Origin: a virus | Taxonomy: Duplodnaviria > Heunggongvirae > Uroviricota > Caudoviricetes | Strand: one strand, 5' to 3' | IMG/VR virus record: IMGVR_UViG_2579778652_000002 | Location: 1-17,145 of that record | Length of the DNA stretch: 17,145 bases | Shown: in pieces, positions 1 to 17,145 of the stretch | Layout of the letters: the number at the start of each line of letters is the position of its first letter | Position numbering within the stretch: position 1 is the first letter of the stretch | The notes under the pieces: model-generated | Told to the model about the DNA's origin: nothing | Databases searched by the model: none | What the model saw: the letters and a program-made list of their open reading frames with translations, nothing else | Made by a program: the position numbers and the translations under genes

Positions 1-452
1 TGCGCAACATCAGACCATTTGGTGATTGGAGTATTGGGGCTACCAAGTGACAACGCACCGTTATTCATCATGAAGTGAGCAAGCTCTGTTTCAAGGTCGG
101 TAACGATTCGCTGGCGAACCGGCGCGAGAATTTCCTCCAGTTGGTTAAGCTTGATCGCTTCCTCCAGTTGCTGATATTCAACAGCAACAGTGATGTAGTT
201 ACCTACACGCCCCGTAGCTTTACCTGAGATCAGGTTGTTTTTATTTTGCCCTGAAATATCACCAGTGGGAGTACGGAGGGATGAGAATTGATGCGGACGT
301 TTAAAGCTAACGCTATCGCCAGTGCTGGAGTTGATTTCACCTGCCAGCAACTGACGGTCTACGGTTTTCGCCAGAACTAAATCTGACATAAAACCAGGAA
401 GGAATTTTTTCAGAACGATTTGACTGACGTTACTGTCGAGATTGTTAGGCAT
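1..452 (-). CDS. Major capsid (coat) protein, 5' portion only; gene continues beyond window start
   Basis: Minus-strand ATG at 452..450 preceded by AAGGAA RBS; open frame runs off the window edge. Translation begins MPNNLDSNVSQIVLKKFLPGF. Lies immediately downstream of the scaffold gene in the P22/Sf6 head-gene order. Not in the ORF track because it is truncated. Confidence 0.75.
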   Translation of the reverse strand, partial: MPNNLDSNVSQIVLKKFLPGFMSDLVLAKTVDRQLLAGEINSSTGDSVSFKRPHQFSSLRTPTGDISGQNKNNLISGKATGRVGNYITVAVEYQQLEEAIKLNQLEEILAPVRQRIVTDLETELAHFMMNNGALSLGSPNTPITKWSDVA

Positions 453-463
453 TTATCTTTTCC

Positions 464-1348
464 TTATTCGATTTTTGCGCCGGGGCATAATTTGTTGAAT
501 TCGTCTTGTTTCGCATCAGCACCGCCACCACGTACTTCCGGCTCTGGCTTGATGGCTTTCTTTGGTTTTGGAGCAAGGCTTACCTGTTTGCTAATCTGCC
601 CCAAGAGGAATGCTGCGCGAATTGGATCTGTCTCAGCGGCTACACGCTGGCGTAATTGCTGGCTCTTACCTAAGCCATAGGCGAGTAGTTCAGAGCCTTC
701 GTCTGCACAGTGAATGATGATTTCCTGCTGAATTGGTGGTAGCTCACTAAGAACAATGGCCTCCATTTCCTGATAATCTTTCACAGGAAGTTTGGCTGCC
801 CGTTGTTTATGCGCTTCTACCCTTTGCTGGAAACGCTGTTGGTATTCCTGTTGCTGACGTAGTTTTTGTTGCTGCTGCTGTTCGACACGGCCTTTTTTCT
901 CATGCCAATCAGTCAATGCCTGTTCAAACGCCTGTTCGTCATAATCACACGACTCAAGAGTCGGTTTTGGTGGAATAGCGTCTGGTTGTGGTTGCTGATG
1001 TTCCGCAGGCTTGGCTAATGCTTCCTCAAGCTGGCGGCGCAACTCACGGTTTTCTTTCTGTGTTTCTTTGAAGCCTTTGCGAAGATCTTTCACCCATTGC
1101 GGTGCAGGTTGCCCGTCAATGTGATCATCATCGTCAGCGTTAAGCTGAATTTCTTCATCACCAATACGCAAGGCGTAATCTTCTGGTGTCTCTTCGGTTT
1201 TTTCAGGATCAGTTGCCATCTCTTTTCCGTTGTCATCCTGGCTTTCATTCTCAGGCTGTGACTCTGTTTGGATGATGGTTTCTTCTGCATTTTCCTGTGT
1301 TTCAGACAGGTCAATAACCTGACCGTCGATGATCAGTTCGTTTTCCAT
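464..1348 (-). CDS. Scaffolding protein
   Basis: 294-aa acidic, Q/E/K-rich, helical-looking protein between portal and coat; AGGAG RBS upstream of ATG at 1348; size and position match P22-like scaffold. Confidence 0.75.
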   Translation of the reverse strand: MENELIIDGQVIDLSETQENAEETIIQTESQPENESQDDNGKEMATDPEKTEETPEDYALRIGDEEIQLNADDDDHIDGQPAPQWVKDLRKGFKETQKENRELRRQLEEALAKPAEHQQPQPDAIPPKPTLESCDYDEQAFEQALTDWHEKKGRVEQQQQQKLRQQQEYQQRFQQRVEAHKQRAAKLPVKDYQEMEAIVLSELPPIQQEIIIHCADEGSELLAYGLGKSQQLRQRVAAETDPIRAAFLLGQISKQVSLAPKPKKAIKPEPEVRGGGADAKQDEFNKLCPGAKIE

Positions 1349-1361
1349 TGATTACTCCTGG

Positions 1362-3488
1362 TTAACTCGGCATTAAGTCTGCCGGAGACTGCGGTGGTGA
1401 CTGGAATTGCTGTTGTTGTGACTCGGCGACATCTTTCAGAAGGCGTATTGCCTCCATCACTGCTTTGTCATCGATGTTTCTGGCTTGAGCCAGTTTATAG
1501 ACAGTGTTTGCCTGACTCTCCATCGCATCCTGCTGGGCAGTAAATGCTTTGATTTGAGTTTGAGCAGTTTCGTTAGTTGCTTTTTGCGCTTCTGCCTGCG
1601 CTGCTACCATTTGCGCCTGAGCGAGAACCATTTCAGGATTTGGCTGGCTTTGTGCTGCCATTTGCGCCTGTTGAACAATCTGCTGCTCTTTCTCATTGCG
1701 TGGTTTTGCAATACCAGATATCAGCAGTTGGTTTCGGTTGTACTCTTTGAAGTCATCAAGGCCTTCGCCATCGATATTGTCCAGAATAATACCCTGAATT
1801 GCCGGGCGCATTGGGTCTGTTGGAAGCATAGAGCTAAGGACATTTGTCAGTACAGAAACCGTTGCATCACGTCGTGCTGTGTAGCTTGGTCCAACATCAA
1901 CCGTCACATCGTATCGACCGACAGAAAGGTCATTTAACGCAACAACAGCCCCTGTTTGCCTGTCAACAACCTGTGCGCTCAGGACAGCGATATCATCACT
2001 TCCATCTTCGTTAACGATGCGCACTTCACGCTCTGAACCGTACACTTCACGCGCCATTGACAGCCATACTTCACCAGCGCGTTTAAGACTTTTCGCCATA
2101 TTGTCCAGATAGATAAACGAAGCCATATCTGCTCTGTTCATCAAGTTGTTAACCGTTTCCTGAGCAATATTACTTGGCATCTGCTGCATGGCCTGACTGC
2201 CGCCTGTAACCTCCTGAATATCAGCACTGGTTTGCTGTAGTAATGCAGCCAATGCCTGATTCATAACCGCAGGCTGTGTATATCCTGCCGGGGTAGCTCC
2301 AGCGATAATGTTGCCAGATTTATCTCTCACTTCGCGCAACGGCAAGAACGCTGGTCGTTTCTTGTTGCGAGCCTCCCAGTGCTTCTCAAGTCCACGAATT
2401 TGCTCCATGCCAACTATAGGGATCTGACCGGGGTCTTGCGCTGCAGTATCAGCCAGCATTGAAACCTGAAGGTTGTACAAACGCTGTGGATCCATTGCTT
2501 TTGCAATGTGCCCTTCGACACGCTCAATGTCATCAATGAACCAGCGTTTTCCATAAACCGGGATGAGGGGGATATGCTCACCAGGAATACGTCGAGGTTT
2601 CTCAAGGAAACCATCACCATCCACTACGGATACATACACCCGACGGCGCTTCACTGAGCGCCTTGCCACTTCCTGAAATCCAGCTATTGCCAGTTCATCT
2701 TCAATATCTTCGACCTGATCACTGTCGTATGTTGCAATCTCTCCAGTGATTTGATGTCGATAACTGATAACATCAACAGACTCTTTACGAACTTCGTAAT
2801 ACTTCGCTATGTAAATAACATCTTCATCAAACCAGTCATATTCCCAACTGGTCATAGACGTTACGTCCAGAGAAGCAGGAGGTTTCTTTCCGTATTCAGC
2901 CTCATATTTTTCAGGTGACAACGAATACATGCAGAACGCCCACAACGCGTCAGATTTGTCGTACTTCTTAGCGTCAGGGTCAAACCACACGGAGCGCGAC
3001 GGGTCGTATATTGGTTCAATAGCAATACGCTGACGATCGTCCATGGGGTCGTATTCATTGACCAGCATCGACGTCAAACGGAAGCAACCGAAACCACCAG
3101 TAGCAGCGTCGTCAAATGCATTATCGCAAGCCTCACCGCCATCAGTTTCTTCGTAGTCAGCACGGAACAGACCATTTAATTTATTGGCTAACTCTTCGCT
3201 TGCCTCTCTGTCACCAGGACGAAACTTAACGGTGATTCTGTTATTGCGGTATTCTGCAATGATGCGGTTAAGTTCAGTTGCTACCTTATTGATTTCAAAC
3301 TTAGGATACTTCTCTAACTGCTCATCAAGCTTAGTTCCAGCCGCCGTTGCTCCTTCCCATTGACCTCCGGGGACACGAGCAAACCTCGTAGCTTCAATGC
3401 ACTTTTCGCGCACTTCCTTCTGTGGAGAATAGGCGCGGTCAAACCTGAGCATGATCCGCTCATGTTTTTTCTCTAATGTCTCTGCCAT
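1362..3488 (-). CDS. Portal protein (P22/Sf6-type)
   Basis: About 708 aa with P22 portal-like motifs (VKRRRVY, GEHIPLIPV). Track ORF starts at a TTG at 3497; I prefer the in-frame ATG at 3488, 2 nt after the terminase stop. Confidence 0.85.
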   Translation of the reverse strand: MAETLEKKHERIMLRFDRAYSPQKEVREKCIEATRFARVPGGQWEGATAAGTKLDEQLEKYPKFEINKVATELNRIIAEYRNNRITVKFRPGDREASEELANKLNGLFRADYEETDGGEACDNAFDDAATGGFGCFRLTSMLVNEYDPMDDRQRIAIEPIYDPSRSVWFDPDAKKYDKSDALWAFCMYSLSPEKYEAEYGKKPPASLDVTSMTSWEYDWFDEDVIYIAKYYEVRKESVDVISYRHQITGEIATYDSDQVEDIEDELAIAGFQEVARRSVKRRRVYVSVVDGDGFLEKPRRIPGEHIPLIPVYGKRWFIDDIERVEGHIAKAMDPQRLYNLQVSMLADTAAQDPGQIPIVGMEQIRGLEKHWEARNKKRPAFLPLREVRDKSGNIIAGATPAGYTQPAVMNQALAALLQQTSADIQEVTGGSQAMQQMPSNIAQETVNNLMNRADMASFIYLDNMAKSLKRAGEVWLSMAREVYGSEREVRIVNEDGSDDIAVLSAQVVDRQTGAVVALNDLSVGRYDVTVDVGPSYTARRDATVSVLTNVLSSMLPTDPMRPAIQGIILDNIDGEGLDDFKEYNRNQLLISGIAKPRNEKEQQIVQQAQMAAQSQPNPEMVLAQAQMVAAQAEAQKATNETAQTQIKAFTAQQDAMESQANTVYKLAQARNIDDKAVMEAIRLLKDVAESQQQQFQSPPQSPADLMPS

Positions 3489-3490
3489 GT

Positions 3491-4903
3491 TTACCAACCG
3501 GAGGATGAGGGAACGTATATTTCAGTTTCTTCGCGGACCAATGCCGGGCAATGCATACACATCATCAGCGCATCAGCCAGGTTAGGAGATGGAATACCGA
3601 GCTTCTGCTTCATTTCGACCTTAGTCATTAGCTCCAGCTTCCCGTTGTTATTGAATTTGCGCTGAATCTGCGTCAGTTCTGCAAACAGCTTCTCCAGCAT
3701 CTTCTCGCCTATCGCTTCTTTGTCGAAACTCAGCATGTCGTCTGGGTCTGCATACTCACCGTAAACAACCGCCCGATATGTCAGATACAGCCTGTCAGCC
3801 AGCGCGTAATAGAATTGCGCTCGCTTATTGCGGAACACATCACCAATAGTGCGAACGTTGTCGCCCTGTACGACTTCATCAGCCCATGCTCCGGCCTGAT
3901 ACGGCGCATCTTCATCGAATGGCGATTCACTGCCCTTGAACATCGTGGCGGTGATTTTCTTGCCGGAGAACGCTTCCGTTGTCTGTCTGCGTAGGCCCGC
4001 ACCGACGCCATCACCATCCCACAGGTAATGGTCAGCGCCGTCTTCAATCGCCAGCGAAGTAGCCCAGTCAGCACCCTCGTTGATGTCCATCAGCAGACCT
4101 TCGGCAATGCGCTTAACTACCGAACCGTGACGCGATGCGTAACCTTTAGCATCCGGTCCTGTATCTGACGGGTCATGCGCAGAGACAACCGCACCTTTCG
4201 CTTTCCATCCGAGTTTCTTGTGCGCATCGGTTGCAGCTTCAAGCCATTCACGTTTGATGATTGCCATATCACTTGCGCTCACTGGCTCACCAAGCCAGAT
4301 GTGACGATACAGTGTCGGATTTCTGCGTTTACACTCTTCCATCTCCAGACGGAGAACTTCAGGAAAATGCGGGTTGTCGGTGTAGTTCACCGTCAGCAGG
4401 CAAATATCATCAGGAGGATTTACGACGAACCGCTGATAGGTATCGTCGAGGATGTTTTTCGGGTTGAAGCTCACCCATATTTCGGAAAACGGCTTGCGGA
4501 TGGTTGGTATCAGGATGTCCCATGATTCCTTCGTTACCGCTTCCGCTTCTTCCACCCAGCAAATATCAATACCTTCGAGCGATTTAATCTTCGTCGGGTT
4601 GTTTTTTATGCCGTAGAACATGAATTCAGCATTCGTTCCGAGATGACGAATCATTGAACGTTGAATTTCAAACTCAGCCGAATACCCTTCCCGCTCGATG
4701 GTGTCTTCAAGCAACCGGATTACCGAATCACTGATACTGTTTTGCAGCTCGCGAGCGCAGAGAATACGCACCGGCTGCCGACGCGCCGCTTCAACAAGCA
4801 GCCTCGCAATTGCCCATGATTTACCGCTACCTCGACCGCCTTTGGCGACTTTGTAGCGATGCGCCTCAATGAACGGTTCAAAGATAGGATTAATCGAGGT
4901 CAT
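3491..4903 (-). CDS. Terminase large subunit (ATPase/nuclease)
   Basis: 470 aa; Walker A GGRGSGKS near N-terminus; start overlaps small terminase stop (ATGA); directly upstream of portal. Confidence 0.9.
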   Translation of the reverse strand: MTSINPIFEPFIEAHRYKVAKGGRGSGKSWAIARLLVEAARRQPVRILCARELQNSISDSVIRLLEDTIEREGYSAEFEIQRSMIRHLGTNAEFMFYGIKNNPTKIKSLEGIDICWVEEAEAVTKESWDILIPTIRKPFSEIWVSFNPKNILDDTYQRFVVNPPDDICLLTVNYTDNPHFPEVLRLEMEECKRRNPTLYRHIWLGEPVSASDMAIIKREWLEAATDAHKKLGWKAKGAVVSAHDPSDTGPDAKGYASRHGSVVKRIAEGLLMDINEGADWATSLAIEDGADHYLWDGDGVGAGLRRQTTEAFSGKKITATMFKGSESPFDEDAPYQAGAWADEVVQGDNVRTIGDVFRNKRAQFYYALADRLYLTYRAVVYGEYADPDDMLSFDKEAIGEKMLEKLFAELTQIQRKFNNNGKLELMTKVEMKQKLGIPSPNLADALMMCMHCPALVREETEIYVPSSSGW

Positions 4904-5340
4904 TTTCCGAATAGAGTGCTCATCGGTGATGTTTCAATCTGGATTGCGCCGCCGTCTTTACCTGTTAACTCGTGATCAACCTTGTCGCGCCATTTATCCT
5001 TCTGTCGGTTCTTAAGCCAGAAGATGGCAGCTGTTGTATCAGGCGGGTAATACTTCTCAAGCGGAGTTTCGACAATTCTGTTTTCAATAACACGAATATC
5101 GATGTCTGGAGCCACAAAGCCCATAGCGCGTTGATAAAGACGGTCACTAACTTCTGCATCAGCGACGGCCTTACCCTTTTTTATGGACTCCGAAAACTTA
5201 GGATAATCAAGCTTCCACTTGTTAATAGTTGACTCACTGACTTCAAAGAAATCAGCAAGTTCTGCATCGGTGTAGCCCAGCAAGCACAGTTTGCGTGCCT
5301 GTTCGGCATACGCCTCTTGATACTTTGTTGGGCGCGCCAT
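4900..5340 (-). CDS. Terminase small subunit
   Basis: 146 aa with N-terminal HTH-like segment (LGYTDAELADFFEVSESTINKW); immediately upstream of and overlapping the large terminase. Confidence 0.8.
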   Translation of the reverse strand: MARPTKYQEAYAEQARKLCLLGYTDAELADFFEVSESTINKWKLDYPKFSESIKKGKAVADAEVSDRLYQRAMGFVAPDIDIRVIENRIVETPLEKYYPPDTTAAIFWLKNRQKDKWRDKVDHELTGKDGGAIQIETSPMSTLFGK

Positions 5341-5342
5341 GT

Positions 5343-5585
5343 TTATGCTCCGGTAGTGAACAGGTCTAACGCTTCCTTCGATTTACGCACCGCTTCGATT
5401 GTGCGGGTCGTGATATCCGAATTAGCGCCGCCTGACTGGAAGTGAATTTTGAATAGCTCAAGCTTCAACTCGTCAGTACCAATGAACTGAAATGCTTCTT
5501 CTGCGGCTGCGTTCTGGTTCATGACCAGCTTGTAAATCTCTAACTGGAATTTCTGTTCTTCAGTCATGGGAATAATCTCTGCCAT
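5343..5585 (-). CDS. Hypothetical 80-aa acidic protein (P22 orf80-like position, directly upstream of small terminase)
   Basis: GGAG RBS 8 nt upstream of ATG at 5585; stop abuts small terminase start; no recognisable domain. Confidence 0.55.
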   Translation of the reverse strand: MAEIIPMTEEQKFQLEIYKLVMNQNAAAEEAFQFIGTDELKLELFKIHFQSGGANSDITTRTIEAVRKSKEALDLFTTGA

Positions 5586-5604
5586 TGTTGGCTCCGTTTA
5601 TCCG

Positions 5605-5635
5605 TTAAAAGGGATATCAGTTAAGTTATCCCGTG
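5605..5635 (-). terminator. Possible weak intrinsic terminator downstream of the KilA-N gene
   Basis: Inverted repeat GGGATA(5611-5616)/TATCCC(5627-5632) with 10-nt loop; on the minus strand it is followed by only a short T-run (CTTTTAA). Confidence 0.3.
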
Positions 5636-5841
5636 TAGGGTATAAGCCATTGTCGAGACCACTCATTGAATGGTCTCTGCAATAACCGATGTCTTTCCAT
5701 CAGTCCGCCACCACAAAGAATCTTTTTTGCCATAAGGCAGGAGGTTCATCTTTCAGTGGCTGCCAGTGTTATTTCCCCACTTACTGGCTTGGGTTGTTTC
5801 GCGGTACTGCCGTAATGCAAAAACTGGATTAACCTGCGAAA

Positions 5842-6372
5842 TCACACCATTCCGGGCAAATACATTTGCACTTCATTTGCCACTCTCTCACGTGCAAAAT
5901 GAAGCAATCTTTTTCGCCCACCAACGCCCCACTTAGCCATTTGGCTTGCGCACTGGCTTATCGCTTTGGTTTCAGTATTGATGATGTGATCGATTCTATT
6001 CAGACGGGACATTGCGCCAACGCCGAGACGGACAACCGTTTTGAAAACTTCATAAACTTCGATTTCAAATTCCGGCTTAATCCATGCTGCATATCTGATT
6101 GCCAGAAGTTCAACACCCCACACACCTGGTTCTGCACCACCTTTGATTATTTTAAGTGGTTGAATTTGTTCCAAAGTGCTTTTTTGCACTTTGGCCTCCA
6201 GTGCTTTTATGAAGCGTTTTATCTGCGCGCTACGCAAAAACTGGCTTGGGCGCTGTTGCTCTGTAGCCTCTCCATTTGCAACTGCTGCTGCATGGAGATC
6301 GTTTAAGTTGTAGCGTCCATCCTCATCAACACGAACGGACACACCATTGACAATAACTGTTGGGTACTTCAT
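5842..6372 (-). CDS. KilA-N domain protein
   Basis: 176 aa; N-terminus VIVNGVSVRVDEDGRYNLNDLHAAA ... LLAIRYAAWIKPEFEIEV fits the KilA-N pattern as I recall it. Flanked by about 255 bp and 345 bp of non-coding DNA. Confidence 0.7.
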   Translation of the reverse strand: MKYPTVIVNGVSVRVDEDGRYNLNDLHAAAVANGEATEQQRPSQFLRSAQIKRFIKALEAKVQKSTLEQIQPLKIIKGGAEPGVWGVELLAIRYAAWIKPEFEIEVYEVFKTVVRLGVGAMSRLNRIDHIINTETKAISQCASQMAKWGVGGRKRLLHFARERVANEVQMYLPGMV

Positions 6373-6488
6373 CAGTGATTACCTTTTAGTGATGAACCTT
6401 GTCACACAGGATTCCGGCCCACAGAAAGGCACCGATCACCAAACCGGCATCCTCAAGGGTCATCCTGAAAGGTTCTGTGTTCAGAAGT

Positions 6489-6512
6489 CGCGCGTGTGAA
6501 GCGCGTTTGTTG
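6489..6512 (+). terminator. Possible plus-strand hairpin terminator (weak)
   Basis: CGCGC-gtgtgaa-GCGCG followed by TTTGTTG; back-to-back with the minus-strand terminator at 6517-6542. Confidence 0.3.
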
Positions 6513-6516
6513 CAGA

Positions 6517-6542
6517 TATAAAAAAGCCCCGCGAATGCGAGG
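6517..6542 (-). terminator. Intrinsic terminator downstream of the lysis cassette
   Basis: On the minus strand: GCCUCGC-AUUC-GCGGGGC (7-bp stem with one G-U) followed by UUUUUUAU. Confidence 0.6.
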
Positions 6543-6717
6543 CTAAATCCTGGTATTTGTAATGACTGGCTCTTATCTCAACGCAGCCCCTTACCGCGCG
6601 CCAGATGCTCAATATCAAGCATCAGCAATGAGATGTTTAATCTGGATTCACTCCAGAAGTGATCACCACCCTGCCTACAGAGCCAGATGTGAAGGATGAT
6701 GAGTAAAATTATCGCTA

Positions 6718-7185
6718 TCATCGAAGGCATTGCGTCCTGATGTATTCCTGAAGCGTTCTCAGTGCTGTTTGGTCGCGGATAATTCCGTCCCGGACACCGA
6801 GAACGTTTCGTCCAGCAACTGGAGAGAGTTCGACGGTGGCATCATTGCCCATGCCGGAGGCGCCGGAGGTTTCGGCTGAGGATGGCACAGGGCATTTTCC
6901 TTTGACGAGCACCCTGCCACCATTATCAAGCTTGCGCCGAAGAGCATCATTTTTAGCTTTCGCATCAGCTAACTCCTTCGTGTATTTAGCATCGAGTGCA
7001 TCAGCAGAACGCTGGCGCTGCTGCATGTCAGTAATGGTGGCGGTCGCCTGCTTCAGCTCACTGACTTTTTTATCTCGCTGTTCTTTGTAGGCGATGGCGT
7101 TATCACGGTAATGATTAACAGCCCATGACAGGCAGACGATGATGCAGATAACCAGAGCGGAGATAATCGCGGTTAACCGACTCAT
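6718..7185 (-). CDS. Rz: Rz i-spanin
   Basis: Begins [31 protein letters not shown], closely resembling lambda Rz; N-terminal TM then coiled-coil region. Track ORF extends upstream to 7314, but the conserved Met at 7185 is the likely start. Confidence 0.85.
6759..6965 (-). CDS. Rz1: Rz1 o-spanin lipoprotein, embedded in the +1 frame of Rz
   Basis: [19 protein letters not shown] lipobox followed by a proline-rich segment ([11 protein letters not shown]), like lambda Rz1; entirely nested in Rz. Confidence 0.75.
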
Positions 7186-7273
7186 GACATCAACACCCCA
7201 ACGGCCAGAAACCACGGACACGCATCGTTGCCATTCAATGCGAGCAACGCTGCCATGAAAAAGCAAATCATGC

Positions 7274-7777
7274 TCATTGTTGCCCCCACAAACAGACTTC
7301 ACGCTCAATCTCACGACGGGTCATCAGCCCTTTCCATTGCTTACCGCCAGCGTATGTCCAGCGCCGTAGCTGATCACATGCGCCCTTGATATCGCCCTGG
7401 TTTATTTTGCGAAGAAGCGTCGATGTTCTGAAATTGCCTGTGCCCACGTTATAGACGAACGAGTAAAGAGCGCCGCGCGTTGTTTCCGGTATATCGACTT
7501 TGATGTACGGGTTAATTTGTCTGGCGACCGTGGCAAGGTCTTTATTCAGGAGGGCTTTGCATTCTGCTTCGGTATACGTTTTACCGAGCATGATGTCTTT
7601 TCCGGTGTGTCCGTGGCATACAGTCCATACACCAACAATATCTTTGTATGGTATGTAGCTGACACCTTCCAGACCATCGTTACCACTTGGTCCAGTGATT
7701 AACACAGATGCTATAGCAATAGCCCCACCACTTATCGCCGCTATTACGCTATTTCGTAGTGCCGGTGACATTGCCAT
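7274..7777 (-). CDS. SAR endolysin (T4-lysozyme family, P21 R-like)
   Basis: N-terminal Gly/Ala-rich weakly hydrophobic SAR segment ([19 protein letters not shown]) then an E...D...T lysozyme motif ([19 protein letters not shown]); overlaps the holin 3' end. Confidence 0.85.
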
Positions 7778-7952
7778 TCAATCTGTCCTCGCGCTCTTTG
7801 CGCTTGTAGTACCAGTTGATGCCAAATGTGCCGACAGTACAAAGAATACCAATGATGACAGCCCAGTCATTCAGGGAGAGAATGCCACCCATCGCAGTCA
7901 GTCCTCCGAAGCTGTAACTGAACCATTCTCTTATTTTGTCCATACGGTACAT
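7749..7952 (-). CDS. Class II holin (pinholin-type) with dual-start motif
   Basis: 67 aa with two predicted TM segments and a charged C-terminus; starts MYRMDK (two Mets separated by Arg, resembling the lambda S antiholin/holin dual start); paired with a SAR endolysin. Confidence 0.7.
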
Positions 7953-8350
7953 GCTCTACCCCTTCATTGAGGGGATTTGCTCTATTTAATTAGGAATAAG
8001 GTCGATTACTGATAGAACAAATCCAGGCTACTGTGTTTAGTAATCAGATTTGTTCGTGACCGATATGCACGGGCAAAACGGCAGGAGGTTGTTAGCGCGA
8101 CCTCCTGCCACCCGCTTTCACGAAGATCATGTGTAGAAGGCCGCAGCGTAACTATCACTGATGAATTCAGGATAGCCAGTGGCTACGGCTCAGTTTAGGT
8201 TGTGCTGTTGCTGGGCGGCGATGACGCCTGTACGCATTTGGTGATCCGGTTCTGCTTCCGGCATTCGCTTAATTCAGCACAACGATAAGAGCACTCGGTG
8301 CATTTAAGCCAAGCCCCATAAGGGAGAATGCTCTTACCTGTTGCACAGAT

Positions 8351-8410
8351 ATAAAAAATCCCGAAACCGTTATGCAGGCTCTAACTATTACCTGCGAACT
8401 GTTTCGGGAT
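8351..8410 (-). terminator. tR' late terminator (lambda-like)
   Basis: Minus-strand AUCCCGAAAC...GUUUCGGGAU hairpin followed by UUUUUUAU, matching the lambda tR' sequence as I recall it. Confidence 0.8.
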
Positions 8411-8545
8411 TGCATTTTGCAGACCTCTCAGCCTGCGATGGTTGGAGTTCCAGACGATACGTCGAAGTGACCAACTAGGCGGAATCGGTAGTAAGCGCCG
8501 CCTCTTTTTATCTCACTACCACAACGAGCGAATTAACCCATCGTT
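8353..8545 (-). ncRNA. Short late leader transcript from pR' to tR' (lambda 6S RNA analogue)
   Basis: About 193 nt between the predicted pR' start site and the tR' T-run, equal to the roughly 194-nt lambda 6S transcript; sequence is near-identical to lambda from memory. Confidence 0.6.
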
Positions 8546-8580
8546 GGGTCAAATTTACCCAACTTTATTCAAAAAGTCAA
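8540..8580 (-). promoter_or_regulatory. Late promoter pR' with qut (Q-utilisation) region
   Basis: Minus strand: -35 TTGACT (8580..8575), 17-bp spacer, -10 TAAATT (8557..8552), directly downstream of Q; matches lambda pR'. Confidence 0.8.
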
Positions 8581-8622
8581 TATCATGCCGTTAATATGTT
8601 GCCATCCGTGGCAATCATGCTG

Positions 8623-9246
8623 CTAACGTGTGACCGCATTCAAGATATTGTCTGCGATTGACTCTTCCTTGTGGCATTGCACCACCAGAGCGTCATACAG
8701 CGGCTTAACAGTGCGTGACCAGGTGGGTTGAGTAAGGTTTGGGATTAGCATCGTTACAGCGCGATATGCGGCGCTTGCTGGCATCCTTGAATAGCCGACG
8801 CCTTTGCATCTTCCGCACTCTTTCTCGACAACTCTCCCCCACCGTTCTGTTTTGGCTATATCAACCGCACGGCCTGTACCGTGGCAATCTCTGCATCTTG
8901 CTCCCGGCGTCGCAGCACTACGGCAATAATCCGCATAAGCGAATGTTGCGAGCACTTGCAGTACCTTTGCCTTAGTATTTCCTTCAAGTTTTGCCACACC
9001 ACGGTATTTCCCCGATACCTTGTGTGCAAATTGCATCAGATAGTTGATAGCCTTTTGTTTGTCGTTCTGGCTGAGTTCATGCTTACCACAGAATGCAGCC
9101 ATTCCGAATCCGGCTTGTGATTGCGCCATCCCCATAGCAGCCATCACATCAGTACCGGAAAGAGAGTCAGAAGCCGTGGCCCGTGGTGAGTCGCTCATCA
9201 TCGGGCTTTTTGGCGAATGAAATTTAGCTACGCTTTCGAGTCTCAT
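8623..9246 (-). CDS. Q: Late-gene antiterminator Q (lambda type)
   Basis: 207 aa starting MRLESVAKFHSPKSPMMSDSPRATASD with a Cys-rich zinc motif (CRDCHGTG...CGRCKG); essentially the lambda Q sequence as recalled. Confidence 0.9.
   Translation of the reverse strand: MRLESVAKFHSPKSPMMSDSPRATASDSLSGTDVMAAMGMAQSQAGFGMAAFCGKHELSQNDKQKAINYLMQFAHKVSGKYRGVAKLEGNTKAKVLQVLATFAYADYCRSAATPGARCRDCHGTGRAVDIAKTERWGRVVEKECGRCKGVGYSRMPASAAYRAVTMLIPNLTQPTWSRTVKPLYDALVVQCHKEESIADNILNAVTR
8946..8985 (+). promoter_or_regulatory. paQ-like CII-dependent antisense promoter inside Q
   Basis: TTGC-N6-TTGC (8946-8959) followed 13 nt later by -10 TAGTAT (8973-8978), antisense to Q, as in lambda paQ. Confidence 0.55.
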
Positions 9247-9431
9247 CGTCTTCCCCTCTTGCCCTGTTTGACCATCAGGACGCCGTTAACTATTACATGA
9301 CGCTCGCCTTTGCTGTCTCGGTTGTACTTGAGCACTGTTCCTCTTGCGCAGGAAAGCATCCTTGCCACTTCGGTCTGATTGCCTCGTGTCTGGATAAGAA
9401 GCTCTGGTATCGTTTGAATTGTGGCGTTCAT
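9243..9431 (-). CDS. ninH: NinH-like small DNA-binding protein
   Basis: 62 aa; NQTEVARMLSCARGTVLKY HTH resembling lambda NinH; ATGA overlap with Q start. Confidence 0.7.
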   Translation of the reverse strand: MNATIQTIPELLIQTRGNQTEVARMLSCARGTVLKYNRDSKGERHVIVNGVLMVKQGKRGRR

Positions 9432-9790
9432 GCGTTCTCCAGTTCGGTGATTTTTATTCCAAGCCTTCCGCCTGGTACTTTCACGCCACGAATTACGCGA
9501 ATGTCATCGAATTGCTCGTCGTCTTCCGCAAATCCGGCGTGGATAAGGGAGTCGAGTAAACCTTTCAGGATGTTGTCGAGGTCGCGGCGGCGGGAGTCTG
9601 GAACGTCTGCGATGACTTTGATACGGAGTCGTGATTTGGTGAAAATGTCTAACTTGAGTTGGCGGATGATTTGCTGAACGTCTTTTCGGTATTTCTGGCC
9701 TTTATCGCTGATGTAGTATTGGCTTCCCCGTCTTCGCCAGTAGGTATTCACCGACGGCGGGTAAGGAAGCACAAACTGATATTCGTTCAT
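9428..9790 (-). CDS. rusA: RusA-family Holliday junction resolvase
   Basis: 120 aa; LPYPPSVNTYW ... DVPDSRRRDLDNILKGLLD ... GGRLGIKITEL, matching RusA hallmarks. Confidence 0.85.
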   Translation of the reverse strand: MNEYQFVLPYPPSVNTYWRRRGSQYYISDKGQKYRKDVQQIIRQLKLDIFTKSRLRIKVIADVPDSRRRDLDNILKGLLDSLIHAGFAEDDEQFDDIRVIRGVKVPGGRLGIKITELENA

Positions 9791-10077
9791 GGCTTAATCT
9801 TCCCCTCCTTCAGCAGTATCGCCTGCGTCCTGATCACGCCTTCGAGGTGGTAAAGTCTGGCGTCTTTGTTGTCGAGATTATGGGTGCGTCGGTCGATTTC
9901 ATCGTGACACGCGCTACAAGCCCATGCGCCGATCAGGTCGTCAGGCTTCATTCCCGTTCCGCAAATTCCAGCCATCCGGTAATGTGCCAGAACTGTAGTT
10001 TCAGGATTGCCATTGCATACGCCGTAAATACGTACCTGACATTCTCTGCCGCGTGCTTCTTTGCGTAGATTGGCCAT
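9787..10077 (-). CDS. YbcO-like (DUF1364) nin-region protein, putative zinc-binding nuclease
   Basis: 96 aa; MANLRKEARGRECQVRIYGVCNGNPETTVLAH ... CSACHDEIDRR, resembling DLP12 YbcO. Confidence 0.7.
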   Translation of the reverse strand: MANLRKEARGRECQVRIYGVCNGNPETTVLAHYRMAGICGTGMKPDDLIGAWACSACHDEIDRRTHNLDNKDARLYHLEGVIRTQAILLKEGKIKP

Positions 10078-10802
10078 TAAGCAGCCTCCCCTGTTACTTT
10101 CAGCATTCCGTTATCGAGCAGCTTTCTGGTCAGCCACTGTTGGCCACGCCCGGTGATTTTTGTGGTGAACGATATCTGTATTCCGTGATTTGTATTGACC
10201 GCTGTTTCTTTCACTGTGAAATAGCCGCGATCCATATATTCCTGCATTGGCACATTGCGCCGGGAACCTGAAGCAATAAGGATTTTGTGATCGCGCATCC
10301 ACGCAAACAGTTTGTTTGGACCAATTCCAACAACCTTTGCAAAGTTTCCAATCAAAATTCCGCTGGCCTCGCCAACGCGATCGGCAAACTCAACTTTAGG
10401 TGCGGCAATTGCGAGCTGGTTTTCCAGTTGCATTTTCTGCTCAGCAAGATCAGCAGCAAGGCGCAACGCTTCTGGTAGCGTTTTGGGGATATTAACCGCA
10501 GCTTCTTCAAGCTCTCGCCAACGGTCAACAAGACGAGCGGTGAATTCCGGCGACAACTGAGCGACGACAATAATGCTGTCGCGCTTACCTTGTTCGCCTT
10601 CGAAGACGTAGAAATAACGCTTCCCGGTAATAACACCTAAATCATTGATTATGTTAGTGTGCTGCAATGCAGGAGGCTTGATAACGCCACGTTTCACCAA
10701 TCTATCTATGGATACTTTTACATTGCTATGGCGGCTTTCTACCAACTCAGCGATTTCAATGCTTGTCATTTTGATGGCATTGCCATTTATTAACTCACTC
10801 AT
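10077..10802 (-). CDS. Rha-domain / ANT (KilA-C) antirepressor-like protein
   Basis: 241 aa; N-terminal Rha-like segment (TSIEIAELVESRHSNVKVSIDRL) and C-terminal ANT-like segment (FAKVVGIGPNKLFAWMRDHKIL ... MQEYMDRGYF). Confidence 0.75.
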   Translation of the reverse strand: MSELINGNAIKMTSIEIAELVESRHSNVKVSIDRLVKRGVIKPPALQHTNIINDLGVITGKRYFYVFEGEQGKRDSIIVVAQLSPEFTARLVDRWRELEEAAVNIPKTLPEALRLAADLAEQKMQLENQLAIAAPKVEFADRVGEASGILIGNFAKVVGIGPNKLFAWMRDHKILIASGSRRNVPMQEYMDRGYFTVKETAVNTNHGIQISFTTKITGRGQQWLTRKLLDNGMLKVTGEAA

Positions 10803-10965
10803 CGTCTTCTTCCTCGTACATTGAGCTATTCGGATCGCTCATCAGTTCTGCGCAGCAATCGGAGCACACGTGAACTTCCAGAAAATGCAGCTTTTGACCG
10901 CAGTTAGCGCACGTTAAAGCCCGCTCGACGCTTTCTTGTTCGTAACTTCGATTTGGGTCAATCAC
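10795..10965 (-). CDS. ninF: NinF-like small Cys-rich protein (GTG start; absent from ORF track)
   Basis: Hand translation gives (M)[55 protein letters not shown], close to lambda NinF; GTGA overlap with NinE stop; its stop overlaps the Rha/ANT start. Confidence 0.6.
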
Positions 10966-11144
10966 CTTGTTTTCCTCGCACGTTCTCTAAGCCACCGGAT
11001 ATCCCACAGGTGAGCCGTGTAGTTGAAGGTTTTTACGTCAGATTCTTTTGGGATTGGCTTGGGTTTATTTCTGGTGCGTTTCGTTGGAAGGTATTTGCAG
11101 TTTTCGCAGATGATGTCGGTGAAACTTCGTCGCTGTCGTCTCAT
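10962..11144 (-). CDS. ninE: NinE
   Basis: 60 aa from internal Met [23 protein letters not shown]..., near-identical to lambda NinE; ATGA overlap with the methyltransferase stop. Track ORF extends further upstream. Confidence 0.8.
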
Positions 11145-11668
11145 GCCGCCCTCCTGACGCCCTGCCCGATCGCCATCAATGCCGCTTTGGATACGGTAGT
11201 AAACATCCGTCGAGGACTGATGAACGGTCGCCAAATCAGCAGCATGGAGCCTTTGCTGTTTCCCTTCTTCTCCAGCCCTGTCGATGGTTCGATAAAATTA
11301 ATCCGTCCATCAGTGATAATGCGAACTTCGTCGACACTCTCCAGAGCCTTGCTGAACCATCCGACTGACATATCCTCTGGCACAAGCATAACTACCGTCT
11401 GTCGCTGTTGTATGCACTGCTCAGTGGCTTTTTCCACCCACGGCCTGATATTGCTGTACGGTGGGTTATTCCAGATTGCACCGTGGCTTATCCACTCAGA
11501 ATTGAGCGCGTCGTCGGCCTCAGTTAGCCAGTGAGCGCACAGAGCATTTTTGTCGCTCGCTGCCGAATCCAGCCAGAATCCAAACTCAATATCCAGTGCA
11601 TCAAAAAGCCAAAGCGGTGTTTGCCAGCAGTCCTTGTCGTGTGCTGGCGTATTTGATTTGATAGTCAT
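11141..11668 (-). CDS. Phage Dam-family DNA N6-adenine methyltransferase
   Basis: About 175 aa from Met at 11668; [24 protein letters not shown] and NPPY motif; ATGA overlaps with NinB upstream and NinE downstream. Confidence 0.8.
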
Positions 11669-12111
11669 GCAGCCTTCCCTTTTCGTTGTGACCATTCATA
11701 CTCTCGCCGGGAGTCATCACTCCACCGCACGTTGCGCTCTGAGCCGAACCAAAACATGATTTCGATAAGCTCAGTCATGCTGGCCTTTCGCATTTTGCTG
11801 GTACGCACGCCAAGCATGACAACGCCACCGTCGATACCAGGCACACTTCGTTGCTCCAGTTTTTTGGTCTTAAGCCACAGGGCAGTAAACAGGTCTTTCC
11901 AGTCCTCCGGCGCAAGTCTCTGTCCATGCCAAAGCACCTGACGTGATACGTCCTGCAATAACGCCCACATAAGGCGGTTTTGAGGATTGCTCCGCTTGGG
12001 TTCTTTAATGTGGACTTCGTGAGGTGACTTGTCGTCGATCGGAAGTGAGAGTATTGCGTCTATGGCGTTATTTCTGATTGCTTCGTTGCGAAGCATGTAT
12101 ATTTGCTTCAT
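11665..12111 (-). CDS. ninB: NinB (Orf-family recombination mediator)
   Basis: 148 aa; NPQNRLMWALLQDVSRQVLWHG ... RWSDDSRREYEW, similar to lambda NinB; GAGG RBS. Confidence 0.8.
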   Translation of the reverse strand: MKQIYMLRNEAIRNNAIDAILSLPIDDKSPHEVHIKEPKRSNPQNRLMWALLQDVSRQVLWHGQRLAPEDWKDLFTALWLKTKKLEQRSVPGIDGGVVMLGVRTSKMRKASMTELIEIMFWFGSERNVRWSDDSRREYEWSQRKGKAA

Positions 12112-12133
12112 TGTTACCTCGACTTAATTCTGC

Positions 12134-12475
12134 TCATTGATACCCCCTCTCACTTAATCGCCTCCACGCTTCGTTAAACTCTTCTCGGGTTGCGCCGGAT
12201 TTTCTTTCTTCAAACATCATGCATTCGCTGATGTCTCCCCATGACTTTGGTCGCTTTTCAGCGAACAGATCATCCCATTCGAATACCCAACGGCCTGATT
12301 TTCGGTAGTGGTAAATGGTCAGCCATGTTGTGCTGTTCGCTGGATACCCATAGAGAACTTCGACTTTTTGATCACGGTCTTTATGCTTTTTCAGCAGGAT
12401 AAAGCCAGCAACCAGCGAAGCTCCGGCAAGAATGATGATTGGAATTTGCCAGTCAGCCACACTTCCCTCTCCCAC
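12134..12475 (-). CDS. Hypothetical single-pass membrane protein (nin region, ren position)
   Basis: GTG start at 12475, or GTG at 12460 with GAGGGAAG RBS; N-terminal TM (WQIPIIILAGASLVAGFILL) then about 80 aa soluble region; no recognisable domain. Confidence 0.5.
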   Translation of the reverse strand: MGEGSVADWQIPIIILAGASLVAGFILLKKHKDRDQKVEVLYGYPANSTTWLTIYHYRKSGRWVFEWDDLFAEKRPKSWGDISECMMFEERKSGATREEFNEAWRRLSERGYQ

Positions 12476-12508
12476 AAATAAAAAGGCCTGCGATTACCAG
12501 CAGGCCTG
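12476..12508 (-). terminator. Intrinsic terminator after the helicase gene (tR2 analogue)
   Basis: Minus strand: AGGCCUGC-uggtaatc-GCAGGCCU (8-bp stem) followed by UUUUUAUUU; located where lambda has tR2 between replication genes and nin. Confidence 0.7.
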
Positions 12509-12532
12509 TTACAAGCTCAGTGATGTAGATGG

Positions 12533-13909
12533 TCATACGTCAGCCCCTTGTGCATATCGTCTGCCACGCGCAGCAGGTGCATTTGATGCTGTGCAAATCT
12601 GTCTGGCTTCATCCTGGTCACATGCAACAAAGTGTCCGTTACAGAACCGCTGGTAAACCGTACCAAGTGAGCCAAAACGGTTTTTCGTCACGATGATTTC
12701 AGCAAATGGCGCAGCGCTACTGTTCTCGTCATATACCGCTTCCCGATAGAGCATGATGATTGAGTCTGCGTCCTGCTCAATGCTTCCTGAATCACGCAAA
12801 TCTGCGTTTGTCGGGCGTTTGTTTGGTCGCTTCTCAACATCGCGCGAAAGCTGACTCAGGGAGATAACCGGTGTTTTCAGGTCTTTCGCCATCGCCTTCA
12901 GGCTTCCGGAGATGTGAGCAATTGCGAGGTCGTTGCGGTCTGCTTTCGGCTTCTCAATCAGGCCAAGATAATCCGCCATGATGAGTGAGAGGTTTGGATT
13001 TTCCTGTTTGTGCCGTTCTGCGATTGAGCGTATTTCTTCGACCGATAACCGCGAGGCATCGACTACCCATACATCCAAATCTGCAAGCTGACTCATGCCG
13101 TTAGCAACACGTGCCCAGCCCTCGTCATCCATCGATGCAGGATTTCGCAGTACGCTAACCGACATCCTCCCGGCGTTGGCAATGCTTCGCTCTGCAATCT
13201 GCAATGCGCTCATTTCCATTGAGAAAATCAATACTCCGCGCCGGACGTCAGAACCAGGAATAACGCGGCTTGCAACGCCTTCGGCAATCTTCAGCGCCAG
13301 CTCGGTTTTCCCCATACCAGGACGAGCAGCGATTATCACCAGGTCTTCTGCGTTCATCCCTCCGGTGATGGCGTCAAGTTCTTCGATTCCGGTCTTCAGG
13401 GTATCGGACTCTTCTCCGTTCCTCAGACGCCTGTCAAGCGTGTCAGTGTAGTCGGTGATGATTTCCCCTAACCGTACAGGTTTAACCTCGTCACGGGGCT
13501 TTCTGATGGCTGAAAGACGCTTTACAAGTTCATCCATCGCCTGACTCGATGCGTCGATGGTTCCGCTCTGAATTGGTTCACGCATTTCATCCATGATTTC
13601 CAGCACCAGACGGCGGTGATAGTTATCCGCAACCATTCCGGCATATCCCTTCAGGTTTGCGGCACTCGGGCAGTTTTTGCTGGTCATCAGGATTGACGTG
13701 AAATGCTCCTCTCCGCACGCCTCGGCAACCATCAGCGCGTCGATTAGGTTTCTGTTTCGCGCCTGCTTGCGGATAACCTCGAAGGCTTTCCGGTAGAGCG
13801 GAATTGAAAACGCTTCCGGCTCCAGCGTTGCCAGAACGTCACTGGCGGTTGGTGTTAATCCACCAATCAGCAGGCCACCGATAACACTCGCTTCGATATC
13901 CTGTCTCAT
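12533..13909 (-). CDS. Replicative DnaB-type helicase (P22 gene 12-like)
   Basis: 458 aa; Walker [10 protein letters not shown], DnaB-like N-terminal domain; ATGA overlap with the upstream initiator gene. Confidence 0.85.
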
Positions 13910-14736
13910 GCAATCCCCCTGTCTGCAAACTTCCCTTCCCGAACTCCCGTTAACGAGTCTTCTCTCAGCAGGTAATCAAAATCAGCCGTCCAGCCCGTGT
14001 CGTTGTCTCCGAAGTAAAACGGCTTGGCCTGATGTACAAACGCCCTGACATACGCTCTGAAACCGTCCACGTTTGGCGTTTTCAGTTGCGGAATGATTTT
14101 CTTCAGGCGACGTTTGCGTTTCTCGTTGACCGCAACAGCGTGTGGCAGTCTGTCACCGACTTCGGTGTTGTAGGCGTTCAGGAAGGATTCATAGTCGATT
14201 CGTTCTGCCTTGCGACGTTCAGGTTTAACCTGCCCATCGCCGCCCCCGTTAGGGGGTAAGGGGGTATTTGTATTTATTGTCTTTTGTATATTGTCTTTTG
14301 TGTTTGACTGATTCGGTAAATTGCTTTTTACCGATTTGGTGAAGGTTTGTTTTACCGAATTGGTAAATGTTTTACCGAATCCGTTAACTTTCGTTTTCCA
14401 CTCGGAAATGTTTGTATTCATACCAACTTGACGCCCCACCTGAATGAGAACTCCCATTCTGATAAGCTCGTTTTTGGCGGTAGAGCATTTGGTTGGTGCC
14501 ATGCCAGTGAGTTCAGCGAACTGTTCGTTTCCGATCCAATCTATTTTTTTGTTGTAACCGTATGTCTTGCGCCACACAGCCATAACAATCAGTAACTGAT
14601 GTAGAGTAAGTCCAGAAAGCATGGCGGCTTCTAACAGTGTGTTTGCAGTCCGAGTGTATCCATCTTCGAGTTCTGCCACGCGATGCTCCACGACCTCCAG
14701 TTGAGGCCTGTAATCAGCTAACTTAACGACGCCCAT
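13906..14736 (-). CDS. Replication initiator (lambda O / P22 gene 18-like)
   Basis: 276 aa; CAGGAG RBS; contains iterons and an AT-rich stretch within the coding sequence (repeat TFT-x-SVK in the protein), as in lambda O. Confidence 0.8.
14262..14395. repeat. Putative ori: four TTTACCGAAT-type iterons plus adjacent AT-rich region inside the initiator gene
   Basis: Iteron copies at about 14311-14324 (inverted), 14328-14341, 14351-14367 (near-palindrome TTTACCGAATTGGTAAA) and 14371-14388; AT-rich 14262-14305 with tandem ATTGTCTTTTGT x2. Confidence 0.6.
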
Positions 14737-14884
14737 GTTTCACTCCTGCTTTGGCTAGTCTGTAAACACCAACAAGGCGCTCTGCGAACGCCCTGTTATT
14801 TGCTGCGGCTACCACTAATCCCTCAGGTGAATCAGGGTGTCGAATCTCTTCTTTTTCCTGGTATTTCTTACGACGTTTTGTCAT
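14723..14884 (-). CDS. Hypothetical small basic protein (53 aa) between cII and the initiator gene
   Basis: ATG at 14884 with AGGAG RBS 6 nt upstream; translation [53 protein letters not shown]; stop overlaps the initiator start. Below the ORF-track length cutoff. Confidence 0.45.
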   Translation of the reverse strand: MTKRRKKYQEKEEIRHPDSPEGLVVAAANNRAFAERLVGVYRLAKAGVKHGRR

Positions 14885-14892
14885 AATTACTC

Positions 14893-14955
14893 CTGTGGAT
14901 TGATCCAGTCTTTCTACATCAGGCCTCGAAGAATTCGCCGTTCTTCGGGGCTTTT
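14893..14955 (+). ncRNA. oop-like antisense RNA with strong terminator overlapping the cII 3' end
   Basis: Plus-strand hairpin GGCCUCGAAGAA-uucgccg-UUCUUCGGGGCU (14909-14939) followed by UUUUCUUUUG, antisense to the cII C-terminus, as for lambda oop; the 5' end and promoter are uncertain. Confidence 0.45.
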
Positions 14956-15200
14956 TCTTTTGTCAGGTAATCGGCAAGTCGCTTAGTCAGCTCAGCCATT
15001 TCATCGTCTTCGATTCCGTATTCCAGAACAGCCAGCATCATGCTTACCTGCGAGAAGAAACCATTCTTCCATCGGCTTACCTGATATTCAGGAACCCCCA
15101 TTGCTCGAGCGAATGTCTTCTGCCCCATCAGTGCCAGTTTGTTCAGCAAGGCTGACTCGATGCGAGCCGCTTTCTTGCTTTTAGTTGCAATAGTACCCAT
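14919..15200 (-). CDS. cII: CII-type transcriptional activator
   Basis: 93 aa; RIESALLNKLALMG ... QVSRWKNGFFSQVSMMLAVLEYGIEDDEMA, closely similar to lambda CII; AAGGAA RBS. Confidence 0.85.
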   Translation of the reverse strand: MGTIATKSKKAARIESALLNKLALMGQKTFARAMGVPEYQVSRWKNGFFSQVSMMLAVLEYGIEDDEMAELTKRLADYLTKEKAPKNGEFFEA

Positions 15201-15215
15201 AGATAATTTCCTTAA
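15175..15215 (+). promoter_or_regulatory. pRE-like CII-activated promoter
   Basis: TTGC-ttttag-TTGC (15175-15188) on the strand antisense to the cII 5' end, 13 nt, then -10 GATAAT (15202-15207), oriented toward cI. Confidence 0.6.
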
Positions 15216-15276
15216 TGATTAGATAGAGTTGGCTTCGCAAAGAAACGCAAAACCATAGAGATTTGTTTCTGGTAAT

Positions 15277-15308
15277 GCCCTTTTTCAGGGCGGGGATGTG
15301 TAAGAGCG
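15277..15308 (-). promoter_or_regulatory. nutR (boxA CGCTCTTAC plus boxB GCCCTGAAAAAGGGC)
   Basis: On the minus strand just downstream of cro: CGCTCTTACACATCCCCGCCCTGAAAAAGGGC, matching lambda nutR boxA/boxB. Confidence 0.8.
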
Positions 15309-15316
15309 TTAATAAC

Positions 15317-15547
15317 TTAAGCGGCCATTAATTCAGGCCAGATGCTTTCCCAATCAACCGGATGAAGGTCTTTGCGAGTCACTTCACCATTGCTGAACTT
15401 CTCAATCAGAACACAAAGTGCTGCGCCCAATTCATGATTACGGCTAAGTGCTTTCCTCAAATAGCCGATAGAAGTTCCGCACTTGGTGGCAAATTCTCTC
15501 TGCTCTTCCAGTGAAAGGGAGTTCAGATACAAGCGGAGTTCTTCCAT
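15317..15547 (-). CDS. cro: Cro-like HTH repressor
   Basis: 76 aa; HTH (FATKCGTSIGYLRKALS); GGAAGGAG RBS; divergent from cI across the operator region and upstream of nutR and cII. Confidence 0.65.
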   Translation of the reverse strand: MEELRLYLNSLSLEEQREFATKCGTSIGYLRKALSRNHELGAALCVLIEKFSNGEVTRKDLHPVDWESIWPELMAA

Positions 15548-15655
15548 TTGCTATCTCCTTCCCGTTGTTGAATAAGATGAGTTTACCTGTAGGTAAAAAG
15601 CAAATCAATACCCATAGGTTATTTACCGGCAGGTAATCAAAGATAGAATTAAATC
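15548..15655. promoter_or_regulatory. OR operator region with divergent pR (toward cro) and pRM (toward cI)
   Basis: Palindromic operators TTTACCTGTAGGTAAA (15583-15598) and TTTACCGGCAGGTAAT (15622-15637). pR on minus: -35 TTGATT (15608..15603), 17 bp, -10 TAAACT (15585..15580). pRM on plus: -10 TAGAAT (15644-15649) placing the start near the cI ATG (leaderless, as in lambda). Confidence 0.7.
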
Positions 15656-16342
15656 ATGGATAAATACGAACAAAGACGACTAAGGCTGATAGAGATAAGA
15701 GACCGATTCTGTAATGGAAAGGCCTCAGAGTTGGCTCGTCGAATAGAAAGGGAACCATCATACGTTTCCAGAATGCTGTATCCGGAAGGAAAAAGCGGAA
15801 AAAAACGCATTGCTGACGATATGATGGAACTAATTGAAAAATCTTTTAATCTCCCACGCGGATGGATGGACATGCTTGCAGATGGTAAAGCTGGAGCTAC
15901 GGACCATCTTGAGTTTGCGGGTAACGTTCGTGCGGGTTTTGTTCCGGTAATTGGTGAAGCCGTTTTGGGAGTTGATGGCTCAGTGGATATGATTGAATTC
16001 AGATCCGGTTGGTTAAGCATCTACAGCGGCGATAAAGATGCTTACGGTCTGAAGGTTAAGGGTGACAGCATGTGGCCAAGGATTCAGTCAGGAGAATATG
16101 TTGTTATTGAACCAAATACGCCAGTACATCCAGGTGATGAAGTCTTTGTAAGGACCAAAGACGGTCACAACATGATAAAGATCATGAACAAAACAAGAGA
16201 CGGTGATTATCAGTTTAGTAGCATAAACAGTGATCACCGCCCAATCACTCTTCCTGTTGAAGAAGTTGATAAAATGCATTTTGTTTCAGCTATTGTGAAA
16301 CACACCAGGTACGTAGACCAGGACGATCTGCCAAAAGTTTGA
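15656..16342 (+). CDS. cI: CI-type prophage repressor (HTH plus S24 LexA-like peptidase domain)
   Basis: 228 aa; N-terminal HTH (ASELARRIEREPSYVSRML); C-terminal S24 motifs (KVKGDSMWPRIQSGEYVVI, MIKIMNK); divergent from cro. Confidence 0.85.
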   Translation: MDKYEQRRLRLIEIRDRFCNGKASELARRIEREPSYVSRMLYPEGKSGKKRIADDMMELIEKSFNLPRGWMDMLADGKAGATDHLEFAGNVRAGFVPVIGEAVLGVDGSVDMIEFRSGWLSIYSGDKDAYGLKVKGDSMWPRIQSGEYVVIEPNTPVHPGDEVFVRTKDGHNMIKIMNKTRDGDYQFSSINSDHRPITLPVEEVDKMHFVSAIVKHTRYVDQDDLPKV

Positions 16343-16356
16343 GGATAAAGCAGCAA

Positions 16357-16653
16357 ATGTTTATACCCGGCATAGTAGTCGCTGTTGTAATCATCTGCTT
16401 CATATGGGCAAAGTTATCTCCTGTAAGCTCTAAGCATACAGCTGAACTCATGAGGAAGAAGAATCTTATACATGAGGCAGAATCGATAATTAAAAAGTTC
16501 AAAGGCATGTCATACGACGACATGTCATCAGAGCAGATTGCTATGTATAAATGCGCCATTGAGCGCCTTGACTACTTAAACGGACTCAAACCCAAACACA
16601 CCCCAGTAGAATCAAAATTGCCGCAATGGCCAAGCAATCCAAATAGCTTCTGA
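16357..16653 (+). CDS. Small membrane protein co-transcribed with cI (rexAB-position moron); function unknown
   Basis: ATG at 16357, 15 nt after the cI stop (track ORF begins at TTG 16339); N-terminal TM FIPGIVVAVVIICFIWA then about 75 aa soluble region; followed by an intrinsic terminator; no domain I recognise. Confidence 0.6.
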   Translation: MFIPGIVVAVVIICFIWAKLSPVSSKHTAELMRKKNLIHEAESIIKKFKGMSYDDMSSEQIAMYKCAIERLDYLNGLKPKHTPVESKLPQWPSNPNSF

Positions 16654-16664
16654 CATCTCCTTTC

Positions 16665-16688
16665 AGCCCGCAAAGCGGGCTTTTTTAT
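16665..16688 (+). terminator. Intrinsic terminator ending the cI operon
   Basis: AGCCCGC-aaa-GCGGGCU followed by UUUUUUAU. Confidence 0.8.
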
Positions 16689-16703
16689 ATCAATCCAAAA
16701 AAT

Positions 16704-16800
16704 TAATTACCTGAAAATTCAAGCAGGTAAACTCTCACATCAATTTTATTTACCTACAGGTATAGACATGGGTTTTACCTGTAGGTATATTTTAAGCCAT
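16704..16800 (+). promoter_or_regulatory. OL operators and pL promoter
   Basis: Operators TTTACCTACAGGTATA (16748-16763) and TTTACCTGTAGGTATA (16774-16789), plus an atypical TTACCTG-N10-CAGGTAA (16708-16731). pL: -35 TAGACA (16763-16768), 17 bp, -10 TATATT (16786-16791), start near 16799 (ATCAGCAGG, as in lambda). Confidence 0.7.
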
Positions 16801-16831
16801 CAGCAGGACGCACTGACCACCATGAAGGTGA

Positions 16832-16862
16832 GGCTCTTAAAAATTTAGCCCTGAAGAAGGGC
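16832..16862 (+). promoter_or_regulatory. nutL (boxA-like GGCTCTTA plus boxB GCCCTGAAGAAGGGC)
   Basis: boxB identical to lambda nutL boxB; boxA has G in place of the first consensus C. Confidence 0.75.
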
Positions 16863-17130
16863 AGCATTCAAAGCAGAAGGCTTTGGGGTGTGGTGAAGCC
16901 AGCTAGTCACTGGCAAGTGCTTACCTACTGTTGAGCGGTGAAGCGCTCCCAACGCTAGCAATAGCGTGGACGAGATGGGGAGCCGCGGGCGATAAGGCCG
17001 CCATAACGCGCACGTTGTCGCATGGAAAAATCACTGGGGTGCCGGTTATACCCCTCCGAATGAGACTCAACAAGCTGGAGCTAGACTACCAGCCACCACA
17101 CCACCAAAGCTAACTGACAGGAGAATCCAG

Positions 17131-17145
17131 ATGGATGCACAAACA
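17131..17145 (+). CDS. N: Antiterminator N, first 5 codons only (continues beyond window end)
   Basis: AGGAG RBS then ATGGATGCACAAACA (MDAQT), identical to the lambda N start as recalled. Confidence 0.7.

What the first reader, a model, noticed from the sequence alone, without database searches (positions are those of the whole stretch)
5586..6717. KilA-N gene forms a moron-like island bounded by long non-coding spacers and terminators between the lysis cassette and terminase
The KilA-N ORF (5842-6372) is flanked by about 345 bp upstream and about 255 bp downstream of non-coding DNA, unusual in an otherwise tightly packed late operon. Upstream there are back-to-back hairpin terminators on both strands (6489-6512 plus, 6517-6542 minus); downstream there is a weaker hairpin (5611-5632). 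This layout suggests a separately regulated cassette. KilA-N proteins are DNA-binding, and the domain is named after a host-killing phage protein. The spacers could also hide small RNAs or promoter elements.
Basis: partly seen in the sequence, partly recalled or inferred. Interest (0 to 1): 0.5.

Follow-up and report, generated by a model that had tools for sequence, protein, structure and literature searches.

The report
Portable KilA-N cassette with structured RNA leader
The KilA-N gene sits in a known swap-slot of a P22-like prophage, and the "empty" DNA in front of it encodes a conserved, pseudoknotted RNA leader, apparently undescribed, that hides the gene's ribosome-binding site and travels with this class of genes through many phages, including P22 and a Shiga-toxin-phage-type prophage of E. 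coli O157:H7 EDL933.

Summary
KilA-N (5842-6372, minus strand) lies between the lysis genes and DUF2560/terminase of a P22-like prophage, in a slot whose cargo differs among relatives (at least 36 architectures in 76 loci).

**Upstream spacer** contains:
- a conserved 50-aa ORF (6578-6730);
- one good sense-strand intrinsic terminator (6544-6520);
- a ~135-nt structured leader (6505-6381).

The "plus-strand terminator" is really hairpin H1 of this leader. H1's loop forms a 6-bp pseudoknot with an internal loop of a 93-nt hairpin. The base of that hairpin pairs the KilA-N Shine-Dalgarno with an anti-SD. Across 68 distinct sequences, 34 of 36 pairs covary.

**Distribution.** The terminator-H1-leader module precedes KilA-N, Rha (P22 rha), P22_AR_N, T5orf172 and HNH genes. 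These sit in late operons of podo-, sipho- and myovirus-type prophages. BLAST finds the leader in 880 of 5426 complete E. coli genomes. It matches no Rfam 15 family.

**Downstream spacer** is conserved flank, present whatever the cargo.

**Promoter.** No promoter was found, so "self-promoted moron" is not supported. The best reading is a late-only, translationally throttled passenger cassette.

The parts
6718..7314 (-). Rz-type spanin gene. It is the last lysis gene and forms the conserved upstream flank of the slot. The mechanical ORF is probably N-terminally over-extended.
   Evidence: Pfam Phage_lysis, E=7.5e-28.
6578..6730 (-). Conserved 50-aa ORF (Sf6 gp65 / epsilon34 gp67 / Kapi1_042-like). 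It overlaps the Rz stop by 13 nt and is not part of the KilA-N cassette.
   Evidence: PHROG 11822, E=3.9e-38. Present in 39 of 76 P22-like loci.
6520..6544 (-). Intrinsic terminator at the 5' edge of the cassette. Stem 6544-6537 / 6532-6525, loop 6536-6533, T-run 6525-6520.
   Evidence: dG -14.1 kcal/mol, z = -4.0. Annotated as a Rho-independent terminator in epsilon34. A terminator-like hairpin plus T-run, with many unrelated stem sequences, lies 32-96 nt upstream of 51 of 56 leader instances.
6489..6505 (-). Hairpin H1 of the leader RNA (CGCGC-UUCACAC-GCGCG). Loop nucleotides 6499-6494 form the 5' half of the pseudoknot.
   Evidence: A GCGC-N6-8-GCGC motif is present in 53 of 56 instances. 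The stem is 100% paired, with GUGC/GCAC variants. Plus-strand fold z = -0.05.
6381..6473 (-). 93-nt imperfect hairpin of the leader. P0 is the anti-SD ACCUUU (6473-6468) paired with AAAGGU (6386-6381), the Shine-Dalgarno of KilA-N. It also contains helices P1a-c, P2 and P3.
   Evidence: The same fold is the MFE structure for 7 divergent homologues. Covariance model hits of 118.5 and 137.9 bits in the window. 94.9-96.1% of cells are paired and 24/26 and 34/36 pairs covary. The SD core is less accessible than in 17 control genes.
6402..6407 (-). Internal-loop GUGUGA, the 3' half of the pseudoknot with the H1 loop.
   Evidence: The loop and its partner covary across at least 12 sequence types. 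Matched partners form 5.78 contiguous bp on average versus 3.61 for mismatched partners; 0 of 5000 permutations reach the observed mean. 6 of 6 pseudoknot pairs covary and 95.1% are paired, although the pseudoknot is not part of the covariance model.
6386..6463 (-). 25-aa ORF inside the leader. It is probably not a gene.
   Evidence: There is no start codon in the L095-type leaders. Frameshifting indels occur within the window-type class, and the peptides are unrelated.
5842..6372 (-). KilA-N gene, 176 aa. The KilA-N domain covers aa 9-113 (nt 6348-6034). The C-terminal ~60 aa resemble ORF11CD3.
   Evidence: Pfam KilA-N; PHROG 129. Full-length BLASTP to HK620 hkbK (KilA-N + ORF11CD3), E=6e-17. 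There is no direct Pfam ORF11CD3 hit, and hhalign gives E=0.017.
5814..6556 (-). Approximate extent of the portable cassette: terminator, H1, leader, KilA-N and ~27 nt after the stop codon.
   Evidence: Mosaic junctions from BLAST against 80 P22-like loci. SE1/ST104 share 5634-6543 and ST64B shares 5807-6543.
5635..5813 (-). Conserved inter-cargo spacer, not part of the KilA-N cassette. In relatives the part corresponding to window 5688-5815 precedes a second cargo position (gp49/66-family and other genes). An ATG at 5733 begins a 35-aa remnant ORF.
   Evidence: 97-99% identity in most loci whatever the cargo. epsilon34 misc_feature; Huey annotation.
5612..5633 (-). 6-bp hairpin followed by UUUU, 26 nt upstream of DUF2560, in conserved flank.
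   Evidence: dG -8.3 kcal/mol, z = -2.25. Conserved in all P22-like loci.
5343..5585 (-). DUF2560 gene (P22 orf80 / HK620 hkbM). It forms the conserved downstream flank and is followed by TerS (4900-5340) and TerL (3491-4903).
   Evidence: Pfam DUF2560, E=1.1e-43; Terminase_3, E=3.2e-41. PHROG 309 small terminase.

Best explanation
The region is the accessory slot of a P22-like (Lederbergvirus) prophage, between Rz plus a 50-aa ORF and DUF2560-terS. Its occupant is a ~740-bp portable cassette on the minus strand (about 5814-6556).

Order of elements in the cassette:
1. An intrinsic terminator.
2. A small GC hairpin, H1.
3. A 93-nt hairpin whose basal helix pairs the KilA-N Shine-Dalgarno with an upstream anti-SD. 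The H1 loop makes a 6-bp pseudoknot with an internal loop of this hairpin.
4. The KilA-N gene.

Shown here:
- The structure is conserved with abundant compensatory changes.
- The three-part 5' module travels with the gene into unrelated late-operon contexts.
- The same leader precedes other genes of the KilA-N / Rha / P22_AR_N (+ORF11CD3) / T5orf172 / HNH set.

Inferred:
- The cassette has no promoter of its own in this window.
- It is transcribed only when Q-modified, terminator-resistant RNA polymerase reads through from the late promoter. Unmodified polymerase stops at the terminator.
- The folded leader keeps translation of the DNA-binding KilA-N protein low or conditional. This matters because proteins of this class are harmful when over-expressed (P1 KilA; phi80/P22 Rha in IHF-deficient hosts).
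- Cargo swapping in the slot occurs by recombination in the shared terminator/leader and the conserved downstream spacer.

What, if anything, opens the leader is unknown. Candidates are RNase III cleavage, a protein, or another factor.
For: Slot variability:
- At least 36 architectures occur in 76 loci, including empty slots of 304 bp.
- Annotated phages carry different cargo.
- The exact arrangement is in 54 of 5426 E. coli genomes.

Leader structure:
- Seven divergent sequences fold independently into the same hairpin with the SD paired.
- RNAalifold on a plain MAFFT alignment recovers the inner helices, with covariation at all 10 pairs.
- On covariance-model alignments, 94.9% (A5) and 96.1% (A7) of cells are paired, against 75.8% and 78.4% in shuffles (0 of 500 in both).
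- 24 of 26 and 34 of 36 pairs change on both sides.
- The covariation score is 0.55 / 0.51, against 0.04-0.08 when partners are slid.

Pseudoknot:
- It was not modelled by the covariance model, yet 6 of 6 pairs covary and 95.1% are paired.
- The matched-versus-mismatched partner test gave 0 of 5000 permutations.

Strand:
- G-U/U-G cells number 55 against 24 A-C/C-A cells.
- The model scores 118.5 bits on the sense strand and 22.8 on the antisense strand.

SD accessibility:
- The median unpaired probability of the SD core is 0.22, against 0.42 for 17 other genes of the window (p=4e-4).

Portability:
- A terminator is present upstream of 51 of 56 instances and H1 in 53 of 56.
- The cassette is found after Rz, tail tube, tail terminator, DUF6246 and tape-measure genes.
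- It is found between R and Rz in a Stx-phage-type late region (nanS-p-like esterase, lysis genes, bor, terminase) of O157:H7 EDL933.

Cargo spectrum behind the leader:
- Rha+ORF11CD3 30, hkbK-type KilA-N 8, this KilA-N 6, another KilA-N 3, T5orf172 4, Rha 2, unknown 1.
- Also HNH_3+HTH, P22_AR_N+ORF11CD3 and P22 rha.

Promoter:
- No promoter-like site lies on the coding strand in the spacers.
Against: - No expression data exist for this cassette. Translational repression is inferred from structure only.
- The SD-accessibility difference is moderate, and the SD itself is weak.
- In some lineages (L095, L100, L114, L091-93) a perfect TATAAT lies between H1 and the long hairpin. Some versions may therefore have their own promoter.
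- A different cargo in the same slot (Kapi1_043) is the most highly expressed prophage gene in lysogens (PMC12922286). Transcription can therefore reach this slot in the prophage state.
- Covariance-model alignments lean towards the modelled helices, and the shuffle control ignores phylogeny.
- Read-through of the terminator by Q-modified polymerase is textbook inference, not tested here.
- Whether the tail-operon hosts use Q-type antitermination was not checked.
Confidence: 0.65

Rival explanations
1. Classical moron. The KilA-N cassette has its own promoter, is transcribed independently of the late operon (for example in the lysogen), and is insulated by terminators.
For: - The slot cargo varies.
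- Kapi1_043 in the same slot is highly expressed in lysogens.
- A perfect TATAAT lies between H1 and the hairpin in some lineages.
- There is a terminator at the cassette edge.
Against: - No promoter-like site of 9/12 or better lies on the coding strand between 6545 and 6373.
- The window has TCTGAA where other lineages have TATAAT.
- H1 lies upstream of that position and still covaries with the internal loop as RNA. Transcripts must therefore start upstream of H1.
- The terminator is upstream of the gene, not downstream.
- There is no compositional anomaly.
- The SD is sequestered.
Confidence: 0.2
2. The conserved inverted repeats act at the DNA level, as an operator for a dimeric regulator, a recombination site or a cruciform. 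On this view they are not an RNA leader.
For: - H1 is a GC palindrome. In TATAAT-type lineages it is centred about 24 bp upstream of the presumed start site.
- Mosaic junctions coincide with the terminator/leader region.
Against: - G-U pairs outnumber A-C by 55 to 24.
- The model scores 118.5 bits on the sense strand and 22.8 on the antisense strand.
- The outermost helix pairs precisely the SD.
- A loop-to-internal-loop pseudoknot has no DNA-level rationale.
Confidence: 0.08
3. The leader is an active switch or a catalytic RNA rather than a passive lock. It might be a riboswitch-like or protein- or RNase III-responsive element, or a self-cleaving RNA whose cleavage frees the SD.
For: - The fold is elaborate and conserved, with a pseudoknot and a closing helix that contains the SD.
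- A hairpin loop pairing with an internal loop recalls pistol ribozymes (from memory).
- The long duplex (about 30 bp, with bulges) is a plausible RNase III substrate (inference).
Against: - No Rfam family, including all ribozyme and riboswitch classes, matches at E<=1.
- Few unpaired nucleotides are conserved, and the pseudoknot sequences vary freely. That argues against a small-molecule pocket.
- The strand topology appears to differ from pistol (pistol topology recalled from memory).
Confidence: 0.3
4. The 25-aa hydrophobic ORF (6386-6463) is a real small toxin or leader peptide, and the hairpin merely reflects its coding sequence or a translational-coupling device of the repY/repZ type.
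For: - An ATG lies in the hairpin, and the ORF's stop codon abuts the KilA-N SD.
- PHROG 16173 matches.
- ATG or GTG occurs at a similar place in several lineages.
Against: - There is no start codon in the L095-type leaders.
- Frame-shifting indels occur among close relatives, and the peptides are unrelated.
- The ORF has no SD of its own.
Confidence: 0.04

Closest known systems
RBS-sequestering hairpins (with nearby terminators or processing sites) that restrain free-standing homing-endonuclease genes in T4-type phages: I-TevI/II/III, segB, Aeh1 mobE (review PMC2988022)
   Same: - Passenger genes are inserted between essential phage genes.
- A stable RNA structure pairs the Shine-Dalgarno, so read-through transcripts are poorly translated.
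- Terminators limit transcription.
- Some cargo behind the present leader are T5orf172 (GIY-YIG-related) and HNH genes.
   Different: - In T4 a late promoter inside the hairpin yields transcripts that lack the 5' arm and are translatable. No such internal promoter is seen here.
- The present element is much larger (about 135 nt), has a covarying pseudoknot, and is one homologous family shared by many cargo types.
- Most cargo here are DNA-binding proteins with no known nuclease domain.
P22 rha (orf201) and phi80 rha; HK620 hkbK; epsilon34 gp68
   Same: - They occupy the same slot (P22-like phages).
- They have the same leader family: P22 46.9-52.9 bits, HK620 63-85 bits, epsilon34 45-59 bits.
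- They share a related C-terminal region (ORF11CD3) in Rha and hkbK.
- rha is described as a late-operon gene detrimental to lytic growth when IHF is absent (PMC4936722, citing Henthorn & Friedman 1995).
   Different: - The N-terminal domains differ (Rha or T5orf172 versus KilA-N).
- The window protein has no direct Pfam ORF11CD3 hit.
- No IHF-like site is found in the window leader.
Morons of lambdoid phages (Juhala/Hendrix concept; 'ant moron' of P22-like phages, PMC2629481)
   Same: An extra, non-essential gene is present in only some relatives at a fixed position in a late operon, with associated transcription signals.
   Different: - The terminator is upstream of the gene rather than downstream.
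- There is no detectable promoter and no compositional difference.
- The leader suggests restricted rather than prophage-state expression.
Activator pseudoknot of IncI-alpha/IncB plasmid repZ/repA mRNAs (from memory: Asano & Mizobuchi; Praszkier & Pittard)
   Same: A hairpin loop pairs with a distal segment close to a sequestered RBS, and a small upstream ORF ends at the RBS of the main gene.
   Different: - In that system the pseudoknot forms only after leader-peptide translation and activates translation, and an antisense RNA competes for the loop.
- Here the partner is an internal loop compatible with the closed hairpin, the small ORF is not conserved, and no antisense RNA is evident.
Kapi1_043 (Tad2-like) in phage Kapi1 (PMC12922286)
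   Same: It occupies exactly the same slot, after the same 50-aa ORF and terminator.
   Different: - It has no leader; only about 30 nt separate the terminator from its ATG.
- It is reported as the most highly expressed prophage gene in lysogeny.

Membership tests
KilA-N domain proteins (Pfam PF04383) | A match to the family HMM above the gathering score. | tested here: met
   65.9 bits against a cut-off of 23.8, E=3.5e-18, aa 9-113.
ORF11CD3 C-terminal domain (Pfam PF10549) | A match of the C-terminal ~55 aa to the family HMM. | tested here: inconclusive
   There is no Pfam hit even at E<=10. However, the full-length alignment to hkbK (ORF11CD3, E=2.4e-13) gives E=6e-17 and covers that region. 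hhalign against the Rha-type C-terminus gives E=0.017 over 37 columns.
Moron (independently expressed insert in a phage operon) | Present in some but not all related genomes at the same position. | tested here: met
Moron (independently expressed insert in a phage operon) | Its own promoter upstream of the gene. | tested here: not met
   No sigma-70-like site lies on the coding strand in 6373-6577. The -10 position seen in other lineages is TCTGAA here. A consensus scan is weak evidence.
Moron (independently expressed insert in a phage operon) | Its own terminator downstream of the gene. | tested here: not met
   No terminator lies in the ~27 nt of cassette-specific 3' sequence. The only hairpin (5612-5633) is in conserved flank.
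Moron (independently expressed insert in a phage operon) | Expression from the repressed prophage. | not testable with these tools
   RNA-seq or dRNA-seq of a lysogen is needed. Only a different cargo in this slot has data.
Intrinsic (Rho-independent) terminator | A GC-rich stem-loop followed by a U tract on the transcribed strand. | tested here: met
   An 8-bp stem (6 G-C pairs), a 4-nt loop, a T-run of 6 whose first T closes the stem (5 unpaired U follow), dG -14.1 kcal/mol, z = -4.0. Termination activity was not tested.
T4-type RBS-sequestering regulation of passenger genes | The Shine-Dalgarno is paired in a stable, conserved structure. | tested here: met
   The P0 helix is 92-94% paired and all its pairs covary.
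T4-type RBS-sequestering regulation of passenger genes | A promoter inside or after the 5' arm, giving translatable transcripts. | tested here: not met
   No promoter-like site lies within 6373-6473, and no conserved -35/-10 appears in the alignment.
Any Rfam 15 family (including pistol, twister, hammerhead, c4, isrK) | A covariance-model match. | tested here: not met
   There is no hit at E<=1 at the leader in the window or in six other loci.
Type I toxin-antitoxin (small hydrophobic toxin with a structured 5' UTR) | A conserved small toxin ORF. | tested here: not met
   The 25-aa ORF is not conserved as a protein.
LexA- or IHF-controlled antirepressor genes | A LexA box or an IHF site in the upstream region. 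| tested here: not met
   No match lies in 6373-6560, and window-wide counts are at chance level.

The most novel reading that the evidence does not exclude
The terminator-H1-pseudoknotted hairpin is a previously undescribed family of regulatory RNA. It acts as a true switch, opened by a specific trans-acting signal such as RNase III, a phage or host protein (possibly linked to the old Rha/IHF phenotype), or self-cleavage. It governs a whole guild of mobile DNA-binding or nuclease 'passenger' genes (KilA-N, Rha, P22_AR_N, T5orf172, HNH) in the late operons of temperate enterobacterial phages, including P22 and Shiga-toxin phages. The shared leader also serves as the recombination handle that shuffles these genes.
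Probability: 0.35. Interest if true: 0.8.

Novelty: new variant of a known kind. Interest (0 to 1): 0.68.

Why it matters
**What is ordinary.** The gene island is a hypervariable accessory slot that annotated P22-like genomes already display.

**What is new.** The leader RNA is a large element, very well supported by covariation and containing a pseudoknot. No feature is annotated under any match listed from RefSeq. It is absent from Rfam 15 and from the literature I could search.

**Where it occurs.**
- In classic model phages: P22 rha, HK620 hkbK, epsilon34 gp68.
- Inside the lysis cassette of a Stx-phage-type prophage of E. coli O157:H7 EDL933.
- In 880 of 5426 complete E. coli genomes (by BLAST with the window-type leader), with a median of 3 and up to 10 places per genome.

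**What it offers.**
- A concrete, testable handle on how phages keep potentially harmful KilA-N / Rha / 'antirepressor'-type passengers in check.
- A possible route to the 30-year-old observation that Rha blocks phage growth in IHF mutants.
- An account of how cargo is exchanged between unrelated late operons.

**A design principle it suggests.** A cassette that begins with a terminator should be tolerated only inside antiterminated operons. That would make it strictly late-expressed, the opposite of a lysogen-expressed moron.

Tried and rejected
- **Rfam 15, E-value mode:** the window (4800-7500) and six related loci gave nothing at the leader.
- **PADLOC:** no hit for KilA-N, DUF2560 or the 50-aa ORF.
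- **PDB sequence search:** no relative.
- **Promoter consensus scan:** none on the coding strand in the spacers.
- **LexA-box and IHF-site scans:** nothing at the cassette, and counts are at chance level.
- **Flanking direct or inverted repeats and GC anomaly:** none.
- **25-aa ORF as a gene:** rejected.
- **Plus-strand terminator at 6489-6505:** rejected (z = -0.05).
- **Direct Pfam ORF11CD3 membership of the window protein:** not obtained.
- **RNAalifold on the raw MAFFT alignment:** it recovered only the inner helices, because gaps misregister the outer arms. The covariance-model route was used instead.
- **Henthorn & Friedman 1995 (PMC177009):** could not be read.
- **Kapi1 supplementary expression tables:** not held.
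- **Tree et al. 2014 anti-sRNAs and the 2026 Pas-sRNA preprint:** the anti-sRNAs lie 3' of PR' rather than here, and the preprint contained none of the search terms for this locus.
- **Leader upstream of distant KilA-N homologues** (Pseudomonas, Chromatium, Luteimonas and others; L142-L166): no hits.
- **Protein structure prediction:** not run, because it would not bear on the main question.
Full report
**Context.** All genes in this part of the window are on the minus strand. In the order of transcription they are:
- Q antiterminator (9246-8623)
- holin (7952-7749)
- lysozyme (7777-7274)
- Rz (7314-6718)
- a 50-aa ORF (6730-6578)
- KilA-N (6372-5842)
- DUF2560 (5585-5343)
- small terminase (5340-4900) and large terminase (4903-3491)

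Megablast identifies a P22-like (Lederbergvirus) prophage. The full 1.4-kb arrangement occurs in 54 of 5426 complete E. coli genomes. Parts of it, mainly the flanks, match in 2775.

**Check of the observation.**
- The KilA-N ORF and its coordinates are correct (Pfam E=3.5e-18).
- The sense-strand terminator is real: stem 6544-6525, T-run to 6520, dG -14.1 kcal/mol, z = -4.0. It is annotated as a Rho-independent terminator at the same place in epsilon34.
- The upstream 'spacer' is not all non-coding. A 50-aa ORF that overlaps the Rz stop is conserved in 39 of 76 relatives and annotated in epsilon34, Kapi1 and Huey.
- The 'plus-strand terminator' is a 5-bp hairpin that folds no better than shuffled sequence on the plus strand (z = -0.05).
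- The downstream hairpin exists but lies in conserved flank.

**The slot is variable.** I compared 76 P22-like loci that have both Rz and DUF2560 anchors.
- The interval ranges from 304 bp (only the 50-aa ORF and a terminator) to about 1.9 kb, with at least 36 gene architectures.
- A first cargo position holds Rha+ORF11CD3 genes, three unrelated KilA-N types, T5orf172/MUG113 genes, Tad2-like genes and others.
- A second cargo position holds N4-gp49/Sf6-gp66-family and other small genes.
- Window 5635-5813 is 97-99% identical in most loci whatever the first cargo. In many loci the part corresponding to window 5688-5815 is separated from DUF2560 by the second cargo.
- The 255-bp 'downstream spacer' is therefore conserved inter-cargo DNA with an empty second position. 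It includes a 35-aa remnant ORF that starts at 5733.
- Only about 27 nt after the KilA-N stop codon belong to the KilA-N unit.
- There are no flanking repeats and no GC anomaly.

**The cassette is portable.**
- The same KilA-N module (5807-6543) occurs in ST64B, again after Rz but before HNH/terminase genes of a different phage type.
- Close homologues (53-87% amino-acid identity) occur across the Enterobacterales, plus one aeromonad metagenome-assembled genome.
- Their upstream neighbours include a tail tube protein, a tape-measure protein and DUF6246. One locus lies between a tail terminator and a tail sheath gene, and others lie after Rz.
- The cassette is mostly co-oriented with its neighbours.

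**A structured leader travels with the gene.** Aligning the upstream regions showed that about 170 nt before the ATG travel with the gene.
- Folding seven divergent versions separately gave the same architecture each time.
- That architecture is a long imperfect hairpin, 6473-6381 in the window. Its outermost helix pairs ACCUUU (6473-6468) with AAAGGU (6386-6381), the Shine-Dalgarno of KilA-N.
- A covariance model built from eight window-type sequences (R1) found the element in front of nearly all of the close Enterobacterales homologues, plus four extra copies.
- It also found the element in front of the first-position cargo of 54 P22-like loci. Counts behind the leader there were: Rha+ORF11CD3 30, hkbK-type KilA-N 8, this KilA-N 6, another KilA-N 3, T5orf172 4, Rha 2, unknown 1.
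- HK620 hkbK, epsilon34 gp68 and P22 rha all have the leader. Tad2-like cargo does not.
- On the model-derived alignment, 94.9% of cells are paired against 75.8% in shuffles, and 24 of 26 pairs change on both sides. The covariation score is 0.55, against 0.05-0.08 when partners are slid.
- RNAalifold on an unfitted MAFFT alignment already gave the inner helices, with compensatory changes at all ten pairs.

**A pseudoknot links H1 to the long hairpin.**
- Upstream of the long hairpin, 53 of 56 instances carry a small hairpin H1 (GCGC-N6-8-GCGC; window 6505-6489).
- In addition, 51 of 56 carry an intrinsic-terminator-like hairpin plus T-run, 32-96 nt upstream, with many unrelated stem sequences.
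- The H1 loop (UUCACAC) is complementary to the conserved 3'-side internal loop of the long hairpin (GUGUGA, 6407-6402).
- The two covary through at least a dozen sequence types. Examples are UCGCAC/GUGCGA, UCUCAC/GUGAGA, UUCUCG/CGAGAA, UGCCCA/UGGGCA and UUAGCAC/GUGCUAA.
- Matched partners form 5.78 contiguous base pairs on average, against 3.61 for mismatched partners. None of 5000 permutations reaches the observed mean.
- A second model with H1 (R2) aligned 69 instances. I then added the pseudoknot as a second bracket type. The model cannot represent it, so the alignment is not fitted to it.
- With the pseudoknot included, all six pseudoknot pairs covary and 95.1% are paired. The whole structure has 34 of 36 covarying pairs and 96.1% pairing.
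- G-U pairs outnumber A-C by 55 to 24, and the antisense strand scores 22.8 bits against 118.5. The functional strand is therefore the mRNA strand.
- The SD core has a median unpaired probability of 0.22, against 0.42 for 17 other genes of the window (p=4e-4).
- The 25-aa ORF inside the leader is not conserved as a protein.

**Distribution and prior knowledge.**
- BLAST with the 137-nt window-type leader finds it in 880 of 5426 complete E. coli genomes, with a median of 3 and up to 10 places per genome. No RefSeq feature is annotated under any of the 30 listed matches.
- In O157:H7 EDL933 one copy (131.7 bits) lies between lysozyme and Rz in a Stx-phage-type late region (nanS-p-like esterase, lysis genes, bor, terminase). 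It sits in front of a P22_AR_N+ORF11CD3 'antirepressor'.
- No Rfam 15 family matches.
- The papers I could search do not describe the element. The EHEC anti-sRNAs lie elsewhere.

**Mechanism.** The anatomy and its conservation are shown. The following steps are inferred.
- The cassette starts with a terminator and lacks a recognisable promoter in this window.
- It should therefore be transcribed only by Q-modified, terminator-resistant polymerase coming from the late promoter. This rests on established lambdoid biology.
- The leader then folds and limits ribosome access to a weak SD.
- This resembles the RBS-sequestering hairpins and terminators that restrain free-standing homing-endonuclease genes in T4-type phages (PMC2988022). 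Here, however, no internal promoter frees the RBS, and the RNA is far more elaborate.
- The need for restraint fits what is reported for the class. P22/phi80 rha is detrimental to lytic growth without IHF (PMC4936722), and P1 KilA is lethal (from memory).
- What opens the lock, if anything does, is unknown. No IHF or LexA site is present.
- The shared terminator and leader on one side, and the conserved spacer on the other, provide homology for cargo exchange. This explains junctions that fall right at start codons.

**Caveats.**
- There are no expression data for this cassette.
- Some lineages have a perfect TATAAT between H1 and the hairpin.
- A different, leaderless cargo in this slot is strongly expressed in Kapi1 lysogens.
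- The shuffle statistics do not correct for phylogeny.
- The window protein's ORF11CD3 affinity is only indirect.

**Verdict.** The island is an ordinary variable slot and is not a demonstrated self-promoted moron. Its upstream 'spacer' carries a new, widely distributed, pseudoknotted leader RNA that deserves experimental follow-up.

Noticed in passing
window 6578-6730 (minus): A 50-aa ORF overlaps the Rz stop by 13 nt. It is conserved in 39 of 76 P22-like loci (Sf6 gp65 / epsilon34 gp67 / Kapi1_042; PHROG 11822). The Kapi1 record notes a predicted signal peptide. Its function is unknown.
   Followed up: partly
window 5635-5815 (minus); L004, L006: A second cargo position lies downstream of KilA-N. 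In relatives a conserved ~128-nt block (window 5688-5815) precedes N4-gp49/Sf6-gp66-family genes (annotated 'anti-CRISPR' in phage Huey) and other small genes. In the window that position is empty and a 35-aa remnant ORF starts at 5733. The block contains hairpins but gave no Rfam or model hit.
   Followed up: partly
L087 (Kapi1) 2545-3147; L004, L010, L027, L031, L078: Tad2-like (Thoeris anti-defence) genes occupy the same slot without the leader. In Kapi1 only about 30 nt separate the terminator from the ATG, yet the gene is reported as the most highly expressed prophage gene in lysogens. Its promoter is unexplained.
   Followed up: partly
L095-L098, L100, L103, L108, L114, L091-L093 (about 15-25 nt upstream of the long hairpin): A TATAAT or TACAAT lies between H1 and the long hairpin in these lineages only, with H1 centred about 24 bp upstream. 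This could be a lineage-specific promoter with H1 acting as an operator-like palindrome. The window has TCTGAA at that position.
   Followed up: partly
L119 2552-2685; L100 1836-1954; L128 4170-4307; L118 1874-2021: These loci carry second copies of the leader.
- One is followed by only an 11-aa ORF and looks like a decayed cassette.
- One precedes an HNH_3+HTH endonuclease.
- One precedes a 271-aa protein.
- One precedes a 198-aa protein with no Pfam hit.
   Followed up: partly
L168 (E. coli O157:H7 EDL933) 2496-3347: The leader and a P22_AR_N+ORF11CD3 'antirepressor' are inserted inside the lysis cassette, between lysozyme and Rz, of a Stx-phage-type prophage. There are 7 leader-like places in this genome.
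   Followed up: partly
L125 730-918: A strong Rfam hit to the sRNA family STnc100 (82.9 bits) lies about 2 kb upstream of the KilA-N cassette in an Enterobacter prophage region.
   Followed up: no
window 6718-7314 (minus): The mechanical Rz ORF (198 aa from GTG) is about 45-50 aa longer than the annotated Rz proteins of relatives (145-155 aa), so the real start is probably internal. An embedded Rz1 ORF, expected by analogy with epsilon34 and P22, was not examined.
   Followed up: no
L167 (P22, BK000583) 1276-1881: The annotated start of P22 rha (orf201) lies inside the leader hairpin (model hit 1204-1347). The true start is probably downstream, so the deposited protein is likely N-terminally over-extended. 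Several IMG/VR ORF calls show the same problem (the 'MRQAHFLKGKDAM' extension).
   Followed up: partly

Follow-up and report, generated by a model that had tools for sequence, protein, structure and literature searches.

A phage orphan adenine methyltransferase of the PF05869/TIGR01712 family, probably specific for GATC, encoded in the nin operon of a mosaic lambdoid prophage

The dam gene carried by a 17,145-nt stretch of viral DNA (hereafter the window) very probably encodes a small, orphan, AdoMet-dependent G(m6A)TC methyltransferase of the PF05869/TIGR01712 family, a delayed-early product of the nin operon most likely topping up GATC methylation of the phage DNA. The window belongs to an E. 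coli prophage, a lambdoid mosaic of the HK620/P22-like type, and dam is an ordinary, already known prophage gene, ranking among the commonest lambdoid accessory genes. The features discussed below are listed in Table 1.

The six-frame ORF list and the raw sequence place the dam ATG at 11668-11666 and the stop codon at 11143-11141. A preliminary description of this DNA had given the coordinates of an ORF of about 175 aa correctly, omitting the strand, which is the minus strand. The 528-nt gene encodes a protein of 175 aa, beginning with MTIKSNT and ending with IGQGVRRAA. A 184-aa form starting at an in-frame ATG at 11695, 27 nt upstream, was rejected, because homologues begin at the position corresponding to 11668 and are mostly 175 aa long, and the RefSeq form is the 528-nt one. 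The ATGA stop-start overlaps described earlier on both sides of the gene are found, and Shine-Dalgarno sequences located inside the preceding genes accompany both the dam and the ninE starts; coupling itself is putative. Translation would proceed through successive overlapping cistrons, dam among them (ninB-dam-ninE-ninF and following genes). Between ninB and rusA each of the six consecutive junctions is an overlap of 1-8 nt, and O and P overlap by 4 nt; overlaps are the general style of the operon, and are not special to dam. Three plus-strand ORFs antisense to dam (10953-11534, 11531-11656 and 11550-11759) have been dismissed as mechanical, as they yielded only a sub-threshold Tat match (E=0.004). 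No RNA family reached the gathering threshold in a Rfam scan of the whole window, and hence nothing RNA-based overlaps dam.

Table 1. Position of dam, of its signals and motifs, and of other relevant features in the window
Feature	Position	Strand	Description and evidence
dam	11141-11668	minus	175-aa orphan DNA N6-adenine methyltransferase, M.EcoVT2Dam orthologue; ORF, PF05869, TIGR01712, phrog_111, PADLOC, identity to VT2-Sakai
Catalytic motif IV	11456-11467	minus	N68-P69-P70-Y71 (AAC CCA CCG TAC); sequence reading
Motif-I-like segment	11555-11572	minus	L33-D34-S-A-A-S38, end of strand 1, with invariant Asp34; sequence, alignments, model
ATGA overlap, ninB stop (TGA)/dam start (ATG)	11665-11668	minus	Sequence
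ATGA overlap, dam stop/ninE start	11141-11144	minus	Sequence
Shine-Dalgarno-like GGGAAGG for dam	11673-11679	minus	4 nt 5' of the ATG, within the ninB 3' end; upstream sequence ...AAAGGGAAGGCTGCATG
Shine-Dalgarno AGGAGG for ninE	11150-11155	minus	Within the dam 3' end; ...CAGGAGGGCGGCATG
ninB	11665-12111	minus	Upstream operon gene; PF05772, E=7.3e-49
ninE	10962-11144	minus	Downstream operon gene; PF05322, E=1.4e-42
dam 3' tail, mosaic junction	11141-11174	minus	Homologous to the 3' tail of HK620-type ninB; HK620 (L005) 12001-12046
tR2-like intrinsic terminator (candidate)	12484-12507	minus	Between P and the nin genes; 8-bp stem, 6 GC pairs
113-aa ORF	12134-12475	minus	GTG start, between the tR2-like terminator and ninB; full-length match to phrog_5903, function unknown
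Roi-like gene	10077-10802	minus	KilAC (ANT) and weak Rha domain, in the nin region; HK620 counterpart roi
KilA-N gene	5842-6372	minus	Between lysis and terminase genes; HK620 counterpart hkbK
Inverted repeat	14327-14367	plus coordinates	18-bp stem, TTTACCGA(T/A)TTGGT-type units; terminator scan; inside the O gene (13906-14736)

The Dam protein matches the Pfam profile PF05869 'Dam' with an E value of 1.6e-64 and a score of 217.1 bits, the cut-off being 28.1, over profile positions 1-167 of 169. This is its sole Pfam match. The NCBIfam equivalog TIGR01712 'phage N-6-adenine-methyltransferase' is similarly matched over its entire length (positions 1-165 of 165), with 261.5 bits and a cut-off of 97.05. 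Both matches are far beyond chance and exceed curated cut-offs, which supports the initial reading of the gene as a phage Dam-family N6-adenine methyltransferase. Phrog_111, annotated as DNA methyltransferase, is the PHROGs match, and orphan-methyltransferase models are the best PADLOC matches. The profiles assign Dam, as a full-length member, to the phage T1/HP1/VT2 'Dam' family. No cognate endonuclease is adjacent to the gene, the neighbours being NinB, NinE, NinF, a Roi/Ant-like protein, YbcO and RusA; this finding and the PADLOC matches bear out the orphan status proposed at first. In the Pfam search the protein showed no sequence match to the profile of the E. coli/T4 Dam family (PF02086), nor to MT-A70, and no ORF of at least 100 aa in the window bears a DPPW motif.

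The family is large, with 8671 representatives at 50% clustering (E<=1e-3), and 1877 phage records, that of phage T1 among them, were found to contain homologues. Most full-length homologues measure 170-185 aa. In some database proteins (P0001, P0005, P0011, P0013 and P0121) the Dam domain is fused to NinE, NinB, RusA or other neighbouring domains; examples are a 233-aa protein featuring both PF05869 and PF05322, and a protein of 370 aa. Such entries probably arise from frameshift or gene-calling artefacts where genes overlap by 4 nt, or from rearranged prophages.

Conserved residues were sought in two alignments, one of distant relatives (49 sequences 33-66% identical to the query, 50 sequences in all) and one of close homologues (the 47-sequence alignment also fed to AlphaFold2). 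T17, D34, N68, P70 and R122 are invariant among the distant relatives, and all five are present in the query; P18, F31, A37, W59, P69, Y71 and other residues are conserved there at a level of at least 90%. All four residues of the NPPY motif, noticed already in the preliminary description and corresponding to residues 68-71, are invariant among the close homologues. D34 is invariant in both sets. Inactivating changes in the catalytic motifs, the kind of evidence that would have spoken against the first reading, were sought by alignment, and every family-invariant residue was found intact.

It had been stated at first that the target specificity could not be inferred. This does not hold, in view of the identity of 173 of the 175 residues of Dam to the product of the VT2-Sakai dam gene (H0105, BAA94133), a degree of similarity permitting the inference. 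The two proteins differ for the substitutions I60V and T82A, and the two genes at 7 nucleotides, 5 of the differences being synonymous; the adjacent ninB genes are only 91% identical in nucleotide sequence. H0105 is the sole ORF of at least 100 aa featuring a (D/N/S)PP(Y/F/W/H) motif in a six-frame scan of the complete VT2-Sakai record (AP000422.1), and is for this reason identified with M.EcoVT2Dam. Other VT2-Sakai genes have been rejected as candidates on the same ground; H0075 is a DUF551 protein. M.EcoVT2Dam, 99% identical to the enzyme described here, was reportedly cloned in 2001. According to a statement in PMC6602927, made on the authority of Radlinska & Bujnicki 2001 (PMID 11720311), it 'is known to target 5'-GATC-3''; M.EcoVT2Dam and M.EcoGV are separate entries in the same paper. 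M.EcoT1Dam is described as G(m6A)TC-modifying, and M.Btr190III, which is 35% identical to M.EcoT1Dam, was cloned and methylated GATC, with substantial off-target methylation (PMC4996451). From the near-identity to M.EcoVT2Dam and from the T1-type relatives, the target of Dam can be inferred to be G(m6A)TC.

The dam gene lies in the nin operon, the delayed-early operon of pR, with a tR2-like terminator on its upstream side and Q on its downstream side. On the dam coding strand (12507-12484) the candidate terminator reads AGGCCTGC...GCAGGCCT followed by TTTTTATTT, and in HK620 an annotated tR2 has the corresponding position, between P and ninA/ninB. The nin region of lambda is delayed-early and antitermination-dependent. 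Being downstream of the tR2-like terminator in the pR operon, dam should be expressed after induction or infection, once antitermination operates. In phage Phi24B, dam is also 528 nt long, and encodes a protein 100% identical to VT2-Sakai Dam. Its transcript changed significantly after norfloxacin induction, and the gene is one of four CMAT genes described as lytic-cycle-linked (PMC3342100). The GATC sites of lambda, P22 and L virion DNA, when only host Dam is available, are under-methylated, 'possibly because replication outstrips modification' (PMC8022706; also PMC3299994). The under-methylation of these virions, the link of Phi24B dam to the lytic cycle and the delayed-early position of the gene make topping-up the most economical role for Dam. 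By analogy with these phages, the enzyme would most likely top up GATC methylation on fast-replicating phage DNA that host Dam leaves under-methylated. Packaged genomes would then be fully methylated, and would be resistant to methylation-sensitive GATC enzymes of the MboI/DpnII type; they would also escape treatment as unmethylated DNA by Dam-directed host systems.

The benefit to the phage is uncertain, given that its normal hosts are Dam-positive, that GATC is depleted in the window, and that the Phi24B authors suggest a role in the lysogen. The window hosts 37 GATC sites, while base composition would predict 66 and a second-order Markov model 87 (ratio 0.43), and among palindromic 4-mers only CTAG has a lower value (0.31). 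This depletion is curious for a phage endowed with its own GATC methylase. GATC sites are also few in P22 and L, which have 62 and 73, respectively, per ~41 kb (PMC8022706).

Dam could alternatively be a GATC methylase whose main role is regulatory, acting on Dam-dependent switches such as lysogeny stability, induction frequency, SeqA/MutH or phage promoters. This seems rather unlikely, though the case for it has some substance. Enterobacterial hosts already methylate GATC, which limits the value of Dam for pure anti-restriction. Host Dam has been cited as a requirement for the stability of 933W lysogeny, and in the proposal of the Phi24B authors phage Dam supplements it; in Phi24B lysogen cultures the Dam protein has been detected immunologically, but the dam transcript followed a lytic pattern (PMC3342100). 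In the window, dam is located behind the tR2-like terminator, in a pR operon that is repressed in lysogens. Four GATC sites fall inside the cI coding region (15656-16342) or at its edge, yet no Dam-sensitive regulatory site has been identified in the window.

In the reading preferred here, Dam would convert the adenine of 5'-GATC-3' into N6-methyladenine, the same mark laid down by host Dam, which belongs to an unrelated sequence family. Dam would consist of a single minimal Rossmann domain of the TaqI/EcoKI type, lacking a separate target-recognition domain. The AlphaFold2 model features one alpha/beta domain of 175 aa, with a mean pLDDT of 83 and a pTM of 0.84. A helix (residues 19-29) is followed by a strand (31-34) ending at D34, and a second strand (64-67) leads into the NPPY motif. 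Helices and strands alternate beyond this motif, and the protein ends with a C-terminal helix (161-174). Flipping of the base into a (D/N)PPY pocket is established chemistry for amino-methyltransferases. The target adenine would accordingly be flipped into the pocket made by N68-P-P-Y71, located after strand 4. By comparison with gamma-class methyltransferases, the region of strand 1 that surrounds the invariant D34 would hold AdoMet; residues 35-63, a region that must help in holding the cofactor, are modelled as a low-confidence coil.

The nearest solved folds are those of PCIF1 and M.TaqI, at only 15-17% identity. The other top structural matches (M.TaqI, BseCI, MmeI, CamA, HsdM) are DNA methyltransferases. 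METTL3-14 is found at rank 48 of the Foldseek matches, as a weak match only, and the host/T4 Dam family (PF02086) matches the model less well than other methyltransferases do. A sequence search of the PDB revealed no relative of Dam, the best E values, 0.18 and 0.69, being those of chance matches. The EcoKI/TaqI-type N6A methyltransferases denominated 'group 2' by Iyer et al. 2016 (PMC4738411), among which PCIF1 is placed, show helices that are degenerate in the surroundings of strand 3, and their catalytic Asn is supported by a helix at the N-terminus. The model of Dam fits this group. As modelled, Dam is essentially a bare catalytic domain, and the model gives no account of how GATC is read.

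A broader substrate may be envisaged because Dam has no recognition domain and the nearest solved fold is that of PCIF1, an RNA cap methyltransferase. It is quite improbable, however, that the physiological substrate is not, or not only, duplex GATC, the enzyme having relaxed specificity or acting on ssDNA or RNA, and methylation of GATC being an effect of over-expression. It is slightly more improbable that GATC activity is only a part of an activity directed to relaxed-sequence DNA, to single-stranded replication or packaging intermediates, or to RNA. Assays of specificity carried out by over-expression can mislead for Dam-like enzymes, to judge from the off-target activity of M.Btr190III and from the MT-A70 enzyme of prophage origin which, annotated as a GATC methylase, is a 16S rRNA methyltransferase when joined by a partner protein (PMC10810198). 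Nonetheless, the near-identical enzyme is reported as GATC-specific, the structural matches listed with PCIF1 act on DNA, and members of the family in the phage records mentioned above are both annotated and employed as DNA methyltransferases. Moreover, dam has no conserved partner gene, and the NinB and NinE pair also occurs without dam, as in HK620.

That dam is a decaying or inactive passenger of the mosaic prophage is very hard to credit, for although many prophage methyltransferases are silent in their hosts (PMC6602927, PMC4996451) and shortened and fused versions of dam exist in databases, the ORF is full length, retains the family-invariant residues and spans nearly the whole Pfam profile, its substitutions relative to VT2-Sakai are mostly synonymous, an identical copy is hosted by another genome, and retention of the gene is very widespread.

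The minus strand of the window features, in order, O, a DnaB-type P, the 113-aa ORF, ninB, dam, ninE, ninF, a Roi/Ant-like gene, ybcO, rusA, ninH and Q; these are followed by lysis genes, a KilA-N gene, and genes for terminase, a P22-type portal and scaffold. A cI-like repressor is encoded by the plus strand. Coverage of the window stays below 80% for every record among the complete E. coli genomes and in the phage collection. It reaches 72%, at ~98% identity, in the best E. coli genomes, and 59% and 53%, respectively, in the best phages, vB_EcoP-611R6 and HK620. The 113-aa ORF has no match in Pfam or PADLOC. A hypothetical protein is annotated at the equivalent place in strain GPEC1240. The inverted repeat found inside the O gene corresponds probably to ori iterons rather than to a terminator. 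HK620 has a replication origin annotated in its O gene, outside the O segment that it has in common with the window.

The location of dam between NinB and NinE, given in the preliminary description, is confirmed by the Pfam profiles matched by the flanking genes, and the term 'inserted' used there is fair, as in HK620 ninB overlaps ninE directly, and dam is missing. Homology to HK620 resumes at 97% from 11159 downward, inside the last dam codons. The 15 nt preceding 11159 are 80% identical to the 3' end of HK620 ninB, and encode the same AIGQGVR peptide found at the NinB C-terminus. Homology to the 3' tail of HK620-type ninB (...AIGQGVRFTDRRYE*) extends over the last ~11 dam codons. By this comparison, a mosaic recombination junction is located inside the dam coding sequence. 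It appears that a ninB-ninE junction was the source of the Dam C-terminal tail, of the Shine-Dalgarno sequence of ninE and of the ATGA downstream, and the insert consequently looks seamlessly coupled on both sides.

At a nucleotide identity of at least 95%, dam is found in 1566 of 5426 complete E. coli genomes (~29%), with a maximum of 5 copies per genome. Strain GPEC1240 hosts one identical copy. In the top records listed, the RefSeq product name is 'phage N-6-adenine-methyltransferase', and the gene lies between NinB and NinE. The 1.3-kb NinE-Dam-NinB segment has matches in 418 phage records, 117 of them over at least 80% of its length, including mEp213, VT1/VT2-Sakai and many Stx phages. 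A literature search combining the RefSeq product name and GATC returned nothing. It is to be explained why phages of Dam-positive hosts often carry a GATC methylase, whether for completing methylation, for widening the host range in the face of MboI/DpnII-type restriction, or for influencing lysogeny. A structural question is how GATC specificity may arise from a bare catalytic domain of 175 residues, belonging to a family for which the PDB sequence search found no solved structure. Methylome studies of E. coli and STEC strains should take dam into account as a second source of GATC methylation, one that is normally masked, and in STEC methylome tables it should be kept apart from the MT-A70-type prophage 'Dam homologue'.

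Among known systems, M.EcoVT2Dam of VT2-Sakai is the closest, as its gene shares with the window dam the length of 528 nt, the position between ninB and ninE and the 4-nt overlaps. Near-identical proteins are encoded by HK97, Phi24B, Sf6, SfI, Nil2, mEp213 and many Stx phages. The window differs from VT2-Sakai in being a HK620/P22-like mosaic prophage and not a Stx2 phage, and the substitutions I60V and T82A are conservative. The T1 and HP1 Dam proteins are the founding members of PF05869/TIGR01712, and both are orphan phage enzymes. M.EcoT1Dam is distant in sequence, matching residues 5-147 of Dam at 33% identity (E=1e-18); HP1 Dam (orf13) is assigned to the same family, and similarity to both HP1 Orf13 and T1 M.T1 is noted in the VT2-Sakai record. 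As T1 is a siphovirus of virulent habit and HP1 a Haemophilus phage of the P2-like type, the context of their genes is not a nin region.

The alpha-class enzymes E. coli Dam, T4 Dam and DpnM (PF02086) make the same G(m6A)TC product, with the same cofactor and (D/N)PPY chemistry. Members of PF02086 have a DNA-recognition insertion after the second strand-helix unit; the window Dam features neither this insertion nor a match to the profile. M.EcoGV/M.EcoPA8orf6770P is also a prophage-borne orphan, called a GATC 'Dam homologue' in STEC methylome papers (PMC6602927, PMC10810198). This enzyme has a DPPW motif and a MT-A70 fold, and is encoded near the int end of Stx phages, whereas the window Dam has NPPY and is encoded in the nin region; the two cannot be equated, since family and locus both differ. 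The MT-A70 enzyme depends on the partner PNB-2, in whose presence 16S rRNA is its preferred substrate (PMC10810198). The motif scan revealed no gene of the MT-A70 type in the window or in VT2-Sakai. PCIF1/CAPAM, which acts on capped RNA, and M.TaqI both carry large extra domains for substrate recognition, whereas Dam would correspond to the catalytic domain only.

What the first reader, a model, noticed from the sequence alone, without database searches (positions are those of the whole stretch)
12134..12520. Unknown membrane-anchored protein immediately downstream of the tR2-like terminator, in the ren position of the nin region
A roughly 108-113 aa ORF with a GTG start that abuts the T-run of a strong minus-strand terminator, an N-terminal TM helix and a soluble Trp/Arg-rich C-terminal region. 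It occupies the slot where lambda has ren (which counters Rex exclusion). I see no similarity to lambda Ren or any nin protein I recall. It is a candidate accessory or anti-exclusion function whose expression would depend on N-mediated read-through of the terminator.
Basis: partly seen in the sequence, partly recalled or inferred. Interest (0 to 1): 0.5.

Follow-up and report, generated by a model that had tools for sequence, protein, structure and literature searches.

The report
Uncharacterised membrane-anchored phage nin-region accessory protein
This is a real but already catalogued small phage gene (the same as "gene 46" of Shigella phage Sf6) that makes a membrane-anchored protein of unknown function, sits just after a lambda-type transcription terminator, and is dispensable for phage growth in the laboratory.

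Summary
The ORF is real. It lies on the minus strand of a P22-like/lambdoid prophage, in the order cI, cro, nutR, cII, O, DnaB helicase, ninA/tR2, this ORF, ninB, dam, ninE, ninF, Q.

The conserved start is the GTG at 12460, giving 108 aa. The GTG at 12475 (113 aa) comes from a G-to-T change seen in only 3 of 81 copies.

The terminator is the lambda tR2 module, with an identical hairpin. It lies inside a 27-aa ORF that P22 annotates as ninA.

The ORF is therefore an insertion between ninA/tR2 and ninB. It is not in the ren slot, because lambda ren lies upstream of tR2.

The protein is about 99% identical to Sf6 gene 46 protein and matches PHROG 5903 (unknown function). It has no Pfam, NCBIfam or PADLOC match and no structural neighbour.

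It has an N-out/C-in membrane anchor and a roughly 75-aa cytoplasmic domain. Distant relatives carry zinc-ribbon-like Cys/His ligands that this protein lacks.

It is under purifying selection (pN/pS about 0.19), has mosaic flanks, and occurs in 108 of 5,426 complete E. coli genomes. Sf6 mutants that delete or truncate it are viable.

Best reading: an N-dependent, delayed-early, non-essential membrane-tethered accessory protein that binds a cytoplasmic partner. Nothing supports an anti-Rex role. The gene is known; its function is not.

The parts
12134..12460 (-). Coding sequence of the 108-aa protein (GTG start 12460-12458, TGA stop 12136-12134). It is the homologue of Sf6 gene 46 and a member of PHROG 5903.
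   Evidence: ORF list. PHROG 5903 at E 7e-76, with the profile starting at residue 6 of the 113-aa reading. Sf6 and Oslo annotations are 108 aa. The start is conserved in 81 of 81 copies. pN/pS is about 0.19.
12473..12475 (-). Upstream in-frame GTG that would give the 113-aa reading. It is probably not the start.
   Evidence: It is created by a G-to-T change (TTTGTGGG versus TTTGGGGG in lambda, Sf6 and Oslo) found in only 3 of 81 copies. It lies within the terminator T-run region and has no Shine-Dalgarno sequence.
12462..12473 (-). Purine-rich ribosome-binding stretch GGGAGAGGGAAG just upstream of the GTG start. Lambda has the same sequence just upstream of the ninB ATG.
   Evidence: Alignment with lambda, Sf6 and Oslo and the lambda sequence.
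12392..12445 (-). Membrane anchor (residues 6-23, IPIIILAGASLVAGFILL), followed by KKHKDRDQK. Predicted orientation is N-terminus out and C-terminus in the cytoplasm.
   Evidence: Hydropathy 2.28. AF2 models a helix over residues 6-32 of the 113-aa numbering. In 28 of 29 anchored homologues there is more K/R after the hydrophobic core than before it, and 25 of 29 have none before it.
12137..12370 (-). Conserved soluble domain (residues 31-108). The core motif is VLYGYP..TWLTIYHYR..W.FEWDDLF...RP, followed by a C-terminal helix.
12474..12507 (-). Intrinsic terminator homologous to lambda tR2. The hairpin AGGCCTGCTGGTAATCGCAGGCCT occupies 12507-12484 and is followed by TTTTATTTGT.
   Evidence: Terminator scan. 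The hairpin is identical in lambda, Sf6 and Oslo. Sf6 annotates it as tR2. P22 annotates the equivalent as a terminator similar to phage lambda.
12453..12536 (-). ninA, a 27-aa hydrophobic ORF ([27 protein letters not shown]) that contains the tR2 hairpin. Its ATG overlaps the helicase stop (ATGA), and its stop lies 8 nt inside the target gene.
   Evidence: Translation. P22 ninA has the same peptide, identical at about 23 of its 26 residues by eye. Sf6 gene 45 is the same boundary sequence, bsq6. The ORF is present and ATGA-coupled in 72 of 81 loci.
12533..13909 (-). DnaB-like replicative helicase, the upstream gene (P22 gene 12 type).
   Evidence: Pfam DnaB_C at 9.5e-78 and DnaB at 4.5e-13. 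PHROG 19.
11665..12111 (-). ninB (Orf recombination mediator), the downstream gene, 22 nt after the target stop.
   Evidence: Pfam NinB at 7.3e-49. PHROG 72.
15277..15308 (-). nutR-like site between cro and cII: boxA CGCTCTTA (15308-15301) and boxB GCCCTGAAAAAGGGC (15291-15277).
   Evidence: Sequence read directly. Sf6's annotated nutR has the same boxes. Identity with lambda nutR is from my own knowledge of the lambda sequence.

Best explanation
The ORF encodes a 108-aa bitopic inner-membrane protein, the Sf6 gene 46 / PHROG 5903 family. It is the first gene after the ninA/tR2 terminator module of a P22-like lambdoid prophage.

It is transcribed only as part of the pR early-right operon. This happens after N-modified RNA polymerase, loaded at the lambda-type nutR, reads through tR2, so it is a delayed-early lytic gene and not a lysogen-expressed one. 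Translation starts at the GTG at 12460, behind the same purine-rich ribosome-binding sequence that serves ninB in lambda. It may be coupled to translation of the overlapping ninA mini-ORF.

A short acidic N-terminus faces the periplasm. One transmembrane helix anchors the protein. A compact, roughly 75-residue beta-sheet-plus-helix domain is held at the cytoplasmic face of the membrane. This domain looks like a zinc ribbon that has lost its metal ligands.

The most likely mode of action is stoichiometric binding or sequestration of a cytoplasmic or membrane-associated host (or competing-phage) protein. On this reading it is a non-essential host-takeover or fitness factor, not an enzyme or a DNA-binding protein.

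Shown: the gene, its start, its conservation, the anchor, the position relative to tR2, and dispensability in Sf6. Inferred: N-dependence, topology, and action by binding a partner. The partner is unknown.
For: - Identity and reality: PHROG 5903 at E 7e-76; about 99% identity to Sf6 gene 46 and the Oslo hypothetical protein; pN/pS about 0.19.
- Start codon and ribosome-binding site are conserved in 81 of 81 copies.
- The terminator matches lambda tR2 and lies inside ninA.
- nutR boxes are present. No sigma-70-like promoter was found in 11500-13000.
- Anchor and positive-inside bias.
- The domain is neutral (pI 6.9, K+R = D+E = 15) and has no catalytic or known fold match.
- Relatives without the anchor, or with C-x4-H...C-x2-C ligands, occur in virulent phages. 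They sit in early or DNA-metabolism regions of unrelated phage types.
- Flanks are mosaic, with 7 upstream and 3 downstream gene types. The gene is patchy, in 108 of 5,426 E. coli genomes, whereas more than 2,000 carry matches to the flanking helicase/ninB DNA.
- Sf6 isolates 3-7 (deletion 30436-34441) and 7-3 (deletion 30641-34635) remove or truncate gene 46 (30392-30718) and grow, with faster lysis (PMC5630979).
Against: - No partner, phenotype or localisation has been measured for any family member.
- Topology rests only on the positive-inside rule.
- The promoter scan is a crude consensus search, so a weak internal promoter and lysogenic expression are not excluded.
- In 7 of 81 loci the upstream sequence is different, so dependence on tR2 read-through is not universal for the family.
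- 'Binds a partner' is a default inference from small size, absence of catalytic motifs and a conserved, less confidently modelled loop (DDLF...RP; pLDDT about 70 for residues 71-80).
Confidence: 0.45

Rival explanations
1. It is an anti-exclusion or anti-defence factor. Like Ren against Rex, or like other phage counter-defence proteins, the membrane-tethered domain would neutralise a membrane-associated host or prophage defence system during lytic growth.
For: - It is an early, dispensable, mosaic accessory gene with patchy distribution, which is typical of counter-defence genes.
- A distant T7-like relative lies in an early region that also holds a weak ArdA-like gene.
- Membrane tethering would suit membrane-based abortive-infection systems such as RexB. 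This last point is inference.
Against: - No similarity to Ren.
- It is not in the ren slot.
- No PADLOC or Pfam link.
- No conserved co-occurrence with any defence or anti-defence gene among 81 loci.
- No experimental data.
Confidence: 0.2
2. It is a replication-associated membrane organiser. Like phi29 p16.7, an N-terminal anchor with a cytoplasmic domain would tether replication proteins or replicating DNA to the membrane.
For: Family members repeatedly sit next to replication genes:
- after a DnaB-type helicase, a primase-helicase or a lambda-P-like gene in lambdoid prophages;
- between the primase and helicase genes in IME207;
- a few genes downstream of a family A DNA polymerase in a 148-kb contig.

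The ancestral form looks like a zinc ribbon.
Against: - In lambdoid phages the adjacency follows from fixed operon architecture.
- The domain is neutral (pI 6.9), not basic.
- Other contexts lack replication genes: next to PhuZ in Goslar, and in a T7-like early region.
- It combines freely with at least four different helicase or loader types.
- It is dispensable in Sf6.
Confidence: 0.12
3. It is a superinfection-exclusion or lysogenic-conversion membrane protein, expressed from the prophage to block incoming phage, like SieA, T4 Imm or HK97 gp15.
For: It is a small bitopic inner-membrane protein carried by temperate phages. In 7 of 81 loci the upstream sequence is different.
Against: - It lies inside the repressed pR operon, downstream of tR1 and tR2, with no promoter-like site nearby.
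- The conserved domain is predicted to be cytoplasmic.
- Relatives without an anchor occur in virulent phages.
Confidence: 0.08
4. It is a non-functional or untranslated ORF, a fortuitous reading frame in mosaic 'boundary' DNA.
For: No function is known. The gene is dispensable in Sf6. Two of 81 copies are truncated to 73 aa.
Against: - pN/pS is about 0.19 over 48 alleles.
- Homologues at 25-65% identity keep the core motif across unrelated phages.
- The AF2 model is confident.
- The start codon and ribosome-binding site are conserved.
Confidence: 0.03

Closest known systems
Shigella phage Sf6 gene 46 protein (AAQ12235) / Salmonella phage vB_SosS_Oslo AMBK_59 / PHROG 5903
   Same: About 99% identical over the whole 108 aa. 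Same position directly after the ninA/tR2 boundary sequence. Same GTG start.
   Different: Nothing substantive. The window copy has a G-to-T change that creates an extra upstream GTG, and here ninB follows directly, whereas Sf6 has genes 47-49 in between. The family itself has no assigned function.
Lambda Ren
   Same: A small, non-essential protein of the pR operon, distal to the replication genes.
   Different: No sequence similarity. Ren lies upstream of tR2, whereas this gene lies downstream of it. Ren has no membrane anchor, which I state from my own knowledge and did not test.
P22 / phage 21 NinA
   Same: Both belong to the first segment of the nin region.
   Different: P22 ninA is the 26-aa ORF that contains the terminator. 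Its homologue in the window is the separate 27-aa ORF at 12453-12536, not the target.
Pfam DUF1660 (PF07874), prophage zinc-ribbon-like proteins
   Same: Distant Cys/His-bearing relatives of the family (C-x4-H ... C-x2-C flanking the same beta-strands) give sub-threshold DUF1660 hits, 18.8 and 13 bits against a cut-off of 21.4.
   Different: The target gives no hit, lacks all four putative ligands and has a transmembrane helix instead of the first knuckle. DUF1660 itself has no known function.
phi29 p16.7 (membrane anchor for phage DNA replication)
   Same: A small early phage protein with an N-terminal transmembrane anchor and a cytoplasmic domain, encoded near replication genes and non-essential. 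The comparison rests on my own knowledge of p16.7.
   Different: No sequence or fold relationship was detected. The domain here is neutral, not DNA-binding-like.

Membership tests
PHROG 5903 / Sf6 gp46 family | Full-length profile match | tested here: met
   E 7e-76, residues 6-113 against profile positions 1-108 of 108. About 99% identity to Sf6 gene 46.
PHROG 5903 / Sf6 gp46 family | Conserved core YGYP...TWLT.Y...FEWDDLF...RP | tested here: met
   Invariant columns Y42 G43 Y44 P45 T53 Y55 E66 L70 F71 R75 in alignment A1.
PHROG 5903 / Sf6 gp46 family | N-terminal single transmembrane anchor (in the closer members) | tested here: met
   Hydropathy 2.28. Charge bias present in 28 of 29 anchored homologues.
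Lambda Ren | Sequence homology to Ren | tested here: not met
   BLASTP gives only a 19-residue segment, E 0.028 for a single comparison. No Pfam hit.
Lambda Ren | Position between the replication genes and tR2 | tested here: not met
   Ren is at 40280-40570, upstream of the tR2 hairpin. The target lies downstream of it.
Lambda Ren | Protects the phage from Rex exclusion | not testable with these tools
   Needs plating assays on Rex+ lysogens.
NinA (P22 / phage 21) | Homology to the NinA peptide [24 protein letters not shown] | tested here: not met
   That peptide is encoded by the separate ORF 12453-12536. The target shares nothing with it, except in rare frameshift fusions elsewhere.
DUF1660 (PF07874) | Score above the Pfam gathering threshold | tested here: not met
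   No hit for the target. Best relative scores 18.8 bits against a cut-off of 21.4.
DUF1660 (PF07874) | Cys/His metal ligands of the zinc ribbon | tested here: not met
   The target has YHYRKSGRW where the Cys-bearing relatives have C-x-R-C-G, and a transmembrane helix where they have C-x4-H.
Superinfection-exclusion membrane proteins (SieA, Imm, HK97 gp15 type) | Expression in the lysogen, or from its own promoter | tested here: inconclusive
   No sigma-70-like site in 11500-13000, and the gene lies behind tR2 in the pR operon. The scan matches consensus only.
Superinfection-exclusion membrane proteins (SieA, Imm, HK97 gp15 type) | Blocks DNA entry of a superinfecting phage | not testable with these tools
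   Requires infection assays.
phi29 p16.7-like replication membrane anchors | Cytoplasmic domain that binds DNA or replication proteins | tested here: inconclusive
   Domain pI is 6.9 with no net charge, and no fold match to DNA-binding domains. Binding itself was not testable.

The most novel reading that the evidence does not exclude
The family could be a new class of small phage effector with a previously undescribed fold, a zinc ribbon that has lost its metal site. It would be held at the cytoplasmic face of the inner membrane by a transmembrane helix or, in virulent phages, possibly by an amphipathic N-terminal helix. It would use the invariant, flexibly modelled DDLF...RP loop to capture a conserved host protein, for example a membrane-associated defence, division or replication factor. 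The family is shared by lambdoid, T7-like, T5-sized, jumbo and Shuimuvirus phages.
Probability: 0.25. Interest if true: 0.55.

Novelty: already known. Interest (0 to 1): 0.27.

Why it matters
In itself it matters little. It is one of many uncharacterised accessory genes in the mosaic nin region of lambdoid phages, annotated since the Sf6 genome record AF547987 and dispensable in culture.

It could be worth a modest follow-up for three reasons:
- The domain has no detectable structural relative.
- It is conserved across very different phage types.
- It comes in anchored, unanchored and metal-ligand-bearing versions, which suggests one conserved host target approached in different ways.

The surrounding anatomy is a neat, testable case of translation interacting with termination. 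A terminator is embedded in a translated mini-ORF (ninA) that is ATGA-coupled to whatever gene lies upstream.

Tried and rejected
- **Family libraries.** Pfam, NCBIfam and PADLOC gave nothing for the target.
- **Profile against PDB sequences.** Nothing better than E 0.34.
- **Wider homology.** An exhaustive HMM search of 1.84 billion representatives found only 38 clusters. A second word-indexed search with the wider profile found no named or Pfam-annotated relative.
- **Spurious hit.** A 3,904-aa hit with 12 matching stretches turned out to be a Ser/Pro-rich repeat protein carrying LFDE.RP.SP motifs. I treated it as spurious.
- **Ren and NinA.** Ren homology was rejected. NinA identity was rejected because NinA is the upstream mini-ORF.
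- **Amphipathic N-termini.** In relatives without the anchor, helical hydrophobic moments were high (0.6-0.72 in 8 of 18). They did not differ significantly from shuffles, so this is suggestive only.
- **Rfam.** No RNA family anywhere in the window.
- **Species scan.** A scan of one representative genome per species found a single locus, in Pantoea. The first viral scan with alignment A3 failed for lack of a conserved stretch.
- **Literature.** Searches for the accessions, 'Sf6 gp46', 'phrog_5903' and DUF1660 returned nothing.
- **Clamp-binding idea.** I considered that DDLF might be a beta-clamp-binding motif. I could not test it and do not rely on it.

Full report
**1. What is there**

The window is a stretch of a P22-like/lambdoid prophage whose early-right operon runs on the minus strand. 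The gene order, from the immunity region outward, is:

| Feature | Coordinates (strand) |
|---|---|
| cI-like repressor | 15656-16342 (+) |
| cro-like gene | 15317-15547 (-) |
| nutR-like site | 15277-15308 (-) |
| cII | 14919-15200 (-) |
| O-like initiator | 13906-14736 (-) |
| DnaB-type helicase | 12533-13909 (-) |
| Finding's ORF | 12134-12460 (-) |
| ninB | 11665-12111 (-) |
| Dam-type methyltransferase | 11141-11695 (-) |
| ninE | 10962-11234 (-) |
| ninF | 10795-10965 (-) |
| Ant-like protein | 10077-10802 (-) |
| YbcO | 9787-10077 (-) |
| RusA | 9428-9790 (-) |
| Q | 8623-9246 (-) |

Lysis, terminase, portal and scaffold genes follow.

The ORF named in the finding exists at 12134..12475 on the minus strand, 113 aa from the first GTG.

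**2. The terminator and the slot**

The scan finds a terminator-like hairpin on the minus strand at 12507..12484 (8 pairs, 6 of them G-C), followed by TTTTATTTGT.

Aligned with lambda, the stretch from the ATG at 12536 to just before the GTG at 12460 is nearly identical to lambda 40570-40645. That lambda stretch holds the ren stop codon, the tR2 hairpin and the ninB ribosome-binding site. The hairpin itself is identical. Sf6 annotates the same sequence as tR2 and as boundary sequence bsq6.

In P22 the 26-aa ORF that contains this terminator is annotated ninA and is followed at once by ninB. The window has the same mini-ORF at 12453-12536. Its peptide is [27 protein letters not shown], against P22's [26 protein letters not shown].

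In lambda, ren lies upstream of tR2 and ninB starts directly after it. The finding's ORF is therefore an extra gene inserted between ninA/tR2 and ninB. It is not an occupant of the ren slot. Here the helicase stop overlaps the ninA ATG (ATGA), so the ren slot is simply empty.

**3. The start codon**

I collected 81 copies of the gene: 78 of the 80 IMG/VR loci plus Sf6, Oslo and the window.
- All 81 have the GTG that corresponds to 12460. Seventy-nine encode 108 aa and two are truncated to 73 aa.
- The GTG at 12475 exists only where TTTGGGGG has become TTTGTGGG, in 3 of 81 copies.
- The purine-rich stretch GGGAGAGGGAAG just upstream of 12460 is the same sequence that lies just upstream of the ninB ATG in lambda.
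- Seven loci have a different upstream sequence and instead have GGAGG upstream of the same GTG.
- The PHROG profile and the Sf6 and Oslo annotations also start there.

The protein is therefore 108 aa. Its start is 24 nt beyond the hairpin and does not abut the T-run.

**4. Is it a gene?**

Yes.
- It matches PHROG 5903 over its full length at E 7e-76 and is about 99% identical to Sf6 gene 46.
- Among 48 distinct alleles there are 34 synonymous and 25 non-synonymous codon variants. With 69 synonymous and 252 non-synonymous sites, the ratio is about 0.20. The summed pairwise pN/pS is 0.185.
- Relatives at 25-65% identity keep the core YGYP...TWLT.Y...FEWDDLF...RP.

**5. The protein**

*Anchor.* Residues 6-23 (IPIIILAGASLVAGFILL) form a hydrophobic helix, with a Kyte-Doolittle 19-residue mean of 2.28. 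AF2 models it as a helix. It is flanked by MADWQ before and KKHKDRDQK after.

In 28 of 29 anchored homologues there are more Lys/Arg after the core than before. Twenty-five have none before, and many have Asp at position 2 or 3. That pattern does not fit a Sec signal peptide. It fits a reverse signal anchor, with the N-terminus outside and the conserved domain in the cytoplasm. This is an inference from the positive-inside rule.

*Soluble domain.* The AF2 model has mean pLDDT 82.7, with three of the four residue blocks that span the strands above 89. It shows three meander strands, a short fourth strand and a C-terminal helix. The invariant DDLF...RP segment lies in the least confident part of the domain, with pLDDT about 70 for residues 71-80. 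The domain is neutral: pI 6.9, with 15 K+R and 15 D+E.

*No known relatives by structure or profile.*
- Foldseek against the PDB gives nothing.
- BFVD returns only the homologues from phages Goslar and IME207.
- A profile search of PDB sequences, and Pfam, NCBIfam and PADLOC, are all negative.

**6. The family**

An exhaustive HMM search of 1.84 billion representatives finds only 38 clusters, nearly all of 73-133 aa. They fall into three kinds:
- Anchored forms like this one.
- Forms with a short Phe/Leu/Lys-rich N-terminus instead of the anchor. These occur in Goslar (jumbo), KookSpook (112 kb), IME207 (Shuimuvirus) and some enterobacterial prophages.
- Forms with C-x4-H before the first strand and C-x2-C in the hairpin between strands 2 and 3.

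Two of ten members of the third kind give sub-threshold hits to Pfam DUF1660, at 18.8 and 13 bits against a cut-off of 21.4. I read the target domain as a zinc-ribbon-like module that has lost its ligands. This is an inference, and DUF1660 has no known function either.

The unanchored N-termini have high helical hydrophobic moments, 0.6-0.72 in 8 of 18. These values are not significantly above shuffles, so peripheral membrane binding is only a possibility.

**7. Context and distribution**

Among the 81 copies:
- The upstream gene is one of seven unrelated types. These include two DnaB-type helicases, a primase-helicase, three small proteins and a 203-aa protein.
- The downstream gene is one of three types: the Sf6 gene 47 type, a 78-aa protein, or ninB.
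- In 72 of 81 the ninA mini-ORF is present. It is always ATGA-coupled to whatever lies upstream and ends 8 nt inside the gene.

More diverged relatives in other enterobacterial prophages keep the same arrangement with a diverged module. L092 and L093 have a 26-aa hydrophobic mini-ORF, a GGCCG...CGGCC hairpin with a T-run, and a GTGA overlap. Another is ATGA-coupled to a gene downstream of a lambda-P homologue, with no terminator.

In virulent phages the relatives lie in early or DNA-metabolism regions:
- between the primase and helicase genes (IME207);
- a few genes downstream of a family A DNA polymerase, directly after an HNH endonuclease (148-kb contig);
- near RNase H, Rad52-like and RtcB genes;
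- downstream of a single-subunit RNA polymerase in a T7-like contig;
- next to PhuZ in Goslar.

The gene is present in 108 of 5,426 complete E. coli genomes, always chromosomal. More than 2,000 carry matches to the flanking helicase/ninB DNA, with other small genes in the slot. Only one of 185,579 species-representative genomes, a Pantoea, carries a relative detectable by the search patterns.

**8. Experimental evidence from the literature**

In an Sf6 evolution experiment, deletions removing 'part or all of genes 46-58' arose repeatedly.
- Isolate 3-7 lacks 30436-34441, which leaves only the first 44 nt of gene 46 (30392-30718).
- Isolate 7-3 lacks 30641-34635.
- Both are viable and lyse faster. 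The predicted terminator was retained in all deletion mutants (PMC5630979).

The gene is therefore dispensable for lytic growth in culture. I found no paper that assigns it a function.

**9. How it most likely works**

*Shown:* a translated-looking, selected gene; the conserved start; the anchor; the position behind tR2; and dispensability.

*Inferred from lambda biology:*
- Transcription comes from pR.
- RNA polymerase is modified by N at a nutR whose boxA and boxB match lambda's as I recall them.
- Polymerase then reads through tR2, giving delayed-early expression in lytic growth and silence in the lysogen. No promoter-like site was found nearby.

*Inferred from anatomy:*
- The domain sits at the cytoplasmic face of the inner membrane.
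- It is small, neutral and free of catalytic signatures, and it carries an invariant exposed loop.
- It therefore most likely acts by binding a host or phage protein.

I put about 0.85 on the anatomy and about 0.45 on the whole statement. The rivals are:

| Rival | Confidence |
|---|---|
| Anti-defence or anti-exclusion | 0.20 |
| Replication-associated membrane organiser | 0.12 |
| Lysogen-expressed exclusion protein | 0.08 |
| Non-functional ORF | 0.03 |

**10. Comparison, novelty and verdict**

The protein is a member of the Sf6 gp46 / PHROG 5903 family. It is not Ren, not NinA, and not a demonstrable DUF1660 member.

As a sequence it is already known and annotated as hypothetical. Its function is unknown, like that of many nin-region ORFs. 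The 'ren slot' and 'anti-exclusion' readings do not.

Interest is low to moderate. The gene is ordinary for its setting, with a small upside from an unmatched fold shared across very different phages.

Noticed in passing
window 12453-12536 (-): The tR2 hairpin lies inside a 27-aa hydrophobic mini-ORF, which P22 annotates as ninA and lambda leaves unannotated. Its ATG overlaps the stop of whichever gene lies upstream (five different ATGA contexts), and its stop overlaps the start region of the next gene. A ribosome translating it would cover the terminator. A paper on tR2 reports that termination is almost completely repressed when the terminator lies a few base pairs downstream of a gene (PMC4824070, abstract). 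Translation of ninA may therefore modulate tR2 as well as N does.
   Followed up: partly
IMG/VR loci (2 of 81); proteins P0002-P0011: One-base length changes in the G-run just after the terminator T-run (GGGGG in most copies) fuse ninA in frame to the gene. The result is 133-134-aa forms with two hydrophobic segments. These could be real variants, slippage products or sequencing errors.
   Followed up: partly
window 16339-16653 (+): A 104-aa ORF with an N-terminal hydrophobic segment (MFIPGIVVAVVIICFIW) starts at or just after the cI stop codon. That is the position where lambda has rexA/rexB. It matches PHROG 10450 (unknown function) and has no Pfam match. It is a better candidate than the finding's ORF for a lysogen-expressed exclusion or conversion function.
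   Followed up: partly
window 15277-15308 (-): boxA CGCTCTTA and boxB GCCCTGAAAAAGGGC lie between cro and cII. The same boxes are seen in Sf6's annotated nutR, and they match lambda nutR as I recall it, although the cro-like gene here is of the YdaS type.
   Followed up: partly
proteins P0066-P0077, P0082, P0084: A subfamily of relatives carries C-x4-H and C-x2-C at positions flanking the conserved strands, and gives marginal DUF1660 hits. This suggests a zinc-ribbon ancestry for a domain that is metal-free in the window's protein.
   Followed up: partly
protein P0073: A 3,904-aa Ser/Pro-rich repeat protein matched the profile 12 times through repeated LFDE.RP.SP motifs that resemble the family's DDLFDEGRP loop. 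This is probably a chance match to a short linear motif.
   Followed up: partly
L092 7240-7497 and L094 3781-4038: Related prophages carry a homologue of the DNA polymerase III theta subunit (PF06440) in their nin region.
   Followed up: no
window 10077-10802 (-) and 5842-6372 (-): An Ant-like anti-repressor gene sits inside the nin region between ninF and ybcO. A KilA-N domain protein lies between the lysis genes and the small terminase subunit.
   Followed up: no
L087 2020-2226 (E. coli ERP001): In prophages such as ERP001's, which share the same helicase and ninB (examined in one genome), the slot after tR2 holds a different, 68-aa hypothetical gene. This suggests the position is a swap site for small accessory genes.
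   Followed up: partly

Follow-up and report, generated by a model that had tools for sequence, protein, structure and literature searches.

Background

The closest described systems are the junctions between cII and the replication genes of lambda, P22, HK97 and their relatives. In lambda the oop RNA reduces the amount of CII by forming a duplex that RNase III cuts (Krinke and Wulff 1987, as cited in later papers). Hayes et al. 2012 (PMC3349717) described the layout 'cII-oop-orf-O-like', named the gp53 homologues, and used a 33-nt block, their 'sequence 5', to align 23 lambdoid phages. The P22 oop RNA was sequenced in 2026 and is 63 nt long (PMC13397905), and an OOP RNA at the same position appears in the transcriptome of the BTP1 prophage (PMC7067206). 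The HK629 record has oop annotated next to a gp53 homologue.

This work concerns one such junction in a lambdoid prophage, within a stretch of 17,145 nucleotides (IMG/VR record IMGVR_UViG_2579778652_000002) that we call the window. We believe the interval between cII and the initiator gene is a standard junction, where the immunity module of an HK97/P22-type lambdoid prophage meets the replication module and two known elements lie head to head. We put the probability of this reading at about 0.8. Both features, a small gene and an oop-type antisense element, are real but already described, and their layout here is a correct rediscovery. Since both elements are known the locus itself matters little, and its small gene is one more identical example of a very common prophage ORF. 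The importance lies with the 53-aa protein. Many prophages of E. coli and Salmonella carry it, Stx phages among them; purifying selection on it is clear, and its gene always stands first in replication modules of the helicase type.

The locus and its small gene

The early-right operon of the window's lambdoid immunity and replication region runs on the minus strand. The features of the region are these, with the activator, the small gene, the initiator and the helicase in their order of transcription.

15656-16342, plus strand: cI-like repressor, in the window's immunity region
15317-15547, minus strand: cro
14919-15200, minus strand: gene of a cII-family activator (Pfam Phage_CII, E = 4e-30); its last codons hold the antisense terminator
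14921-14963, plus strand: predicted intrinsic terminator of the antisense RNA, a 14-bp stem at 14921-14953 followed by a T-run, from a hairpin scan
14895-14962, plus strand: predicted oop-type antisense RNA, about 63-68 nt, its start placed by comparison with the 5' ends of lambda oop and of the sequenced P22 RNA
14877-14909, plus strand: conserved boundary block of 33 nt (Sf6 'bsq5', HK620 'sequence 5') with the pO -10 and the oop 5' end; 30/33 as in lambda
14879-14887, plus strand: predicted pO promoter, extended -10 TGTCATAAT, the same motif as at lambda pO
14859-14864, plus strand: putative weak -35, TGGTAT, placed by its 17-nt spacer, within small-gene codons 7-9
14890-14894, minus strand: Shine-Dalgarno AGGAG of the small gene, 5 nt upstream of the ATG at 14884
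14723-14884, minus strand: small gene of 53 aa, HK97 gp53 / PHROG 1331 family, TAA stop included, with the ATG start of the ORF list
14725-14723, minus strand: TAA stop of the small gene
14723-14747, minus strand: coupling junction, from the initiator SD to the small-gene TAA, as read from the sequence
14747-14743, minus strand: initiator SD AGGAG, 6 nt before the initiator ATG and inside the last codons of the small ORF
14736-14734, minus strand: initiator ATG; the 14-nt overlap with the small gene ends at the TAA of the latter
13906-14736, minus strand: O-like replication initiator, 276 aa (Pfam Phage_rep_O, E = 4e-36; PHROG 345, E = 2e-106)
12533-13909, minus strand: DnaB-type helicase

Between the cII stop (14919) and the initiator start (14736) there are 182 nt; the lambda cII-O gap is 32 nt. 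The original prediction, made from the sequence of the window, had given these spacings as about 180 bp and about 30 bp and was right. It also described a 53-codon ORF with a well-spaced AGGAG and a stop overlapping the initiator start, and every part of this holds (14723-14884, a 5-nt spacer, a 14-nt overlap). It went wrong in calling the ORF unannotated, a label that was true only of the ORF track it worked from. RefSeq E. coli genomes list the protein as hypothetical protein WP_000166961.1, and many phage records annotate it as well.

The PHROG 1331 profile, 53 positions long, matches the protein at E = 1.4e-37 along its whole length (residues 1-53), and the protein is 100% identical to HK97 gp53 and to Sf6 gene 42. 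The identical protein is also annotated in ST104, mEp213, Stx2 phage 1717 and HK629. We will call it gp53. A tblastn search gives 97 phage records with the protein, and in 61 the amino-acid identity is 99% or above; the records with the ORF include HK97 gp53, Sf6 gene 42, ST104 ORF27, mEp213, HK629, Stx2 phage 1717 and many Stx phages. The exact protein sequence occurs on at least 1000 contigs. Literature searches for the accessions of the protein, or for 'HK97 gp53', returned no functional information.

The gp53 family is narrow. A HMMER profile run against 1.84 billion representative proteins retrieved only 24 clusters, all of them small proteins of the same family, and gave no link to a known family. 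Pfam returned zero families at E <= 1, and neither a profile search of PDB sequences nor a Foldseek search of PDB structures gave a match. The AlphaFold2 model, of moderate confidence (pLDDT 67), has a charged, unstructured stretch of 20 N-terminal residues and then a long helix, 21-49. The N-terminus is probably disordered and the remainder would form one long C-terminal helix, a model too simple for fold inference.

The small ORF codes for a selected protein

To compare the ORF across relatives we used 17 loci recovered from contigs of one genome per species, with 57-100% amino-acid identity. The set includes Edwardsiella, Trabulsiella, Yokenella, Citrobacter, Enterobacter, Chimaeribacter, Serratia, Rahnella and Brenneria. 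The original prediction had named frameshifts in close relatives as evidence that would count against the ORF. That check has now been run and the ORF is intact in all 17 distant loci; none of these divergent Enterobacterales sequences has lost the frame, the ATG, the SD or the stop (17/17). Pairwise differences at codon positions 1, 2 and 3 are 0.24, 0.16 and 0.49, so variation at the third position is 2-3 times that at the other two. The median dN/dS is 0.18, and it is 0.13 for the central codons when both overlapping ends are excluded. The most constrained part of the protein is the central helix, far from both overlaps. The small ORF is a genuine gene under selection at the level of amino acids.

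It could be argued that the ORF is not a gene at all, and that it is conserved by the pO promoter, by a recombination 'boundary sequence' and by the signals of the initiator RBS. The argument has real points in its favor. Both ends of the ORF carry such signals, and synonymous variation is suppressed at codons 8-11 and again at alignment columns 48-56, which correspond to codons 46-53 in the window. Of 80 IMG/VR copies, 66 have the same nucleotide sequence, and the ORF lies within a conserved island bounded by mosaic junctions. Signals of this kind do not explain the excess of third-position changes or the low dN/dS of the central codons, nor a reading frame, start and stop that survive in every locus down to 57% identity. 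The invariant residues A27, A34, R36 and R42 are each encoded by 3-5 synonymous codons. Codon choice varies where the residue does not, and therefore the constraint acts on the protein and not on an RNA or DNA signal. We consider it very improbable that the ORF is no gene.

The mRNA of the small gene contains a strong 13-bp hairpin (AACAGGGCGUUC GCA GAGCGCCUUGUU) at 14770-14798 on the minus strand, in codons 29-38, which encode the most conserved part of the protein. The hairpin is probably incidental, because it is lost in distant relatives, where the synonymous codons differ.

Probable coupling to the initiator

The small gene would be the first of the replication module, transcribed from pR after cII. 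Of the 17 genome loci, 15 have an overlap of 14 nt with the initiator gene and two have one of 17 nt, and synonymous variation is suppressed across the embedded initiator SD and the overlap. Translational coupling of the two genes is the natural inference from the overlap alone. Since the stop overlaps the initiator start by 14 nt and the initiator SD lies in the last codons of the small gene, ribosomes would be expected to feed initiator translation; those ending the small gene would pass on to the initiator start. Folding of the mRNA around the initiator start gave no convincing sequestration of the initiator SD. We also considered a frameshift fusion of gp53 and the initiator and dropped it, as the overlap shows neither a slippery site nor a stimulator at a suitable distance.

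A stronger form of the coupling argument would make the ORF a translated leader only, one that delivers ribosomes to the initiator and whose peptide has no function of its own. The conserved stop/start overlap and the initiator SD embedded in the ORF are what such a leader would look like, and in P22 an unrelated small ORF, orf48 / DUF2740, occupies the same slot with an 8-nt overlap. A pure leader, however, would not preserve its amino-acid sequence, and the strongest constraint in gp53 falls on the central helix, away from the overlaps. A leader and nothing more is improbable in our opinion.

The predicted antisense RNA and its terminator

The original prediction noted an oop-like hairpin and U-run on the plus strand at the 3' end of cII. 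They are present, and the assignment can now be made by homology to lambda and P22 instead of resemblance alone. Judged from its sequence the plus-strand element is an oop homologue, and the hairpin is the terminator of a predicted oop-type antisense RNA. The plus-strand hairpin scan gives a stem of 14 pairs, 6 of them G-C, at 14921-14953, followed by TTTCTTTTGT. The scanned region contains 2 terminator-like matches against 0.9 expected from shuffles. The predicted RNA, 14895-14962 on the plus strand, is antisense to the 3' end of cII, which ends at 14919 on the minus strand and is recognized as cII by Pfam. Its fold has an energy of -27.2 kcal/mol (z = -5.6), and none of 200 shuffles is as stable. 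Window positions 14898-14927 match the P22 oop RNA exactly over its first 30 nt. There is no T-run on the minus strand after the hairpin, and therefore it is a one-way terminator for plus-strand transcripts.

The related junctions tell the same story. Under a strict hairpin-plus-T-run rule the antisense terminator is found in 16 of 23, where shuffles predict 1.2. The terminators fall into a long-stem and a short-stem class that cannot be aligned in register, and RNAalifold on 14 terminators from different loci returned no consensus. The short-stem class (lambda and six gp53 loci) was tested alone for this reason; the window's own terminator belongs to the long-stem class. In the short-stem class 100% of cells are paired, with compensatory changes in 6 of 8 pairs. 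No shuffle of 500 reaches the observed pairing or covariation score, and registers slid out of place are only 34-55% paired.

On another reading the hairpin would terminate or attenuate rightward transcription of the minus-strand operon beyond cII, and would not be the end of an antisense RNA. It does lie at a gene boundary, and hairpins can work on both strands. The T-run, however, is on the plus strand only; a sense-strand terminator appears in none of the 23 related loci; and in P22 the antisense-strand RNA has been sequenced, with this 5' end and with its terminator in the same position. We give almost no weight to a sense-strand terminator.

A search of window positions 14000-16000 with Rfam 15 at E <= 10 returned only sub-threshold chance matches, such as ctRNA_p42d at 19 bits against a threshold of 50 bits. 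There appears to be no Rfam model of oop. With no matching model in Rfam, membership in the RNA family rests on homology to the lambda and P22 sequences. A weak match to 'MIR8706' at 14311-14380 is a direct repeat of the initiator gene. The repeats there are worth describing in their own right: 3-4 direct repeats of about 20 nt (TGTTTTACCGAAT...), 20-24 nt apart, lie at 14301-14397 within the gene of the O-like initiator. They resemble origin iterons, by analogy with lambda, whose ori is inside O.

If the oop-type reading is correct, an antisense transcript of about 65 nt would begin near 14895-14898 and stop at the hairpin and U-run, within the 14 final codons of cII. It would base-pair with the cII mRNA at its 3' end, RNase III would cleave the duplex, and the lower level of CII would push the phage toward lysis. 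The CII-lowering part of this scheme would be carried over from lambda. What the analysis supplies is a set of concrete coordinates for a predicted oop-type RNA at a gp53-type junction.

The predicted pO promoter and the boundary block

Window positions 14877-14909 (TTTGTCATAATTACTCCTGTGGATTGATCCAGT) match the lambda pO -10 and the first bases of oop at 30 of 33 positions, and the Sf6 record marks this block as boundary sequence bsq5. The CAT in the extended -10 TGTCATAAT is the complement of the ATG of the small gene, and thus the RBS and start of gp53 are homologous to the RBS and start of lambda O. Read by eye, the sequences of 16 among the 17 genome loci (the exception is L021) and of the five named phage junctions have a -10-like hexamer (CATAAT, TATAAT, TAGAAT, TAAAAT or CATTAT) across the start of the ORF. 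At 16-17 nt upstream of the -10 the related loci have TGGTAY, or the better TTGAAT, TTGAGT or TTGAAA. A consensus promoter scan of the window called no promoter at the predicted pO, where the -35 TGGTAT is poor. We infer that the TG extension probably compensates for the weak -35, as it would at lambda pO.

The unrelated gp53 and orf48/DUF2740 genes share TACCAGGA(A/C)AAA at codons 8-11 (window 14851-14863, and the equivalent place in loci L002 and L026). Its complement lies at -35 distance from the pO -10, and synonymous sites are frozen there in the gp53 loci with YQEK. The shared motif may be a -35 or another site of pO, or it may be a trace of a shared N-terminus.

Just inside the 5' end of cII, at 15175-15188 on the plus strand, TTGCTTTTAGTTGC fits the TTGC-N6-TTGC motif and is a predicted CII-binding site of the P_RE kind. 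A CII-binding motif is annotated at the equivalent place in mEp213 and Sf6. The second terminator-like match of the scan, 15162-15178, overlaps this motif and is probably there by chance.

Mosaic junctions and replication modules

The gp53 gene is found with two types of initiator. We sampled IMG/VR as the best 80 loci encoding identical gp53. In 36 of them gp53 is followed by a Phage_rep_O-type initiator and then a DnaB-like helicase gene, and in another 36 by a second initiator type and then the same kind of helicase gene; the remaining 8 are truncated or disrupted. The second type matches PHROG 345 and has no Pfam match to Phage_rep_O, and its N-domain matches PHROG families annotated 'DnaD-like helicase loader'. 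The two types have different DNA-binding N-domains and share only their first ~10 residues (window 14707-14736; ~2649-2680 in loci L007, L009, L012, L014 and L022). Because those residues are common to both, the mosaic junction lies about 27-30 nt inside the initiator gene and not at its start.

The nucleotide alignment of the 80 loci agrees with this placement. An island of conservation begins at about -75, where the oop terminator lies, and extends to about +175, a point 27 nt inside the initiator gene, and identity falls sharply on both sides. Choosing the loci by identity of the protein accounts for part of the conservation within the ORF, but the island boundaries are still informative. 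These boundaries fit the old idea of such blocks as recombination linkers between modules.

It is important to realize how closely gp53 keeps company with the helicase. A DnaB-like helicase gene lies downstream in 17/17 genome loci and in 72 of the 80 IMG/VR loci. Lambda-P-type loci are different. Among the best 80 sampled, neither gp53 nor orf48 occurs in any, and the cII-O gap is 32-34 nt in 56/56. Since gp53 accompanies the helicase modules and is absent from the 80 lambda-P loci, the ORF belongs to helicase-type replication modules and not to cII.

Two observations on the sampled contigs stand apart from this. In the IMG/VR locus L047 an unrelated ORF of 192 aa (MMSDSPRATASDSL...) follows a shortened type-A initiator, where the others have the DnaB-like helicase gene. 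Two contigs of the genome set, L006 (JAEZIN010000021.1, 'MAG: Bacillota bacterium') and L009 (CACSKA010000001.1, 'Chryseobacterium sp.'), carry enterobacterial lambdoid prophage sequence. Their gp53 identity is 100% and 83% respectively, and the DnaB-like helicase of L006 is 99% identical. Both contigs are most likely mis-binned or contaminated assemblies.

What the small protein might do

The original prediction had offered two possible roles for the small ORF, as a regulator of replication or of the lysis-lysogeny decision. The comparative data favour a part in replication over a part in the lysis-lysogeny decision. Tentatively, and at well under even odds, we judge the most likely role of gp53 to be that of an accessory factor of replication modules that bring their own DnaB-type helicase. 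This idea rests on co-occurrence, in samples of mostly near-identical sequences and the best 80 loci per scan. A more specific version, which we hold as more doubtful, is that gp53, and by analogy orf48/DUF2740, might be a small cofactor or minimal adaptor that helps the O-like initiator to recruit or load the phage helicase, in part replacing what lambda P does for host DnaB. It is suggested by the strict synteny, by the probable translational coupling and by the lack of the ORF in the sampled lambda-P modules. The protein may be a missing replication factor of P22/HK97-type phages.

The competing idea is that gp53 is tied to cII as a lysis-lysogeny regulator, for example a cIII-like protease inhibitor or a modulator of CII. 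Its gene comes directly after cII on the same early transcript, and its size and amphipathic helix recall lambda CIII, a protein of 54 aa. The comparison does not carry over to sequence families, as Lambda_CIII is unmatched by gp53, in keeping with the empty Pfam search. Identical gp53 proteins are found beside diverse cII sequences, so that the ORF follows the replication module and not the cII allele. The converse case also exists: 8 lambda O-P loci carry a cII closer to the window's than to lambda's, and they do so without the ORF. We regard a regulator of this sort as unlikely, and our preferred reading of gp53 remains that of a component of the replication module, produced in concert with the initiator.

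Comparison with known systems

The lambda OOP unit (pO-oop-tO) is built like the predicted unit in the window. It is antisense to the 3' end of cII, its -10 overlaps the start of the next rightward gene, and its terminator lies in the last codons of cII. The lambda cII-O junction has the same geometry relative to oop, and the gp53 SD sits where the RBS of lambda O does in the shared block. The differences are in the details of the RNA. The window's RNA is predicted at about 65 nt while lambda oop is 77 nt, and it lacks the long 5' stem-loop of lambda oop. Its overlap with cII is 42 nt, and that of lambda oop is 55 nt (PMC3349717). The -35 regions of the two are not alike, and the terminator stem is of the long 14-bp class, unlike lambda's in sequence. 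The genes differ as well: lambda has no small ORF, its O starts 32 nt after cII, and it has the P loader instead of a phage DnaB-type helicase.

The oop terminator of P22 is in the equivalent place to the window's and has a different stem that still pairs. In P22 and phage L, orf48, which the mEp043 record assigns to Pfam DUF2740, takes the slot of gp53 between oop and the initiator, with an 8-nt stop/start overlap, and it pairs with the same two initiator types as gp53. Only the first codons and TACCAGGA(A/C)AAA are common to the two genes. We rejected gp53 as a homologue of orf48/DUF2740, given an hhalign probability of 0.05% and the lack of a DUF2740 match in Pfam. The 'orf48' of PMC12373910 is an unrelated library number.

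HK97 gp53, Sf6 gene 42 and ST104 ORF27, the PHROG 1331 genes, are also among the closest known systems. Their position and their 14-nt overlap with the initiator are the same as in the window, and nothing substantial differs.

Follow-up and report, generated by a model that had tools for sequence, protein, structure and literature searches.

Genes expressed from prophages beside the maintenance repressor have a proven record of encoding anti-phage functions, and few single-gene membrane exclusion proteins are understood mechanistically. The slot between cI and N carries rexAB in lambda, stk in 933W, and bstA in BTP1. The question raised by the locus described here, from a 17,145-nt stretch of viral DNA (positions 1 to 17,145 of IMG/VR record IMGVR_UViG_2579778652_000002; hereafter, the window), is what the single small open reading frame (ORF) in this slot encodes, and whether it might serve in exclusion or defense as well. 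A first-pass annotation of the window had proposed a small membrane protein, co-transcribed with cI, that acts in superinfection exclusion or abortive infection.

Organization of the immunity region

The window is a temperate enterobacterial prophage with its gene order reversed relative to the usual lambda map. Its late genes are of the P22 type (P22_portal, E = 2e-178, plus a P22-type scaffold), and its immunity region is of the coliphage mEp043 type, with a cI protein 100% identical to that of mEp043 and 98.6% nucleotide identity across the ORF. The features of this region are the following:

14919-15200, minus strand: cII
15317-15547, minus strand: cro
15584-15635: OR, with three TACC-N4-GGTA operator sites (15584, 15609, and 15624) in the cro-cI interval
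15622-15649, plus strand: pRM-like promoter TTTACC-16-TAGAAT (a consensus match only), ending 6 nt 5' of the cI ATG
15656-16342, plus strand: cI repressor, 228 aa, S24 LexA-like (PF00717, E = 1.4e-17; phrog_4)
16341-16345, plus strand: GAGGA, a motif resembling a Shine-Dalgarno sequence, which lies 11 nt 5' of the ORF start and overlaps the stop codon of cI
16357-16653 (stop codon included), plus strand: gene for a predicted 98-aa bitopic membrane protein of the PHROG 10450 family
16665-16690, plus strand: intrinsic terminator ending the cI-ORF transcript, the equivalent of lambda tImm
16707-16791, plus strand: OL operators and pL-like promoter TAGACA-17-TATATT (promoter at 16763-16791)
17132: start of the N gene, after a structured N leader

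Operators of the form TACCNNNNGGTA are found at 16751 and 16776 in OL and three times in OR; that is, five of the eight matches in the window (2.5 expected) fall within OR/OL. A hairpin, GCCCTGAAGAAGGGC, at 16848-16862, in a nutL-like box 3' of OL/pL, is presumably boxB. From its position, the promoter at 15622-15649 would act as pRM, and we infer that the ORF is transcribed from it.

The ORF starts 14 nt behind cI (not 15 nt, as the first-pass annotation had it, because cI ends at 16342), and a scan of this gap, which holds the GAGGA motif, revealed no promoter-like or terminator-like site; in two diverged relatives (loci L005 and L008, below) the gap is only 3-4 nt. The one promoter-like match upstream of the ORF lies inside cI (15965-15993), and such matches occur at the level expected by chance (four found vs. 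3.4 expected). The terminator, described earlier as strong and placed just before OL/pL, is indeed so: it has a 7-bp stem with six G-C pairs (16665-16681) followed by a T-run (dG -12.6 kcal/mol), its sequence is identical across six E. coli alleles, and L005 has a terminator of other sequence at the equivalent place. The ORF thus shows the layout by which the immunity-operon class is defined, being on the cI strand, with a terminator downstream before OL and no terminator or promoter intervening, and the proposed operon arrangement with cI holds up in the scan. In the model that we favor, the ORF would close the cI (pRM-type) immunity transcript as its last cistron and, because of this placement, its product should be made continuously in the lysogen. 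The AT-richness that had been noted for the ORF is evident relative to the late genes (41.4% GC vs. 47.9% for the portal gene and 48.4% for the window) but not relative to cI (43.2%).

A conserved gene in a family of its own

Several lines of evidence point to the ATG at 16357 as the real start, giving a protein of 98 aa as originally called. The N-termini of the homologues all read M/V-[YFW]-I-[PS] and align with 16357; GAGGA is kept before the ORF in the six E. coli alleles, and in L008 it lies 8 nt before a GTG start; and TAAGGAG is found 6-8 nt 5' of the aligned start in the homologues that occupy the sieA position (below). The start codon at the position of 16357 is GTG in mEp043 and in strain PA45B. 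The 104-aa form from the TTG at 16339, which is used in the mEp043 GenBank record and had also been suggested for the window, is unlikely, and we reject it on the basis of these N-termini and ribosome-binding sites.

The profile searches called for at the outset returned a full-length match to PHROG 10450 (E = 3.7e-54; residues 1-98 on positions 1-98 of 98), a profile also matched over its full length by all 20 family members tested (E down to 1.8e-54). PHROG 10450 is without an assigned function and, therefore, membership gives no mechanism. A word-seeded search of 5.8 billion proteins returned only copies at least 94% identical to the ORF product; an exhaustive HMMER search of 1.84 billion representatives returned eight true relatives (33-43% identity; E = 6e-18 to 2e-6), and a profile search widened the family to about 26 clusters at 90% identity. 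Where the source names an organism, the clusters derive from Escherichia, Salmonella, Citrobacter, or the Enterobacter cloacae complex, and "hypothetical" is the annotation of all named records. The family alignment has six invariant and eleven near-invariant columns (the set comprising H27, K34, LIxEA, S52, M56, Q60, C66-A67, R70-L71, L74, K78, and W91-P92), with C66, A67, L71, W91, and P92 among the invariant residues.

No characterized family accounts for the protein. Searches of the ORF and its relatives against Pfam and NCBIfam gave nothing or only scattered sub-threshold matches (e.g., FtsL in one member), and PADLOC-DB 2.0 gave no family at E<=1 for four family members; together with the uninformative PDB and fold searches described below, this agrees with the initial description of a small membrane protein free of recognizable domains. 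Searches of the literature library found no functional work on the gene, which is already deposited as a hypothetical protein and clustered in PHROGs. By these comparisons, the ORF falls outside every characterized exclusion or defense family tested, and the most fitting description is a new family of proteins in a known kind of locus.

It could be argued that the ORF is a spurious, functionless reading frame or, alternatively, the small membrane toxin of a toxin-antitoxin (addiction) module, given that it is small with a hydrophobic N-terminus, is left uncalled by PGAP in most genomes, and contains one antisense promoter-like match. We consider this highly improbable. Between the two E. coli allele groups the ORF shows dN/dS of 0.12-0.24 (cI, about 0.10), which indicates purifying selection, its motifs are conserved across homologues of 33-43% identity, and its ribosome-binding sites are conserved as well. 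Further, promoter-like matches are no more frequent than expected by chance, no antitoxin candidate is present, and an unopposed toxin could not be expressed constitutively along with cI. The homologues and the dN/dS values below 0.25 argue, beyond chance, that the ORF is a real gene.

As for its annotation, PGAP fails to call the gene at window positions 16357-16653 in most of the complete E. coli genomes in which it is present, and a non-cI feature is annotated at the ORF in only two of the 40 records listed. The paralogue in the sieA position is a "hypothetical protein" in all 25 listed records of its 57 carrier genomes.

Predicted membrane topology and fold

The single N-terminal transmembrane helix followed by a soluble part that had been read from the sequence was recovered by hydropathy and by structure prediction. 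The helix spans residues 2-20 (Kyte-Doolittle mean 2.5), and family members (97-114 aa) have one hydrophobic segment. In all 19 full-length members this segment begins at residue 1-3; K/R are absent ahead of it and number one to six in the 15 residues that follow. By the well-established positive-inside rule, which serves here as a rule of thumb, this pattern predicts that the protein is oriented N-out, C-in and lacks a signal-peptide n-region, which would put its conserved domain of ~75 residues in the cytoplasm. Given the family alignment, AlphaFold2 (pLDDT 81) predicts a long helix at 5-47, comprising the membrane span and helix 1, a second helix at 58-76 that packs back as a hairpin, and a moderately confident tail that bears the WP motif. 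Fold searches matched only generic helical hairpins, and a sequence profile search of the PDB matched only designed helical filaments (E>0.6). That is, the product is predicted to be a bitopic inner-membrane protein with residues ~2-20 in the membrane and the N-terminus outside, and a cytoplasmic domain that would consist of a two-helix hairpin (LIxEA ... SWxxM ... YxCAIERLxxL) and a conserved tail (KxNHxP...L..WP).

This architecture bears on the second function that had been envisaged, namely abortive infection, in which the protein would sit idle in the membrane until it senses a phage and then oligomerize and depolarize or permeabilize the membrane, as proposed for RexB. A membrane anchor joined to a helical hairpin could oligomerize, the slot is the one that lambda uses for rexAB, and the ORF evolves fast (below). 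However, the one transmembrane helix is very hydrophobic and free of polar pore-lining residues, the cI context offers no partner sensor gene, and no RexA, RexB, or holin family was recognized, since no Pfam family matched at E<=1. Hence, we regard an abortive-infection effector as distinctly unlikely.

Linkage to cI and divergence within the immunity module

The ORF and the cI type of the window are each found in 52 of the 5,426 complete E. coli genomes, always at a single site, and the two co-occur in every case (52/52). In the six alleles inspected, the ORF is directly behind cI and is the sole gene between cI and OL, and two deeply diverged versions of the module (L005 and L008, the protein cluster of the latter including Enterobacter cloacae complex records) keep the same gene order. 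Because of this co-occurrence and the presence of the ORF in three deeply diverged versions, it is an old, fixed part of the mEp043-type immunity module rather than a moron acquired recently. As to whether the slot is variable, the ORF is fixed behind its own cI type, and other immunity types carry other cargo. For instance, phage mEp506, with a cI of the H-19B type (50% identical to that of the window), has hicABC in its cI-to-N slot, in agreement with the proposal that this slot hosts unrelated accessory or defense cargo. In mEp506 (L020, 3581-4711), which represents the nearest different cI type, hicA/hicB/hicC form a toxin-antitoxin-chaperone set, and the same slot of H-19B (L019) holds about 2 kb of unannotated DNA.

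The three versions of the module have conserved operators and share 84-88% identity in cI and 88-92% in cro, compared to only 43-49% in the ORF. Synonymous sites are saturated across the three versions. Nonsynonymous divergence follows the same pattern as identity (dN of 0.48-0.61 for the ORF vs. 0.09-0.10 for cI and 0.07-0.10 for cro), and the ORF protein thus evolves about five times faster than its neighbors. Such evolution resembles that of an arms race; weak constraint on a protein that is small and helical, rather than conflict, could also be behind it. The cI+ORF module is carried by the siphovirus mEp043 (lambda-type), by P22-type prophages (the window and E. coli GF43), and by the contractile-tailed prophage MB19.

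Relatives in the sieA position of P22-like phages

The family occupies a second slot. A tblastn search found a relative at 37% identity in the P22-like coliphage N7, and in N7 and five metagenomic or genomic loci (L006, L007, and L010-12) the homologue is convergent to the ejection-protein gene 16, at exactly the site that sieA, annotated together with a promoter of its own, takes up in the P22 record. Both N7 and L006 have the homologue as the final gene of a tightly packed operon headed by the Arc-family repressor gene mnt. The copies in L007 and L010-12 follow other genes and have a long intergenic region upstream; no repressor gene is with them, and they adjoin a tailspike or P63C gene. 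Neither SieA nor its motif was found in any family-bearing locus of this type. The N7-type allele is present in 57 of the 5,426 complete E. coli genomes. Each subfamily has long been resident in its slot, because the two are ~35% identical to each other vs. 43-98% within each. GF43, a P22-like prophage with a cI-linked copy, has no second family copy in its sieA slot. We regard as firmly supported that the ORF is a real, conserved gene for a membrane-anchored accessory protein, and that members of the family follow a maintenance repressor, as the last cistron, in two regulatory regions unrelated to each other, immC (cI) and immI (mnt, or replacing sieA).

The association with repressors could instead mean that the protein has a non-defense role, as a factor of lysogeny or host physiology. 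Tethered to the membrane, it might modulate prophage maintenance or induction (through, e.g., FtsH/HflKC, RecA access, or repressor stability), or it might have a lysogenic-conversion function of other benefit to the host. Consistent with such a role, the gene is attached to a maintenance-repressor operon in both contexts (cI here; mnt in N7 and L006) and is never separated from its cI type, and regulators of the cytoplasm or inner membrane could be contacted by the domain that is predicted to be cytoplasmic. We consider it unlikely all the same, since the copies in L007 and L010-12 have no repressor gene and lie beside a tailspike or P63C gene, a core regulatory partner should evolve about as fast as cI rather than some five times faster, and the ORF is absent from most lambdoid immunity regions (e.g., the H-19B type).

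A few additional observations concern this second slot. In the GF43 prophage, a near relative of the window, the gene 16-mnt interval (L018, 10815-11057) contains IS903B and several small genes, one of them annotated as a Rap1a/Tai family immunity protein, and neither sieA nor the PHROG 10450 family. In the mnt operons of N7 (L004, 3008-3848) and L006 (2196-2886), the homologue is preceded by a zinc-ribbon-like ORF (CxxC...CxxC) and a transmembrane/coiled-coil ORF; the two ORF pairs resemble each other in architecture, with hardly any sequence similarity, and with the homologue they may form a three-gene set. Three to four inverted copies of ATGCTTGCAT / ATGCAAGCAT, operator-like, lie upstream of the homologue in L010 (~1625-1790), and also in L011 and L012.

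Comparison with known exclusion and defense systems

SieA resides in the inner membrane and prevents DNA from passing across it; its most strongly conserved motif faces the cytoplasm, and just 22 of 66 sequenced P22-like phages encode the protein (PMC10883804). Like SieA, the PHROG 10450 product would be prophage-expressed and lie in the inner membrane, and its predicted domain would be on the side where the conserved motif of SieA lies; one of its subfamilies also takes the sieA position, flanked by gene 16 and mnt/gene 9. The copy in the window is not between genes 16 and 9; it is behind cI, in the cI operon rather than immI. Nor is there a sequence relationship between the two: hhalign gave a probability of 1% (E = 0.056, over 25 hydrophobic columns only), on which we reject homology to SieA (P22 types A-C), and the SieA motif FxRYPxEAxxFNK (PMC10883804) was found only in P22 and is absent from the family-bearing loci, the window, and the family alignment. 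SieA is also larger (164-200 aa with several helices) than the ORF product (~100 aa with one transmembrane helix).

HK97 gp15, a moron-encoded, YebO-like protein, is another system that shares features with the ORF, i.e., a minimal N-terminal stretch followed by a single transmembrane helix, a helical C-terminal part with positive charge, and expression from the prophage as a single gene; it is reportedly an exclusion protein. It differs in length (62 vs. 98 aa) and in location, among tail genes with its own promoter and terminator. Homology was rejected in this case as well, with none detectable by hhalign (probability 0.5%), and the ORF gave no Pfam match through which a YebO-type family could be recognized.

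The likeness to lambda RexA/RexB, 933W Stk, HicABC, and BTP1 BstA is one of position, behind cI on the maintenance transcript with a terminator before OL. Lambda, however, has a two-gene system, with rexA encoding a sensor and rexB a four-helix membrane protein, whereas the window has a single ORF with one transmembrane helix. More generally, the ORF differs from this other cargo in being a single gene of 98 aa that is tied to one cI type and does not behave as a mobile insert, and searches of Pfam, NCBIfam, and PADLOC recognized none of the RexA, RexB, kinase, HicA/B, and BstA families in the ORF.

Discussion

The relatives in the P22 sieA position strengthen the idea of exclusion. Together with this positional replacement, the fast divergence within an otherwise conserved module, the independence from virion type, and the retention of the gene in a decayed prophage are the reasons to read the ORF as a lysogen-expressed inner-membrane factor of exclusion or defense that acts at the inner face, a function suggested by position and to which we would give an even chance. 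Under this hypothesis, the lysogen would be protected from incoming phages by action at the cytoplasmic face of the inner membrane, possibly through interference with genome entry or with a membrane host factor needed for entry, and the outcome would be superinfection exclusion of the SieA or HK97 gp15 kind rather than cell killing. The predicted cytoplasmic domain fits a block at the inner face better than a periplasmic mask of a receptor. It is important to note, nonetheless, that the sipho-, podo-, and myo-type carriers have no obvious entry machinery in common, that such slots hold non-defense cargo too, and that the hot-spot position is circumstantial evidence.

A more specific form of the exclusion hypothesis, which we hold tentatively and slightly short of even chances, is that PHROG 10450 may represent a new one-gene superinfection-exclusion system of ~100 residues, non-homologous to but interchangeable with SieA in P22-like phages and hard-wired to one cI type, that blocks genome entry from the cytoplasmic face via its helical hairpin and whose divergence tracks the entry proteins of competitors. 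Should phage exclusion prove true, the ORF would add a new protein family to the known exclusion factors and possibly another way to block DNA entry; should there be no exclusion, the ORF would point to an unrecognized function of lysogeny that is tied to repressor operons.

A small membrane ORF behind cI would not surprise a specialist. The finding of the family in two slots makes this candidate unusually well motivated and easily testable. The family is tiny and confined to enterobacterial temperate phages, its homologue replaces sieA in some P22-like phages, and its cI+ORF module travels on lambda-like, P22-like, and contractile-tailed prophages. Each slot is occupied in about 1% of complete E. 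coli genomes, and in RefSeq the cI-linked form is unannotated in most of its carriers. As a 300-bp gene, available on the K-12 phage mEp043 and amenable to the established SieA assays, the ORF offers a cheap experimental entry point.

Finally, a few minor observations can be added. The decayed P22-like remnant mentioned above (L009, 3521-7721) has a truncated gp20 homologue and is missing gene 16, and its family member is intact and adjoins type VI secretion genes (Hcp and Tlde1-domain). The mEp043-type immunity module (window 1-5340 and 15300-17145; L017; L022) is found on three virion types as judged by their genes, i.e., a P22-type head (window), a lambda-type tail (mEp043), and a contractile tail (MB19), which amounts to mosaicism of the immunity module; strain MB19, a 100%-identical match, was rejected as a relative of the whole prophage since only the immunity region is common to both. 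The N leader (16880-17115, plus strand) gave nothing above threshold in Rfam and tRNA scans and is predicted to form a large closed fold (MFE -101 kcal/mol, z = -4.06), which is probably the RNase III-type N-leader hairpin known from lambda. Its closing stem is 17 bp long, and the two arms, GGCUUUGGGGUGUGGUG / CACCACACCACCAAAGC, are found again in L005 and L008.

Follow-up and report, generated by a model that had tools for sequence, protein, structure and literature searches.

A Conserved Split Operator-Like Element Upstream of pL in a Lambdoid Phage and Its Enterobacterial Relatives, a Candidate Counterpart of OL3

Upstream of pL in the lambdoid phage analyzed here, two inverted operator half-sites are separated by a 10-bp spacer, forming the split element TTACCTG-AAAATTCAAG-CAGGTAA (positions 16707 to 16730). 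Comparison with related loci shows that this element is real, selected, and linked to repressor specificity, and the description that suits it best is that of a split operator of the OL3 type that has been conserved. The reading that we favor, with a probability of roughly 0.55, is that selection has maintained it as a third repressor-binding element in OL, a counterpart of OL3 with an auxiliary role. It is a familiar phage switch element in an unusual variant of operator geometry. Our literature searches found no description of the split element, of mEp043 immunity, or of these operator sequences.

The 17,145-nucleotide stretch of DNA that was analyzed (referred to here as the window) has an immunity region that is 98.9% identical to that of Enterobacteria phage mEp043. 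Its layout includes cII (14919 to 15200) and cro (15317 to 15547), both on the minus strand, the OR region (15582 to 15637), and, on the plus strand, the cI repressor gene (15656 to 16342; 228 amino acids, with an HTH domain, a long linker, and an S24 C-terminal domain), a small open reading frame (ORF) of 98 codons after cI (16357 to 16653), and the intrinsic terminator of the cI operon (16665 to 16688, with the hairpin at 16665 to 16681), which lies 19 bp upstream of the A-rich box discussed below. The OR region, which consists of OR1 (TTTACCTGTAGGTAAA; 15582 to 15597), OR2 (AATACCCATAGGTTAT; 15607 to 15622), and OR3 (TTTACCGGCAGGTAAT; 15622 to 15637), defines the canonical operator of this phage, TTTACC-N4-GGTAAA. 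OL lies about 1.2 kb from OR. The preliminary description of this DNA had stated that two canonical 16-bp operators overlap pL, and this is indeed the case: OL2 (TTTACCTACAGGTATA; 16749 to 16764) overlaps the -35 element, and OL1 (TTTACCTGTAGGTATA; 16774 to 16789) occupies the region between the -35 and -10 elements and overlaps the latter. The promoter itself, TAGACA-N17-TATATT (16763 to 16791, plus strand; -35 at 16763 to 16768 and -10 at 16786 to 16791), matches the consensus in 10 of 12 positions, is the sole promoter found in a consensus scan of the window, and occupies the position annotated as putative PL in JQ182734. By homology with lambda, its start would be at about position 16799 (cATCAGCAGG). 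The N gene starts at position 17132, with a lambda-like nutL ahead of it.

Within the split element, the left arm, TTACCTG (16707 to 16713), is a half-site in the left-hand orientation and the right arm, CAGGTAA (16724 to 16730), is a half-site in the right-hand orientation, with neither being assigned a strand; the A/T-rich 10-bp spacer (16714 to 16723) is constant in length and varies in sequence except for the TCA at 16719 to 16721. Both arms match the phage's own half-site consensus and are inverted, as are the halves of a lambdoid operator. On a weight matrix derived from 64 canonical half-sites of eight lineages (median score of 10.7 bits, maximum of 13.0), the left arm scores 10.4 bits and the right arm scores 12.7 bits. 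Fused without the spacer, the arms form TTACCTGCAGGTAA, a canonical operator that occurs intact in relatives, which makes "the same half-sites with 10 bp inserted at the dyad" an exact description. That the half-sites are kept and lie 10 bp apart had been proposed in the preliminary description and can be read directly at 16707 to 16730; the interval of 16704 to 16731 given there encloses the element, with the extra positions being flanking bases. It is in spacing that the element departs from a lambdoid operator. The canonical TACC-N4-GGTA pattern is found in the window at OR1 (TACC at 15584), OR3 (15624), OL2 (16751), and OL1 (16776) and nowhere else (OR2 being an imperfect fifth copy), whereas TACC-N14-GGTA is found once in the entire window, at the split element.

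With up to two mismatches allowed, the split pattern is expected by chance 0.03 times per window, and just 6 of 200 shuffled windows yielded any match at this tolerance. The split element is not a chance match. Either arm could, in principle, be half of an operator with canonical spacing, but the respective partner positions score -8.3 bits or lower, so each arm pairs solely with the other. The 7-mer TTACCTG/CAGGTAA is present in 15 copies (versus 1.4 copies of TTACCTG in dinucleotide shuffles) and shares the top rank among the 7-mers of the window. Thus, a half-site by itself is not rare here, and the nonrandom part is the inverted pair, its location, and its spacing. Interpretation of the scattered TTACCTG copies as isolated half-sites was rejected, as many 7-mers reach at least 10 copies in the window. 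The density of TTACCT is 1.47 per kb in loci of the same specificity, operators counted, versus 0.55 per kb in heteroimmune loci; a rough subtraction of about six OR and OL copies per locus brings the former value down to about 0.6 per kb, so orphan half-sites do not look enriched. Two of the TTACCTG/CAGGTAA copies, at 8334 to 8340 and 8388 to 8394, are 54 bp apart in the 6S/tR' region between Q and S; lambda has the two copies as well (at 44738 and 44792), and they are therefore unrelated to this repressor.

Conservation of the element was assessed in loci that had been collected for their cI homologs and not for the element, and the count was limited to those with TACC-type operators and enough downstream DNA. 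Every such enterobacterial locus has the 10-bp spacer, with the TACC of the left arm 43 bp from that of OL2 and with OL2 and OL1 25 bp apart. The carriers are Escherichia coli, with 20 distinct OL-region sequences, three viral-contig lineages (cI identity of about 85%, 80%, and 78%), Cronobacter (83%), Pantoea allii (about 70%), and Hafnia alvei, whose cI is 54% identical and whose element reads ATTACCTT-ACTTTTCAGT-GAGGTAAT. The entire region is present at 97.4% identity or higher in 52 (about 1%) of the 5426 complete E. coli genomes. The genes that flank the element differ between lineages, and the element stays constant.

The same picture comes from IMG/VR. A scan with TTACCTG-N6-16-CAGGTAA alone proved uninformative, with only chance matches among those listed, and the surveys therefore relied on protein-anchored loci and context-anchored patterns. 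With gaps of 6 to 20 bp permitted, the gap was 10 bp in 55 of 55 OL-context matches, and in 53 of these 55 loci, 43 bp separated the TACC of the left arm from that of OL2. A second survey required the A-rich box, the left arm, and OL2 but left the right arm free; xxGGTAA followed a spacer of exactly 10 bp in 59 of the 65 homologous contexts, and the other 6 comprised five Ewingella-type sequences and a degenerate one. In an alignment anchored on OL2 and OL1 alone, polymorphism affects 1 of 12 arm columns, as opposed to 35 of 58 other nonoperator columns (Fisher P = 0.001). The 19-bp gap between the right arm and OL2 varies in 16 of 19 columns (in loci chosen with the arms in the search pattern), yet its length is nearly constant, and such a combination of free sequence with fixed length suggests that the helical phasing with OL2 and pL is constrained. 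The left-arm TTACCT is unchanged in all lineages that have the element. The spacer comes in about 20 variants with the consensus W5-T-C-A-R-N, none of which alters its length, and the right-arm variants CGGGTAA and TAGGTAA differ only in positions that are also variable in canonical operators.

As with operators, the half-site sequence at this location shifts with repressor specificity in heteroimmune relatives. In Yersinia prophages, whose operators are of the TACT-N4-AGTA type, the left-arm position is occupied by TTACTCA, and a canonical OL3, TTTACTCAAGAGTAGA, is found 21 bp after it. In the groups with TTAGC-N5-GCTAA and TTATC-N5-GATAA operators, the right-arm position is occupied by GCTAA or GATAA, which pairs with a weak left half (AATC) to form an OL3 of canonical spacing, and the far-left arm is absent. 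The preliminary description had suggested an atypical third OL site, perhaps a low-affinity or cooperative one or one that binds another protein, and the consensus-grade arms, retained together with their spacing down to 54% cI identity amid scrambled flanks, support the core of this suggestion; its reading of the element as a repressor site is likewise strengthened by the change of the homologous half-sites to TTACT, GCTAA, and GATAA along with specificity. In Ewingella-type variants, the left arm is present, the inverted right arm is gone, and a direct TTACC is found 21 bp downstream; this persistence of the left arm alone suggests that it may have a separate role.

Some relatives with the same specificity have OL1 and OL2 only and no split element. 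These include CharmingMan, whose cI has an N-terminal domain that is 80% identical and a different C-terminal domain, as well as the prophages of Paraburkholderia xenovorans and Stenotrophomonas. The absence of the element in these other contexts means that the split arrangement is not intrinsic to the DNA-binding domain. Judging from these comparisons, the half-sites change along with the repressor, and the split layout prevails within a single enterobacterial clade. The P. xenovorans LB400 prophage (locus L220, positions 3929 to 4925) has TACC-N4-GGTA operators in the same OR/OL layout and a repressor whose N-terminal domain is 64% identical over residues 1 to 72. The Stenotrophomonas sp. 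prophage (L221, 3927 to 5810) also has TACC-N4-GGTA operators in the same layout, with a protein that is 30% identical over residues 1 to 189.

The cI protein matches the Pfam domain Peptidase_S24 (E value of 1.4e-17) and shares 49 to 50% identity with its 933W and H-19B counterparts. Its AlphaFold model (mean pLDDT of 80) consists of four helices at residues 3 to 63 and a beta-domain (S24) at residues 95 to 221, connected by a predicted linker of about 30 residues (64 to 94) that has no secondary structure and a pLDDT below 50 at residues 76 to 90. Foldseek matches this model to lambda cI and LexA, and a PDB sequence search with cI matched no solved structure. The protein combines the HTH domain, the flexible hinge, and the S24 autocleavage/dimerization domain that are characteristic of the LexA/lambda cI superfamily.

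From the sequence, its statistics, its conservation, its covariation with specificity, and the predicted linker, we infer that cI or Cro binds the split element, that binding takes place in an extended mode, and that it has a regulatory consequence. In the proposed mechanism, the two inverted consensus half-sites, displaced by exactly one helical turn (TACC-N14-GGTA for TACC-N4-GGTA), would be contacted on the same face of the helix by the DNA-binding domains of one cI dimer, with the long unstructured HTH-S24 linker allowing both HTH domains to reach the arms; alternatively, the contacts could be made by a cI oligomer anchored at OL2 and OL1. Because the extra 10 bp amount to one helical turn, the arms lie on the same face, as they do in a canonical operator, about 34 Å further apart, and the strictly fixed spacer length suggests that both arms are read together by one complex. 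The element is located at about -92 to -69 from the predicted pL start, with the center at about -80, and at such a distance a bound repressor would not occlude RNA polymerase. Its role is probably that of cooperativity, looping, or antiactivation rather than occlusion: the element may steady the repressor on OL2 and OL1, it may steady the OL-OR loop that controls pRM, or it may serve to cover the promoter-distal A/T-rich region and so block activation from upstream.

A more detailed version of this mechanism is offered tentatively. It posits an S24 repressor that uses the compact N4 mode at the promoter-proximal operators and an extended N14 mode at the distal site, where it would clamp an A/T-rich TCA core, possibly the IHF/UP module of pL, so that repression would combine occlusion with antiactivation or looping. 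We know of no lambda-type S24 repressor that binds operators in two spacings one full turn apart.

Two features of the region fall outside this repressor-based reading. The A-rich box, AAAAAATTAA (16697 to 16706; 16697 to 16708 in the longer form AAAAAWWAATT), abuts the left arm and is found as AAAAAWWAA in every lineage, whatever its specificity. Lambda has this box as well, upstream of OL3 (AAAAAATAAATT, at approximately 35672 to 35683 of J02459; locus L241), where it begins at about -101 from the pL start, compared to about -102 in the window. The second feature is the TCA at spacer positions 6 to 8, usually inside WWTCAA, which is invariant in the approximately 20 spacer variants and is retained in heteroimmune relatives and in variants without the right arm. 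Both features are conserved across immunity groups and are not accounted for by repressor contacts. A host-factor site may overlap the spacer, in line with the different protein that the preliminary description had allowed for. The A-rich box may belong to a pL module with an IHF site or a distal UP element, and WWTCAA resembles the WATCAA core of IHF sites. An FNR/CRP-type site in the inner TGA-N4-TCA repeat was considered as well and rejected by direct reading on account of the wrong spacing.

These features underlie the strongest of the competing explanations, namely, that the region is a host-factor or promoter module like the one at lambda pL, with IHF and/or a distal UP-like tract, and that the half-sites merely flank it. 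In lambda, an IHF site and a distant UP element upstream of pL were reportedly found to be stimulatory in the work of Giladi et al. from 1992 and 1998, papers that are cited in PMC1874639 and PMC1784095. The lambda IHF/UP region has the same location relative to pL (about -70 to -105) and the A-rich box, and a WWTCAA core lies in the present spacer; however, the lambda region has no flanking repressor half-sites, and the match of the present core to the IHF consensus is imperfect. By direct reading, the window core ATTCAA-GCAG-GTA has an A/T-rich 5' flank and two mismatches to that consensus, WATCAANNNNTTR; several natural variants, with TATCAA or AATCAA followed by N4-GTA, are one mismatch away from it, but the cores in a viral contig (L148) and in Hafnia have three to four mismatches. 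The sharing of the A-rich box (in the form AAAAAWWAATT) and of WWTCAA by all immunity groups, and of the box by lambda at nearly the same distance from pL, would be natural for such a module. It leaves unaccounted for the consensus quality of the arms, their covariation with specificity, and their operator-like conservation, and we consider it unlikely as an explanation of the element. Under this explanation, either the arms are secondary or cI displaces the activator, and in the latter form it merges with the favored reading of a third repressor-binding element.

The main ligand of the element could instead be Cro or another phage-encoded protein, an option that the preliminary description had also raised, in which case the element would serve in early-lytic turn-down or would be the site of an accessory-gene product. 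Lambdoid Cro and cI proteins are well known to share operators, and the Cro of this phage is a small HTH protein of a different family, with a weak YdaS-like match. The sequence of the element offers no distinction between Cro and cI, and a lineage-specific accessory protein fits poorly with neighboring genes that change among lineages while the element does not. Cro is possibly a further ligand of the split element; as the principal one, it or an accessory protein appears improbable.

Another explanation derives the spacing of the arms from a weak cI-repressed promoter that points away from pL, with the arms serving as its -35 (TTTACC, bottom strand) and -10 (TAATTT) elements and a 16-bp promoter spacer setting the distance between them. 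Indeed, the bottom strand of the Pantoea-type relatives reads TTTACC-N16-TAATTT, and in several relatives a gene of 63 to 69 codons on the opposite strand, for which no promoter is recognized, begins 70 to 95 bp past the left arm. This gene, located on the minus strand with the cI operon on one side and the split element on the other, is found in loci L226 (5074 to 5280), L227 (5481 to 5678), L230 (5101 to 5292), and L239 (5830 to 6039), with a weak DUF2767 match in Yersinia. However, consensus scans for sigma-70 promoters, with -35 and -10 hexamers 16 to 18 bp apart, at least 9 of 12 consensus matches, and A2 and T6 in the -10 element, find none at the element in the window, L226, or L230. 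In E. coli and Cronobacter, the would-be -10 reads TAATTA, without the critical final T; the window, Cronobacter, and Hafnia do not have the opposite-strand gene; and L195 has the gene together with its upstream DNA but no left arm. We regard this promoter as quite improbable.

That the arms form a perfect canonical operator when joined, and that a two-operator OL works in the relatives 933W (PMC3317979) and CharmingMan, would also be consistent with a nonfunctional relic, either an OL3 broken by a 10-bp insertion at the dyad or two orphan half-sites paired by accident. Against such a relic, roughly a dozen lineages, with cI identities as low as 54%, keep the arms and their spacing next to 19 bp that are scrambled, and the spacer aligns without gaps to the heteroimmune OL3 region, so nothing points to an insertion. 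This makes loss of function highly improbable. Finally, the element could act as an RNA hairpin or a DNA cruciform with a 7-bp stem and a 10-nt loop, and the top-strand RNA has a predicted energy of -7 kcal/mol (z = -3.1), with arm variants (T-G, G-T) that would retain wobble pairs on that strand, but an element between the operon terminator and the pL start should be little transcribed, double compensatory changes are not seen, the Ewingella-type variants have the left arm alone, and the identity of the arms to the operator half-site would be coincidental, all of which makes this the least credible of the explanations considered. A search of Rfam with the element gave no match, and the stem is A/T-rich and is not followed by a T run, unlike an intrinsic terminator.

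Functionally, the closest known element is OL3 of lambda, which ranks third and weakest among the operators of a tripartite OL and acts through cooperative and long-range OL-OR interactions. Like the split element, lambda OL3 is promoter distal, lies upstream of OL2, has the same half-sites as OL1 and OL2, does not occlude the polymerase, and is flanked by the same A-rich box. It differs in being a 17-bp dyad located 20 bp, center to center, from OL2, whereas the split element is 38 bp away (33 bp in the canonical frame of the right arm) and so does not show the lambda-type placement, about two helical turns from OL2, that goes with alternate pairwise cooperativity. The closest precedent for the same palindromic half-sites at two spacings in one genome is Rhizobium phage 16-3, whose C repressor is reported to have operators of different geometries (Papp and coworkers, PNAS, 2002, as cited in PMC3694467). 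The operators of phage 16-3, ACAA-N4-TTGT and ACAA-N6-TTGT, differ by 2 bp and thereby in rotational setting, and both are reportedly proven binding sites. In the present phage, the difference is 10 bp, which would keep the rotational setting and add about 34 Å, and the split element is a candidate site. Flexibly tethered DNA-binding domains that reach variously spaced half-sites, the principle proposed here, are found in CytR and AraC; those proteins come from unrelated families and tolerate relaxed spacing, in contrast to the strict 10-bp increment of the split element.

Lambdoid switches are a textbook case of operator design, and, to our knowledge, all operators of any one well-studied phage have a single dyad geometry. 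Here, a clade of prophages that includes E. coli, Cronobacter, Pantoea, Hafnia, and viral-contig lineages retains a third site with perfect half-sites one turn further apart than usual. If cI binds this site, the flexible hinge of S24 repressors would serve a second, defined binding mode, and the clade would provide a natural system for the effects of half-site spacing on affinity and cooperativity. Binding would also bear on how 933W-type repressors achieve auxiliary or long-range control. Should cI not bind the site, the strong conservation would point to another constraint upstream of pL. The closest experimentally studied repressors, those of 933W and H-19B (Koudelka laboratory), likewise combine HTH and S24 domains and have two canonical operators over pL. 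[quoted passage not shown] The present clade differs from 933W in having the extra conserved split element.

Several other features of these loci deserve mention. OR2 and OR3 abut, with centers 15 bp apart and the two 16-mers sharing the base at 15622, while the respective distance in lambda is about 23 bp; the same OR layout of 25 plus 15 bp is found in the Paraburkholderia, Stenotrophomonas, and CharmingMan relatives. The product of the 98-codon ORF (16357 to 16653), which is cotranscribed after cI in the position of lambda rex, has an N-terminal hydrophobic segment and no match in Pfam; in relatives, this spot downstream of cI is occupied by other genes. Strong identity of the N/nutL region to HK633, HK446, Sf6, and others begins at approximately 16785 to 16795, inside OL1 and the pL -10 element, which marks the mosaic joint where the immunity module meets the N module; the matches to lambda in the N/nutL region are patchier. 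In three loci, an orphan TTTACCT is found 21 bp outside OR1, on the cro side (at about 2406 in L156, 3406 in L226, and 3415 in L230), and this direct spacing of 21 bp is the same as that between the left arm and OL3 in the Yersinia and Ewingella relatives. In addition, three or four direct copies of TTACCT are clustered about 1.5 kb upstream of cI in L156 (approximately 960 to 1045) and L151 (approximately 964 to 1033), within the replication-gene region, where they may be origin iterons that share the hexamer by chance.
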